Origin: an uncultured Chloroflexota bacterium
GTDB lineage: Bacteria; Chloroflexota; Anaerolineae; Anaerolineales; UBA4823
Direction of reading: 5' to 3'
Assembly (NCBI GenBank): GCA_903871905.1
Contig: CAIQIV010000237.1
Coordinates: 1-43,995 of the forward strand
Length of the DNA stretch: 43,995 nucleotides
The position numbers and the translations under genes are program-made. Under the pieces are notes generated by a model. It ran no database searches, had not been told where the DNA came from, and worked only from the letters and a program-made list of their open reading frames with translations. Numbering within the stretch: the first letter of the stretch is position 1; each line of letters starts with the position of its first letter. This document shows positions 1-43,995 of the stretch, piece after piece.

Positions 1-1
1 C

Positions 2-1198
2 GATGAGGAGTGGGTGGAAGCAGTGCGGGAGCGCATTTTCCAGGTTGTAGCAGAATGGACACAGCGCTGCGCCTACCCGGTGGCCGCGCTGCTCAGCGGC
101 GGGCTGGACTCCTCTTCTGTGACCGCCGTTGCTGCCCGGCTGACCGCCCAGGACAACCGGCGCCTGGTCAGCCTGTCGGCAGTGCTGCCCCCGGACACGC
201 CGCCCGGCCTGAGCGACGAGCGCTGCTTCATAGACACCTTTTGCGGGACGCCAGGGCTGGGAATGGTCTATGTCACCGCCCCGGATGCCGGCCCGTTTGA
301 CCGCCTGGAAGAGCTGGTGCGCGGCGGGGACCAGCCACTGTTCACCTCCCGCCACTACCTGTACACCGCCTTTGCCACTGAAGCACGCCAGCGCGGGGCG
401 CGCCTGATCCTGGAGGGCATCGGTGGCGAGCTGGGACCCAGCAACCCCGGCAACGGCTACATTGCCGAGCGGGCGCGCCGCGGCGACTGGGCCTACGCCT
501 GGAGCGAAACCAGGCGCCAGATGCAGCGCCGCGGCGGCTCGCCATGGCGCAATTTCACCGCCCAGGCCGTCCTGCCCCTGCTGCCAGGCTGGTTGCAGCG
601 CGCCGCGCCGCGCCGCGGCCAGGTGAGCTTAGACCTGCTGGCGCGTACCCCGCTGCACAGGGATTTCGTGCAGCATGCCCTGGGGGAGCGCCTGCCACGT
701 CTGCTGCAGGAGGCAAAACAGAGCATGCGCGAAGCGCCGGACCAGCGCGCCAACCAGCTTAACCTGCAGCGCCTGGCCTGGGGCCTGCAGGGGAGTTCGG
801 GTTTCAACGATTACACGCAGGTGTGCCTGGCCTACCCTTTCTTTGACCGCCGCCTGTGGGCGCTGTGCCGGTCCGCCCCGGGTCACCTGAAAGTGCACAA
901 CGGCTACCGCCGCAGCCTGGTACGCCTGAGTATGGACGGCGTCTTACCCCCAAAGATCCAGTGGCGTCTGGACAAACAGCCCTTTGCCTCCGACTATCAC
1001 CTGCGCTACAACCGCCAGCGCCCGGCGGCGCTGGAACTGCTGCGCTCGATCAGACCGGGCGAGCCCGCCTGGGAGATCCTGGACCTGCCGCGCCTGCTTC
1101 ACCTGGTAGAAAGAAATGCCCAGGATAACCTGGATCAGCAGGCGCTGGGCCTGGTACCAACCGCCGTGTACATCGCTCAATTCTTGAAGCAGTTCTAA
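2..1198 (+). CDS. Lasso peptide cyclase (asparagine synthetase-like, C-terminal part; 5' end outside window)
   Basis: LLSGGLDSSSV PP-loop, EGIGGE, YPFFDRRL and LPPKIQWRLDK motifs of the Asn synthetase family. The frame is open from base 2 (DEEWVEAV...). Two lasso-type precursors lie 1.1 kb downstream. Confidence 0.85.
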   Translation, partial: DEEWVEAVRERIFQVVAEWTQRCAYPVAALLSGGLDSSSVTAVAARLTAQDNRRLVSLSAVLPPDTPPGLSDERCFIDTFCGTPGLGMVYVTAPDAGPFDRLEELVRGGDQPLFTSRHYLYTAFATEARQRGARLILEGIGGELGPSNPGNGYIAERARRGDWAYAWSETRRQMQRRGGSPWRNFTAQAVLPLLPGWLQRAAPRRGQVSLDLLARTPLHRDFVQHALGERLPRLLQEAKQSMREAPDQRANQLNLQRLAWGLQGSSGFNDYTQVCLAYPFFDRRLWALCRSAPGHLKVHNGYRRSLVRLSMDGVLPPKIQWRLDKQPFASDYHLRYNRQRPAALELLRSIRPGEPAWEILDLPRLLHLVERNAQDNLDQQALGLVPTAVYIAQFLKQF

Positions 1199-1226
1199 AC
1201 GCTGGAAACCCTACAGCCTCCCGCCC

Positions 1227-2183
1227 ATGCATCTCACTCCCACGTCCATCTACCTGGAAATTACCGACCTGTGCGCCTCGCGCTGCCCGATGTGTTACAC
1301 CGCCGGGCACCGGATCAGGGGCACGCAGGTGCCCCTGGAACTCCAAGAAACCGTCCAGATGCTCCTGGCCCCTGGACGGGAACTGGGCCTGCAGGGACTG
1401 ACCATCAGCGGCGGCGAGCCCTTGCTGGCGCCGGGGCTGATGGAAACGGTCCGGGCTGCCCTGGACCTGGGGTATTCCATCAACCTGCTAACCTCCTTGT
1501 TTCCCCATTCCCCCAAGAAACTTGAGCCGCTGCTGTCGCTGATGGACAGCCCGCGCCACCAGATCGTCGTATCCTACGACTCGCTCAAGCCGGTCGAGGT
1601 TAAGCGGGTGCGCGGCCGCGGCTCTGGCGAGCTGGTGACCGCCAGCATCCGCTGGCTGGTCAAAAAGCGAGCGGAGCTGGGATCACAGGTACGCCTGTCC
1701 AGCAACACCGTGCTGCAGCCGGCTAACGCCGGATCACTCCTCAACACCCTGTCTTTCTTGCTGGATGAGTTGGGATTTGACCAGGCCATGGTGCAGCAGC
1801 GCCACGACTATACGAAAATCTCCCCAGACGTCATTCTGCCACAGCCAGCCCCACTCCGCTCACCGGCTGAGATCCAGCTCCTGTCCCAGGCGGCGCGCCA
1901 GGTCTTCAGCCTGGCCGAGACCGACCCACGCCTGGCGCCGGTCTGTGACAACCTGGAGGATTGGCTGCGGTTCTTGAACAATCCCCCTACGATCCAGAAA
2001 ACCTGCCAGGCTCTGTCCCATGCCTTTATCGATGCCTTTGGCAATTACCGAGGCTGTATTCACGGCGTCGTGCTGGGCAGCCTGCGGCGCACCCCGCTAG
2101 CAGAATATTTGAACAGTGAACCTTACCTGGTGTTTGCCCGCTTCAGCCAGGGCTGCCACCTGTGCACCCATTCCTGTTCATGA
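1227..2183 (+). CDS. Radical SAM protein with C-terminal SPASM/Twitch-like Cys cluster
   Basis: ITDLCASRCPMC (CxxxCxxC), ISGGEPLL, and C-terminal C-x16-C ... CHLCTHSC. Confidence 0.9.
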   Translation: MHLTPTSIYLEITDLCASRCPMCYTAGHRIRGTQVPLELQETVQMLLAPGRELGLQGLTISGGEPLLAPGLMETVRAALDLGYSINLLTSLFPHSPKKLEPLLSLMDSPRHQIVVSYDSLKPVEVKRVRGRGSGELVTASIRWLVKKRAELGSQVRLSSNTVLQPANAGSLLNTLSFLLDELGFDQAMVQQRHDYTKISPDVILPQPAPLRSPAEIQLLSQAARQVFSLAETDPRLAPVCDNLEDWLRFLNNPPTIQKTCQALSHAFIDAFGNYRGCIHGVVLGSLRRTPLAEYLNSEPYLVFARFSQGCHLCTHSCS

Positions 2184-2244
2184 ATCCAGGGATCTGTCTT
2201 TTCTTTGTATCTTTTCTCATCAACGGATAAAGATAACCAATTTG

Positions 2245-2253
2245 TGATAGAAT
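2245..2253 (+). promoter_or_regulatory. Putative extended -10 promoter for the precursor genes
   Basis: TG-A-TAGAAT (TGnTAnnnT) in an AT-rich gap, 25 nt upstream of the AGGAG RBS of precursor 1. Confidence 0.45.
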
Positions 2254-2288
2254 CAATCATCTTTTAATCCCTTCCTCAGGAGATTGGT

Positions 2289-2465
2289 GTGCAGGAAATG
2301 AAAGATAATCCGAAGAATAATTTTGAGCATCCTTGCCCTTATCATTCCCCGCAATTGAAGGAACTTGGTGTTCTGGTTGATTTGACCCTATCATCGCCTG
2401 TCCTCGACAAGGACACTGACGGAGGCCAACTACCCAACGTTTATACATCAGCACCAGTGTCATAA
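2289..2465 (+). CDS. Lasso peptide precursor A1 (58 aa; not in ORF track)
   Basis: Manual translation from GTG after AGGAG (2278-2282): MQEMKDNPKNNFEHPCPYHSPQLKELGVLVDLTL|SSPVLDKDTDGGQLPNVYTSAPVS*. It has the YxxPxL..G....LT leader, Thr at -2 and Asp8, and is paralogous to A2. Alternative start is ATG 2298. Confidence 0.9.
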   Translation: MQEMKDNPKNNFEHPCPYHSPQLKELGVLVDLTLSSPVLDKDTDGGQLPNVYTSAPVS

Positions 2466-2517
2466 ATTGGATGGACCCATCCCTTCTCATAATTCTATAT
2501 CTCAACAGGAGACGCCC

Positions 2518-2694
2518 ATGAACAGCACACAAATTCACCCAATTAACAGTCGTGAACATCTGCAGTCCTACCATGTACCGCAAGTCAAGGATCTTGGCTC
2601 TCTCGTCGACCTGACAAAATCTGGCCCAATCCCAGTACTTGAATTTGACGGCGGTATCCAGTTTCCAAATGTGTATACCTCAGGACAAGGTTAG
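2518..2694 (+). CDS. Lasso peptide precursor A2 (58 aa)
   Basis: AGGAG RBS before ATG 2518. MNSTQIHPINSREHLQSYHVPQVKDLGSLVDLTK|SGPIPVLEFDGGIQFPNVYTSGQG*, with leader motif, Thr at -2 and Glu8. Confidence 0.9.
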   Translation: MNSTQIHPINSREHLQSYHVPQVKDLGSLVDLTKSGPIPVLEFDGGIQFPNVYTSGQG

Positions 2695-2715
2695 CCTGCC
2701 TGGCGTCACAACTGG

Positions 2716-2755
2716 AAGAGGATTGGATTGGCGCTAATCCAATCCTCTTTTTTTT
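2716..2755 (+). terminator. Intrinsic terminator after the precursor genes
   Basis: AAGAGGATTGGATTG-gcgc-TAATCCAATCCTCTT hairpin followed by a T run. Confidence 0.85.
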
Positions 2756-2793
2756 CAAGTTCCTCTAGGGGAGTAACCTGAAAGCAGGTTCCG

Positions 2794-3786
2794 ATTACCC
2801 ACTCGCCTTTTATCTACCGCATCTTTGGCCTCCGGCTGCACACCGACCATGCTCTGCCCCTGCTGCAGCCCGGAGACCCGCAGACGCCGCCGGACCTGTT
2901 CCTGACCCTGGCGGGCGAAGCCCCTGCCCCGGCTGCCTGGAGTGAGATGACCTGGCAGCCCTATCCTCCAGGACAGCCTGGCAGACCTTTTGTTTTCGTA
3001 GCACTTGACAGCCAAGGAACCTCAGTACACATCACCCTGGGAGACGAGAAGAACTTCTCCGAATTCTATCTCAGCCTGGGCCGCCGCCAGGCTTATATCC
3101 GCTGGCGGAGCGAGGCGGATTCGCCTGAGGATGCCCAGTGGGGCATGTGCCTGCTGCTGATCGACCGGGCATTGCCGCTCTGCCTGCGCCTGGACGGGCG
3201 GCCGGTGCTGCACGGCTGCGCCGTGGACTTCAGCGGCAGGGGGGCGGTGTTCCTGGGCGAATCTGGCGCCGGAAAATCCACCCTGGCTGCCGCCAGTCAT
3301 GCCCTGGGCTTCCCGGTGCTGTCCGAAGAGGCGGTGGTATTCAGCCACCAGGATGGGATCTGGCACATCCAGCCCGGCGCCCCGCTGGTGCGGCTGCGAC
3401 CTGGGGGCCGCCCGGCGCTGGCGGAAGCTGAGCAAGAGCAGCTCAAGGCGCTGCCCTGGATCGAAAAATTCCAGCTCCGCCTGGATAGTGCCCCCAGGGA
3501 GAAAGCTGCTGCGCAGCCAGCGCAGGCCGTCTACCTGCTCCAGCGCCAGCCTGGCCTGCTCACCCCACGGATTGAAGCGCTAAGCCAGGCAGACGGGCTG
3601 AAGATCCTGCTGGAGCAGCGCTACGGGCTGGCAGCCGCCCCGCTGGAACTTGGCGCTCACGAGTTCTCCACCTTCTCCAGCCTGCGCCGCCAGGCAGCCC
3701 TGCGCCTGCTGCACATGCCAGACAACCTGGCCGCCCTGCCGCAGGTCGTGCAGGCTGTCGCCGCCGATCTGCAAATGCTGGCATGA
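2794..3786 (+). CDS. HPr kinase-like serine kinase (lasso-cluster kinase); start uncertain (ATT 2794 or ATG 2947)
   Basis: LHGCAV...FLGESGAGKSTLAA...VLSEE motifs of HPrK-like kinases. The in-frame upstream segment reads YRIFGLRLHTDHALPLL, which resembles the family N-terminus. Confidence 0.8.
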   Translation: MTHSPFIYRIFGLRLHTDHALPLLQPGDPQTPPDLFLTLAGEAPAPAAWSEMTWQPYPPGQPGRPFVFVALDSQGTSVHITLGDEKNFSEFYLSLGRRQAYIRWRSEADSPEDAQWGMCLLLIDRALPLCLRLDGRPVLHGCAVDFSGRGAVFLGESGAGKSTLAAASHALGFPVLSEEAVVFSHQDGIWHIQPGAPLVRLRPGGRPALAEAEQEQLKALPWIEKFQLRLDSAPREKAAAQPAQAVYLLQRQPGLLTPRIEALSQADGLKILLEQRYGLAAAPLELGAHEFSTFSSLRRQAALRLLHMPDNLAALPQVVQAVAADLQMLA

Positions 3787-4733
3787 GCGCCCCCCCTTCG
3801 CTCTCCGTGGTTACCACCACTCACAACGGCGAGCGCTTCCTGCCCACGGCGCTGGCAAGCATCCTGGACCAGTCTTTTACCGATTTTGAATACATCCTGG
3901 TGGATGATGGCTCAACCGATGGCACGCCTGATATCCTGGTAGACTACGCCAGCCGGGACGCACGCATCCATCTCATTCGGAATGATCAACCCCTGGGACC
4001 AGGAGGGGCGCTCAACCAGGCCCTGCAGGCTGCTCGCGGCCGGTATGTCGCCAACCTGGACCACGATGACCTGGCCCGCCCGGCGCGCCTGGAAAAGCAG
4101 GCTGCTTACCTGGACTGGCATCCGGCGGTGGGGGTGCTCGGCGCCTGGGCGGAGGTGATCTCCGCCGCGGACAAAGTGGTGAAGACCTGGAAATACCCCG
4201 TCCGCCCGGCGCTGGCGCACTGGGGGATGTATTTCTCGGCGACGGTGCTGCACTCGGCTGTCATGGCGCGTCGGGAGCTGCTGCTGCAGGCAGGCGGCTA
4301 TTCAGCCTACCACCGCTTTACCGTCGATTACCAGCTCTGGCTGCGCCTGCTGTGGCAGACTCAGTTTGCCAACCTGCCGCACTGCCTGGCCGCTTACCGC
4401 ATCAGCCCGGAGCAGGCCTCCATGCGCCAGGCTGATCTGCAGCACGGGCAGGTGATCCTGGCCCAGCAGGCCGCCCTGGGTCGCCTGTTGGGGAGAAGGC
4501 CGGATTTACAGGCCGTGCTGGACCTCACCCTGGCCCGCTCCGGGCGCCGGCTGCGGGACGCCGCCGCGGTGCGCAGGGCAGCCCACCTGCTGCAGCGCGC
4601 CGCCCTGGCTTACCGCCGGGCAGCCAACCTGTCCCCCGGTGACCAGCAGCGCCTGGCGCTCGATCTTGCCCGCCGCATCTCCCGCCTCAAGCCAGAAAAA
4701 TCCGCTTTGCTTGCCGGTCAGAGTGGTGCTTAA
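3783..4733 (+). CDS. Glycosyltransferase family 2
   Basis: SVVTTTHNGERFL, VDDGSTDGT and LDHDD (DxD) motifs. The start overlaps the kinase stop (ATGA). Confidence 0.9.
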   Translation: MSAPPSLSVVTTTHNGERFLPTALASILDQSFTDFEYILVDDGSTDGTPDILVDYASRDARIHLIRNDQPLGPGGALNQALQAARGRYVANLDHDDLARPARLEKQAAYLDWHPAVGVLGAWAEVISAADKVVKTWKYPVRPALAHWGMYFSATVLHSAVMARRELLLQAGGYSAYHRFTVDYQLWLRLLWQTQFANLPHCLAAYRISPEQASMRQADLQHGQVILAQQAALGRLLGRRPDLQAVLDLTLARSGRRLRDAAAVRRAAHLLQRAALAYRRAANLSPGDQQRLALDLARRISRLKPEKSALLAGQSGA

Positions 4734-4734
4734 C

Positions 4735-4758
4735 AAAAAAGCGGGCCTGGCGGCCCGC
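4735..4758 (-). terminator. Intrinsic terminator between convergent GT2 and iorB
   Basis: GCGGGCC-tggc-GGCCCGC hairpin with an A6 run on +, i.e. a U tail on -. Confidence 0.7.
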
Positions 4759-4764
4759 CATCTC

Positions 4765-5403
4765 TCATCCTAAACTGACGCTCTCCCGCCCGGCCAGGAA
4801 CGCCCGGCGGTTGAGTTCGACATACTTGGGCGGCACGCGCTCGGTGATCACCTTCAGCCAGGTGTCCTGCGTCGCCACCGGCAGCGACCAGCGCTCCGCG
4901 CTCATCAGGTTGCCGCTCTCCACTACCCGCGACAACGCCCCCAACAGCACCACGTTGGCTACCTTGGGGTTTCCCAGCTCCGCAGCGATCGCCCCGCCGT
5001 TCACATACGCCGTGTGCGGGGTCACCTGGGCCAGCACGCCGCGCAGCGTATCGTCGTCCGGGTAAGCCTGCCCACCCGAGGTCACGGTGACCGGCTCAAT
5101 CGCTTCCATGTTCACCAGCGCCAGCGCCCCGGGGCGCAGGTACTGCAGGTAGCGCAGTGCTTCCACCTTCTCAAAAGCCAGCAGCACATCCGCCTCGCCG
5201 GCGCCGACCAGCGGAGAGTACACCACCCGTCCCCAGCGCACATAGCTGGTCACGCTGCCGCCGCGCTGCGACATACCGTGCACCTCGGCCTGCTTGGCCT
5301 GGTAGCCGGAGGCCAGCCCCACGTTGACCAGCACATCACTGGCCAGGATCGTCCCCTGGCCGCCAACCCCGCTCAATAGAAAGTTCAGAATATCCTTGGA
5401 CAT
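4765..5403 (-). CDS. iorB: Indolepyruvate ferredoxin oxidoreductase beta subunit
   Basis: MSKDILNFLLSGVGGQGTILAS...EVHGMSQRGGSV, directly downstream of iorA. Start reassigned to ATG 5403. Confidence 0.92.
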   Translation of the reverse strand: MSKDILNFLLSGVGGQGTILASDVLVNVGLASGYQAKQAEVHGMSQRGGSVTSYVRWGRVVYSPLVGAGEADVLLAFEKVEALRYLQYLRPGALALVNMEAIEPVTVTSGGQAYPDDDTLRGVLAQVTPHTAYVNGGAIAAELGNPKVANVVLLGALSRVVESGNLMSAERWSLPVATQDTWLKVITERVPPKYVELNRRAFLAGRESVSLG

Positions 5404-5414
5404 CTTGTTCCCTC

Positions 5415-7223
5415 TCAATTCACCGGCGCCATTTGCTCTTCTGGCCGGAAGGTGATCGCATCCCGCGGGCAGATCTGGGCGCAGATCTCGCAGCCCGTGC
5501 ACATGCTGGCGTCGATCAGCGCCTTGGGCCGCTGGTAGCGCTCGTCCAGCTCTTCGCTCTTGAGGATCGCCGGGCAGCCGATGCGGAAGCACAGGGCGCA
5601 GCCGTTGCACTTTTCGTCGATCACATCCAGCGGCACCCAGCGCTTGCGAGCATCGGGCAGCAGGGCGCACGGCTCCACCGTGATCAGCACCGAGGGCTCA
5701 TCCAGCTTGAGGAACTCTTTGAGCGTTTTTTCGATTTCTTCTACCTCAAAAGCCGGGACAGATTTGACGTGCTTGATCCCCAGGGCGCGCACCAGCGGCT
5801 CCAGCTGGATCTCGGTGGTCATCTGCCCCTGCAGCGTGCGTCCATTGACCGGGTTGTCCTGGTGACCGGTCATCCCGGTCACGCGATTATCCATGATCAC
5901 CGTGACCACCGGACTCTGGTTATACACCGTGTTGACCAGCGCCGGGATGCCGGTATGGAAAAAGGTCGAGTCGCCGATCACCGCCACGAAGCGCTCGGGG
6001 CTGCCGCTGCGCGCCGCACCGTGCGCCACGCCAATGCCCGCCCCCATGCAGCCGGTGGTGTGGATCGCCGACAGCGGCGGCACCAGGCCCAGGGTGTAGC
6101 AGCCGATGTCGCCGTTGACCGGCACCTTGAGCTTGTGCAGCACGTAGAAGGTGCTTCGGTGCGGGCAGCCAGGGCACAGCACCGGAGGCCGGCTGGGCAG
6201 TGGCGCCAGTTCAAACTCCGGCAGGGGCACATGCAGTTCCGCCGGCAGCAGCCCGGCGCGGATGGCGCTCTCGCGCACCACGCGTTGGTCCAGCTCCCCA
6301 ATCAGGGGAAAAATGCTCTTGCCTTCCACCGAGATGCCCATCAGCTTAACCGCTTCTTCGATAAACGGATCCAGCTCCTCCACCACGATCAACCGCTCCA
6401 CCTGGCTGGCAAAATGCTCGATCAGCTTCCTGGGAAGCGGCCAGGTCATCCCCAGGTGCAGGATGGAGGCGTCGGGGAAGACCTCTTTTGCATACTGGTA
6501 CGCCACACCGGCGGTAATGATCCCCAAGGATTTATCCCCCATCTCGATGCGGTTGTAGGGGAAGGTTTCCGCCATTTCAGCAATATCCAGCATGCGCTGC
6601 TCGATCACCGGGTGGCGCTTGATGGCATTGCCGGGGACCATGACGTACTTCTCCGGGTTGCGTGGGAACTTGCTCTGCGCCGCGCAGGGCGGCGGGTCCA
6701 CCCGCTCCCCCAGCTCCACGGCGCTGGTTGAATGGCAGATGCGGGTGGTCATGCGCAGCAGCACCGGGGTATCAAAGCGCTCGCTCAATCCAAAAGCAGC
6801 AATCGTCAGGTCCTTGGCTTCCTGGCTGTCGCTGGGCTCAAGGCACGGGACACGGGCAAACTTGGCAAAGGTACGATTATCCTGCTCATTCTGGCTGGAA
6901 TGCATCTGCGGGTCATCGGCAGTGACGATCACCAGGCCAGCCTCGATGCCGGTCATGGCCACGTACATAAAGGCATCCGCAGCCACGTTCAGGCCAACAT
7001 GCTTCATGGAGGAAAAGGCGCGCTTGCCAGCGTAAGCCGCGCCAATGGCCACATCGACAGCCACCTTCTCGTTCGGCGCCCACTCGGCGTAGACATTAGG
7101 GAAACGGGCAAAGTTTTCCAGAATCTCCGTGCTGGGTGTGCCGGGATAAGCCGAAGCCAGCGCTACCCCTGCCTCCCAGGCGCCGCGTGCCACGGCCTCG
7201 TTGCCGGAGAGCATACGAATCAT
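5415..7223 (-). CDS. iorA: Indolepyruvate ferredoxin oxidoreductase alpha subunit
   Basis: LSGNEAVARGA, YPGTPSTEI, LCPGCPHR, GDIGCY and GDSTF (TPP) motifs, plus a C-terminal 2x[4Fe-4S] ferredoxin. Confidence 0.95.
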   Translation of the reverse strand: MIRMLSGNEAVARGAWEAGVALASAYPGTPSTEILENFARFPNVYAEWAPNEKVAVDVAIGAAYAGKRAFSSMKHVGLNVAADAFMYVAMTGIEAGLVIVTADDPQMHSSQNEQDNRTFAKFARVPCLEPSDSQEAKDLTIAAFGLSERFDTPVLLRMTTRICHSTSAVELGERVDPPPCAAQSKFPRNPEKYVMVPGNAIKRHPVIEQRMLDIAEMAETFPYNRIEMGDKSLGIITAGVAYQYAKEVFPDASILHLGMTWPLPRKLIEHFASQVERLIVVEELDPFIEEAVKLMGISVEGKSIFPLIGELDQRVVRESAIRAGLLPAELHVPLPEFELAPLPSRPPVLCPGCPHRSTFYVLHKLKVPVNGDIGCYTLGLVPPLSAIHTTGCMGAGIGVAHGAARSGSPERFVAVIGDSTFFHTGIPALVNTVYNQSPVVTVIMDNRVTGMTGHQDNPVNGRTLQGQMTTEIQLEPLVRALGIKHVKSVPAFEVEEIEKTLKEFLKLDEPSVLITVEPCALLPDARKRWVPLDVIDEKCNGCALCFRIGCPAILKSEELDERYQRPKALIDASMCTGCEICAQICPRDAITFRPEEQMAPVN

Positions 7224-7331
7224 GCAACACCTCCAAACAGAAATGGGAATAGTCCTACCCCCTGATTATATGCGCTCCCGCCCTGCACTTTCCAGTGCCG
7301 TTTGTACTGTTTCTTCCCTGATATTTTGGAA

Positions 7332-7373
7332 TAAAAAGGGAGATTTTGCAGAAAAACCACGGCAAAATCTCCC
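7332..7373 (-). terminator. Intrinsic terminator after the lyase gene
   Basis: GGGAGATTTTGC/GCAAAATCTCCC 12-bp inverted repeat with a U run on the minus strand. Confidence 0.75.
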
Positions 7374-7396
7374 CCAAGAAGACAGTCCGAACCGGA

Positions 7397-8839
7397 TCAG
7401 ATGGCGCCCAGATCCGCCTCGAAGGCTTTGATCAGATCGGCGCCCCAGTTGTCCAATGCTTCCAGGCGCCCGATGAAGAAGCGCAGCACCGGCGGCTCCT
7501 GCGTAAAGCGCAGGCCTTTCACCAGGTCCTTATGATTGTAGAGCCAGGCGATGCGGTCCGTAGCATATTCGATCTGCGACATGGTGTAGGTGCGCCGCGG
7601 CACCGCCAGGCGCGCCAGCTCCATATCCGATGCTACCTCATTGCCGTTAGCATCCCTGTCCATGGAAATGGTGCCGCGCTCCATCGAGCGCACCCCGGAC
7701 ACCAGGTAAATCGCCGCCGCCAGCGCGCCCGCCGGGTACTGCAGCGATGGGATGTGCGGCAGGAAGAGCTTGGCATCCACGTGGCAGGCCAGGCCGCCTG
7801 CCGGGGTGACTACCGGCACGCCTCGCTCGCCCAGGCGGCGCACAAAGTACTCGACAAACTCGGCGCCGCTGGAGGCGGTGTTTTCATCGCACATCTCGCG
7901 CACGCCCACCGCCATGGCTTCCACCTCCTTGGTAGACATGCCGCCGTAGGTGGTAAAACCCTCGTACACCGGCAGCCAGGGCAGGATGCGGTCGTAGACC
8001 TCGCGCTGGTTGGTGGCGATCATCCCGCCGCGCACCGCCGTGCTCTTGCGCCCGGACAGGTAGAGGATATCAACCAGGCTCATCATTTCCTGGTAAATCT
8101 CTTTGATCGAAGCCTTGGCAAATTCCGGCTCGCGCTGCTTGACCAGGAAGGCATTTTCGGAGATCAGGCTGCCGTCAAAAACCAATGGAATGTGGTTTGC
8201 CTCAGCGATCTTCTTCACATCCCGCAGGTTTTGGATGGAGAACGGCTGGCCGCCGATCAGGTTGGTGGTGGCTTCCATGCGAATGTAAGCCACATTTTCT
8301 GCCCCATGTTCGGCGATCGCTGCCTGCAGCTTTCCCAGGTCCATATCGCCTTTGAAGCGGTTGGTGCTCTGGGTGTTGAAGGCCTCGTCCCCGCATAATT
8401 CCAGCACCTTGCCGCCTTGCAGCTCCACGTGCGCCTTACTGGTGGTAAAGTGGTAGTTCATGATCACCACCATACCCGGCTTGACAAACGTCTTGGCCAG
8501 CAGGTGCTCGGCTGCGCGTCCCTGGTGTACCGGCATCACATATTGGAAACCCAGCACTTCCTGTACGGTGTCCGCCAGGCGGTAGAAGCTCTCCGAGCCG
8601 GCATAGGCGTCATCCGCCTGCATCATAGCTGCCAGCTGGTTGTCGCTCATGGCATTGGTGCCGCTGTCGGTGAGCATATCCAGGAATACATCCCGGCTGC
8701 GCAGGGAGAAGGTGTTGTATCCTGCCTGCTCCAGGGCTTTCAGGCGTCCCTGTGCGGTTTGCAGGTAGGTTTTTTGCACAATTTTTACCTTGTGCATTTC
8801 GACCGGGATGGTCTTTCCGTTGGTAAGTTTGATCTGCAT
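7397..8839 (-). CDS. Tryptophanase (TnaA)/tyrosine phenol-lyase (Tpl) family PLP beta-eliminating lyase
   Basis: DMLTDSGTNAMS, DDAYAGS, HQGRAAE, YEGFTTYGGM, RLAVPRR and LRFF motifs. The specificity residues look Tpl-like. Confidence 0.9.
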   Translation of the reverse strand: MQIKLTNGKTIPVEMHKVKIVQKTYLQTAQGRLKALEQAGYNTFSLRSRDVFLDMLTDSGTNAMSDNQLAAMMQADDAYAGSESFYRLADTVQEVLGFQYVMPVHQGRAAEHLLAKTFVKPGMVVIMNYHFTTSKAHVELQGGKVLELCGDEAFNTQSTNRFKGDMDLGKLQAAIAEHGAENVAYIRMEATTNLIGGQPFSIQNLRDVKKIAEANHIPLVFDGSLISENAFLVKQREPEFAKASIKEIYQEMMSLVDILYLSGRKSTAVRGGMIATNQREVYDRILPWLPVYEGFTTYGGMSTKEVEAMAVGVREMCDENTASSGAEFVEYFVRRLGERGVPVVTPAGGLACHVDAKLFLPHIPSLQYPAGALAAAIYLVSGVRSMERGTISMDRDANGNEVASDMELARLAVPRRTYTMSQIEYATDRIAWLYNHKDLVKGLRFTQEPPVLRFFIGRLEALDNWGADLIKAFEADLGAI

Positions 8840-8894
8840 GTTCGGCTCCTTTGGCTAAGTATTTCCTGGCGCGCCAGGGTATTCTCTGGATAAA

Positions 8895-8958
8895 CCTGCA
8901 TCTTGTAAAGTTATAAAAATATCCCGGCCAGCTTTCAGGCCGGGATATGTGATGCAGG
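8895..8958 (-). promoter_or_regulatory. Structured 5' leader with terminator-like hairpin (candidate attenuator)
   Basis: 11-bp stem ATATCCCGGCC/GGCCGGGATAT plus a U run on minus, nested in an outer CCTGCATC/GATGCAGG pair. It lies between the promoter and the lyase start. Confidence 0.55.
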
Positions 8959-8992
8959 CATTAAGTTGTGATTAAGATTTAATTAAGCGGGG

Positions 8993-9021
8993 ATTTTACT
9001 CACAATCATAACCTGTGTCAA
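8993..9021 (-). promoter_or_regulatory. Sigma70-type promoter of the lyase gene
   Basis: TTGACA-17 nt-TAAAAT on the minus strand. Confidence 0.75.
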
Positions 9022-9083
9022 GATTTTGACAAAAGTTTCTCCTATCCGAACCAGATAAAATCCATTATCATTCACATGTTGAA

Positions 9084-10793
9084 ATGATCAGGAGCTGCCC
9101 AGTAGGAAAATATCTTCTATACGGCCTGGGGTTATTTGCATTTCTCCTGGCTGTCCTGGCCATCTTCATCCCTCAGCCTACCACTCCCTGGCTGCTGCGG
9201 CTGGCATTGGTTGCAGCTGCGGGAATGGCTTTACTGTGGCTGATGTGGAAAATTCACCGCACTCAGCAGCAGCTTCAAAAATCGGAGGAACTGGCCCTCG
9301 CTCAACACCAGGCCAATCTTGATATTGCCGGGCAGGTTGAACGCTACCACTCCATCTTTTCTGCCGCGCCGATTGGCATCTACCACACCTCAAAAACCGG
9401 CAAGATATTGGAGGCTAACCCGGCTTTGCTGGAAATGCTGGGTTACTCCACCCTGGATGAACTGAACCAGAGTAGTGTGTATGACTTCTTCGTCCACCCT
9501 CAGGACCGGGAAAAGGAGCTCCGCCTGCTGGAGCAGCAGGGTGTCCTGTATAACTATGAGTTACAGCTCTTGCGCAGTGACCGGCAGCCGATCTGGGTTA
9601 GCGATAATATCCGGGCAATAGAAAAACACGGCAGTGAGGAAGTGTATTATGCCGGAAGCCTGCTGGATATCACCCCTCGCAAGCTGGCGGAACAGCGGCT
9701 GCAGGAGTTATACGATCAATTGGAGGAGAGGGTCTTAAAGCGCACCGAGGAACTGCGCCGCGCCCTGCAGCGCCTGGATGCCCTGCGCCAGACCAACCTG
9801 GAATTGGCCAGCGACCTGAACCTGGATACACTGCTGGAGGCGATAGTTTTCCGCGCCATCGACCTGGTTGGCGCTACTGCTAGCTCGTTGTACTTGTACC
9901 GCCCGGAGGGGAATTTCCTGGAGTTGACGGTCAGCCAGGGCAGCAATCCTCTGCCGGTAGGCTCGATTCTGCATTATGGGGAAGGGCTGTCCGGAAAAGT
10001 GTGGGAGACACGTCTGCCAATGATCATCCCAGACTATTCCACCTGGAAAGACCGGGCACGGCAGTTCGACTCGTTTGCCGCGCGCAGCGTGGTCAGCGTT
10101 CCCATCTTATGGGGCGAGAATTTGCTGGGTGTGATCAACCTTTCATCCTCACAGCCCGACCAATTTACCAAAGATACTGCGGACCTGCTGACCATGTTCG
10201 CCAGCCAGGCAGCTGTAGCGCTGCAGAATGCCCATTTGTATACCGAGACGCGCAGATCCCAGGAACGGCTGGATTTCCTGGCGCACCACGATCCCCTCAC
10301 CGGGCTGCCAAACCGGATTATGTTTAGCAAGCTGCTCGAAGGCGCCTTTGAGCTGGGCCGGCAGCAGCCGGGCTACCACTTTGCCCTGCTGTATATCGAC
10401 CTGGACCATTTCAAGGATATCAACGACACCCTGGGACATCCAACCGGCGACCAGCTGTTGGTGGCGGCTGCCAGGCGCTTCGAGCACTGCCTGCGCGACT
10501 GCGATGCAATCGCCCGCATGGGAGGGGACGAGTTTGCCATCCTGGTGTGTGAAGTACAGGATGAAGCCATGGTGCATGCCATTGCCCACCGCCTGCAGGC
10601 CGAATTTTCCACCCGTTTTTCCATCCACGACCGTCGGGTACAGGTAAGCCTGAGCATGGGGATCTCTCTCAGCAGCCCTGCTTATACGCATCCAGATGAG
10701 ATGGTACGCGATGCAGATATCGCCTTGTACCAGGCCAAGGAGCAGGGCCGTGCCCGGCATGTGGTTTTTGAAAGGGAACCAGATGCAAGATAA
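9084..10793 (+). CDS. Membrane-anchored PAS-GAF diguanylate cyclase
   Basis: Two N-terminal TM helices, PAS and GAF domains, HDPLTGLPNR, DLDHFKDINDTLGH and an intact RMGGDEF. Confidence 0.9.
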   Translation: MIRSCPVGKYLLYGLGLFAFLLAVLAIFIPQPTTPWLLRLALVAAAGMALLWLMWKIHRTQQQLQKSEELALAQHQANLDIAGQVERYHSIFSAAPIGIYHTSKTGKILEANPALLEMLGYSTLDELNQSSVYDFFVHPQDREKELRLLEQQGVLYNYELQLLRSDRQPIWVSDNIRAIEKHGSEEVYYAGSLLDITPRKLAEQRLQELYDQLEERVLKRTEELRRALQRLDALRQTNLELASDLNLDTLLEAIVFRAIDLVGATASSLYLYRPEGNFLELTVSQGSNPLPVGSILHYGEGLSGKVWETRLPMIIPDYSTWKDRARQFDSFAARSVVSVPILWGENLLGVINLSSSQPDQFTKDTADLLTMFASQAAVALQNAHLYTETRRSQERLDFLAHHDPLTGLPNRIMFSKLLEGAFELGRQQPGYHFALLYIDLDHFKDINDTLGHPTGDQLLVAAARRFEHCLRDCDAIARMGGDEFAILVCEVQDEAMVHAIAHRLQAEFSTRFSIHDRRVQVSLSMGISLSSPAYTHPDEMVRDADIALYQAKEQGRARHVVFEREPDAR

Positions 10794-12006
10794 AACTACC
10801 AGCCCAATTAATCGAACGCTGGCTTCTCTGAACCAGTCGGTGCTGCTGGTTTCATTCCCCTTCTTCATCCTGGGTCTGCTGCTGCCGGTTTATGGGAAGG
10901 CTATTGGCGCCGATGTGGTCGAGATCGGCCTGTTCTTCTCTGCCTTCTCACTGATGACGGTGCTGCTGCGCCCTGTGGTGGGCTGGGCGCTGGACCGGCT
11001 TGGCCGCCGGCCGTTCATCCTGGCCGGCCTGGGCGGTTATGCCCTGACCATGCTGAGTTTCGCCTTTATTGACCAGGTATGGGGGGTAATTGCTGCACGC
11101 ATTATCCAGGGCATCTCGTCCTCGTTTTTCTGGTTGGCGGTGACCGCCATGACCGCCGACCTGGCGCCCAGCTCAGAGCGCGGGCGTTCCTTTGGCAGCA
11201 TCACCGAGTCCTCCAGCCGTGGTTCAATCATCGGCGCATTTGTTGGCTTTACCCTGCTCAATGTCCCATTCACCCTGGAATTGGGCTCGTACAGGCTGAG
11301 CAGCTGGAGCCTGCTCTTCATTGTGTACGGTTCAGTCAGCCTGGCCGCCATGCTGATGGCGCTGCGCCGCCTTCCTGAGACACATCCCGCAGTGACCACC
11401 AGGAAGCAGCAGCCCCTGGTCTGGTCGCGGGCCTGGCTGCTTCTACTGCTGGTGACCCTGGTGACGGGCGCCTCATGGGCAATGGTCTCCCCCATCATGA
11501 TCATCTTCCTTCAGGATAAGCTGCAGGTCGGACTGGATACGCTCTCCTGGGCATTCCTGCCCTCCGGCCTGGTGTGGGCATTGCTGCCCTCTCGCCTGGG
11601 ACGCCTGGCTGACCGTTTCGGCCGCAAGCCGCTGATGGTGCTGGGACTGGTAGCGGCCTCGGCCAGTTCCTTCCTGGTCCCTTACCTGGGGGGCGTGGTA
11701 GCCCTTGCGTTAGTGTGGGCTTTCCAGGCGCTGTGCTACGCCGCCGGGGATCCAGCTGAGCAGGCTTTGGTGTCCGACCTGACCCACTCCGACCAGCGCG
11801 GCCGGGCTTACGGGTTGTACGTGATGTGCGCTGATCTGGGAGCAACCATCGGTCCCCTTGGCGGAGCATACCTGTACCAACAAATCGGCGTTCGGGCCCC
11901 GTTCTTCGCCAACGCTGCCCTGCTGATCGCCTGCGCCCTGGTGCTGGCCCTGTTCTTGAAAGAGCCAGCCCGTCCATTCTTGGCACCCATTGGAGGTACA
12001 GCATGA
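10783..12006 (+). CDS. MFS transporter
   Basis: GWALDRLGRR and GRLADRFGRK motif A repeats, ~12 hydrophobic segments. Start set at ATG 10783. Confidence 0.88.
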   Translation: MQDKTTSPINRTLASLNQSVLLVSFPFFILGLLLPVYGKAIGADVVEIGLFFSAFSLMTVLLRPVVGWALDRLGRRPFILAGLGGYALTMLSFAFIDQVWGVIAARIIQGISSSFFWLAVTAMTADLAPSSERGRSFGSITESSSRGSIIGAFVGFTLLNVPFTLELGSYRLSSWSLLFIVYGSVSLAAMLMALRRLPETHPAVTTRKQQPLVWSRAWLLLLLVTLVTGASWAMVSPIMIIFLQDKLQVGLDTLSWAFLPSGLVWALLPSRLGRLADRFGRKPLMVLGLVAASASSFLVPYLGGVVALALVWAFQALCYAAGDPAEQALVSDLTHSDQRGRAYGLYVMCADLGATIGPLGGAYLYQQIGVRAPFFANAALLIACALVLALFLKEPARPFLAPIGGTA

Positions 12007-12563
12007 TTGAGATCCTGGTCCCGGTGCTGGTGTTTCTAATTGGATCGGCTGTCCTATTCTTCATCTCCCGCCCCTCCCTGCGCCAGCCTCATTCCCATGG
12101 TTATTACCGCTTCCTGGCCTGGGAGCCGATCCTGGCCCTGGTAGCGGTCAACCTGTGGAACTGGTTTGCACAGCCCGCCTCCTGGCACCAAATCATCTCC
12201 TGGCTTCTGCTGAGTATTTCGCTCTTTCTAGTGGTGCACGGTGTTTACCTGCTGCGCAGCATGGGCAAGCCGGACAGCCAGCGTCAGGACGCCGAGCTGC
12301 TTGCCTTCGAGAAGACCACCCGCCTGGTGACTCGCGGCGCATACCGCTACATCCGTCACCCCTTGTACAGTTCGCTGCTGTTTCTCGCCTGGGGGGTGGC
12401 TTTCAAGGAAATTACCATCCTGAACCTCTTCCTGGCGGCAGACGCTACTTACTTTCTGGTGGCCACAGCCCGCGCCGAGGAGATAGAAAACGTGCGCTTT
12501 TTTGGCCCAGCTTATCGCGAGTACATGCAGCAGACAAAAATGTTCATCCCCTACCTGTTTTAA
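12003..12563 (+). CDS. Isoprenylcysteine carboxyl methyltransferase (ICMT/PEMT) family membrane protein
   Basis: LVTRGAYRYIRHPLY and AEE...FG..YREY...T..FIP motifs. Confidence 0.85.
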   Translation: MIEILVPVLVFLIGSAVLFFISRPSLRQPHSHGYYRFLAWEPILALVAVNLWNWFAQPASWHQIISWLLLSISLFLVVHGVYLLRSMGKPDSQRQDAELLAFEKTTRLVTRGAYRYIRHPLYSSLLFLAWGVAFKEITILNLFLAADATYFLVATARAEEIENVRFFGPAYREYMQQTKMFIPYLF

Positions 12564-12609
12564 GCCTGGTATATAACGGCTTTATCCCTGCTGGCACAGC
12601 ATGAGATAA

Positions 12610-12618
12610 TGATATAAT
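12610..12618 (+). promoter_or_regulatory. Putative extended -10 promoter of the ABC operon
   Basis: TG-A-TATAAT about 100 nt upstream of ATG 12719. Confidence 0.5.
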
Positions 12619-12718
12619 CCACACCAAACAAATTTCATTTATAACAAACCCTATCTGGCACCGCGCTTTGATCCACAAGAGTCTGGGATAAAAAGAACGC
12701 TGTCGACAAAGAGGTCCT

Positions 12719-14494
12719 ATGAAAGCATTTGCCCGCCTGCTCACGTACTACAAGCCTTATCGTGCCCGGCTGATCTTCTCACAGGTGCTGCTCTTGATCT
12801 CTGCAACCTGTTCCATGGGCGCCGCCTCGCTCACCGGACGCCTGATCAATGCAGGGATCATTGCCGGCGATGGTGAGGTGCTGATCGAGACCGGCATGTG
12901 GATGCTGGTCCTGGCCGCCTGCGCTGGCATCTGCATGGCCGGCACCGCCTACCTGGCAGTCTACTTCTCCCAGGGTACCGCCTGGGCGCTGCGCACCCAT
13001 ATCTACAAAAAAATCCAGACCTACTCTTTTGCAAACTTTGATCACTTGCGCACCGGCAACCTGCTGGTGCGCTTGAGCGCCGACATTCAAAATGTCAATT
13101 TCGCCATAATGTATGCGGTGATGCTGCTGCTGTTCGGCCCGTTTATGCTGGTGGTGTCTTTCGTGCTCTCCATCCTGTTCACCCCACAGCTGGTCTGGCT
13201 GATGGTGATCACCACGATCGTGATATTGGTGCTGATGTGGTTCATTGTACCCCGCTTGTTCCGCAACTTCATCCTGCGCCAGAAACGCCTGGACGAAGTC
13301 AATAATACTATGCAGGAAAACCTGGCCGGCATGCGCGTGGTCAAGGCTTTTGTTCGTGAGGATCTCGAAATTGCTAAGTTCCGCAAGCGCGCCGAGGCCA
13401 TGCGCCTCCCGGCGTTCCAGGCGGCGTTCATCATCATGCTGCTTAACCCGCTGCTGCAAATGGTCGGCGCGGCGGCGCGGGCGGTCGCCATCTGGATCGG
13501 AGGCGAACAGGTCCTGGCCAGCGCCGGCCTCCAGGTTGGCACGTTGATCACCTTCACCCAGTACCTGGCGCAGGTGGTCACCCCGCTGGCCTTGATGGCC
13601 ATCCTGGTGCCGTTCATCCTACGCGGGGAGAACTCCGCTCAGCGCCTGTTCGAGATCTACGATGCCGAGCCCCTGGTCAAAGACAAAGAGAACGCGCAGA
13701 AGCTGGATCCTGAGCAGGTGCGCGGCGAAATTGCCTTTGAAAACGTGACCTTTGCCTTCCGCCGACCGGATGGGGAACTCGACCCGCCCGCCTTGAAAAA
13801 CATCACCCTGAAGATCAAGCCCGGGCAGCGGGTCGGCTTCCTGGGCGCTACCGGCGCCGGGAAGTCCGCCCTGGTCAACCTGATCCCACGCTTCTATGAT
13901 GTAGACGAGGGGCGCATCACCATCGATGGGGTGGATGTGCGCGACCTGGAGCAGGAAAACCTGCGCCAGGTGGTGGGGATCGCTTTGCAAGAGGCGGTGC
14001 TGTTCCAGGGCGACCTGCGCTTCAATCTGAAGTTTGCCAACCCAGATGTGGATGACGAGGTGATGGAGGCCGGCGCCAAGGCAGCAGACGCCTATGGCTT
14101 TGCAACCAACCTGCCCGAAAAATGGGACGCTCCGGTGTCCCGCCGCGGCTACAACTTCTCCGGCGGGCAGCGCCAGCGCCTATCCATGGCCCGCTCGCTG
14201 ACCGCCCAGCCGCGCATCCTGATCCTGGATGACAGCACCAGCGCCCTGGATGTGGCTACCGAGAGCCGGGTGCAGGGCAATATCCCTGTTCACACCCACG
14301 GGGCGACCACCATTTACGTTGCCCAGCGCATCAGCGCCGTGATCGACCTGGATCAGATTTACCTGCTGCAAAACGGCGAGATCGTGGACACCGGAACTCA
14401 CGAGGAGCTGCTGAGGCGCAGTCCTCTCTACCATGAAATTTTCGAATCCCAGCTCGGCGCCGGTGTGACGGCTGGGGCGGAGGTGGAAGAATGA
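12719..14494 (+). CDS. ABC exporter permease/ATPase, heterodimer subunit with degenerate site
   Basis: TMD plus GATGAGKS, FSGGQRQR, Walker B ILILDD and AQR switch (TM287-like). Confidence 0.92.
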   Translation: MKAFARLLTYYKPYRARLIFSQVLLLISATCSMGAASLTGRLINAGIIAGDGEVLIETGMWMLVLAACAGICMAGTAYLAVYFSQGTAWALRTHIYKKIQTYSFANFDHLRTGNLLVRLSADIQNVNFAIMYAVMLLLFGPFMLVVSFVLSILFTPQLVWLMVITTIVILVLMWFIVPRLFRNFILRQKRLDEVNNTMQENLAGMRVVKAFVREDLEIAKFRKRAEAMRLPAFQAAFIIMLLNPLLQMVGAAARAVAIWIGGEQVLASAGLQVGTLITFTQYLAQVVTPLALMAILVPFILRGENSAQRLFEIYDAEPLVKDKENAQKLDPEQVRGEIAFENVTFAFRRPDGELDPPALKNITLKIKPGQRVGFLGATGAGKSALVNLIPRFYDVDEGRITIDGVDVRDLEQENLRQVVGIALQEAVLFQGDLRFNLKFANPDVDDEVMEAGAKAADAYGFATNLPEKWDAPVSRRGYNFSGGQRQRLSMARSLTAQPRILILDDSTSALDVATESRVQGNIPVHTHGATTIYVAQRISAVIDLDQIYLLQNGEIVDTGTHEELLRRSPLYHEIFESQLGAGVTAGAEVEE

Positions 14495-16371
14495 CCACTA
14501 CCAGTGCATCCACAACCAAGACCAGCCAGGCGCAGGCCAAATCCCGGGGATATTCCCGGGCAACCACTGCCCCCACGCGCAAAGGCGACTCCAGCCAGGT
14601 GCTCCTGCGCCTGATCGGCTACATGATCGACCGGGAAAACCGGTTACGCCTGGTCGTGGCCACCCTGGCGCTCCTGCTGTCCATCATCGCCCTGATTGCC
14701 ATTCCCTGGCTGACCGGCAGAGCGATCAACCTGCTCAGCTCCAGCGGAGGCTCATTGAGCCAGCTGCGCAGCCTGATCACCTGGGCGCTGGTCTCCTGTG
14801 CGGTTTACTTTTTATTAGGCCTGTATGCCAGCCGCCAGTACTCATACCTGGCGACCCGCGGCCTGTTCAAGCTCCAGAACGACCTGTTCAGCCACATGCA
14901 GTCACTCTCGCTGTCTTTCTTCGACCGCCAGCCCCTGGGCCAGCTGGTGAGCCGGGTGACCAACGACGCCGAGACAGTGGCCCAATTCTATGAAAATGCT
15001 GTGTCTCAGATCATCCAGTCGCTGCTGCAGATCCTGCTCATCCTGGGTGTGATGTTGATCACCGACTGGAGGCTCACCATCGCTGCCCTGTTGGTCGTTC
15101 CAGTGCTGTTGTATGTCACCTCTACCGTCGAGCGGGTCTCCTCGCCTGCCTTTGCCAGGCTGCAGGAGGAATTGGGCAATATGTCCGGTTTCCAGGAGGA
15201 GACCATAACCGGCAATAAAGTGATCATCAGCTGCCGCCGCCAGGATTGGGCTGGCGAGCAGAATGAGAAGCTGGCAGACGGGGTTTTCGATGTCGCCAGC
15301 AAGGCCTACTTCGCCGCCCTGCTGCAGTTTCCGGTGACCAGTGTGCTGATCCTGGTGCAGACGGTGATCGTGCTCATTTTTGGTGGTTTCCTGGTCATTG
15401 ATGGCCAGACCGACCTGGGCACCGTCACCGCCTTTGTCGCCTATTCTGCCATGCTGGGCACCCCGCTCTCCGACCTGTCCAACATACTCAGCACTGCCCT
15501 GGCCGCGGTTGCCGGTGGGAGGCGGGTATTCGAGGTGATCGATGAGCAGCCAACCGTGGTGGATACCCCCAGCGCCCAAGACTACCAATTCCAGGGTGGG
15601 CACGTGGAGTTCAAGAACGTGGATTTCAGCTATGTCAAAGGGCGCAAGATCCTCAAGCACAACACCTTTGAAGCGCTCCCTGGGCAGAAGATCGGCATCT
15701 GCGGCCCAACCGGCGCCGGGAAATCCACCATCATCAACATCCTCACCCGCTATTACGACATCGACGGCGGCATGATCCTGATCGACGGGCAGGACATCAG
15801 CAAGCTTACCCAGGTCAGCCTGCGCCAGCAGATTGGCGTGGTGCTGCAGGAGGCTTTTCTCTTCACCGATACGGTGATGAACAATCTGAAATACGCCCGT
15901 CCCGACGCAACCGACGAGGAGTGCATCCAGGCCGCCCAGCAGGCCAATGCCCACGAGTTTATCACCCGCCTGCAAAAGGGCTACCAGACGATGATGACCG
16001 AGCGCGGCGCCAACCTGAGCCAGGGACAGCGCCAGATGCTCACCATTGCCCGTGCTATGGTGGCTAACCCGCGCCTGCTGGTTCTGGACGAGGCTACCAG
16101 CAACGTGGATACGCGCACCGAAAAGCTGATCCAGCAGGGGCTGCAGCGCCTGATAGCCGGGCGCACCAGCTTTGTCATTGCCCACCGGTTGAGCACCATT
16201 CGCGATTCTGCCCGCATCCTGGTGGTCAACGGCGGCGAGATTGTGGAGTCAGGTCCCCATGATGAGCTAATGGCGGCTAAGGGCTTTTACTATGCGCTGT
16301 ATATGAGCCAGTTCAAGGGCAAGCTGCCCGGCGGGCAGGCCGCGGCAAGCGCCGATTTTATCAGTACTTAG
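14491..16371 (+). CDS. ABC exporter permease/ATPase, heterodimer subunit with consensus site
   Basis: TMD plus GPTGAGKS, LSQGQRQ, LVLDEAT and AHRL (TM288-like). It overlaps the upstream gene by 4 nt. Confidence 0.92.
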   Translation: MTTTSASTTKTSQAQAKSRGYSRATTAPTRKGDSSQVLLRLIGYMIDRENRLRLVVATLALLLSIIALIAIPWLTGRAINLLSSSGGSLSQLRSLITWALVSCAVYFLLGLYASRQYSYLATRGLFKLQNDLFSHMQSLSLSFFDRQPLGQLVSRVTNDAETVAQFYENAVSQIIQSLLQILLILGVMLITDWRLTIAALLVVPVLLYVTSTVERVSSPAFARLQEELGNMSGFQEETITGNKVIISCRRQDWAGEQNEKLADGVFDVASKAYFAALLQFPVTSVLILVQTVIVLIFGGFLVIDGQTDLGTVTAFVAYSAMLGTPLSDLSNILSTALAAVAGGRRVFEVIDEQPTVVDTPSAQDYQFQGGHVEFKNVDFSYVKGRKILKHNTFEALPGQKIGICGPTGAGKSTIINILTRYYDIDGGMILIDGQDISKLTQVSLRQQIGVVLQEAFLFTDTVMNNLKYARPDATDEECIQAAQQANAHEFITRLQKGYQTMMTERGANLSQGQRQMLTIARAMVANPRLLVLDEATSNVDTRTEKLIQQGLQRLIAGRTSFVIAHRLSTIRDSARILVVNGGEIVESGPHDELMAAKGFYYALYMSQFKGKLPGGQAAASADFIST

Positions 16372-16390
16372 CGCCAGGCAGGAGAGGCAC

Positions 16391-16552
16391 TTGCAAACGA
16401 AGGATGCAAACCAACCTATCAAACCCGCTCTTCCCCACCTGAAAATCCACAGCGGGTTGCGCGCCGGCTGCGATTGCGATGATCACTGCCAGAAGTGTGG
16501 GCTGTGGGGAAAATACTGGTGCGAGGCCGACTGCACCCGCGGCGGCGCATAA
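16391..16552 (+). CDS. Small Cys-rich peptide, putative leader+core precursor (53 aa; not in ORF track)
   Basis: AGGAG RBS (16380-84) then TTG start: MQTKDANQPIKPALPHLKIHSGLRAG-CDCDDHCQKCGLWGKYWCEADCTRGGA*. All six Cys fall in the C-terminal half. Confidence 0.7.
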   Translation: MQTKDANQPIKPALPHLKIHSGLRAGCDCDDHCQKCGLWGKYWCEADCTRGGA

Positions 16553-16598
16553 ATGACACCGCCCCGTTATACCGCGAGGGGCGTCGGAGTGAACACCT

Positions 16599-17402
16599 TT
16601 AGCCCAGGTCCAGTACGCTGTCCAGGCCGCGGCGTAGCCCGGTAAAGGTATGCACCTGGCGAATGGCCAGCAGCGCCCCGCCCACGTAAGGCTCAGCGCT
16701 GCTGCCCGCGTCATGGCGCAGGGTGAGTTGCTGCCCGGGCAAGCCAAAGATAATCTCCACTGAAATAGTATACCCGGGGAGGCGGATGGAGTGCACCTGC
16801 GAGCCATTGAGACGCGCCCCTCGCGTCTCAACCGGACCCTGTGTCTGCTCAAGCGGCACGGTCAGCTCCGCATGGCGAATCTTTGACAGGCGGGCAGCCA
16901 GTTCGCGCGCAGTCCCACTGGGCGCATCCCGTTTGTCGGCGTGGGCATAGTCAATGATTTCCCATTGGGGCAGGTGCCGGGCTGCCATCTCGGCAAACTT
17001 TTGCAACAGAACCACGGTGAGGGCAAAATTGCCGACCGCCAGCAGGCCGCGCTGCTGCCGATCAGCCTCCTGTGCCAATTCAGCGTAATCGGCGTCGGTC
17101 AATCCTGAGGTGCCGATTACCACCTGGCTGCCGTGCTGCAGCGCCGCCAGGCAGTTTCCCCTGGCCGCATCTGGTTTTGTGTAGTCAAAGAAAACATCGC
17201 AGGGTTGGGACAGCGCCTCCTCAGCCGTGGAAAAAACAGGGCAAGCCAGGCGCGGCTCGTCTAAAATCTCGCCCAAAACGCTTCCTGCATAGGTGCGAGA
17301 CACCGCCGCTGTTAGCTCAATATCCTCCGTTTGGGCAATCCCCCGGGCGAGCGCCGAGCCCGCCCAGCCGGTTGCCCCCGCCAGGCACACACGAATAACC
17401 AT
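16599..17402 (-). CDS. dapB: 4-hydroxy-tetrahydrodipicolinate reductase
   Basis: RVCLAGATGWAG, VIGTSG, HADKRDAPSGTA and HSIRLPG motifs. GGAGGAG RBS before ATG 17402. Confidence 0.92.
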   Translation of the reverse strand: MVIRVCLAGATGWAGSALARGIAQTEDIELTAAVSRTYAGSVLGEILDEPRLACPVFSTAEEALSQPCDVFFDYTKPDAARGNCLAALQHGSQVVIGTSGLTDADYAELAQEADRQQRGLLAVGNFALTVVLLQKFAEMAARHLPQWEIIDYAHADKRDAPSGTARELAARLSKIRHAELTVPLEQTQGPVETRGARLNGSQVHSIRLPGYTISVEIIFGLPGQQLTLRHDAGSSAEPYVGGALLAIRQVHTFTGLRRGLDSVLDLG

Positions 17403-17421
17403 GTCTCCTCCAATTTTAATC

Positions 17422-17450
17422 AAAAAGACGCCCGGGTGGGCGTCTCTCTC
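17422..17450 (-). terminator. Terminator downstream of tRNA-Asn
   Basis: AGACGCCC-N4-GGGCGTCT hairpin followed by TTTT on minus. Confidence 0.65.
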
Positions 17451-17527
17451 TGGCTCCTCGACCAGGACTCGAACCTGGAACCTAGCGGTTAACAGCCGCC
17501 CGCTCTGCCGAATTGAGCTATCGAGGA
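17451..17527 (-). tRNA. tRNA-Asn (GTT)
   Basis: The reverse complement TCCTCGA-TAGCTCAATTCGGCAGAGC-GGGCGG-CTGTTAA-CCGCT-AGGTT-CCAGG-TTCGAGT-CCTGG-TCGAGGA-G-CCA folds as a cloverleaf with anticodon GTT and encoded CCA. Confidence 0.97.
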
Positions 17528-17541
17528 ATTTAGCGCCCCGG

Positions 17542-17570
17542 ATTATAGTCGCAAGGGGTGATCGTGTCAA
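17542..17570 (-). promoter_or_regulatory. Consensus sigma70 promoter of tRNA-Asn
   Basis: Perfect TTGACA-17-TATAAT followed by a GC-rich discriminator (CCGGGGCGC). Confidence 0.9.
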
Positions 17571-17632
17571 GGCGTCGGCACCTCTTTTTTGAACCAATTT
17601 TCAGTGAGATTCCCGTCTGCATCCCGCCTTGC

Positions 17633-17660
17633 TTGACATCCTAAGGATCGGGTGTAAGAT
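17633..17660 (+). promoter_or_regulatory. Putative sigma70 promoter of the Hcy methyltransferase gene
   Basis: TTGACA-16-TAAGAT. Confidence 0.55.
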
Positions 17661-17698
17661 TTATCCAACTTACCCACAAAAAATATAGGATTTCACCC

Positions 17699-18661
17699 AT
17701 GGAAGCTCTCTTGTGCAGCGCCCCCCAGATCTTGATGGAAGGCTCGGTCTACGAGCGGCTGCGCCGCCATCCCGAGATAATCTTCGATCCCTTCATCGCT
17801 CATGCCGGGCTGGTTTATCCCCCGGTGGGATCTGCCCTGCTTGAGGAAGTGCATCGCGAGTACTGGGAAGTGGGTCAGCGCTACCGTCTGCCGATGATCG
17901 CCCTGACCGACACCTGGCGCGCCAGCCAGGAGCGCGTCGAGCGCTCGGGTTTTGCCAGGTTCCCGGTAAACGAGGACAATGTCCGCTTCTTGACCGGGCT
18001 GCGCAGCCGCTTTATGGACAACCGACCACCCCACCCTAGCCCCGTGTTGATCGCCGGGCAGATCGGCCCATACGGCGACGCCTACCGCCCCCTGGAAGCA
18101 CCTGGCCGCCAGCAAGCAGAACGGTTGCACGCATGGCAGGTCGAGGCGCTGGCTGGCAGCGGCGTGGACCTGCTAGCCGCTTGCACCTTGCCCGCTTTTC
18201 CCGAAGCACAGGCCATCGCCGGTTTGTTCTCCCGCACAGGCCTGCCTTACTTTCTGAGCTTTGTCATCCGCCCACAGGGGACGCTGCTGGACGGCACCCT
18301 ATTGTACCAGGCCATCGAAACCATCGACCAGCAGGCCGTTTTTCCGCCCTTTGGCTACTCCATCAACTGCGTCCACCCAGGCGCGATGCTGGAAGGACTG
18401 CGCAACCTGGAGGCAGCCCGTCCTGGCTTGAGCCGGCGCATCGCCGGATTCCAGGCCAACACCTCCCCCAGGAGTCCGGAAGAGTTGGACGGGCTGGTCG
18501 AGTTGGAGAGTGAGGCCCCCGCGACGCTGGCTGCCCAGATGCTCCAGGTGCAGCAGCAGTATGGCGTGCGTATCCTGGGCGGCTGCTGCGGCTGCGGGAC
18601 GCAGCACATCGAGCACCTGGCCCGCTGTATGACCTCCGGCTGCAAACCGCGGGATGAGTAG
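17699..18661 (+). CDS. Homocysteine S-methyltransferase family protein
   Basis: IAGQIGPYGDAY, GVDLL, INCVHP and ILGGCCG Zn-binding motifs. Confidence 0.88.
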   Translation: MEALLCSAPQILMEGSVYERLRRHPEIIFDPFIAHAGLVYPPVGSALLEEVHREYWEVGQRYRLPMIALTDTWRASQERVERSGFARFPVNEDNVRFLTGLRSRFMDNRPPHPSPVLIAGQIGPYGDAYRPLEAPGRQQAERLHAWQVEALAGSGVDLLAACTLPAFPEAQAIAGLFSRTGLPYFLSFVIRPQGTLLDGTLLYQAIETIDQQAVFPPFGYSINCVHPGAMLEGLRNLEAARPGLSRRIAGFQANTSPRSPEELDGLVELESEAPATLAAQMLQVQQQYGVRILGGCCGCGTQHIEHLARCMTSGCKPRDE

Positions 18662-18738
18662 ACGCCTGGATCTCATTCAGCATGACAGTTCACTTCCCTA
18701 TCCGCCTCAAGATCTTGCGGCTTTTCCCGATAATTGGT

Positions 18739-18768
18739 TTGACTGATCATTGCCGGAAAAGGTATAAT
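18739..18768 (+). promoter_or_regulatory. Putative sigma70 promoter of the signalling operon
   Basis: TTGACT-18-TATAAT about 55 nt upstream of the DUF4388 gene. Confidence 0.65.
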
Positions 18769-18821
18769 CTCAATACTTTATTCAGCCTCTTTCCATCCCA
18801 CCTGACCTTTGAGGCTTGCCC

Positions 18822-19664
18822 ATGCCGCTGAAAGGCGATTTACGCGATTTCTCAACCTCACAGCTGCTCAATTTGATCAGCGTGGCCCGCAAAACAGGGA
18901 CGCTGATCGTTGAGTCCCATTCTGACAGCTACCTGGTCTGCTTCCGAGAGGGAAAACTGGCTTATGCCCAGGCAGGCAGGTCAGATAACGGGCTGGCGGC
19001 TGTGCTGGCGCAGGCCAAGAAGATCACGCCTGCCCAATACAAGACGCTTCACGAAAAAGCTGCCGGGATGAGTGATAAAGAGCTGGGGCTGCTGTTGATC
19101 AACGCCAATTACATCACCCAGCAGGATATCCTCACCAGCCTGCAGAACTACTTCATCAGCATCATCCACAAGTTGTTTGACCTGCCAGAAGGCGCCTTCC
19201 GTTTTGAGGGGGGGCTGCAGCCGCCGGAAAGCAAAATCACCCTGCGCATCAACCTGGAAAATCTGATTATCGAAGGCACGCGCCGCCAGCGCGAGCTGGA
19301 GCACCTGCAGGATGAGCTGCCCAGCCTGGACGTGGCCCTGAAATTTAGTGAGCGCCCGGGCGCAAATATTCAAGAGCTGCACTTGAGCCAGGATGAGTGG
19401 CGGGTGGTGCGCTTTGTCAGCCCGAAGAACACCCTGCGCCAGATCGCTGCTGCGGCGGGGCTGAACGAACTGCAGCTGCGGCGCATCGTCTTCAGCCTGC
19501 TGCAAGCCGGGGTGGTCGAGATCATCCGCCTGCCGGCGTCCGGATCACAGGGCAGCGGCTCTATGCCAGCCGATTCACCTGAGCCAGCCCAAAAGGCCGC
19601 CAGGAATCCGGCCGAGCAGCGCTCGCTGATCAACCGCCTGATCAACCGTATCCGCTCACTGTAG
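18822..19664 (+). CDS. DUF4388 (PatA-N-like) domain protein with C-terminal wHTH-like region
   Basis: LKGDLRDFSTSQLLNLI...KTGTL...FREGKLAYA, ELGLLL, EGAFRF and LSQDEWRV...L..AGVVE patterns. Confidence 0.8.
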   Translation: MPLKGDLRDFSTSQLLNLISVARKTGTLIVESHSDSYLVCFREGKLAYAQAGRSDNGLAAVLAQAKKITPAQYKTLHEKAAGMSDKELGLLLINANYITQQDILTSLQNYFISIIHKLFDLPEGAFRFEGGLQPPESKITLRINLENLIIEGTRRQRELEHLQDELPSLDVALKFSERPGANIQELHLSQDEWRVVRFVSPKNTLRQIAAAAGLNELQLRRIVFSLLQAGVVEIIRLPASGSQGSGSMPADSPEPAQKAARNPAEQRSLINRLINRIRSL

Positions 19665-19685
19665 CACCAGGAGACTGCCAGGACC

Positions 19686-20324
19686 ATGGCCAATCCGAAA
19701 CACCCCCTGCCTCGAGATCCGAAGGGCGAAACTCCAAAACACAGCCCTGAGCCTGTCCAAGGACAGAAGAGCGCGGTACAAACCGTCAAAATGGTGGTCA
19801 CCGGGCCGTTTAATGCCGGGAAGACCGAATTTATCCGCTCGGTGAGTGAGATCGATGTGGTCTCCACGGAACGCAAGATTTCTTCCTCCACCGAGCGATC
19901 CGCAGTCACCAAGGAGTCGACCACCGTGGCCATGGACTTCGGACGTATCACAGTAGACGATGACCTGGTGCTCTATCTGTTCGGCACACCTGGCCAGAAA
20001 CGCTTCGAATTCATGTGGGAGATCCTTTCCGAAGGCATGTTGGGCTTTATTGTGATGGTCGACAGCACGCGCCCCGAGACTTTCCGCGAGGCGCGCAGCA
20101 TCCTGGAGACATTCCGCGCTTACGCCCCCACACCCTACGTGGTGGCAGCCAACAAACAGGACATGCCCGATGCCTGGGAAATTGAGGATATGCGCATCGC
20201 CCTACGCCTGGATGACCAGGTAAAGATGATGCCATGCTCTGCCACCAACAAAGAGACGGTTAAGAATGTCCTTTTGGAGCTGCTGTACTCCATCCTGGCA
20301 GAAATGGAAGAGAGCGGGGACTAG
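19686..20324 (+). CDS. Small GTPase, MglA/CvnD-like (ATP/GTP-binding protein)
   Basis: GPFNAGKT (G1), TTVAMDFG (G2), LFGTPGQKRF (G3), NKQD (G4) and CSA (G5). Confidence 0.9.
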   Translation: MANPKHPLPRDPKGETPKHSPEPVQGQKSAVQTVKMVVTGPFNAGKTEFIRSVSEIDVVSTERKISSSTERSAVTKESTTVAMDFGRITVDDDLVLYLFGTPGQKRFEFMWEILSEGMLGFIVMVDSTRPETFREARSILETFRAYAPTPYVVAANKQDMPDAWEIEDMRIALRLDDQVKMMPCSATNKETVKNVLLELLYSILAEMEESGD

Positions 20325-21109
20325 TGTCTTCGATCACCACGGACCAGGGGATCTTGCACTATGAAGTGTTCGGCCGCGGCCGTCCGGTGATCCTGCTGCA
20401 CGGCTGGCTCGGTTCGTGGGGGCTGTGGCAGGAGACGATGACCGACCTGGGCCGCTATTACCGCACCTATGCCCTGGATTTCTGGGGTTTTGGTGAATCG
20501 GGGCGCAAACGCGATACCTACGTTGTCCAGGATTTTGTCAGCCTGGTGGACCAGTTCATGGAGGCGCTGGGGATTGCTCAGGCGCCGTTGGTGGGGCACT
20601 CTATGGGCGGCACAGTCAGCCTGTCTGTAGCAATCCAGCACCCGGAACGGGTGCGCAAGGTGGTGGTGATTGGCTCGCCGATCACCGGGTCGTCGCTTTC
20701 CCTGCTGCTCAAGCTGTTTGGCGTGCACCCTATTGCCTGGGTGGTCTACCACAACCTGTGGGGTCTGAAGCTCGGCTTCCGCATCCTGGCCCCCTGGTAC
20801 TCGCGCGACCCGCGCTGGGCAGCCATGATGAACCGCGATCTGGAGCGCACCACCCTGGAGTCTTTCCTGATGAGTATTGCCTCGCTGCGCCTGACCGACC
20901 TGCGCCCGCTGCTGAACCAGGTGCATGTGCCAGTGATGGGCATGTACGGTCATAAGGACGTGGTGGTGGACCCCAACCAGTGGCAGCCCATCCAGGCAGG
21001 CATCCCGGGGGCGCGCATCGAGCGCTTCCCCGATTCGGGGCACTTCATCATGCTGGATGAACCAGAGCGCTTCCGGGGGGTGCTCAAAAATTTTCTCGAT
21101 CAGGATTAG
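20324..21109 (+). CDS. Alpha/beta hydrolase (intact triad)
   Basis: LLHGW, GHSMGG nucleophile elbow, KDVVV and SGHF motifs. The GTG start overlaps the GTPase stop. Confidence 0.9.
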   Translation: MSSITTDQGILHYEVFGRGRPVILLHGWLGSWGLWQETMTDLGRYYRTYALDFWGFGESGRKRDTYVVQDFVSLVDQFMEALGIAQAPLVGHSMGGTVSLSVAIQHPERVRKVVVIGSPITGSSLSLLLKLFGVHPIAWVVYHNLWGLKLGFRILAPWYSRDPRWAAMMNRDLERTTLESFLMSIASLRLTDLRPLLNQVHVPVMGMYGHKDVVVDPNQWQPIQAGIPGARIERFPDSGHFIMLDEPERFRGVLKNFLDQD

Positions 21110-21118
21110 CCAGACGCC

Positions 21119-22396
21119 ATGCTTAAAATTATCCTACAGGACCCACGCAGCCTGCGCCCATTCAACGAGCGGGCGCGCGACCTGAGGGTGATGAATAAGC
21201 CGCTGTGGCTGGCGCAGCGTGATGTGCTGGCGCCATACACCACCCGCGAGTTGGAGCTGCCGGCTGGCGCTCCGCTGCCCGAGGTACAGGAAGAGTGCCT
21301 GGTCTATCGTGACAACCTGTATTTTGACGACGCCTACATGCAGGCCTTCCTGGATGCCGCACGGCGCAGCTCCCACCCCAGTCAGGCGGCTTTTGCCGCC
21401 GACGACCCGCCCTTTCGCGAACATGCCCTGCCCCTCTCCACCTCCTACACCCAACAGGGAGATATTTACCTGGCCGAGCTGTGGTACTTCCCGCACGGCA
21501 CCGGTGAAGCATCCCACCCCCTGGTCATCCCGCTCAATTCGATCGAGGCAGGTTACTACCACGTGCCCACCTACATGGCATATGAGCAGGGTGACCTGGT
21601 CTTCCAGGTACCGCTGCGCAGCATGCTGGCAATTGACACCTGGGTGCATATCTTCATCGCCGACGTGGTCTACGGTTTGTTCAGCCGCGGGGCACGCTTC
21701 GAGGACAGGCTGAAAACCGATCCATTTTTCAAGCTGCGCGTGCTCGCCCGGGCAATGTATGAGGGCAGGCAGGTACTGGAATGCTCGGAGCTGGTCAAGA
21801 TCGGCCGCAACTGCGTGATCGACCCGCATGCCGTGATCCACGGGCCAACAACTATCGGTAACAATGTAACCATCAACGCCGGTGCGGTCATCGAAAACTG
21901 CGTCATCGGCGACAACGTCAATGTCTCCCAGGGCTGCCAGCTGATGCTCTCCGTGGTCGGCGATGGCACCTTCCTGCCCTTCCGCGCCTCACTGTTTATG
22001 ACCACCTTCATGGACAACAGCATGGTAGCCCAAAACACCTGCCTGCAGATGTGTGTGGTGGGGCGCAGCACCTTTATCGGCGCGGGATCAACTTTCACCG
22101 ATTACAACTTGCTGCCTTCACCCATCCGTGCCCTGGACGGCGAGGGCAATCTGCGCCTCGCCAATCGCCCGGTGCTGGGCGGCTGCGTTGGGCACAACTG
22201 CCGTCTGGGCGCCGGGATGATCATCTTCCCGGCCCGTACAATCGAATCCGATGTGGTGATCTTTGCCTCTCAGGAGCGGCGGGTGATTGACCGCGACCTG
22301 CGCTTCGAGGACAGCGACCACCAGAAATTGAGCTTTCACCACTTGCATCCCCGCCTGTACCCACGCCCGGGAGAGAAAGTTGAGGAGACATGGTAG
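21119..22396 (+). CDS. Left-handed beta-helix (hexapeptide repeat) protein, GlmU/nucleotidyltransferase-like
   Basis: IGRNCVIDPHAVIHGPTTIGNNVTINAGAVIENCVIGDNV repeats. The N-terminus resembles a degenerate NTP-transferase. Confidence 0.75.
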   Translation: MLKIILQDPRSLRPFNERARDLRVMNKPLWLAQRDVLAPYTTRELELPAGAPLPEVQEECLVYRDNLYFDDAYMQAFLDAARRSSHPSQAAFAADDPPFREHALPLSTSYTQQGDIYLAELWYFPHGTGEASHPLVIPLNSIEAGYYHVPTYMAYEQGDLVFQVPLRSMLAIDTWVHIFIADVVYGLFSRGARFEDRLKTDPFFKLRVLARAMYEGRQVLECSELVKIGRNCVIDPHAVIHGPTTIGNNVTINAGAVIENCVIGDNVNVSQGCQLMLSVVGDGTFLPFRASLFMTTFMDNSMVAQNTCLQMCVVGRSTFIGAGSTFTDYNLLPSPIRALDGEGNLRLANRPVLGGCVGHNCRLGAGMIIFPARTIESDVVIFASQERRVIDRDLRFEDSDHQKLSFHHLHPRLYPRPGEKVEETW

Positions 22397-22450
22397 AATG
22401 GACTGAACGATCCGTTGTACCAGTAAACGCTTTATTGGAGGGAGGCACCC

Positions 22451-23353
22451 ATGGGTAAACCCAGACTGCTCATCGTGGAAGACGACTTCGACATTGCCAA
22501 CATGCTGCGTATCTATTTCACCGGTCAAAAATATGACGTAGACCTGGCGCCGCGCGGCGGCGATGCCCTGGAGAAAACGCGCCACAACCTGCCGCACCTG
22601 ATCGTGCTGGATATTATGCTGCCAGATATCGACGGGTTTGAAGTCTGTCGCATCCTGCGCACCAACACGCGCACCAGCCACGTGCCGATCATCTTCTTGA
22701 CCCAGAAGGATGAGCGTAGTGATAAGCTGCAGGGGCTGGAGTTGGGCGCCGACGATTACATCACCAAGCCTTTTGACATCGACGAGCTCAAGCTGCGCGT
22801 GCAGCGAGCCATTGTGCGCGCCGAGCAGCAGAGTCTGACCGATCCTCGCTCTGGATTGCCCGCCGGGCGCCTGATTGAAGACCAGCTGCGGCGCATTATC
22901 CGCCTGAAGGACTGGGCCTTGATGGATATCCGCCTGAACCACTTTGAGCCTTTCAAAGAGACCTATGGCTTTGTGGCTGCAGATGACGTAGTACGCTTCA
23001 CCGCCATGCTGCTGGGAGAGGTCGTGGACGAGCGAGGATCAACCCAGGATTTCATTGGCCACGCCGGCGGCGATAACTTCATTGTCATTACCAGCGAGAC
23101 GGCCGCCCCAGGTATCACCGCCCGTCTCAAGGAGCGTTTCAGCCAGGAGGTGCTCTCCCACTACAGCTTCATTGACCGCCAGCAGGGTTTTGTGCTCGCC
23201 AGTGGTCCAGGAGGCCAGCCGGTAGAGGCGCATCTGATGAGCATGGCAATTGGCGTGGTTTCTCCCTCGCAGCACGATTTTGCCGATATTCGCGAGATCA
23301 CCGAGCTGGCCGCTGAGGCGCGCCGCCAGCAATCTGCCGGCTCTCCTGCCTGA
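22451..23353 (+). CDS. Response regulator with degenerate GGDEF domain
   Basis: REC domain (VEDD, LDIMLP, TKPF) followed by DPRSGLP...HAGGDNF. Confidence 0.88.
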   Translation: MGKPRLLIVEDDFDIANMLRIYFTGQKYDVDLAPRGGDALEKTRHNLPHLIVLDIMLPDIDGFEVCRILRTNTRTSHVPIIFLTQKDERSDKLQGLELGADDYITKPFDIDELKLRVQRAIVRAEQQSLTDPRSGLPAGRLIEDQLRRIIRLKDWALMDIRLNHFEPFKETYGFVAADDVVRFTAMLLGEVVDERGSTQDFIGHAGGDNFIVITSETAAPGITARLKERFSQEVLSHYSFIDRQQGFVLASGPGGQPVEAHLMSMAIGVVSPSQHDFADIREITELAAEARRQQSAGSPA

Positions 23354-23356
23354 GCC

Positions 23357-26300
23357 ATGAACATTGTTTCCCTGGGGATCATCCTGGCGCTGGTGGGGGC
23401 AGGCGCCGCCGCGCTGATTTTTGTATTGGCGCGCCGATCTGCGCAGCGTCCGTCGGATGTCCCGCTGCCCGCTGCCCGAGATGATCTTGCCACCCTGGCA
23501 AGCCACCAGCCTGCTTCTGCTGCCTGGCAGCCCGGCCAGGACTTTCCCCACGAAAGCGAAACTTTCTCCACCTCGCCCGACCAGGCTGTGCTGGTGATCC
23601 TTCCCGGCGGGACGGTGGGGCATCTTAACCAGACCGCGCGACAGTGGTTCAATATCCGGCAGACGCCGCCTAACCTGGAGTGGATTGCCCGCCGTCTGCA
23701 GCCAGAGGGCAGTTTTCTTGAACTGTGCCTGAAAGAGAGCCGGAGGCGACTGCAGTTAGATGGCGCTTACCTGGACGCATCCTCCTGCCGCATCCCATCC
23801 AACGGATCCCCCCCGCCGATGCTGGTCATCCTGCACCGCCTGGAGTGGGGCGAGACGGAGGAACAAATCTATGGGCAACCTGAGATCACAGGCGGTTCCG
23901 CCACAACCGCCTTTGAGTTATATGCTTCCTACTGCCAGGTAGCCAGCCTGTCCCTGGATCTGGAACAGGCGCTGGTTGCCATTCTTGAAGGAATCGAACG
24001 CTTGCTCCCAGCGGACCTGATCCAGGTCACGGTTTGGGACGCGAACACCCGCTGCCTGGCGCCCTACCGCCTGTTAGGGCTGCCAGGTGAAAAGCGCAGC
24101 CTGGAACCCCTGCCCGAGCTGCGCGGTGAAAACCTGGGATATTCAGCAGCGCTGATCCAGGAGCGCATGCCTGTTCGCCTCTCACTGCACAATCCCCTGC
24201 AGGAAGATCAACAAGCACGGCGTGGAATGGCTGCAGCAGAGCGGGCAGGGTCGATCTCACCTGCCATCTTCGCCTCCTTCCTGGGGGCGCCGCTGTTAGC
24301 CGGCGGACAATTCGTGGGGACCATTGAAGCTGCATCTCGTTCCCCCTCCAGCTTTACTCAGGATGACGAGCGCTTGATCGCCTGGCTGGCTGCGCCAGCC
24401 GCCACTGCTGTACAGCGCGCCGAGCACTACCGTACTGCCACGCAGGAGCAGCTGCTGACCAGGCTGGCGGAGTTGTCCGAGGCTGCCCAGGCTGCCAGTG
24501 ATACCCGCCGGCTGCTTGGCCTGATATTGGAGTATATCCGGCCGCTGGCGCCCGCAGAGATTAACGGTATCTTGCTGTACGATGAACACCGGCAGATGTT
24601 GGTTGGCAAGGAACCCTTTGCCGGCATCCCCCTTTACACACTGGAATGGTGTCGTGCCTTCCTGGCACCGGGCAGCCCGGCTGAAGCGATCTGGCTGCAA
24701 GGCCAGACGATCGTCTCAAATAATGCTCCTGAAGATCCTGCCTGGCAGGCGCTTGGCCTGCACAACCTGGCGCAAGCTGCCGGTATCCAACAGGCTATCC
24801 TGGCGCCGCTGCGCGCCCTGGGAAAACGCCTGGGCTATCTGCTGTTGGCCAAGCCCAAGCGAGGTAACTTTGAGCCGGCTGAAATCCAGCTGCTCGAAGC
24901 AGCGGTTGCCCGAGCCAGCGGCCTGGTGCTTCGCCACCAGGAGGAAAAACAGGCACAGTACCAGGCACAGGTCGATCAAGCCCTGCATCACCTGGCCCGC
25001 CTGGCCTGGGATCCGGTCAACCGGGATGAAATCCTGGTCACTGCACTAAGGGAGCTGGTCGCTCTGCTGGACGCTTCCTGCGCCGCAGCATTCCTGGTTC
25101 AGGGAGGCGCCCGGCTGCAGCCGCACCTGCCCTCGCTGATAGGGTTCGGCTCAAGCCCGGAGACACAGCCAGCCGCTATCCAGACCGATACCCCGGAATA
25201 CGCCCAAACCGCTGCAGCCACTGGCATCCCCATCCTGGCTGACCTGGGCAGGGAAGATGAAGAAATGGGACAGCCTGCGGTGACAGACCTGCGCCAGGCT
25301 CCCCTGCCTTACCGCCACCTGTCCGAAAAATACGGCATCGCCAGCGCCCTCATCCTGCCTATTGGAAACGGCAGCAGCTTTCGGGGGGAAATGCTGCTGG
25401 GTTCCCCTCATTCTGGCTATTTTACCCCCAGCGACTTGCAGATCGCCGGGCTGGCTGCGAATTTCTTGAGCGGCGCCCTGGAGCAGGCGCAGCAGCGTGA
25501 AAGCGCCGCTCCTTACCTGGGACAGCAGGTATCCCGCACCACCGCCCTGCTGCGCGCCAGCCGCGAGATTGGCCGCTGGATGGAATTCCCAGGGCTGCTG
25601 CACAGCCTGCATGACCAGGCGCTGCGTCTAAGCGGAGCTGACTGCGGCACGGTGGTCTTTTTTGATCCACAGACCTCCCGCCCGGGCATGCCGGCTATCT
25701 CCGGCTTTCATGGCGACCCTCCAGGAGAACAACTCAGCAGTCTGGAGCTGTCCGCGCTCCCCCAGCCGGATGGTGTGCTCCAGGACGATCCGGATCCCAC
25801 CCCGCATCCTGGCGTGCATGCCTCCCTGCTTGTCCCCATCAACTTCCAGGATAAACTGGTCGGGCTGATCCACGTTCATGCCATTGCCCGGAGCCGCTTC
25901 TCTGGACCCAGCCAGGAGAGCCTCCAGATCCTGGCGCAGCAAGCTGGCGCCGCCTGGGACAATGCACGCCGTTACCAGGAGCTGCAGCAGCGCAGCCAGG
26001 TGCTGACTGAGCGCCTGGGAACCCTGGCTCATCTCTTCGAAACCTCCCGCCTGTTGGAGGTGGATCAGCCGCTGGAAGAGTTGTTAGCCGCCATTGCCTC
26101 CGCCATCCAGGCTGCCACTCCCTTTGAATCAGTTTTGATCAGTGTCTACCAGGCAGAAAGCAACTCGCTTAAGCGACTGGCGGGGGCGGGCATCCCCACC
26201 TCCTTGATGCGTGATCTGCAAGCCGTTGCCCAGCCGTGGCCGGCTGTCCTGGACCTGCTGCAGGCTGAATTTCGCGTCGGACGAGCCTATTTTATACCGG

Positions 26301-29300
26301 CTGAAAAGCGTCCGGTTGTGCTCCACGATCTGTACCCGGTCAATGTCCTGCCAGCCGCCAGCCTCGAGGCACAGGCCATGGAAAACCAGCAGCAGCCCTG
26401 GCATGCAGATGATCTGCTGCTGGTCCCCCTGTTCGACGCGGCCGGCCAGCCCCTGGGGATGGTCAGCGTGGACGCCCCACGCAACCATCTGCGCCCGGAA
26501 CGCCTGGTGGTCGACGGGCTGGAGATATTCTGCAGCCAGGCGGCCCTGGGCATCGAGCGCTACCAGCAGCGCCTGGCACAGCGCCGCGCTTCCGGCGAGC
26601 TGCTGGCCGGTATGCGTCAGCAGCTAGACCTGGCACCCCATGGGGCAGTGCGTGCCGTTCAGGAGCTGGCAGACCTGCCGTCCCAGGCTATTGACCAGCG
26701 GGCAGCGCGCCTGGCAGCCGGTTTAGACATCGCAGAGCGCGTCTCACAGCAAAAGACGCGCGACGAGGTGCTGCAGGTCTTTGGTCAAGAGTTGGCTGCA
26801 CGCATGGGGCTGGGGACAGCGCTGATCGCCGAAGCCTCACCGGGCGGCCCGCGCTTGCTCTTCAGCCTGGGCAGAATCCCCCAGGTGGTCGTCCCGGGCA
26901 GCCCTGGTCTCGAAGCTCTATTGGGACAGCGCAATCCGCTACGCCAGATTCTACTTGGCAGTAACGCCACCAGCAGCCGGCCGCTGCTGGTGGCCAATCT
27001 CAATGCAGATTCTGAATGGACCAACAGCCCACTGCTTTCCGCCCTGGGAGCTCGCAGCTTTATCTGCCTGCCAATCACCAGCCAGCGCTCTTCCACTGAA
27101 CCTGGCACATCGACGGCGGACAGACCTGGGGTTGACGCCCCATATCTGGCAGTGTTGTGCGTGAGCCAGGAAGCCCTGCCGCCGTTTATCCCGGAAGATG
27201 AGCTGCTGTTCAACCTGTTGGGACGCCAGGTTGGGGTTGTGCTGCACAGCCTGGAGCTGCTGGGAAACAGCCAGCGCCGCCTGCGTGAGGTCAACCTGCT
27301 GCTGGACTTCAGCCGGCAGATCAGCGAGCTGGAGCCGGCGGGCATCCTGCGCGCCCTGGTCGAAAGCGCAGCCCGGGCTGTCCCAGCCGTCCAGGCGGCT
27401 TTTGCTGCTACCTGGGATCCACTGCGCAACCGTCTGACACCCCGGGTTGCCATTGGGTACGCCAACAACGAGCGCATGCGCAAGCTCAGCTATTCCCTGG
27501 GTGAAGGGCTTCCGGGCAAGGTGTTCCAGAGCGCCCAGGCTGTACGCCTGGCCGAGGTTGACTTTGCCAGGCAGTATGACCTGTCAGCTGATAAGCTGCT
27601 GCATTACCGGGACGCCACCGGAGGGCGTCTCCCTGTTTCCACCATGGTCCTGCCGATCCAATCCCCAACTCAGGCAGCCTCACCGTTCGGTGTCCTGGTG
27701 CTCGACAACCAGAGCCTGGAGAACGCTTTCAGCAACGATGACCAGGCCCTGATCGCTTCTCTGGTCTTGCAAACGGCACTCAGCCTGGAGAACGCCCGGT
27801 TGTACCAGTCTTCCGAGCAGCGCTCCCATCAGCTCCAGGCGCTCACCGCTGCAGCCGCCGCTATCACCACCAAGCTGGAGCCGGATGAGCTCATCGCTTC
27901 CCTGATGGACCAGCTGCAAGGGGTGCTGCCGTACGACACCGGCATCCTGTGGATCCGCCAGGGTGAACAGATGGTGGTCAGCCAGGCCCGAGGTTTTGAG
28001 GACAATGACCAGCGCATTGGGCTGACCGTCTCGATTCAGGACAGCCTGCTCATCGGTGAGATGATCCAGACTCGCCTGCCTATCAGCGTGCTGGATATCC
28101 GCAGCGATGAGCGCTTCCCCTCCTGGACCGAATACGACACCGGCCCCCTGGTGCGCCGCCTGTCCTGGTTGGGGGTACCGCTGATCACCGGCGGGCAGGT
28201 CACCGGGGTGATCGTGCTGGAAAAAGCCGAGCCTGGTGTTTACACCTCAGACCAGGTGCAGATCGCCATCACCTTCGCCAGTCAGACCGCCACCAGTCTG
28301 GAGAATGCCCGGCTGTACTCGGAAAGCCTGCGGCGCACATCGGAGCTGGACCGCCGCTCGCGGCTGCTGACTATCCTCAACCGCCTGTCCGGAGATCTCA
28401 GCAGCACCCTGGAGATCTCCCAAATACTGAGCCATGCTACCCGCGAGCTGTATCACCTGATCAATAGCAGCCGGGAGGAGGCAACCCCGCCCTGCTCAGC
28501 GGTAAGCGCTTCCCTGTTCGATCTACTGGGCAGCGTTCGCTACCAGGCCGATTACCCTCCCAGCCGCTCGCCTGTGGACACCCTGCTGGATGAAACACCG
28601 GTTTTTGAGCGCTTCCACCAGGGCCTGACCATTTATATCAGCGATGACGTGTCCCTGGAAAACGAGCTGGCCCCGGTTGCTGAATTCTTGCAGCGTTACC
28701 AGACCTATTCTTTACTCGTGGTCCCCATGACCAGCGGCGCCATGCTGCACGGCCTGCTCATGGTTCATACCTCCCGCATGGTGCACTTTGACCCCCTGGA
28801 GATTGAGCTGGCGCGCTCCATCGGCAACCAGACCGCCATCGCTTTCCAGAACGCCCGACTTTTTGCCGAGACACGCAGCCTGACCGACGACCTGGAGCTG
28901 CGTGTTCTGGAGCGCACCGGTGAGCTGCGCCAGGAGCGGCAGCGGGCAGAGACCCTGCTGCGCATCATCATGGAACTGTCAGCCAGCCTGGACCTGGACC
29001 TGGTGCTTGGAAATACACTGAGCGTGTTAAGCGAGGCAATCGACGCCGAGCAGATCACGGTGCTGCTGGCCCGCCCTGGCGAGCCGTATTTGCACCGCCT
29101 GGCCTCCATCGGCCATGCTTTTGTGCCTCCCGAGCAGAATGTCCCCACCCCCTTCGCCCCTGGCGAGGGGCTGGCCGGCTGGATTATCCAGAACCGGCAG
29201 GCGGCGTTGATCGATGATATCCATCAGGATGACCGGTGGGTGATTCGCCCGGACAACCCTACCCGCCATCGCAGCGCCATCGGTGTACCCCTGCTGGGTG

Positions 29301-30619
29301 CGCCAGAAGTCAACGGGGTGATGTTAATCTATCACCCTTCGCCGTCCCACTTCACCGCCGACCACCTTGAGCTGGCCCAGGCAGCAGCCAACCAGGTTGC
29401 CGTGGCAGTCAACAACTCCGAGTTATACCGCCAGATCAACCAGCAGGCCGAAAACCTGGCCCAGGTGCTGCGCTATCAGCAGGTGGAAGCCAGCCGCTCG
29501 CGTGCTATCCTGGAGGCAGTTGCTGACGGCGTGCTGGTGACGGATGCCCAGCGGCGCATCACCCTGTTCAATGCCTCGGCAGAAAACAACCTGGGGCTGG
29601 CGCGGGAAAAGGTGTTGGGCAGGCCGCTCGAGGCTTTTGCCGGTATCTTTGGCAGCGCTGCCCAAACCTGGATGCAGACTATCGCTGCCTGGTCCCAGGA
29701 TCCCGGATCGTACCAGTCTGGGATCACCTTTGCTGAGCAAATCACTTTGGAAGACGGCCGCGTGCTGTCCGTACACCTGGCCCCAGTCAGCGCCGATGAA
29801 GGAACTGGGAGACGTAACGAGTTCCTGGGTACAGTGTCTGTCTTCCGCGATGTCACCCACCAGGTAGCTGTAGACCGCCTCAAATCCGAATTTGTCGCCA
29901 CTGTCAGCCATGAGCTGCGCACTCCTATGACCTCCATCAAGGGCTATGTGGAGGTCCTGCTGATGGGGGCGGCTGGCGCCCTCAATGACCAACAGGCGCG
30001 CTTCCTGGGTATTGTCAAAACCAATACCGAGCGCCTGGCGATCCTGGTCAACGATCTCCTGGACATCTCGCGCATCGAGTCAGGTGGCGTGATGCTCTCT
30101 TTCCAGCCGCTCAACCTGCAGACCCTGGTTGAAGATGCGCTGATCAACTTGAAGCGGCGCACGATCGAAGAGGGCCGGCTGTTGATAGTGGAAAAGATCG
30201 CCGCCGATGACCTGCCGCGCGTATGGGGCGACCTGGACCGCGTGCGCCAGATCTTCAGCATCCTGTTGGAGAATGCCTATGTCTACAACATCCCTGGCGG
30301 CCAGGTGACGGTGACCATGCACCAAGCTGCCGACGAAATCCAGATAGATATCCATGATACGGGCGCCGGCATCCCCTCCCACGAACAGGCGCACGTCTTT
30401 GAGCGCTTCTTCCGCGGCGAAGCCCCGCTCATCCTGGGTGTCTCCGGTACTGGCCTGGGCCTGTCCATTGCCCAGAACCTGGTCCAGATGCACAACGGAC
30501 GCCTCTGGCTGGAAAGCAGCGGTGTCCACGGTGAAGGCTCCACCTTCTCATTTACCCTGCCGATCTACCGGCGGGATGGGCCGGTGCCAGCTGTTGACAG
30601 CTTTAAGCACCTGGTCTAA
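23357..30619 (+). CDS. Giant multi-GAF/PAS sensor histidine kinase (2420 aa)
   Basis: N-terminal TM, about ten GAF-like repeats (several ending in xNARL[YF]), PAS, H-box SHELRTP, DTGAGI, FERFFR and GTGLGLSI. Confidence 0.92.
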   Translation: MNIVSLGIILALVGAGAAALIFVLARRSAQRPSDVPLPAARDDLATLASHQPASAAWQPGQDFPHESETFSTSPDQAVLVILPGGTVGHLNQTARQWFNIRQTPPNLEWIARRLQPEGSFLELCLKESRRRLQLDGAYLDASSCRIPSNGSPPPMLVILHRLEWGETEEQIYGQPEITGGSATTAFELYASYCQVASLSLDLEQALVAILEGIERLLPADLIQVTVWDANTRCLAPYRLLGLPGEKRSLEPLPELRGENLGYSAALIQERMPVRLSLHNPLQEDQQARRGMAAAERAGSISPAIFASFLGAPLLAGGQFVGTIEAASRSPSSFTQDDERLIAWLAAPAATAVQRAEHYRTATQEQLLTRLAELSEAAQAASDTRRLLGLILEYIRPLAPAEINGILLYDEHRQMLVGKEPFAGIPLYTLEWCRAFLAPGSPAEAIWLQGQTIVSNNAPEDPAWQALGLHNLAQAAGIQQAILAPLRALGKRLGYLLLAKPKRGNFEPAEIQLLEAAVARASGLVLRHQEEKQAQYQAQVDQALHHLARLAWDPVNRDEILVTALRELVALLDASCAAAFLVQGGARLQPHLPSLIGFGSSPETQPAAIQTDTPEYAQTAAATGIPILADLGREDEEMGQPAVTDLRQAPLPYRHLSEKYGIASALILPIGNGSSFRGEMLLGSPHSGYFTPSDLQIAGLAANFLSGALEQAQQRESAAPYLGQQVSRTTALLRASREIGRWMEFPGLLHSLHDQALRLSGADCGTVVFFDPQTSRPGMPAISGFHGDPPGEQLSSLELSALPQPDGVLQDDPDPTPHPGVHASLLVPINFQDKLVGLIHVHAIARSRFSGPSQESLQILAQQAGAAWDNARRYQELQQRSQVLTERLGTLAHLFETSRLLEVDQPLEELLAAIASAIQAATPFESVLISVYQAESNSLKRLAGAGIPTSLMRDLQAVAQPWPAVLDLLQAEFRVGRAYFIPAEKRPVVLHDLYPVNVLPAASLEAQAMENQQQPWHADDLLLVPLFDAAGQPLGMVSVDAPRNHLRPERLVVDGLEIFCSQAALGIERYQQRLAQRRASGELLAGMRQQLDLAPHGAVRAVQELADLPSQAIDQRAARLAAGLDIAERVSQQKTRDEVLQVFGQELAARMGLGTALIAEASPGGPRLLFSLGRIPQVVVPGSPGLEALLGQRNPLRQILLGSNATSSRPLLVANLNADSEWTNSPLLSALGARSFICLPITSQRSSTEPGTSTADRPGVDAPYLAVLCVSQEALPPFIPEDELLFNLLGRQVGVVLHSLELLGNSQRRLREVNLLLDFSRQISELEPAGILRALVESAARAVPAVQAAFAATWDPLRNRLTPRVAIGYANNERMRKLSYSLGEGLPGKVFQSAQAVRLAEVDFARQYDLSADKLLHYRDATGGRLPVSTMVLPIQSPTQAASPFGVLVLDNQSLENAFSNDDQALIASLVLQTALSLENARLYQSSEQRSHQLQALTAAAAAITTKLEPDELIASLMDQLQGVLPYDTGILWIRQGEQMVVSQARGFEDNDQRIGLTVSIQDSLLIGEMIQTRLPISVLDIRSDERFPSWTEYDTGPLVRRLSWLGVPLITGGQVTGVIVLEKAEPGVYTSDQVQIAITFASQTATSLENARLYSESLRRTSELDRRSRLLTILNRLSGDLSSTLEISQILSHATRELYHLINSSREEATPPCSAVSASLFDLLGSVRYQADYPPSRSPVDTLLDETPVFERFHQGLTIYISDDVSLENELAPVAEFLQRYQTYSLLVVPMTSGAMLHGLLMVHTSRMVHFDPLEIELARSIGNQTAIAFQNARLFAETRSLTDDLELRVLERTGELRQERQRAETLLRIIMELSASLDLDLVLGNTLSVLSEAIDAEQITVLLARPGEPYLHRLASIGHAFVPPEQNVPTPFAPGEGLAGWIIQNRQAALIDDIHQDDRWVIRPDNPTRHRSAIGVPLLGAPEVNGVMLIYHPSPSHFTADHLELAQAAANQVAVAVNNSELYRQINQQAENLAQVLRYQQVEASRSRAILEAVADGVLVTDAQRRITLFNASAENNLGLAREKVLGRPLEAFAGIFGSAAQTWMQTIAAWSQDPGSYQSGITFAEQITLEDGRVLSVHLAPVSADEGTGRRNEFLGTVSVFRDVTHQVAVDRLKSEFVATVSHELRTPMTSIKGYVEVLLMGAAGALNDQQARFLGIVKTNTERLAILVNDLLDISRIESGGVMLSFQPLNLQTLVEDALINLKRRTIEEGRLLIVEKIAADDLPRVWGDLDRVRQIFSILLENAYVYNIPGGQVTVTMHQAADEIQIDIHDTGAGIPSHEQAHVFERFFRGEAPLILGVSGTGLGLSIAQNLVQMHNGRLWLESSGVHGEGSTFSFTLPIYRRDGPVPAVDSFKHLV

Positions 30620-30687
30620 CGGCAGTCACTGCCTGCAGATTTATCGGCGTACTGATCATGTGGATCGGTACCTCAGGAACAAGGTTT

Positions 30688-31053
30688 ATGGCCAAGATCG
30701 TTATCGCTGAAGACGAACCCGATATCCGCCAGCTGGTACTCTTCACCCTGCAGTTTGCCGGGCACACCGTGATCCCCACAGCCAACGGCGAAGAGGCGCT
30801 CAATACCGTGCAAAAAGTCCTGCCGGAGCTGGTACTGCTGGATATTCGCATGCCGCGGCTGTCTGGGTTCGAGGTCTGCCGGGCGATCAAGAGTGACCCG
30901 CGCACCCAACATATCCCGGTATTATTTGTATCTGCCAAGGGGCAGGACGCAGACATCCAGATGGGAATGGAGGCCGGGGCAACCGACTACGTCCTGAAAC
31001 CCTTCTCACCCGATGACCTGATCCAGCGCGTCAAGAACGCGCTGGGAAAGTGA
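30688..31053 (+). CDS. Single-domain response regulator
   Basis: MAKIVIAEDE, LLDIRMP, SAKG and LKPF. Start set at ATG 30688. Confidence 0.9.
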   Translation: MAKIVIAEDEPDIRQLVLFTLQFAGHTVIPTANGEEALNTVQKVLPELVLLDIRMPRLSGFEVCRAIKSDPRTQHIPVLFVSAKGQDADIQMGMEAGATDYVLKPFSPDDLIQRVKNALGK

Positions 31054-31097
31054 CCCCTGGGGAAACCCCAGGTTTTGCAGACTACATACAAACGCTT

Positions 31098-31883
31098 ATG
31101 AGTGTTGTTATTGTCCAGGACGAGATCATCCACTACGAGGTGCTGGGGCGCGGCCGCCCGCTGTTCTTTATTCACAGTTGGGTGGGTTCCTGGCGCTACT
31201 GGCTGACCTCCATGCAGGCTGCCTCCATATCCTGCCGCGCCTATGCCCTCGACCTGTATGGCTATGGTGAGACCAGCCGCCGCGGCGGATGCAGCCTGCC
31301 GGCCCAGGTTGAACTGTTGGAGATGTTCCTGGAAGAGCTTGGCGTGGCACGCGTCGCCCTGGTTGGGCACGGTTTAGGCGCGGCTGTAGCCTTGCAGTTT
31401 ATCCAGCGCAACTCCGAGCGCGTCGACCGGGCGTTCCTGGTGGGACTGCCTCTCAGCGGAGAGATGATCAGCCCCCGCCTGCAGCAGGATGAGACTGGCG
31501 GACTGGTGGAATGGTTGATGGGCCGGGACCCGGCCGATGAGGCGGCGCGCATCGAAGCGCTCAAAGCAGAGCCTGGGGCTCTGGAATCCGCGTTTTCCAG
31601 CCCGCGCAGCTATGACGCCCTGACTTCGGTCCAGTCGGCAAACCTGCCGCTGCTGCTGGTGTACGGGCAGGAAGACCCGGCGCTGCAGGTTCCTGCCCCC
31701 GAGCTGGCAGGCGAGCTGCCTGAGAACATCCAGCTCCTGGTTCTGGAGGACAGCGGGCACTTCCCCATGCTGGACCAGGAGCCGCGCTTCAACCGCCTGC
31801 TGGCAGACTTCCTGGCGCTGCCATCCGGTGCCAGCCCCCGCCAGCTGATGCTCAAGGAAGAGTGGAAGCGGCGGGTCCGGTAA
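31098..31883 (+). CDS. Alpha/beta hydrolase-fold protein lacking catalytic Ser
   Basis: Paralog of 20324-21109 (IHYEVLGRGRP, HSWVGSW, YALDLYGYGE), but with GHGLG in place of GHSMG. Confidence 0.82.
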   Translation: MSVVIVQDEIIHYEVLGRGRPLFFIHSWVGSWRYWLTSMQAASISCRAYALDLYGYGETSRRGGCSLPAQVELLEMFLEELGVARVALVGHGLGAAVALQFIQRNSERVDRAFLVGLPLSGEMISPRLQQDETGGLVEWLMGRDPADEAARIEALKAEPGALESAFSSPRSYDALTSVQSANLPLLLVYGQEDPALQVPAPELAGELPENIQLLVLEDSGHFPMLDQEPRFNRLLADFLALPSGASPRQLMLKEEWKRRVR

Positions 31884-31895
31884 CCTTCCTACAGA

Positions 31896-32645
31896 TTAAG
31901 CCACCTTTCCCACAATACTGATAGTCTTTCCCAGTAGTTCGTCCTGGGTTTGGACCAAAACCTGTGCTGCCTCATATGTACCAAATCCAATCATCATATC
32001 TACAGCGCTGACATTAGATTGTTCAAGATATCCCTGAAGGAGGACAGAGTTGACAGTCTCTGTACGCATCTCGCCGGAGGCTTGAAAATAATTCCCATCC
32101 CCTCGCTGCAATTGGGCAGAAGTATCCGGAAACTCCACGATGCCAAACCTTGCAACAAGATCTTCCCCTGCGCGGATGGTGCCGGACCGTTCCACACTGA
32201 TCTCACCCGCCGGAAGCAAAATTGGGCTGCCGGATTCATCCAACACGAAATTGCCATCAACCGTCACCACTTGATTTTCGCTGTTCATTTGAAACCGGCC
32301 ATCCCGGGTGTACCGCTCGCCTTCTGGAGTCAATATTCTGAAAAACCCATCCCCCTGGATGGCAAGATCCAATAGCTGGCCGGTCGCGAGCAGCGCGCCA
32401 GGGCTAAATTTGGTTCGCATATCTGTCGTTGTCACCCCTAACCCAATACTCCCCACTCGTTGTGTTACAGCAGGCGCCAATGTAGATGTGGATGAATAAA
32501 CATCTGTTCTCTGGTACTCCTCAATGGTTGTAAAAACCTGTTTAAAACCTGGAGTATCCAGGTTGGCAATATTATGCGCTTTAAGGTTTTGCTTGCGGAT
32601 CCCGGCAATCATGGCCGACGCAGCAGCATATAAACCCTTGATCAA
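31896..32645 (-). CDS. Flagellar basal-body rod/hook protein (FlgF/FlgG family)
   Basis: KGLYAAASAM, HNIANLDTPGFK, DLAIQGDGFF, YTRDGRF and QGYLEQSNV motifs. GGAGGA RBS before TTG 32645. Confidence 0.88.
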   Translation of the reverse strand: MIKGLYAAASAMIAGIRKQNLKAHNIANLDTPGFKQVFTTIEEYQRTDVYSSTSTLAPAVTQRVGSIGLGVTTTDMRTKFSPGALLATGQLLDLAIQGDGFFRILTPEGERYTRDGRFQMNSENQVVTVDGNFVLDESGSPILLPAGEISVERSGTIRAGEDLVARFGIVEFPDTSAQLQRGDGNYFQASGEMRTETVNSVLLQGYLEQSNVSAVDMMIGFGTYEAAQVLVQTQDELLGKTISIVGKVA

Positions 32646-32761
32646 GGTAATCCTCCACAATACAACGCCTAAGGTTTTATCAACCCAATAGCAATTCATC
32701 CTGGCCGCGTCAAAAGACACGGAAGGATCCATCGCCTTGCCAGGCATGCACTTTCTTTATA

Positions 32762-33064
32762 TCAGGCTGTTCGTGGAGGAGGAAGTTGCGGGGCTTGTTG
32801 AAATGAATGGAACAGTAAACTACCCCCTGGATTCTCGCTGATTATTCCCAGGGCAATATTCCCCGCCATAAGTTGGACTGGATGAAACTCATGATCGGTA
32901 TCTGGATGTTCAATGTGGCTGGCCTTTTCCGTATCCATCGGGCTAAAACCTGGAGCCAAAAGACCTGGTGGATGGGGAGCCATCATCCCCAATAAAAACA
33001 GGCAGCAAAATCCTATGAGAGTGAGACAGCTGAGTGAAAATCCGGGGCGTAAAATGGGATTCAT
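32762..33064 (-). CDS. Small membrane-anchored His-rich protein ending in PQLPPPRTA (possible regulatory leader ORF)
   Basis: Hydrophobic N-terminus, SHIEHPDTDHEFH and C-terminal PPPR. It has its own promoter just upstream. Confidence 0.55.
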   Translation of the reverse strand: MNPILRPGFSLSCLTLIGFCCLFLLGMMAPHPPGLLAPGFSPMDTEKASHIEHPDTDHEFHPVQLMAGNIALGIISENPGGSLLFHSFQQAPQLPPPRTA

Positions 33065-33086
33065 CCAGAATAAAATCCTGATGATT

Positions 33087-33115
33087 TTTATAACGCACAT
33101 CTGGATTAAGGTCAA
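33087..33115 (-). promoter_or_regulatory. Putative sigma70 promoter for leader ORF/flg gene
   Basis: TTGACC-17-TATAAA on the minus strand. Confidence 0.55.
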
Positions 33116-33184
33116 TATAAAGTACATAAAAATCCCCGCTTTTTAAAAAATCGATGTCAAAGACTATCAAAAAACTTATTCCGC

Positions 33185-34627
33185 TTATTCTCCAGACGGC
33201 ATCCACTGCAGTGCCAGGCAAATCGCCTTACAGGTATTACCCTGGACACGGAATATCTCCCCTGGCCCGCCACCGGGCACCCAGGCAATCGTTTCCCCGG
33301 TGCACACCAGAGGCCAGGCAGCGCGGGCCCGCTGAGGCAGCTTGCAATTGATCATATAATCTGAGACCTTGATCGACCCGCTTGCCATCCCCAGGGGCTG
33401 GAAACGGTCGCCGGGACGGCGTGGGCGTAAAACCAGCGGCAGATCCACCACAGCCAGGTCCAGCCAGGCCCGGTAGGGATCAGCGTTAGACCGGATCGCC
33501 AGGCGTTGTGCTTCGTTTTCCAGAACAACGATCTCTGCCGATAGCCGCCAGCCGGCGCTTAGATCCACCTCCCCAGGAATTTCCAGCCGCAGGTGACTCG
33601 CCAGTGCCATCTGCGGCCATTCTCCAGCGGGCGGCGGTTCCCCACCCTTAACCAGGAACACTCTTCCTGGCTCAAAAACCAATGCTAACCCCGCTGCCAG
33701 GTCGATCCGGCCATAACGCCGCGGTTCCTCCAACGCCTGAAGCGCCCGATCCACCACAGCATAATCGATATCGCGCAGCCCGGGATGCAACTGGCCAAAC
33801 GCCCGGCGCAGCACATGACGCTGCACGCCCAGCGGCCATGCCGCCAGGCGGGTGGGATCAATCTGCAGCCAGCCAGACCCCTCCCGCACCCGGAAATCAT
33901 CCCAGCCCTGGTCAATTAACTGGCCCAGGGACCGATAATCCTCCCGCAGGATATCAGCTGTCTGCCACAACCGCTTCCCCAGGTTGGGCTGGTACGTTTC
34001 CAGGTAAGGGATCAGCTCGTGGCGCAGCCGGTTGCGGAAGAAGCGCACATCCAGATTGCTGGCATCCAGGTTCGGAACCAGGCTGTGCTGCTTGATGTAC
34101 TCCAACACCTGCGTGCGCCACACGCCCAACAGTGGGCGAACCAGGGGAATCTCCGCGCTCCACGAGTTTGGCAGGCTGCGGAAGGCCATCCCGCCCAACC
34201 CGGCCAGCCCGGCGCCGCGCAGCAAGTGCATCAGCACCGTTTCCACCTGGTCATCCGCGTTATGCGCGGTAACCACCGCCTGTGCACCGCACCGACCGGC
34301 CTGGCGGAAGAGAAATTCATAGCGCTGCAGCCGGGCAGCCTCCTCCAGGGACAGCCGCTGGTTTTCAGCAAAAGCCCTGACATCTGCCCGCTCCAGGTGA
34401 AATGGCACGCCCAGGCGGTCTGCAAAATCCGCTACCAGCTGTGCCTCCTCATCCGCTTCCGGGCGCAGAGCATGGTTCAGGTGGGCGATGACCATGGGGG
34501 AACCCAGCGCATGCAGCGCGTGCGCCAGGCACAGGCTGTCTGGCCCGCCTGACACCCCCACCAACAGTAATTGATCCGCTTTAATACCGCACTTTCGGTG
34601 TAGTGTGACATCAAGTTCTGAGAGCAT
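33185..34627 (-). CDS. tilS: tRNA(Ile)-lysidine synthetase
   Basis: VSGGPDS, HLNHALR, TAHNADDQVET, RPLL, DASN and RNRLR motifs, plus C-terminal RRPGDRFQP. Confidence 0.95.
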   Translation of the reverse strand: MLSELDVTLHRKCGIKADQLLLVGVSGGPDSLCLAHALHALGSPMVIAHLNHALRPEADEEAQLVADFADRLGVPFHLERADVRAFAENQRLSLEEAARLQRYEFLFRQAGRCGAQAVVTAHNADDQVETVLMHLLRGAGLAGLGGMAFRSLPNSWSAEIPLVRPLLGVWRTQVLEYIKQHSLVPNLDASNLDVRFFRNRLRHELIPYLETYQPNLGKRLWQTADILREDYRSLGQLIDQGWDDFRVREGSGWLQIDPTRLAAWPLGVQRHVLRRAFGQLHPGLRDIDYAVVDRALQALEEPRRYGRIDLAAGLALVFEPGRVFLVKGGEPPPAGEWPQMALASHLRLEIPGEVDLSAGWRLSAEIVVLENEAQRLAIRSNADPYRAWLDLAVVDLPLVLRPRRPGDRFQPLGMASGSIKVSDYMINCKLPQRARAAWPLVCTGETIAWVPGGGPGEIFRVQGNTCKAICLALQWMPSGE

Positions 34628-34719
34628 AGGTCGATACCAAAGGTATATTATTTTCCAAACTTCTCCCCAAGCCGATAAGGGGAGCCTGTGAAAACGATTA
34701 TAATTGACAAAGAGGGCGC

Positions 34720-35877
34720 ATGGCTGAAAAAGTCCTTGTCGTGGATGATGATCTGGATACGCTTCGCCTGGTGGGCTTGCTGTTGCAGCGCCAGGGTTAT
34801 CAAATCCTGGCAGCTAGTAGCGGCACACAGGCGCTGAACATGGCGGCCAGCGAACGCCCTGACATCATTCTGCTCGATGCGATGATGCCTGACATGGATG
34901 GGTTTGAGGTAACGCGCCGCATCCGCCAACAGCCGGCCCTGTTCAAAATCCCTATCATCCTGTTTACAGCCCGCTCCCAGACGGAAGACAAAATCCAGGG
35001 AATGCAGGCAGGCGCTGACGATTACCTGACCAAGCCTACCCAGCCGCGCGAAATGTTTGCCCATGTCCGGGCGCTGCTGGACCGTGCAGCCCAGGAGAGG
35101 GCCGCCAGTGGTCAGCACACCGCTGCATCGAAAACCGGCGCCTACAACCTGGGTGTTCTTTCGGCCCGCGGCGGGTCTGGAGTGTCCACCCTGGCGCTCA
35201 ACCTGGGAATCTGCCTGCGCCAGCAGTCCGGAGGAAATGTTATTGTGGCAGACTATCGCCCCGGCGCCAGTACCCTGGACCTTGAGCTGGGCGTCTCCCG
35301 GCCAGAAGGTCTGAACCACCTGCTTCAACGGCGCACCTCCGAGCCGGATATCCAGGCGGTTCAGAACGAACTGTTCACCCATGCCAGCGGGACGCGCTTC
35401 CTGCTGGCTTCAGCCCAGCCTGCCGATGCCAGACTGCTTGCCGCCATAGATGCGTTCAAAGGGATCACCAGCCGCCTGGTTGAACAACCCGGGCTGGTAG
35501 TCTTCGATCTGGGCGCTTCGCTTACCCCGTTGGCGCTGCAAACGCTGGAGGTCTGCCATGAGGTCCTGGTTGCGGTAACACCGACCCTTTCGGTCTCAGA
35601 ACACACCCGGGCGCTGGTTAACGACCTGGGGGCGCGCGGCTTCATTCGCGAGCAGGTCCGTCTGGCAGTGATCCAACGCAGCCCTGGACCCCGGCTGAGC
35701 GATACACAGGTACAGGAGCTGGCTGGGGCGCGGGTCGCTGCCAGCTTTCCCTATGCCCCTGAGCTGTTTGCCCAGGCGGTCGAGCACGTCACGCCGGTTG
35801 TATTGTTGGAACCGGATGGACCGGTCGCCATGCAGTTCCACTGGCTGGCCGAAGCGATTTTGCTGCGCAAAAGCTGA
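34720..35877 (+). CDS. Response regulator fused to MinD/CpaE-like ATPase domain
   Basis: REC domain (VVDDD, LDAMMP, TKP) plus deviant Walker A SARGGSGVST, VIVAD and VVFDLG. Confidence 0.82.
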   Translation: MAEKVLVVDDDLDTLRLVGLLLQRQGYQILAASSGTQALNMAASERPDIILLDAMMPDMDGFEVTRRIRQQPALFKIPIILFTARSQTEDKIQGMQAGADDYLTKPTQPREMFAHVRALLDRAAQERAASGQHTAASKTGAYNLGVLSARGGSGVSTLALNLGICLRQQSGGNVIVADYRPGASTLDLELGVSRPEGLNHLLQRRTSEPDIQAVQNELFTHASGTRFLLASAQPADARLLAAIDAFKGITSRLVEQPGLVVFDLGASLTPLALQTLEVCHEVLVAVTPTLSVSEHTRALVNDLGARGFIREQVRLAVIQRSPGPRLSDTQVQELAGARVAASFPYAPELFAQAVEHVTPVVLLEPDGPVAMQFHWLAEAILLRKS

Positions 35878-35886
35878 GAGAAACGG

Positions 35887-36669
35887 ATGCCGCATTTCGA
35901 CGCTGTGACCCTGATGAACATACGCATTGCTGCTGACATCATTCGTGATAGTCATAATACTGTGATCCTGACTGGCGCAGGGCTCTCTACCCCCTCCGGG
36001 ATCCCGGACTTCCGCAGCCCTCAAAGCGGGCTGTGGGAAAAGAGCGATCCGACTGAGGTGGCTTCCCTGACATCATTCCGCTATCATCCTGAAAAATTCT
36101 ACCATTGGATGCGCCCTCTTGCCCAAATTATGGTCCAGGCGCAGCCCAACCAGGCCCATCTCAGTATTGCGCAAATGGAAACCGCCGGTTTTGTGAAAAC
36201 GGTGATCACCCAAAACATCGACGGGCTGCATCAGCGTGCTGGATCATGCAACGTCCTGGAAGTGCATGGAACGATTGACTTCATGACCTGCGTCCGCTGC
36301 TACCAGAAATATAATGCCCAGAGTCACCTGGAAACCTACTTGAATTCAGGCAGTATCCCGCGCTGCACCATCTGCAACGGTATATTGAAGCCCGATATTG
36401 TCCTGTTCGGCGAGCAGATGCCTGCCCGGGTTTGGCTGAAGGCTATGGAGGCCTGCAAAACCTGTGATGTCATGCTGGTTGCAGGATCGTCGCTTGAGGT
36501 GCTGCCGGTGGCTGGACTGCCCATGCGAGCCCTGGAGAATGGCGCTCACCTGATCCTGGTAAACCGGGCCCGCACCTATATGGATGTGCGCGCGGATGTT
36601 GTTTTGAATGAAGACGTGATCGGAATCTTACCGAACATTGTCCAGGAGGTGCTTGGGAATGGTGCATGA
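35887..36669 (+). CDS. cobB: NAD-dependent protein deacylase, Sir2 family
   Basis: TGAGLSTPSGIPDFR, TQNIDGLH, EVHG, two CxxC, KPDIVLFGE and GSSL motifs. Confidence 0.92.
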   Translation: MPHFDAVTLMNIRIAADIIRDSHNTVILTGAGLSTPSGIPDFRSPQSGLWEKSDPTEVASLTSFRYHPEKFYHWMRPLAQIMVQAQPNQAHLSIAQMETAGFVKTVITQNIDGLHQRAGSCNVLEVHGTIDFMTCVRCYQKYNAQSHLETYLNSGSIPRCTICNGILKPDIVLFGEQMPARVWLKAMEACKTCDVMLVAGSSLEVLPVAGLPMRALENGAHLILVNRARTYMDVRADVVLNEDVIGILPNIVQEVLGNGA

Positions 36670-37849
36670 TCCCGACCACCTGCTGCGCCGGTACCAGTTG
36701 CTGCTGCAAATCTCGTCCGATCTGACCTCCACCCTGGACCTGCCCGTACTCTTGAACCGCATCGTCCAGGCAGCTGCCGATCTGACTAACGCCGAAGCAG
36801 GCTCGATTTTACTTTACGATGAGGTCAAAAAGCAGCTGCTTTTTGAATCTGCCTCCAACCTGGATGAACCATCGATGCGCGGTCTGGTGGTTCCGGTGGA
36901 CAGCATTGCCGGGTGGATTGTCAACAACCGCCAGTCTTTAATCATCAATGACACCATGCACGACCCTCGCCACTTTGGCGGCCTGGCGCAGTCTACCCAG
37001 GTCACCACCACCTCGCTGATGGGCGTCCCAATGGTCGCCAACACGAAGGTAATTGGGGTATTGGAGACAATCAACAAGCTGGAGGGCCAGTTCAGTCAGG
37101 ATGACATGGATCTATTGGAAGCGTTGGGATCGCAGGCAGCATTGGCCATTGAAAATGCCCGCTTATTCCAGCAGTCCGACCTGATCAGCGACCTGGTGCA
37201 CGAACTGCGCACCCCATTGACCTCCCTCAACACTGCTGCCCAGCTGCTGACCAATCCGCGGGTCAACGACGATATGCGCCAGAATATTGTGCGGGTGATC
37301 ATGAGCGAAACCGGGCGCCTGGCTGATATGGCCTCAGATTTCCTGGATCTGGCGCGGCTGGAATCCGGGCGGGCTCAGTTCCAGACCCAGGTTTTCGAAT
37401 TTTCACCACTGTTGGAGGAATGCGCCAGCCTGATGCGTCCCAAGGCACAGGAGCGCGGCATCTATATCGAGATGGACATCCCCGGGGAGCAGCTCATGCT
37501 GCGCGCCGATCGGAATAAGGTCAAGCAGATAGTTATCAACCTGGTCAGCAATGCCATCAAGTACAACCAGCAAAACGGAAGGTTGGTGATCTGGGCAGGC
37601 CAGGTGGGGGGCAACGTGGTTCTCAAGGTCAGCGATACTGGCGCAGGAATCCCGCCGGAAAGCCTGCCTCACCTCTTCAAGAAATTCTACCGCGTCCCGG
37701 GCACCGAGCGCATCACGCAGGGCACCGGTTTGGGTCTGTCCATCACCCGGCGCATTGTTGAAGCCCACGGCGGGCAGATCAGCGTCGAAAGCCACGTCAA
37801 CCAGGGCACCACATTTACCGTTTCACTCCCCCAAAAACTCGAGAGCTGA
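36659..37849 (+). CDS. GAF sensor histidine kinase
   Basis: GAF domain (ENARLF), HELRTP, NLVSNAIKY, DTGAGI and GTGLGL. AGGAGG RBS before ATG 36659. Confidence 0.9.
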   Translation: MVHDPDHLLRRYQLLLQISSDLTSTLDLPVLLNRIVQAAADLTNAEAGSILLYDEVKKQLLFESASNLDEPSMRGLVVPVDSIAGWIVNNRQSLIINDTMHDPRHFGGLAQSTQVTTTSLMGVPMVANTKVIGVLETINKLEGQFSQDDMDLLEALGSQAALAIENARLFQQSDLISDLVHELRTPLTSLNTAAQLLTNPRVNDDMRQNIVRVIMSETGRLADMASDFLDLARLESGRAQFQTQVFEFSPLLEECASLMRPKAQERGIYIEMDIPGEQLMLRADRNKVKQIVINLVSNAIKYNQQNGRLVIWAGQVGGNVVLKVSDTGAGIPPESLPHLFKKFYRVPGTERITQGTGLGLSITRRIVEAHGGQISVESHVNQGTTFTVSLPQKLES

Positions 37850-37876
37850 CCGGCTGCCAGAAGCGTTGAGCCCTGG

Positions 37877-38860
37877 CTAAAAGGTGATGAGCACCTTGAG
37901 CACACCAGGCTGTGCTGCCTGGTGAAAAGCCTGCAGCACCTGTTCCAGGGGATAGGGCCGCTCAATCAGCGGCGTTGGGTCCACCTGACCGCTGGCCAGC
38001 AGCCGCAGTGCCGGTTCAAAAGGCCCGCAGCGTGAGCCCACCAGGGTGATCTCATTAACCACCACCTGTGAGAGGTTAATCTCGGCGTTACCATGATAGG
38101 TGCTCTTGAGCACAATGCTGCCCCGCGGTCGGACGGCGTACAGCGCCAGGTCAAAACCGGCCTGGGAGCCGGTGGCCTCAATCACCAGGTCCTGCCGGTG
38201 AGCATCCAGCTGGTCGGCCTCCACCAGGCGGATGCCACGCCGTTTCAGCAGTTCCCTCTGCAGCGTGTGGCGCGCCACCACTGCCAGGTCACAGCCTGTC
38301 AGAGACAGGGCCTGGGCAATCAGCTGCCCCAGGCGCCCGGCGCCGATCAACAGCACCCGTTGATCAGGCTGCACCAATACCTGCTGCTGGATCTCCAGGG
38401 CTGCCGCCAGCGGCTCGGTGAACACCGCGGCATCGTCACTCACATCATCCGGCACGCGGTGCAGGTTCTCTATGGGCAGGCACACCGTCTCTGCAAAAAC
38501 ACCGTTCCGCTTCCAGATCCCCAGGACGGTCCTGCGCTCGCAGTGAGTGGGGTGGCCGCGGCGGCAGGTTTCGCATTCTCCGCAGGCCGCATTGATCTCC
38601 CCTACCACTCGCTGCCCAATCCAGCCAGATTCTTCGGGCTGGCGCCCCGAATAAGAGCGCGGGTGGACCTCTACAACTTCCGCCACAAATTCGTGGCCCG
38701 GGATTCCGGTAAAAGGATAGTATCCCTTCACCATTTCCAGGTCAGTGGCGCAGACCCCTGCCAGGCGCAGGCGCAGCAGCGCCTCGCCCGGCTGCGGGCT
38801 TTGCTCGGGTAAATCAGTGCGGTAAGAAAGCTTCTGGTCTTCAAGCCAGGCAGCACGCAT
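37877..38860 (-). CDS. Zinc-dependent alcohol dehydrogenase (MDR family)
   Basis: GVCATD, GHEFV, CGECETC..C, EPLA and GAGRLG motifs. Confidence 0.9.
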   Translation of the reverse strand: MRAAWLEDQKLSYRTDLPEQSPQPGEALLRLRLAGVCATDLEMVKGYYPFTGIPGHEFVAEVVEVHPRSYSGRQPEESGWIGQRVVGEINAACGECETCRRGHPTHCERRTVLGIWKRNGVFAETVCLPIENLHRVPDDVSDDAAVFTEPLAAALEIQQQVLVQPDQRVLLIGAGRLGQLIAQALSLTGCDLAVVARHTLQRELLKRRGIRLVEADQLDAHRQDLVIEATGSQAGFDLALYAVRPRGSIVLKSTYHGNAEINLSQVVVNEITLVGSRCGPFEPALRLLASGQVDPTPLIERPYPLEQVLQAFHQAAQPGVLKVLITF

Positions 38861-38875
38861 CCTGTGTCTCCTCTC

Positions 38876-40672
38876 TCAGCGCGCCCCGCGGCGCCCAAAC
38901 TGGCGTTCCAGCAGATCAACGGAAATATGGATCATCGTCGGGCGGCCGTGCGGGCAGGTGCGCGGCGACTCGCACGCTTCTAATCCGCTCAACAGGGCCT
39001 GCTGCTCGACCGGCGACAGGCTCTGCCCGGCTTTCACCGCCGCTCGTTTGCACACCCGGGCGATCAACCGCGCCTCCGCTTGCGCCTGCAGCGGCGCCTC
39101 ATCCTCTTCAAAGTCCTCCACCACCACCCGCAGGGCTCCAGCCGGATCACTGGAGGCTACCAGGGCTGGCAGCGCCCGGACCAGGAACGAATGCGCCCCG
39201 AAGGCTTCTACGTCAAAACCGATGTGCTTCAACAGCGGCAGTTGCCCGGACAGCAAGCGCGCGCTGGCCGGCGGCAGGTCCACCAGGGCCGGGGTAAGCA
39301 GCACCTGCGATGCGCTGGCCTGCTCATGCCGCGCCATGAACTGCTCGTATAGCACACGCTCGTGTGCCGCATGCTGATCGATCAGATACAGGCCGTCTGG
39401 GCCCTCTGCCACCAGGTAGGTCAAGGCAATCTGCCCTACCAGGCGCAGCACCGCCGGCCGAATCTCCGGAAGCTGCGGCGTGGCAGCCATTCCCAGGCCA
39501 GCCGGTGAGGCGCCTGGTTGGCCTGCCTCCTGCGCCTCCATGGGCGGGAGATCGGGATATTCCCTCTCCAGCCGGGTGCGCTCCTGCCCGGCGTTATCCC
39601 AGGCAAGACCGGGTGCCCTCCCCGCGGTCGGTCTGCCCTCTTCTTCCCCCCACCGCGGCAGCGAGGTTTCCAGGCCCTGCACCGGGGTATGCGCCAGCAG
39701 CGCCCGCCGCACCGCCCCCTGCAGCCCGCTGAAGATGCGCTCCGGCTGGCGGAAACGCACTTCCGCTTTGGCCGGGTGCACATTCACATCGACCGTATCT
39801 GCCGGTACATCCACGAATAATATCGCCAGGGGATACCGCCCAACCATCAAGAAGGTTCGGTACGCTTGCAGCAGGGCTGTCGCCAGAGCGGCATCCTGGA
39901 CCGGCCTACCATTAACAAAGAAATGCATCTCACGCCGGTTGGATCGGGTGAGTGACGCCGGGCTGACAAAGCCCTCCACCCGGAGATCCCGATCCACAAA
40001 ATTGACCTCCAGCATCTGCCGGGCGGTGTCCACATCGTAGATGGAAGCCAGGACCTCACGCCGGTCGCCCTGCCCGCTGGTTTGCAGTGCATACTGCCCC
40101 TCCTGGCGCAGGTGAAAACGCACCCTGGGATAGGCAATGGCATACAGGCCCACCAGGTGGTCAATGTGGCGGCGCTCGGTGGCTTCATGCTTCAGGAATT
40201 TCAGACGGGCAGGCACATTATAAAACAGGTCTTCCACGCGCACCACCGTTCCGATTGGGACCCCGGCGTTTTCCACGGCCAGCAGCGCGCCGCCCTCCAC
40301 GTGCAAAATAGCCCCCGACTCATCCTGCGCCCGCCTGGAGGTCAGCGTCAAGCGCGACACCGAACCAATGGAAGCCAGCGCCTCGCCGCGGAAACCCAGC
40401 GTGGTGATGTGAAACAGATCATCCGCCTGGCTCAGCTTGCTGGTGGCATGACGCTCCACCGCCAAAGGCAGTTCACTCGCCGGGATACCGCTGCCATCGT
40501 CGGCAACTTCAATCACTCGCTGGCCTGCGCCTTCAATATTCATGCGAATAAACTGCGCCCCGGCATCCAGCGCATTTTCTAACAATTCTTTGACCACTGA
40601 GGCCGGTCGCTCGACCACCTCTCCCGCAGCAATCTGTGAAGCAACATCAGGTGAAAGCAGGCGAATGGGCAT
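38876..40672 (-). CDS. mutL: DNA mismatch repair endonuclease MutL
   Basis: IAAGEVVERP, KELLEN, HATSK, GFRGEAL, DVNVHP, DQHAAHE and CPHGRP motifs. Confidence 0.97.
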   Translation of the reverse strand: MPIRLLSPDVASQIAAGEVVERPASVVKELLENALDAGAQFIRMNIEGAGQRVIEVADDGSGIPASELPLAVERHATSKLSQADDLFHITTLGFRGEALASIGSVSRLTLTSRRAQDESGAILHVEGGALLAVENAGVPIGTVVRVEDLFYNVPARLKFLKHEATERRHIDHLVGLYAIAYPRVRFHLRQEGQYALQTSGQGDRREVLASIYDVDTARQMLEVNFVDRDLRVEGFVSPASLTRSNRREMHFFVNGRPVQDAALATALLQAYRTFLMVGRYPLAILFVDVPADTVDVNVHPAKAEVRFRQPERIFSGLQGAVRRALLAHTPVQGLETSLPRWGEEEGRPTAGRAPGLAWDNAGQERTRLEREYPDLPPMEAQEAGQPGASPAGLGMAATPQLPEIRPAVLRLVGQIALTYLVAEGPDGLYLIDQHAAHERVLYEQFMARHEQASASQVLLTPALVDLPPASARLLSGQLPLLKHIGFDVEAFGAHSFLVRALPALVASSDPAGALRVVVEDFEEDEAPLQAQAEARLIARVCKRAAVKAGQSLSPVEQQALLSGLEACESPRTCPHGRPTMIHISVDLLERQFGRRGAR

Positions 40673-40692
40673 GGGCGTATTATAATTGCATT
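40673..40692. promoter_or_regulatory. Bidirectional overlapping -10 elements (leaderless mutL and HAD transcripts)
   Basis: ATTATAAT gives TATAAT on + (40681-86) and on - (40679-84), each 6 nt from an ATG. There is no SD sequence in the 20-bp gap. Confidence 0.65.
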
Positions 40693-41400
40693 ATGACCTA
40701 TTCCACCCTGTTCTTTGACCTGGATGATACTTTATACGATCCACGCAATGGCCTATGGGAGGCTATTCGCCGCCGTATGAGCCTGTTTATGGCAGAGCGC
40801 CTGGGAATCCCCCCGGAGACCATCCCGTCGCTGCGTCGCCAGTATTTTGAGCAGTACGGTACCACCTTGCGCGGCCTGCAAATCCACTATCATGTGGACT
40901 CGGATGAGTACCTGGATTATGTGCACGACCTGCCCCTGGATCAGTTCCTGCAGCCGCGCCCTGACCTGCGCCAGATGCTGCTCAGCCTGCCACAGCGGCG
41001 CTGGATCTTTACCAACGCCGATGACCGCCACGCCCTGCGCGTCTTGAAACAGCTCGACCTGGACGGCTGCTTCGAAGGGATCATCGATGTGCGCGCCATC
41101 CGTTTTGCCTGCAAGCCGGAACCCGAGGCCTATCAACGTGCCCTGGCGCTGGCAGGCACTCCTGCCTCCCAGGAATGTGTGATGCTGGATGATTCGGAGC
41201 GCAACCTGGCGCCTGCCCGCCACATCGGGTTCACCACCATCCTGGTTTCACCCAATGGAAAGCTGGCTGCCGCGCTGGCCCAGGCATCCCTGGACGGCGG
41301 GCAAAGTTATATCCTGCAAGACCTGCTGGAGCTTCCCCGGGTGATGCCCGAGTTGTGGGGGTCCGGCGCCGTTATGAGCTCCATTGACCGGCCAGGTTAA
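40693..41400 (+). CDS. HAD-family pyrimidine 5'-nucleotidase-like hydrolase
   Basis: FFDLDDTLY, YGTTLRGL, FTNA, CKP and LDDSERNL motifs. Confidence 0.88.
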   Translation: MTYSTLFFDLDDTLYDPRNGLWEAIRRRMSLFMAERLGIPPETIPSLRRQYFEQYGTTLRGLQIHYHVDSDEYLDYVHDLPLDQFLQPRPDLRQMLLSLPQRRWIFTNADDRHALRVLKQLDLDGCFEGIIDVRAIRFACKPEPEAYQRALALAGTPASQECVMLDDSERNLAPARHIGFTTILVSPNGKLAAALAQASLDGGQSYILQDLLELPRVMPELWGSGAVMSSIDRPG

Positions 41401-41401
41401 C

Positions 41402-41641
41402 ATGATGGACAGCAACAAAGTCTCTCTGATCATCTGCCTGACGATATTCGTGGTCATCGGGATCAACGCGGCCATCTACGCCTTGTTCAGCCGCGGCAAC
41501 CAGACCGGGGATATTGAGTTGTTCCAACGTTCCTTCAAACGCTTGCGCAATCCCTGGCAGGAAGAAGACAACAATATGCAAGAGCTGTCCCGTTTGGTCG
41601 CCGACTTAAAAAAACACGAACGGCATGACCCGCCAGAATAA
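41402..41641 (+). CDS. Small single-TM hypothetical protein
   Basis: One hydrophobic helix (SLIICLTIFVVIGINAAIYAL) then RNPWQEED..ELSRLV, sitting in the operon gap. Confidence 0.6.
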   Translation: MMDSNKVSLIICLTIFVVIGINAAIYALFSRGNQTGDIELFQRSFKRLRNPWQEEDNNMQELSRLVADLKKHERHDPPE

Positions 41642-41707
41642 TCTTTCTTGGCACCAGCCCGCTGGGGCAACAAGCAACCAGCAGACCTTTCCTGGACGAG
41701 GATATTG

Positions 41708-42499
41708 ATGACTGAAAAAATGATGACCATGGACGAAGCTGTGCGCCTGGTGAAGCCCGGCTGTTTGCTGGCGCTGGGTGGGATGACCAATTACCGCCGC
41801 CCGGTGGCATTTGTGCGCGCCCTGATCCGGCGCTTTCAGCAGGAGGGCGAGCCAGGCGGGCTGACCCTGCTGGCCTTCACTGCCGGCCTGGAGAGCGACC
41901 TGCTGGTGGGCGCCGGCATGGTGCGCAAAATTCGCTCCTGTTACTTCGGCCTTGAGATCTTTGGCCTGGCGCCGATGTACACTTATCATGCCAACCGCGG
42001 CGGGTTGGATGTCGTGGAAGAGACCGAAGCCAGCCTGGCCTTTGGCCTGCGCGCCCAGATGGCTGGGGTGGGTTTCATGCCCGGCCGCGGCTGGCTGGGC
42101 ACCGACCTGCCGCGCCTCCGGCCAGATGTGCGCACCGTGGTGGACCCTTACAGCGGGGAGGAACTGATGGCCTTCCCTGCCATCCGCCCTGACGTGGCGG
42201 TAATCCATGCCCTGCGCGCCGACCGCCTGGGAAATGCCCAGATCGGTAACAACCGGGGTGTGGACGAGGAATTAGCTCTCACCTCCCGCCAGGTGCTGGT
42301 CACTGCTGAAGAAGTCCTGCCCGAGCTTTCCCAGGCGGACCTGGTCGGCCCCCTGGTGCATGGCATCATTCATGCACCCAGAGGCGCGGCGCCTACCTCC
42401 TGCCACCCACTCTATGCCCTGGATGGACAGCAGCTCCTGGATTACACCACCCGGGTCAGCGACCCGGAATCGTTTCAAGCTTACCTGCAAAGCGAGTGA
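41708..42499 (+). CDS. Acyl-CoA transferase subunit A (glutaconate CoA-transferase A-like)
   Basis: EAVRLVKPG..LALGG, DLLVGAG, LGTDL, AIRPDVAVIHA..AD..GN, VTAEE and GAAPTSC motifs. Confidence 0.85.
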   Translation: MTEKMMTMDEAVRLVKPGCLLALGGMTNYRRPVAFVRALIRRFQQEGEPGGLTLLAFTAGLESDLLVGAGMVRKIRSCYFGLEIFGLAPMYTYHANRGGLDVVEETEASLAFGLRAQMAGVGFMPGRGWLGTDLPRLRPDVRTVVDPYSGEELMAFPAIRPDVAVIHALRADRLGNAQIGNNRGVDEELALTSRQVLVTAEEVLPELSQADLVGPLVHGIIHAPRGAAPTSCHPLYALDGQQLLDYTTRVSDPESFQAYLQSE

Positions 42500-42559
42500 A
42501 ACCATTTCTTCCCATTCTGCGTTATATACTCAACCGGCATCACCCTCTGAAAGGCAGGT

Positions 42560-43564
42560 GTGATTTCCATGATAGAGATTAATGTCCAGAATAATCAGAT
42601 TTACTTCGGCGAGCGCTTCCGGCTGGCTTTTATGCGCACCCTGCGCATCCCAGATGATGGAAAAACCTATCCACTCCCACCGGGGCTGGAGCCATTCCCC
42701 GTATTCAGAGTGAAGGATTATTCACTGCGTTTGCCTGGCTCCTGGATCCAGCAGGGCGGCGTCTTCATCCCCATGTTCCAGAGGGAGGCGATGTGGCTGG
42801 CTTTCTTTGCCGAGCCCTGGAAGCCCAATGCCGTCCAGGTGGCGGTCGGCGGAATCAACGCCATCTCTGGCACAGGCTGGGATGGACGCCTGCACGCCGA
42901 CCCGCAGGACTACCTGGTATGCCCTGATCAGCCCTGGCTGGATGGGATCAACGCCGGCCCGGGCATGGTGCGCCAGTTTGTGGCCATGCCCCTGGGAATG
43001 GGTTACAGCATTGAAGCCCAGGTCAGCAGCCGGGAAGAGCAGGGAGGCATCCAGGTCAAGGTTTTTGAGCCCCGGCCGGGAATTTTTCCCGATGAGCCGC
43101 CTGAAATAGAAGACACTTTTGGGGGCGAGGGCACCCTGCCTGTCAGCCCGGCTGCTGCACCAGGCGGTGTGGAGATGGGGATAGCAGCCGGCGGGCGCAT
43201 GGAGCAGAAGATCTATCCTGACCCCCACGGCCTGGGAACCTGGGATGAGGAAAATTCTGCCACGCTGCACGTGCATATCCTCAACAGCCTGCAGTTCAGC
43301 CGGGTCACCGGCTGCCCTCCCCCTGAATCCCCGGTTACTGCCCAGGTCTATACGCACTTCGGCTTCCCCTGGTTTAGCCTGTACGACGATGAGATGGGTG
43401 ACCTGTCCGCCCCAGAAACGCTGACCAGGGTACAGAGCATTGCTGAACTCGACCAGCAGCACGGCGAACTGGAAAGCAGCGACATCCCCCTGGAGATCGA
43501 CCCGCTCCAGATCCATGGTATCCATTACAAAAAATCTCAAAAGGACCAAGGTAAACAACCCTGA
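42560..43564 (+). CDS. Conserved hypothetical protein (RTLRIPDDG..YPLPPGL / PM.QREA.W family)
   Basis: RTLRIPDDGKTYPLPPGL, PMFQREAMW, QDYLVCPDQPWLDG, RQFVAMPLG.GY, MGIAAGGRMEQKIYPDP and PWFSLYD. I recall this as an uncharacterised family in bacteria and fungi. Confidence 0.7.
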   Translation: MISMIEINVQNNQIYFGERFRLAFMRTLRIPDDGKTYPLPPGLEPFPVFRVKDYSLRLPGSWIQQGGVFIPMFQREAMWLAFFAEPWKPNAVQVAVGGINAISGTGWDGRLHADPQDYLVCPDQPWLDGINAGPGMVRQFVAMPLGMGYSIEAQVSSREEQGGIQVKVFEPRPGIFPDEPPEIEDTFGGEGTLPVSPAAAPGGVEMGIAAGGRMEQKIYPDPHGLGTWDEENSATLHVHILNSLQFSRVTGCPPPESPVTAQVYTHFGFPWFSLYDDEMGDLSAPETLTRVQSIAELDQQHGELESSDIPLEIDPLQIHGIHYKKSQKDQGKQP

Positions 43565-43573
43565 GAGGCGCCA

Positions 43574-43995
43574 TTGAAACCCCCTGAGATCCTGTTAGCC
43601 CAGCTCCCCAACCTGGATATTCTACTCACCTACCTGGACAGCGACCCACAGGCGGCGCTGGAGCATGCCCTGACCAGCCTGAATGTCCCCTCGCGCGGTG
43701 GTATGGTGCGCACGCCAATCCCCCCGCAGCTCGAATCCATCGCTGCTCCACCCACGGGGACTGACCAGGTCCTGCAGGCTGGTACGCGCGCATTGAACAA
43801 GATCGCCAGCCAGGGAGAAGCGGTTGACCTGGAACCAGACGAGGCGATTGGGCTGGAGGCGATCGTCCAGCTTTATGGCCGCCCGGCGCTTTTGGTTGAA
43901 AATCATGTCTTCGAGCCTGCGCCTCCGGGCTGGGAGATCCTGGAAGAAAAGCGGGCTGCCATCGAAACCAACATGCTTTCAGTCGGGCGGATCGA
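43574..43995 (+). CDS. N-terminus of a probable trypsin/V8-like serine protease (3' end outside window; not in ORF track)
   Basis: Open frame from TTG 43574 to the window end: ...GLEAIVQLYGRPALLV...WEILEEKRAAIETNMLSVGRI. This pattern precedes the catalytic core of many bacterial trypsin-like peptidases. Confidence 0.55.
   Translation, partial: MKPPEILLAQLPNLDILLTYLDSDPQAALEHALTSLNVPSRGGMVRTPIPPQLESIAAPPTGTDQVLQAGTRALNKIASQGEAVDLEPDEAIGLEAIVQLYGRPALLVENHVFEPAPPGWEILEEKRAAIETNMLSVGRI

What the first reader, a model, noticed from the sequence alone, without database searches (positions are those of the whole stretch)
2289..2465. Hidden second lasso precursor missed by the ORF track
Manual translation gives a 58-aa ORF with a GTG start and AGGAG RBS. 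Its layout (34-aa leader + 24-aa core) is identical to the precursor at 2518-2694. The leaders align (YHSPQLKELGVLVDLTL vs YHVPQVKDLGSLVDLTK), so this is a diverged tandem duplication that should give two products.
Basis: seen in the sequence. Interest (0 to 1): 0.85.

Follow-up and report, generated by a model that had tools for sequence, protein, structure and literature searches.

The report
Uncalled second lasso-peptide precursor gene
A short gene that gene callers appear to have skipped sits beside a lasso-peptide precursor gene and is its diverged twin, so this cluster probably makes two related peptides, which is a known arrangement for this class.

Summary
Window 2289-2465 (+) is an open 58-codon frame with a GTG start and AGGAG six bases upstream. 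That is the same ribosome-site spacing as the neighbouring precursor at 2518-2694.

The two peptides are 52% identical (BLASTP E 6e-17), yet their DNA shows no detectable similarity (best blastn E 0.68). Differences pile up at third codon positions (identity 0.65/0.67/0.37, chi-square p 0.0015; dN/dS 0.18). This is a protein-coding signature.

An A1-type peptide with 17 of 24 core residues identical exists in another public metagenome (P0001).

The leader carries YxxPxL at -17..-12 and Thr at -2. The gene lies between a lasso cyclase plus radical-SAM gene and an HPr-kinase-like plus GT2 gene pair. A strong terminator follows the second precursor.

I read it as a genuine second precursor (confidence about 0.78). 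Expression and the mature product are untested.

Several precursors in one lasso cluster is known, for example the caulosegnins. It is a new member of a known kind, of modest interest.

Odd points of the cluster:
- No B2 peptidase lies nearby.
- The only invariant acidic core residue is Asp10, outside the usual 7-9.
- Only A1 ends in Ser.

The parts
2278..2282 (+). Shine-Dalgarno AGGAG for A1, 6 nt before the GTG
   Evidence: Read. The spacing is the same as AGGAG 2507-2511 before the ATG of A2.
2289..2465 (+). A1: 58-codon precursor ORF (GTG start, TAA stop included)
   Evidence: The N-terminus aligns with the Met of P0001 and of A2, which favours GTG 2289 over the ATG at 2298.
2289..2390 (+). 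Predicted A1 leader, residues 1-34. YHSPQL is at residues 18-23 (-17..-12) and Thr33 is at -2.
   Evidence: Sequence. The positional rule is from PMC10368454. There is a sub-threshold match to NF033521 lasso_leader_L3 at residues 18-34 (12.7 bits, cut-off 19).
2391..2462 (+). Predicted A1 core, 24 residues. It has Ser1, acidic residues at 6, 8 and 10, an invariant Asp10-Gly-Gly, an invariant Pro/Asn/Tyr/Ser in the tail, and a C-terminal Ser.
   Evidence: Alignment. The cleavage site is inferred, not shown.
2507..2511 (+). Shine-Dalgarno AGGAG for A2
   Evidence: Read
2518..2694 (+). A2: the already recognised 58-codon precursor, paralogue of A1
   Evidence: It is held as called protein P0002.
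2714..2755 (+). Intrinsic terminator after A2: 17-pair hairpin and U run
   Evidence: (-27.5 kcal/mol, z -3.76, 1 of 200 shuffles as good). No significant structure lies between A1 and A2 (z -0.02).
2..1198 (+). Lasso cyclase C (Asn-synthase homologue), with its 5' end cut by the contig start
   Evidence: PF00733 at E 1.9e-24. NF033535 lasso isopeptide cyclase at E 1.2e-45, below its full-length cut-off. Its N-terminal part and a PqqD/B1 gene are on contig C704, which overlaps the window start by 579 nt at 95.3%.
1227..2183 (+). Radical SAM / SPASM-like protein directly upstream of A1
   Evidence: PF04055 at E 7.8e-12. SPASM at E 4.6e-4, just under its cut-off.
2947..3786 (+). HPr-kinase-like P-loop protein, a candidate peptide kinase
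   Evidence: Weak matches only: TIGR04352 at E 3.5e-8 and PF07475 at E 0.0024, both below cut-off. It is 32% identical (E 2e-17) to the kinase-like gene next to a lasso precursor in G311.
3783..4733 (+). Family-2 glycosyltransferase; its start overlaps the kinase stop by 4 nt
   Evidence: PF00535 at E 3.2e-36; coordinates

Best explanation
Window 2289-2465 is a real protein-coding gene, A1, the first of two tandem paralogous lasso-peptide precursor genes.

Inferred mechanism:
1. A1 and A2 are transcribed as one unit that ends at the strong terminator at 2714-2755.
2. A1 is translated from GTG 2289, using AGGAG at 2278-2282.
3. Its leader is held by the PqqD-type B1 protein through YxxPxL at -17..-12 and Thr at -2.
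4. The leader is removed after Leu34.
5. The Asn-synthase-like cyclase joins the Ser35 amine to an Asp side chain of the core (Asp8 or Asp10), giving a lariat.
6. The neighbouring radical-SAM, kinase-like and GT2 enzymes may decorate the peptide. A1 alone offers a C-terminal Ser, the site used by the paeninodin-type kinases.

Shown: the ORF, its ribosome site, its paralogy, selection on the protein frame, conservation of an A1-type peptide elsewhere, and the gene context. Inferred: transcription, translation, the cleavage site, the ring residue, every tailoring step, and the existence of a mature product.
For: ORF, start and ribosome site:
- The ORF, the GTG and the AGGAG-N6 spacing match A2.

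Paralogy and coding signature:
- A1 and A2 are 52% identical, E 6e-17.
- Among all frame pairs, the sense frame gives the best score (E 7e-17). The DNA itself has no significant similarity (best E 0.68).
- Identity by codon position is 0.65/0.67/0.37 over 57 codons, chi-square p 0.0015. pN is 0.35, pS is 0.73 and dN/dS is 0.18.
- The antisense frames that share the wobble position carry 4 stops each.

Relatives:
- The exhaustive search of 1.84 billion representatives gave 4 proteins at E <= 0.001. They are P0001 (58 aa, E 4.6e-13), A2 itself, P0003 (56 aa), and one 1219-aa protein matched over 25 residues, which I did not examine.
- P0001 shares 17 of 24 core residues with A1, against 12 of 23 for A2.

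Leader:
- The leader fits the published YxxPxL (-17..-12) and Thr(-2) rulers at once (PMC10368454, passages read).
- All four family members match NF033521 at the same place, at E 0.02-0.17.

Context:
- The neighbours are a lasso cyclase, a radical-SAM gene, a kinase-like gene and GT2.
- B1 lies on the overlapping contig C704. Its nearest solved relative is TbiB1, 5v1u, E 2.2e-10.
- A terminator follows A2 and none lies between the two genes.

Complex prediction, B1 plus A1:
- The verdict is weak support: score 0.52, best of 3 controls 0.02.
- The mark was reached by 58 of 80 solved complexes and by 2 of 110 mismatched pairs. At 0.60 or under it was reached by only 7 of those 80 and by both mismatches that passed.
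- The runs agree in at least 93% of their contacts, and the partner's pLDDT is at least 53.
- Like complexes are solved, so the pass may come from memory.

Precedent:
- The caulosegnin cluster has three precursors processed by one enzyme set (PMC13352647, passages read).
- Contig C363 of this genome has three tandem precursors.
Against: - There are no expression data.
- No orthologous locus could be read. A-family profile searches found no true relative in 400 genomes of the class or in 136 other genomes of the family. The one other-genome hit of the class search, G311 at E 3e-4, is a leader-only match to a different lasso precursor. The two family hits, at E 3e-4 and 4e-3, contain stops.
- The radical-SAM gene has no match in 400 genomes of the phylum sample or in 136 family genomes.
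- The contigs that hold P0001 and P0003 could not be fetched, so their gene context is unknown.
- The lasso-leader HMM match is below its cut-off (12.7 against 19 bits).
- No B2 leader peptidase is in the cluster. PF13471 matches only contigs C140 and C369, each beside its own lasso genes.
- The acidic residue at core position 8 is not conserved: Tyr in P0001 and Ile in P0003. The only invariant acceptor, Asp10, lies outside the known 7-9 range (PMC9266682).
- The C-terminal Ser of A1 is Pro in P0001.
- dN/dS is a property of the pair. It cannot say that the A1 branch alone stayed under selection.
Confidence: 0.78

Rival explanations
1. A1 is a decaying or silent duplicate. The frame is still open, but the peptide is not made in useful amounts, or the enzymes do not accept it, so the cluster gives one product, from A2.
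For: - GTG start.
- A1 was not found among called proteins.
- No RNA evidence is available.
- The core is only 12/23 identical to A2.
- dN/dS is measured on the pair only.
Against: - The ORF is intact and has the same AGGAG-N6 spacing as A2.
- All leader recognition residues are kept.
- An A1-type core is kept at 17/24 in P0001 from another metagenome, so that type has persisted under selection.
- No terminator lies between A1 and A2.
Confidence: 0.12
2. A1 and A2 are real precursors, but the product is not a classical threaded lasso. One possibility is a branched-cyclic or radical-SAM cross-linked peptide. The reasons would be that the cluster lacks its own B2 peptidase and that the conserved acceptor sits at position 10.
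For: - No PF13471 match lies in the window or on C704.
- A radical-SAM/SPASM gene lies directly upstream of A1.
- Asp10 is the only invariant acidic residue.
- Pseudomycoidin made without its tailoring genes is not threaded (section heading of PMC6993621).
Against: - The cyclase, B1 and the leader motifs are all of the lasso type.
- A1 and A2 both carry an acidic residue at position 8.
- A B2 from another locus, or from an unassembled part, could act in trans. The genome is 92.6% complete, in 865 contigs.
Confidence: 0.08
3. The frame is open by chance, or the real gene is the 108-codon ORF on the opposite strand (2257-2583).
For: - The region is AT-rich (GC 0.46), where open frames are commoner.
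- The minus-strand ORF is longer.
Against: - Paralogy at E 6e-17 exists in the sense frame only, among open frames.
- The most variable sites fall on the second codon positions of the 108-codon ORF (worked out from the coordinates).
- That ORF has no Pfam match at E <= 1 and no paralogue in the A2 region.
Confidence: 0.02

Closest known systems
Caulosegnins I-III of Caulobacter segnis: three precursor genes in one lasso cluster, all processed by the same enzymes (PMC13352647, passages read)
   Same: Several diverged precursor genes lie side by side and share one leader type and one enzyme set. The cores differ, so several products are expected.
   Different: Here there are two copies. The cluster adds radical-SAM, kinase-like and GT2 genes and has no B2 nearby. 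No product has been observed.
Paeninodin / pseudomycoidin-type phosphorylated lasso peptides (PMC9266682 and PMC6993621, passages and sections read)
   Same: An HPr-kinase-like gene sits next to the precursor genes. A1 ends in Ser, the residue those kinases phosphorylate on the precursor. A sugar-adding step is plausible, as in pseudomycoidin.
   Different: - The kinase match here is weak and below family cut-offs.
- A2 and P0001 do not end in Ser.
- The glycosyl step would be by a GT2, not a nucleotidyltransferase homologue.
- Those clusters carry B2 and a transporter.
- Lasso kinases can also act on an internal Ser, such as BsfK on Ser3 (PMC10368454).
TbiB1-leader recognition in Thermobaculum terrenum (PDB 5v1u/5v1v; named; that 5v1v holds the bound leader is recalled)
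   Same: The B1 on contig C704 is the nearest sequence relative of TbiB1 among solved structures (E 2.2e-10). The A1 leader has the YxxPxL motif at the positions that B1 proteins read.
   Different: Binding here is only predicted, with weak support.

Membership tests
Lasso-peptide precursor (A gene) | Short ORF encoded beside a lasso cyclase (Asn-synthase homologue) | tested here: met
   The cyclase is at 2-1198: PF00733 at E 1.9e-24, NF033535 at E 1.2e-45. A1 lies 1.1 kb downstream on the same strand.
Lasso-peptide precursor (A gene) | Leader with YxxPxL at -17..-12 and Thr at -2 | tested here: met
   YHSPQL is at residues 18-23 and Thr33 is two residues before Ser35. Both rulers give the same cleavage site (rule from PMC10368454).
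Lasso-peptide precursor (A gene) | Match to a curated lasso leader model (NF033521) above its cut-off | tested here: not met
   12.7 bits, E 0.1, cut-off 19. A2 scores 13.6, P0001 14.9 and P0003 12.0, all at the same place. The model has 20 positions, so a miss is weak evidence.
Lasso-peptide precursor (A gene) | Asp or Glu at core position 7-9 as ring acceptor | tested here: inconclusive
   A1 has Asp8 and A2 has Glu8. P0001 has Tyr8 and P0003 has Ile8, with no other acidic residue at 7-9. Asp10 is the only invariant one (rule from PMC9266682).
Lasso-peptide precursor (A gene) | RRE/B1 and B2 leader peptidase in the same cluster | tested here: inconclusive
   B1 is present on contig C704, which overlaps the window start by 579 nt at 95.3%. 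B2 (PF13471) is found only on C140 and C369.
Lasso-peptide precursor (A gene) | A threaded macrolactam product | not testable with these tools
   Needs expression and MS/NMR.
Phosphorylated (paeninodin-type) lasso peptides | HPr-kinase-family gene in the cluster | tested here: inconclusive
   TIGR04352 at E 3.5e-8 (32.9 bits, cut-off 200), PF07475 at E 0.0024 (cut-off 33.3), PDB HprK at E 0.024. The His-Lys-Asp-Asp motif was not checked, because no reference kinase sequence was at hand.
Phosphorylated (paeninodin-type) lasso peptides | C-terminal Ser on the precursor | tested here: met
   This is met for A1 only, which ends in Ser58. A2 ends in Gly, P0001 in Pro and P0003 in Asn.

The most novel reading that the evidence does not exclude
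The A1/A2/P0001/P0003 family may be cyclised at its only invariant acidic residue, Asp10 of the Asp-Gly-Gly motif. That would give a 10-residue macrolactam, larger than the 7-9 of every natural lasso peptide described in the papers read here.

The two paralogues might also be decorated differently. Only A1 ends in Ser for the kinase and GT2, with a radical-SAM step on top. One B2-less cluster would then make two distinct, heavily tailored peptides.
Probability: 0.15. Interest if true: 0.6.

Novelty: new member of a known kind. Interest (0 to 1): 0.3.

Why it matters
For annotation, it shows a real RiPP precursor that ordinary gene calling skipped. Likely reasons are its small size, its GTG start, and a GC content 16-21 points below that of its neighbours. 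Any product prediction for this cluster that uses only A2 would miss half of the output.

For natural-product work, A1 is the copy that carries the C-terminal Ser expected by lasso kinases. It may therefore be the main substrate of the tailoring genes.

The idea itself, several precursors in one lasso cluster, is established. The value lies in this cluster, not in a new principle.

Tried and rejected
Orthologous loci:
- The search for related loci found no relative in genome contigs or in metagenome contigs. One search failed because the alignment had no stretch conserved enough.
- The genome search with A1 alone against 40 relatives gave only chance-level hits outside the own genome (E 0.09 or worse).
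- The profile searches and the radical-SAM searches found nothing useful.

Expression:
- No RNA holder was listed.

Reads:
- Contigs of run X2, from the same study as the likely source, cover 2369-3012 with no differences.
- Relatives in X3, X4 and X6 (three other studies) cover 8-2189 and 2814-4684 with many differences. For example, 274 other letters lie over 8-2189 in X4. They do not cover 2339-2672.
- One X6 contig joins 2189 to 2857 with 967 letters in between instead of 667.
- I could not read those letters, so whether the relative holds two or three precursors there is unknown. The uncovered part is not used as evidence.

Other checks:
- Rfam on 2000-3000 gave only a sub-threshold chance hit.
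- The promoter scan found no sigma-70-like site on the + strand in 1100-3100. By eye, TGATAGAAT at 2245-2253 looks like an extended -10 without a good -35. I did not rely on it.
- The ESM Atlas gave leads only: top scores 0.88-0.89 to unnamed clusters, and 0.84 to a cluster with PF24178 Subterisin on 72% of its members.
- The ATG at 2298 was rejected as the start. It lies 15 nt from the AGGAG, and P0001 and A2 align from the GTG position.
- Supplementary files of the papers were not opened. The precursor alignments in the supplements of PMC10368454 and PMC6993621 might bear on the kinase-site question.
- The third homologous-protein search and the second Atlas call were not used.

Full report
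The observation.
Window 2289-2465 on the + strand is an open frame of 58 codons with a GTG start and a TAA stop. AGGAG lies at 2278-2282, six bases before the GTG. The neighbouring ORF 2518-2694 is also 58 codons and has AGGAG at 2507-2511, six bases before its ATG.

Is it more than chance?
- The two peptides align over 56 residues with 29 identities, E 6e-17 for the single comparison.
- At the DNA level the two regions show nothing (best blastn E 0.68).
- In the codon alignment, identity is 0.65, 0.67 and 0.37 at codon positions 1, 2 and 3 over 57 codons. The chi-square p for that heterogeneity is 0.0015.
- Nei-Gojobori counting gives pN 0.35, pS 0.73 (saturated) and dN/dS 0.18.
- Two sequences that kept their protein while their synonymous sites randomised have been coding for most of the time since they split.

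The opposite strand.
- A longer ORF of 108 codons lies on the opposite strand (2257-2583). It has no Pfam match and no paralogue over the A2 region. The variable sites fall on its second codon positions (worked out from the coordinates).
- The antisense frames that do share the wobble position, and that therefore echo the similarity (E 8e-12), carry 4 stops each.

Relatives elsewhere.
- The exhaustive search of 1.84 billion representative proteins returned 4 proteins at E <= 0.001. They are P0001 (58 aa, E 4.6e-13), A2 itself (P0002), P0003 (56 aa, E 2.9e-4), and a 1219-aa protein matched over 25 residues, which I did not follow.
- P0001 and P0003 are each called 'hypothetical protein' by JGI. 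They sit on 1 and 2 contigs respectively.
- P0001 is of the A1 type. It shares 17 of 24 core residues with A1, including the first seven. It shares 10 of 23 with A2.
- P0003 has a tail more like that of A2.
- The A1 frame is therefore conserved in at least one other organism. Its Met aligns with the GTG of A1, which supports that start.
- I could not fetch the contigs that hold these proteins, so their neighbours are unknown.
- No true relative turned up in 400 genomes of the class, in 136 other genomes of the family, or with A1 alone in 40 relatives.
- The radical-SAM neighbour has no match in 400 genomes of the phylum sample or in 136 family genomes.
- The cluster is rare among reference genomes.

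Was it missed by gene callers?
- A2 is in the protein collection as a window protein. A1 is not among the 3 proteins at E <= 0.01 (7 candidates) of the profile search.
The single-sequence word search returned nothing at all, not even P0001, so that blank is unreliable.
- The claim is likely, but not proven.
- A plausible cause is composition. A1 and A2 have GC 0.46 and 0.47, against 0.62-0.67 for the four flanking genes.

Context.
- The window is the start of contig C237, so the first gene is cut.
- That gene is an Asn-synthase homologue whose best named match is the lasso isopeptide cyclase.
- Contig C704 overlaps the window start by 579 nt at 95.3% without gaps. It carries the N-terminal part of the cyclase, a PqqD-family gene just before it, and a ferritin-like gene before that.
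- The PqqD protein matches lasso PqqD chaperone models (E 2e-13, below the cut-off). Its nearest solved relative is TbiB1 (E 2.2e-10).
- The overlap is not identical, so C704 may be a strain variant. I use it as a proxy for the upstream genes.
- Downstream of the cyclase come a radical-SAM/SPASM-like gene, A1, A2, a strong terminator (17-pair hairpin plus U run, z -3.76), an HPr-kinase-like gene with weak matches only, and a GT2 gene.
- There is no significant structure between A1 and A2, so they are probably one transcript.
- The transglutaminase-like B2 peptidase family matches only contigs C140 and C369, each next to other lasso genes. This cluster has no B2 of its own in what is assembled.

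Layout of the peptide.
- Published work places the B1-recognised YxxPxL motif at -17 to -12 and a Thr at -2 (PMC10368454, passages read).
- In A1, YHSPQL is at residues 18-23 and Thr is at 33. Both rulers put the cut after residue 34.
- The ring acceptor is less clear. The rule is Asp or Glu at core position 7-9 (PMC9266682).
- A1 has Asp8 and A2 has Glu8. P0001 has Tyr8 and P0003 has Ile8. The only acidic residue invariant in all four is Asp10, followed by an invariant Gly-Gly.
- Two readings remain. Either the acceptor differs between members, or the family closes a 10-residue ring. The second has been obtained by engineering fusilassin (PMC13352647), but it is not among the natural ring sizes given in the papers I read.

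Tailoring.
- Lasso kinases of the paeninodin type phosphorylate the C-terminal Ser of the precursor, a residue described as extremely conserved in such clusters (PMC9266682).
- Pseudomycoidin is then glycosylated (PMC6993621).
- A1 ends in Ser. A2 ends in Gly, P0001 in Pro and P0003 in Asn.
- Another lasso kinase acts on Ser3 (PMC10368454), and Ser54 is invariant in this family. The target here is therefore open.

Binding test.
- The complex prediction of B1 (from C704) with A1 gave weak support: score 0.52 against 0.02 for the best of 3 controls.
- The mark was reached by 58 of 80 solved complexes and by 2 of 110 mismatches. At 0.60 or under it was reached by only 7 of those 80 and by both mismatches that passed.
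- The runs agree in at least 93% of their contacts, and the partner's pLDDT is at least 53.
- B1-leader complexes are solved, so this may be likeness from memory.

Comparison with what is known.
- Several precursors in one lasso cluster is established. Three caulosegnin precursors are processed by one enzyme set (PMC13352647).
- Contig C363 of this same genome has three tandem precursors with a canonical first residue and Asp8 before its own cyclase.
- The finding is thus a new member of a known kind.
- The unusual points belong to the cluster rather than to the hidden ORF. They are a radical-SAM gene inside a lasso cluster, no B2, kinase-like plus GT2 genes, the invariant Asp10, and a precursor region that is far more diverged than its flanks.
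- On that last point, relatives in other lake metagenomes align over the flanking genes but not over the precursor region. One contig holds 967 letters there in place of 667.

Verdict.
- A1 is a real second precursor gene: confidence 0.78.
- Silent or unprocessed duplicate: 0.12.
- Real precursor of a product that is not a classical lasso: 0.08.
- Chance ORF or antisense gene: 0.02.
- Interest is 0.3.

Noticed in passing
L003 955-1077, 1473-1611, 1825-1946 (own genome contig C363): A second lasso locus in the same genome has three tandem precursor ORFs just before its own Asn-synthase-like cyclase (L003 2070 onward). All three have YHxPxL, Thr at -2, Gly or Ala at core position 1 and Asp at position 8. 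Two of the three reach the NF033521 cut-off.
   Followed up: partly
own genome contig C704 1-1586 (L015) and window 1-579: C704 overlaps the window start by 579 nt at 95.3% with no gaps. It carries the missing N-terminal part of the cyclase and a PqqD/B1 gene, preceded by a ferritin-like gene. The assembly probably broke here on strain variation; contamination is 8%.
   Followed up: partly
window 1-4733 and contigs C140, C369: No B2 leader peptidase (PF13471) lies in this cluster. The genome's only two matches are on C140 and C369, both at contig ends beside other lasso genes. The last 44 bases of C369 open another precursor-like ORF after B2.
   Followed up: partly
window 2391-2462 and 2620-2691: The only acidic core residue invariant in A1, A2, P0001 and P0003 is Asp10, followed by an invariant Gly-Gly. 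Position 8 is Asp, Glu, Tyr and Ile respectively. This hints at an unusual ring size or a variable acceptor.
   Followed up: partly
window 1227-2183: A 318-aa radical-SAM protein with a SPASM-like end sits between the lasso cyclase and A1. It has no match at E <= 1e-15 in 400 genomes of the phylum sample, and none at E <= 1e-10 in 136 family genomes. Its role is unknown.
   Followed up: partly
window 2184-2760: The precursor region has GC 0.35-0.47, against 0.62-0.67 in the flanking genes. In relatives from three other studies the flanks align at 80% or more but this region does not. One contig holds 967 letters in place of 667, which is room for a third precursor.
   Followed up: partly
L023 689-2591 (G311:C127): Another genome of the same class has the gene order B1, B2, a 58-aa precursor and an HPr-kinase-like gene. 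If Thr is at -2, its core would begin with Gln, an unusual first residue. Its kinase-like protein is 32% identical to the window's.
   Followed up: no
window 3783-3786: The GT2 start codon overlaps the stop of the kinase-like gene by 4 nt, which suggests translational coupling of the two tailoring genes.
   Followed up: no
window 4765-12006: The genes after the cluster look ordinary and unrelated. On the minus strand are two subunits of a 2-oxoacid:ferredoxin oxidoreductase and a beta-eliminating lyase. On the plus strand are a PAS-GAF-GGDEF protein and an MFS transporter.
   Followed up: no

Follow-up and report, generated by a model that had tools for sequence, protein, structure and literature searches.

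A 53-codon open reading frame that begins just behind a pair of ABC exporter genes raises the question of whether so short a frame is a gene at all and, if it is, by which route its product would leave the cell. The frame lies in a 43,995-nucleotide stretch of DNA from an uncultured bacterium of the Anaerolineae (Chloroflexota), the whole of which was analysed and is here called the window (contig C237). An earlier note on this DNA had described the frame as an unannotated gene in two halves, one leader-like and one cysteine-rich, whose product might be exported by the adjacent ABC heterodimer.

The small gene and its relatives

The features at this locus, numbered from the first letter of the window, are as follows:

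12719..16371, plus strand: pair of half-size ABC exporters (12719-14494 and 14491-16371; Pfam ABC_membrane and ABC_tran)
16380..16384, plus strand: Shine-Dalgarno-like AGGAG, 6 nt before the TTG start, read directly
16391..16552, plus strand: small gene for the putative precursor of a cysteine-rich peptide, 53 codons plus TAA at 16550-16552
16391..16438, plus strand: leader extension at the N-terminus (residues 1-16), variable and with much Lys, Pro, Gln and Thr, from a loose alignment to paralogues
16439..16468, plus strand: conserved decapeptide of the leader, LKIHSGLRAG (residues 17-26), with Ala-Gly as its last two residues and presumed site of cleavage, from the family consensus
16469..16549, plus strand: core peptide (residues 27-53, 27 aa) with six Cys in the spacing C-x-C-x-D-x-C-x-x-C-x7-C-x3-C, from an alignment of 16 sequences

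Direct reading bore out the arrangement that had been described: the upstream ABC gene ends with TAG at 16369-16371, a gap of 19 nt separates it from the TTG at 16391, and the AGGAG lies ahead of the start. This TTG is the sole ATG, GTG or TTG in the frame 5' of the conserved motif. The translation, LQTKDANQPIKPALPHLKIHSGLRAGCDCDDHCQKCGLWGKYWCEADCTRGGA (first codon read as Met), has no cysteine in residues 1-26 and six cysteines and two tryptophans in residues 27-53. GC3 of the frame is 0.70, with 0.67-0.80 in the neighbouring genes (0.67 in dapB and 0.80 in the ABC genes) and 0.53 and 0.64 in overlapping antisense open reading frames of 46 and 163 aa, respectively. The next gene past the frame is a convergent dapB (16599-17597, minus strand; Pfam). 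Scans of 15900-16900 returned no promoter-like site and two weak terminator-like sites, both on the minus strand, and a hairpin 3' of the stop codon was no better than those of shuffled sequences (z 0.28).

Searching the whole assembly (865 contigs) with the window peptide alone recovered paralogous small open reading frames at E-values of 5.6e-7, 2.3e-6 and 6.5e-4. Seven full copies are present (the window copy, those on C5, C63, C132 and C306, and a further two on C245, clustered in tandem), in addition to a C350 copy that is a pseudogene with an in-frame TAG; a profile of the seven sequences, run on the same genome, gave eight open reading frames at E <= 2.5e-8, of which seven are the members of the profile itself and the eighth is the copy with the in-frame TAG. 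In the copies found in this genome, the leader ends L-x-[IV]-[KR]-[ST]-x-L-[RKH]-[AS]-G and the core opens C-x-C-x-D-x-C-x-x-C. Five paralogues start with ATG after a purine-rich site (AAAGGA, AAGGAG and GGAG among them), and no standard start codon precedes the motif in the C306 copy.

Against 1.84 billion representative proteins, the seven-paralogue profile yielded 12 matches at E <= 0.001: six near-identical versions of the paralogues themselves, five clearly distinct peptides that share the leader and the spacing of cysteines and aspartate, and one protein of 123 aa in which the leader motif stands five times in tandem. Across a 16-sequence alignment (A5), G26, C27, D31, C33 and C44 are invariant and C29, C36 and C48 are conserved in most sequences; Gly26 is invariant in alignments A1 and A2 as well. 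Paralogues and homologues keep the leader, the cysteines and the aspartate at 27-45% identity, and the cores of this sub-family, read from the sequences, are hypervariable apart from Cys and Asp and mostly anionic. A word-based protein search (E <= 0.01) returned eight proteins, six of them matching small open reading frames of this genome exactly or nearly and the other two being close relatives of its members. On metagenome contigs, a narrower alignment located further members of the sub-family at three loci, one of which carries three tandem genes with a common leader and differing cores, and the window peptide alone found no relative among 367 pattern matches. A single-protein search in 40 relatives gave nothing below E 0.019 outside the genome under study, and a protein atlas search gave best scores of 0.80, which are below the useful range. 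Homologous small open reading frames, whose absence the earlier note had named among the grounds for refutation, exist both in this genome and in the protein collections.

A related strain is represented by an RNA-library contig of 251 nt that shows 92% identity to the window; it bridges the ABC stop and the peptide start (16224-16473) and, its coverage being partial, leaves out the core at 16474-16552. Two RNA runs, X7 and X9, each cover parts of the stretch, and X5 looks like a repeat of the X7 data. On this contig the frame and the AGGAG are kept and 16439-16473 is free of differences. The three differences within the small frame all change a residue (Q8P, P9T and L14H) and all fall within residues 1-16, whereas the nine in the ABC part are all synonymous, so that the first 16 residues are under weak constraint.

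Its shortness, its TTG start, the overlapping antisense frames and the residue-changing nature of all three differences in the related strain might together suggest a chance, untranslated open frame in G+C-rich DNA. This possibility is effectively refuted by the conservation of the leader, all cysteines and the aspartate in relatives of such low identity, by the low decoy counts of the leader pattern (given below), by the Shine-Dalgarno-like site, and by a GC3 like that of the neighbouring genes. Judged by its sequence and by its paralogues, the window frame is a genuine gene that codes for a cysteine-rich peptide, and one that has gone unannotated, as had been proposed, with no model in Pfam or NCBIfam matching it.

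The leader decapeptide and its cargoes

The search pattern that the earlier note had suggested for the leader does retrieve a family. Among six-frame open reading frames of at most 170 aa in the same genome, a strict leader pattern matched 24, with 4 matches in the reversed decoys and 1 in the shuffled ones; a loose leader pattern matched 37, against 21 and 13, respectively, and because the decoys come so close, its matches need inspection. A consensus of M/L-K-V-R-T-(G/N/D)-L-K-A-G emerged from 83 distinct strict-pattern open reading frames in other genomes, with positions -9 and -5 conserved even though the pattern had left both free. At the positions that the pattern itself restricted, the 83 carry Val, Ile or Leu at -8 (83/83), Arg or Lys at -7 (76/83) and Leu, Ile or Val at -4. 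Position -2, at which the pattern admitted only Ala and Ser, is Ala in 67 and Ser in 16, and matches found by profile again have Ala or Ser there, a few of them Gly instead; position -12 is unconserved. The leader is basic, ends in Ala/Ser-Gly, and has hydrophobic residues alternating at -10, -8 and -4. Because Met at -10 is the first residue in 45 of the 83, which have no N-terminal extension, the minimal leader is ten residues long; in the window peptide, a 16-residue extension stands ahead of the decapeptide. Conservation across the family ends exactly after the Ala-Gly (alignments A1, A2 and A5), which agrees with the division into a leader-like half and a cysteine-rich core made at the outset.

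A lipoprotein signal peptide, with LRAG-C serving as the lipobox, was rejected for the window peptide, because residues 1-26 are polar and basic and contain no hydrophobic stretch. Cysteine at position +1 is confined to the window's cysteine-rich sub-family and is not general in the leader family.

One leader fronts very different cargoes. Looser profiles and patterns found further small open reading frames in the same genome that combine the decapeptide with unrelated cores, and two tagged open reading frames of this genome are LysM proteins; elsewhere, tagged cargoes include zinc-ribbon-like cores, Cys-free cores and LysM domains. All four tagged proteins tested matched Pfam LysM (E 2e-15 to 6e-7), and one tagged cargo is glutaredoxin-like, at a Pfam E-value of 0.017 only. 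LysM is an extracytoplasmic, peptidoglycan-binding domain, and its occurrence behind the decapeptide therefore fits the role of an export signal. When 15 tagged peptides were compared with NCBIfam, 13 had no family at E <= 1 and two gave chance-level matches (E 0.86 and 0.14) to unrelated models, and Pfam scans of tagged neighbourhoods (56 proteins in this genome and 137 in others) revealed no enzyme common to all tagged loci.

Within the taxonomic family, a profile of 14 peptides from this genome (A1) found matches in 17 of 101 genomes, and a conserved tagged peptide of 60 aa, described below, was not found in 300 genomes sampled across the rest of the phylum. Matches in public collections come from metagenome assemblies of Anaerolineae or Anaerolineales, with few outside (one Chloroflexaceae record, one Chloroflexota record and one homologue in Desulfonema magnum, which has no peptidase-containing ABC exporter of the kind introduced below within 6 kb). 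A full-text literature search of sources other than subscription journals and supplements returned nothing on such a leader or on substrates of these exporters in Chloroflexi; a paper in which both 'double-glycine' and 'Chloroflexi' occur (PMC3482391) has toxin peptidases as its topic, as far as its excerpts go.

Two candidate exporters

Only one protein in the genome matches the C39 peptidase, an ABC exporter with this domain at its N-terminus (PCAT), which is encoded on another contig, C2, in the following setting:

C2:11835-14651, minus strand: 938-aa ABC exporter with N-terminal Peptidase_C39, the PCAT (Pfam)
C2:14648-15247, minus strand: small upstream gene, here U199, without family; accessory protein
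C2:15409-15594, opposite strand, divergent from the PCAT: tagged peptide gene
C2:15956-16177, opposite strand, divergent from the PCAT: tagged peptide gene
C2:16272-18458, opposite strand, divergent from the PCAT: second ABC protein
C2:19374-19553, opposite strand, divergent from the PCAT: tagged 60-aa peptide

At 20 orthologous PCAT loci in other genomes, this layout of accessory gene and PCAT facing a second ABC gene is kept wherever the contig allows. The conserved tagged 60-aa peptide adjoins the second ABC gene at 18 of the 20 (13 found by the pattern and five, which vary at -3 or -2, by profile), and the remaining two loci are cut by contig ends, both genomes carrying the peptide on another contig. 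At six loci (L074, L076, L077, L079, L083 and L086) a second tagged open reading frame lies between or beside the two operons, and in the wider collection four tagged genes are arrayed at L105 and six at L114.

The clade of PCATs of roughly 950 aa occurs in 22 of the 101 family genomes and the conserved tagged peptide in the same 22; four further weak C39 matches among these genomes sit in proteins of another type. As for the cysteine-rich profile A1, the PCAT is present in 14 of the 17 genomes that are positive with it, against 8 of the 84 negative ones, and at least four of these eight do carry tagged peptides at the PCAT locus. The three profile-positive genomes without a PCAT (G100, G105 and G113, which are 83-87% complete, the match in G100 containing stops) count against the link. 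The 101 genomes are kin, and such co-occurrence counts overstate the independent support; the physical linkage at 18 of 20 loci is independent of this problem. For the leader, both co-occurrence with the PCAT locus and genetic linkage to it are shown. There is no PCAT at the window locus, which is connected with it through the shared leader and through co-occurrence among related genomes.

The peptidase keeps its catalytic residues, with Q19, C25, H105 and D121 of the C39 domain invariant in 13 aligned orthologues. The PCAT, of about 940 aa, has an insert of roughly 200 residues after this domain, and its nearest model, that of the NHLP-type peptidase exporter TIGR03796, scores 179 bits against a cut-off of 853. 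U199 has no Pfam match at E <= 0.01 and no PDB sequence match at E <= 1; its structure model (pLDDT 72) consists of an N-terminal membrane helix and a beta domain and has no Foldseek match at E <= 0.001. After re-ranking with VIA-align, however, the eleven top places go to periplasmic adaptor (membrane-fusion) proteins, among them EmrA, MacA and BesA (Z 9.5-10.7 over 86-118 residues), followed by generic beta-barrels at Z 8-9. There is thus moderate support, from a predicted structure, for U199 as a membrane-fusion-like adaptor of the sort found in bacteriocin-type exporters. Prediction of a complex between the C39 domain (A4) and the peptide (A2) scored 0.01, the method giving no answer.

We think it likely that the window frame encodes the precursor of a PCAT-processed secreted peptide, belonging to a lineage-specific leader family of one Anaerolineae family. 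The decapeptide (residues 17-26) would be recognised by the single PCAT of the genome (C2:11835-14651), acting with the second ABC protein and the small membrane-fusion-like accessory protein as partners; the leader would be cut after Ala25-Gly26, and the 27-residue core exported. Outside the cell, the six conserved cysteines would most likely form three disulfides, the simplest fate of six invariant or near-invariant cysteines in an exported peptide. Because the cores are hypervariable and the genes multi-copy, the mature peptide is probably bacteriocin-like or has a signalling role; this role, like recognition, cleavage site, export and disulfides, is inferred. Modelling gave the window peptide a low-confidence structure, its mean pLDDT being 60.6 overall and about 72 over the core, which is too weak to support a fold search. 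Processing in trans, as had been anticipated, is the likely case, and the C39 PCAT on C2 is the better candidate for it.

The exporter genes next to the peptide gene offer a second route, in which the adjacent heterodimer (12719-16371) would export the peptide and a separate protease would remove the leader. Neither protein of the pair contains a Peptidase_C39 domain according to Pfam, as the earlier note had already stated. The 19-nt gap on the same strand, with no promoter-like site between the genes, suggests that the peptide is co-transcribed with the ABC genes in this lineage, and the RNA-library contig that spans both is a weak hint of the same, since DNA carry-over is possible and the contig does not prove a transcript. 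On contig C428, moreover, two tagged peptides have an ABC pair in their vicinity, together with genes for a methyltransferase and a GGDEF protein; there, however, the peptides are on the opposite strand. The window pair has orthologues in six other genera (59-68% identity), where it is conserved as a pair and no leader peptide lies within 1.5 kb, and none accompanies any of 29 related ABC loci (0/29). The other paralogues of the window peptide adjoin unrelated genes, not ABC exporters, and such pairs are numerous, with five matches in this genome at E <= 1e-100. The proposal of export by the adjacent heterodimer is therefore not upheld: the pair is probably not the exporter of the window peptide, and we consider its operation with a separate protease very unlikely.

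Maturation, related systems and possible functions

The leader might instead serve mainly for recognition by a maturase, the window peptide being a true RiPP precursor whose cysteines or invariant aspartate are modified before export by an enzyme encoded elsewhere. One tagged precursor (C757:5510-5743) is found 1.4 kb beyond the single LanM gene of the genome (TIGR03897, 827 bits), on the contig that also holds its only LANC_like match, and another tagged peptide lies just past a radical SAM/SPASM gene (its ATG at 2119 is 105 nt after the stop at 2013, with 67 nt to the open frame). The genome has nine SPASM-domain matches, of which one (1227-2183) lies in the window, 14 kb upstream of the peptide gene, and an invariant aspartate within the cysteine cluster could be a substrate for, e.g., radical-SAM thioether links to Asp, other cysteine chemistry being a further option. 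Many scattered precursors with one leader further recall promiscuous-maturase systems, such as that of the prochlorosins, in which one maturase serves many scattered precursors that share a leader. Against these points, no maturase adjoins the sub-family at eight loci in this genome or at three metagenome loci, extending what the earlier note had observed at the window alone. The window core contains, besides six Cys, one Thr and no Ser, which limits a LanM to one ring at most; the radical SAM gene next to the tagged peptide reaches 472 bits with the model for anaerobic sulfatase maturases, above its cut-off of 349; and the leader is found also on LysM and Cys-free proteins, which favours an export tag over a maturase tag. 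On balance we regard a true RiPP precursor as rather unlikely, and modification by an unlinked maturase would leave the export model unchanged. Two particular classes do not fit the window locus: class II lanthipeptide precursors, as the cysteines have no Ser/Thr partners and LanM occurs only on C757, and ranthipeptide/SCIFF and other radical-SAM cysteine-rich peptides, as there is no radical SAM gene within 14 kb and no NCBIfam precursor match.

Six cysteines and acidic residues within 27 aa, in a sub-family whose cores are mostly anionic, would also suit an intracellular, metallothionein-like metal-binding mini-protein, in which the N-terminal motif is neither a secretion nor a cleavage signal. 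However, the window peptide matches no metallothionein or other family in Pfam, the motif is linked to the PCAT locus and also fronts LysM domains, and the cores are hypervariable except for Cys and Asp, making such a protein highly improbable.

How the proposed PCAT-processed leader relates to known ones can be judged first against the double-glycine rule, which excerpts from PMC6363468, covering known C39/PCAT substrates including those of LahT and ComA, give as Gly at -2 with Leu-12, Glu-8 and Leu-7 in a helix. Like the leaders of double-glycine systems (PCAT/AMS), the decapeptide is a short N-terminal sequence before a hypervariable cargo, ends in two small residues and has a hydrophobic residue at -4, and like these systems it is linked to a PCAT that has an accessory protein, keeps its Cys/His/Asp triad intact and would serve many substrates per exporter. 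Linkage to and co-occurrence with a C39-peptidase ABC exporter hold for the leader family and not at the window locus. Double-glycine leaders end in Gly-Gly, Gly-Ala or Gly-Ser, in contrast to the Ala-Gly or Ser-Gly found here (Ala25-Gly26 in the window peptide), and where they have Leu-7 and Glu-8, the decapeptide has Arg or Lys at -7, as at -3, and Val or Ile at -8. Its alternate hydrophobic residues suggest a strand rather than a helix, and its ten-residue minimal form is shorter than the leaders used by studied C39 domains. Because position -2 and the helix pattern differ, the leader is best placed, on sequence features, as a variant of the double-glycine type and not as a member, apparently alike in role and different in sequence; and because it departs from the canonical rule and is only ten residues long, its cleavage by a C39 peptidase is not assured.

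Nif11 and nitrile-hydratase-like (NHLP) peptides are leader families that were reportedly described by Haft in 2010. The decapeptide shares with them that one leader family fronts precursors destined for different maturases (in this case LanM, perhaps also a radical SAM enzyme, or no maturase), that its genes are associated with those for an adaptor-like protein and two ABC proteins, one of them a peptidase-bearing exporter, and that many precursor genes are dispersed within each genome. In contrast to both, it shows no sequence similarity to them (curated NCBIfam models), is far shorter, fronts cargo that includes folded domains such as LysM, and occurs mainly in one family of Anaerolineae. 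Excerpts of PMC6363468 name both leader families together with a three-gene export system. Small proteins exported by PCATs are also the subject of PMC6959990 and PMC12184118, whose excerpts treat CtA, the cargo of PCAT1, and MAM of Faecalibacterium. As far as these excerpts go, the resemblance lies in the PCAT as a general route for small proteins without Sec signals, beyond antimicrobials, and the difference in the tag, CtA and MAM having canonical GG leaders, and in the larger cargo set here, of about 24 per genome.

If the decapeptide acts as proposed, a C39 peptidase that accepts Ala or Ser at -2 and a basic leader of ten residues would widen the specificity of this enzyme class and might provide a tool for leader removal. 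The tag is also a simple pattern by which to list putatively secreted small proteins that have escaped gene callers as well as family databases (roughly two dozen per genome here), and it points at the same time to their probable exporter. Anaerolineae are abundant, mostly uncultured and filamentous, and to our knowledge almost nothing has been reported of their secreted products. Going further, and quite tentatively, the decapeptide could be a new export signal, read as an extended strand, that gives the small proteins of Anaerolineae a secretion route of their own, the C-x-C-x-D-x-C peptides being extracellular and metal-binding or redox-active rather than antimicrobial. Cysteine-rich peptides, lanthipeptide precursors, zinc-ribbon mini-proteins and wall-binding LysM domains would then all be cargo of this route.

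New peptides of bacteriocin-like, signalling or metal-binding function may be sought among the hypervariable cysteine-rich cores. Laterosporulin is a disulfide-rich class II bacteriocin with six cysteines, and the window peptide resembles bacteriocins of this type in being small, in having six cysteines and in probably forming an extracellular peptide with three disulfides; it differs from them in having no sequence similarity, in its anionic core, and in the invariant aspartate of the C-x-C-x-D-x-C motif.

A second ABC pair with tagged peptides, and the LanM locus

The genome to which the window belongs (G000, an uncultured Anaerolineae bacterium) has a second locus (L023, contig C428:840-8149) that carries an ABC exporter pair together with a SAM-dependent methyltransferase gene and a GAF-GGDEF gene. 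Adjoining these genes, on the opposite strand, are two genes for tagged peptides, i.e., small ORFs with the leader decapeptide (consensus M/L-K-V-R-T-x-L-K-A-G). The gene content of this locus resembles that of the window (GGDEF, MFS, ICMT-like methyltransferase, ABC pair and peptide), and two other genomes have loci (L048 and L050) syntenic with its peptide-thioredoxin segment.

At the LanM locus of the same genome, a plus-strand gene lying between LanM and the tagged precursor (contig C757:4326-5462; GC3 0.89) codes for a roughly 380-aa membrane protein whose N-terminus is the motif MQIRSGIRAG. The longer minus-strand ORF (4101-5426), which selection by length had favoured, is spurious.

Apparently decayed, tandem and distant relatives

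Within the Cys-rich sub-family (the window peptide and its own-genome paralogues, with the core pattern C-x-C-x-D-x-C), two copies look decayed, C350:6628-6801 on the minus strand and C306:10265-10441 on the plus strand: the C350 copy has an in-frame TAG 3' of the Cys motif, and in the C306 copy neither ATG nor GTG nor TTG occurs upstream of the leader motif. A 123-aa protein from a public collection (P0017) consists of five leader decapeptides in tandem, each followed by a short segment with N-H-S-E-A, and looks like a multi-cassette precursor.

Outside the Chloroflexota, the chromosome of the deltaproteobacterium Desulfonema magnum encodes a homologue (L106:5992-6183; 52% identity) of the conserved 60-aa tagged peptide that accompanies PCAT, the C39-peptidase ABC exporter, and the N-terminal motifs of the two are similar. 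No PCAT gene occurs within 6 kb of this homologue, which is flanked by two flavoprotein genes.

A module of two neighbouring tagged genes recurs in six other genomes (loci L051, L052, L055, L056, L058 and L060). One gene encodes a roughly 95-aa peptide in which Cys residues are conserved, the other a zinc-ribbon-like peptide about 45 aa long; both are found in L052, L058 and L060, and one of the two in L051, L055 and L056. An HtrA-like protease gene adjoins the module in L052, L055, L058 and L060. In L051, L055, L056 and L060 there is a small sulfotransferase gene beside it, followed by a sulfatase gene; the sulfotransferase hints that the peptides may be sulfated.

Other genes in the window

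The plus-strand genes at the 5' end (2-4733) could form a polysaccharide cluster or a peptide-modification cluster:

within 2-4733, +, asparagine-synthase-like gene, truncated at the window edge
1227-2183, +, radical SAM protein of 318 aa with a weak SPASM match
2947-3786, +, ORF without any family
within 2-4733, +, family-2 glycosyltransferase gene

The dapB ORF (16599-17597, minus strand) measures 332 aa from its first start codon, but the DapB_N domain begins at residue 68; the true start probably lies some 60 codons further in. Signalling and GTPase genes are also present:

18816-20324, +, DUF4388 protein, then a small Ras/MglA-like GTPase
22451-23353, response regulator whose GGDEF domain is degenerate, preceding the histidine kinase
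23357-30619, +, sensor histidine kinase of 2420 aa with about ten GAF domains, one PAS, HisKA and HATPase_c

The pairing of DUF4388 with a Ras/MglA-like GTPase is known in gliding and polarity modules.
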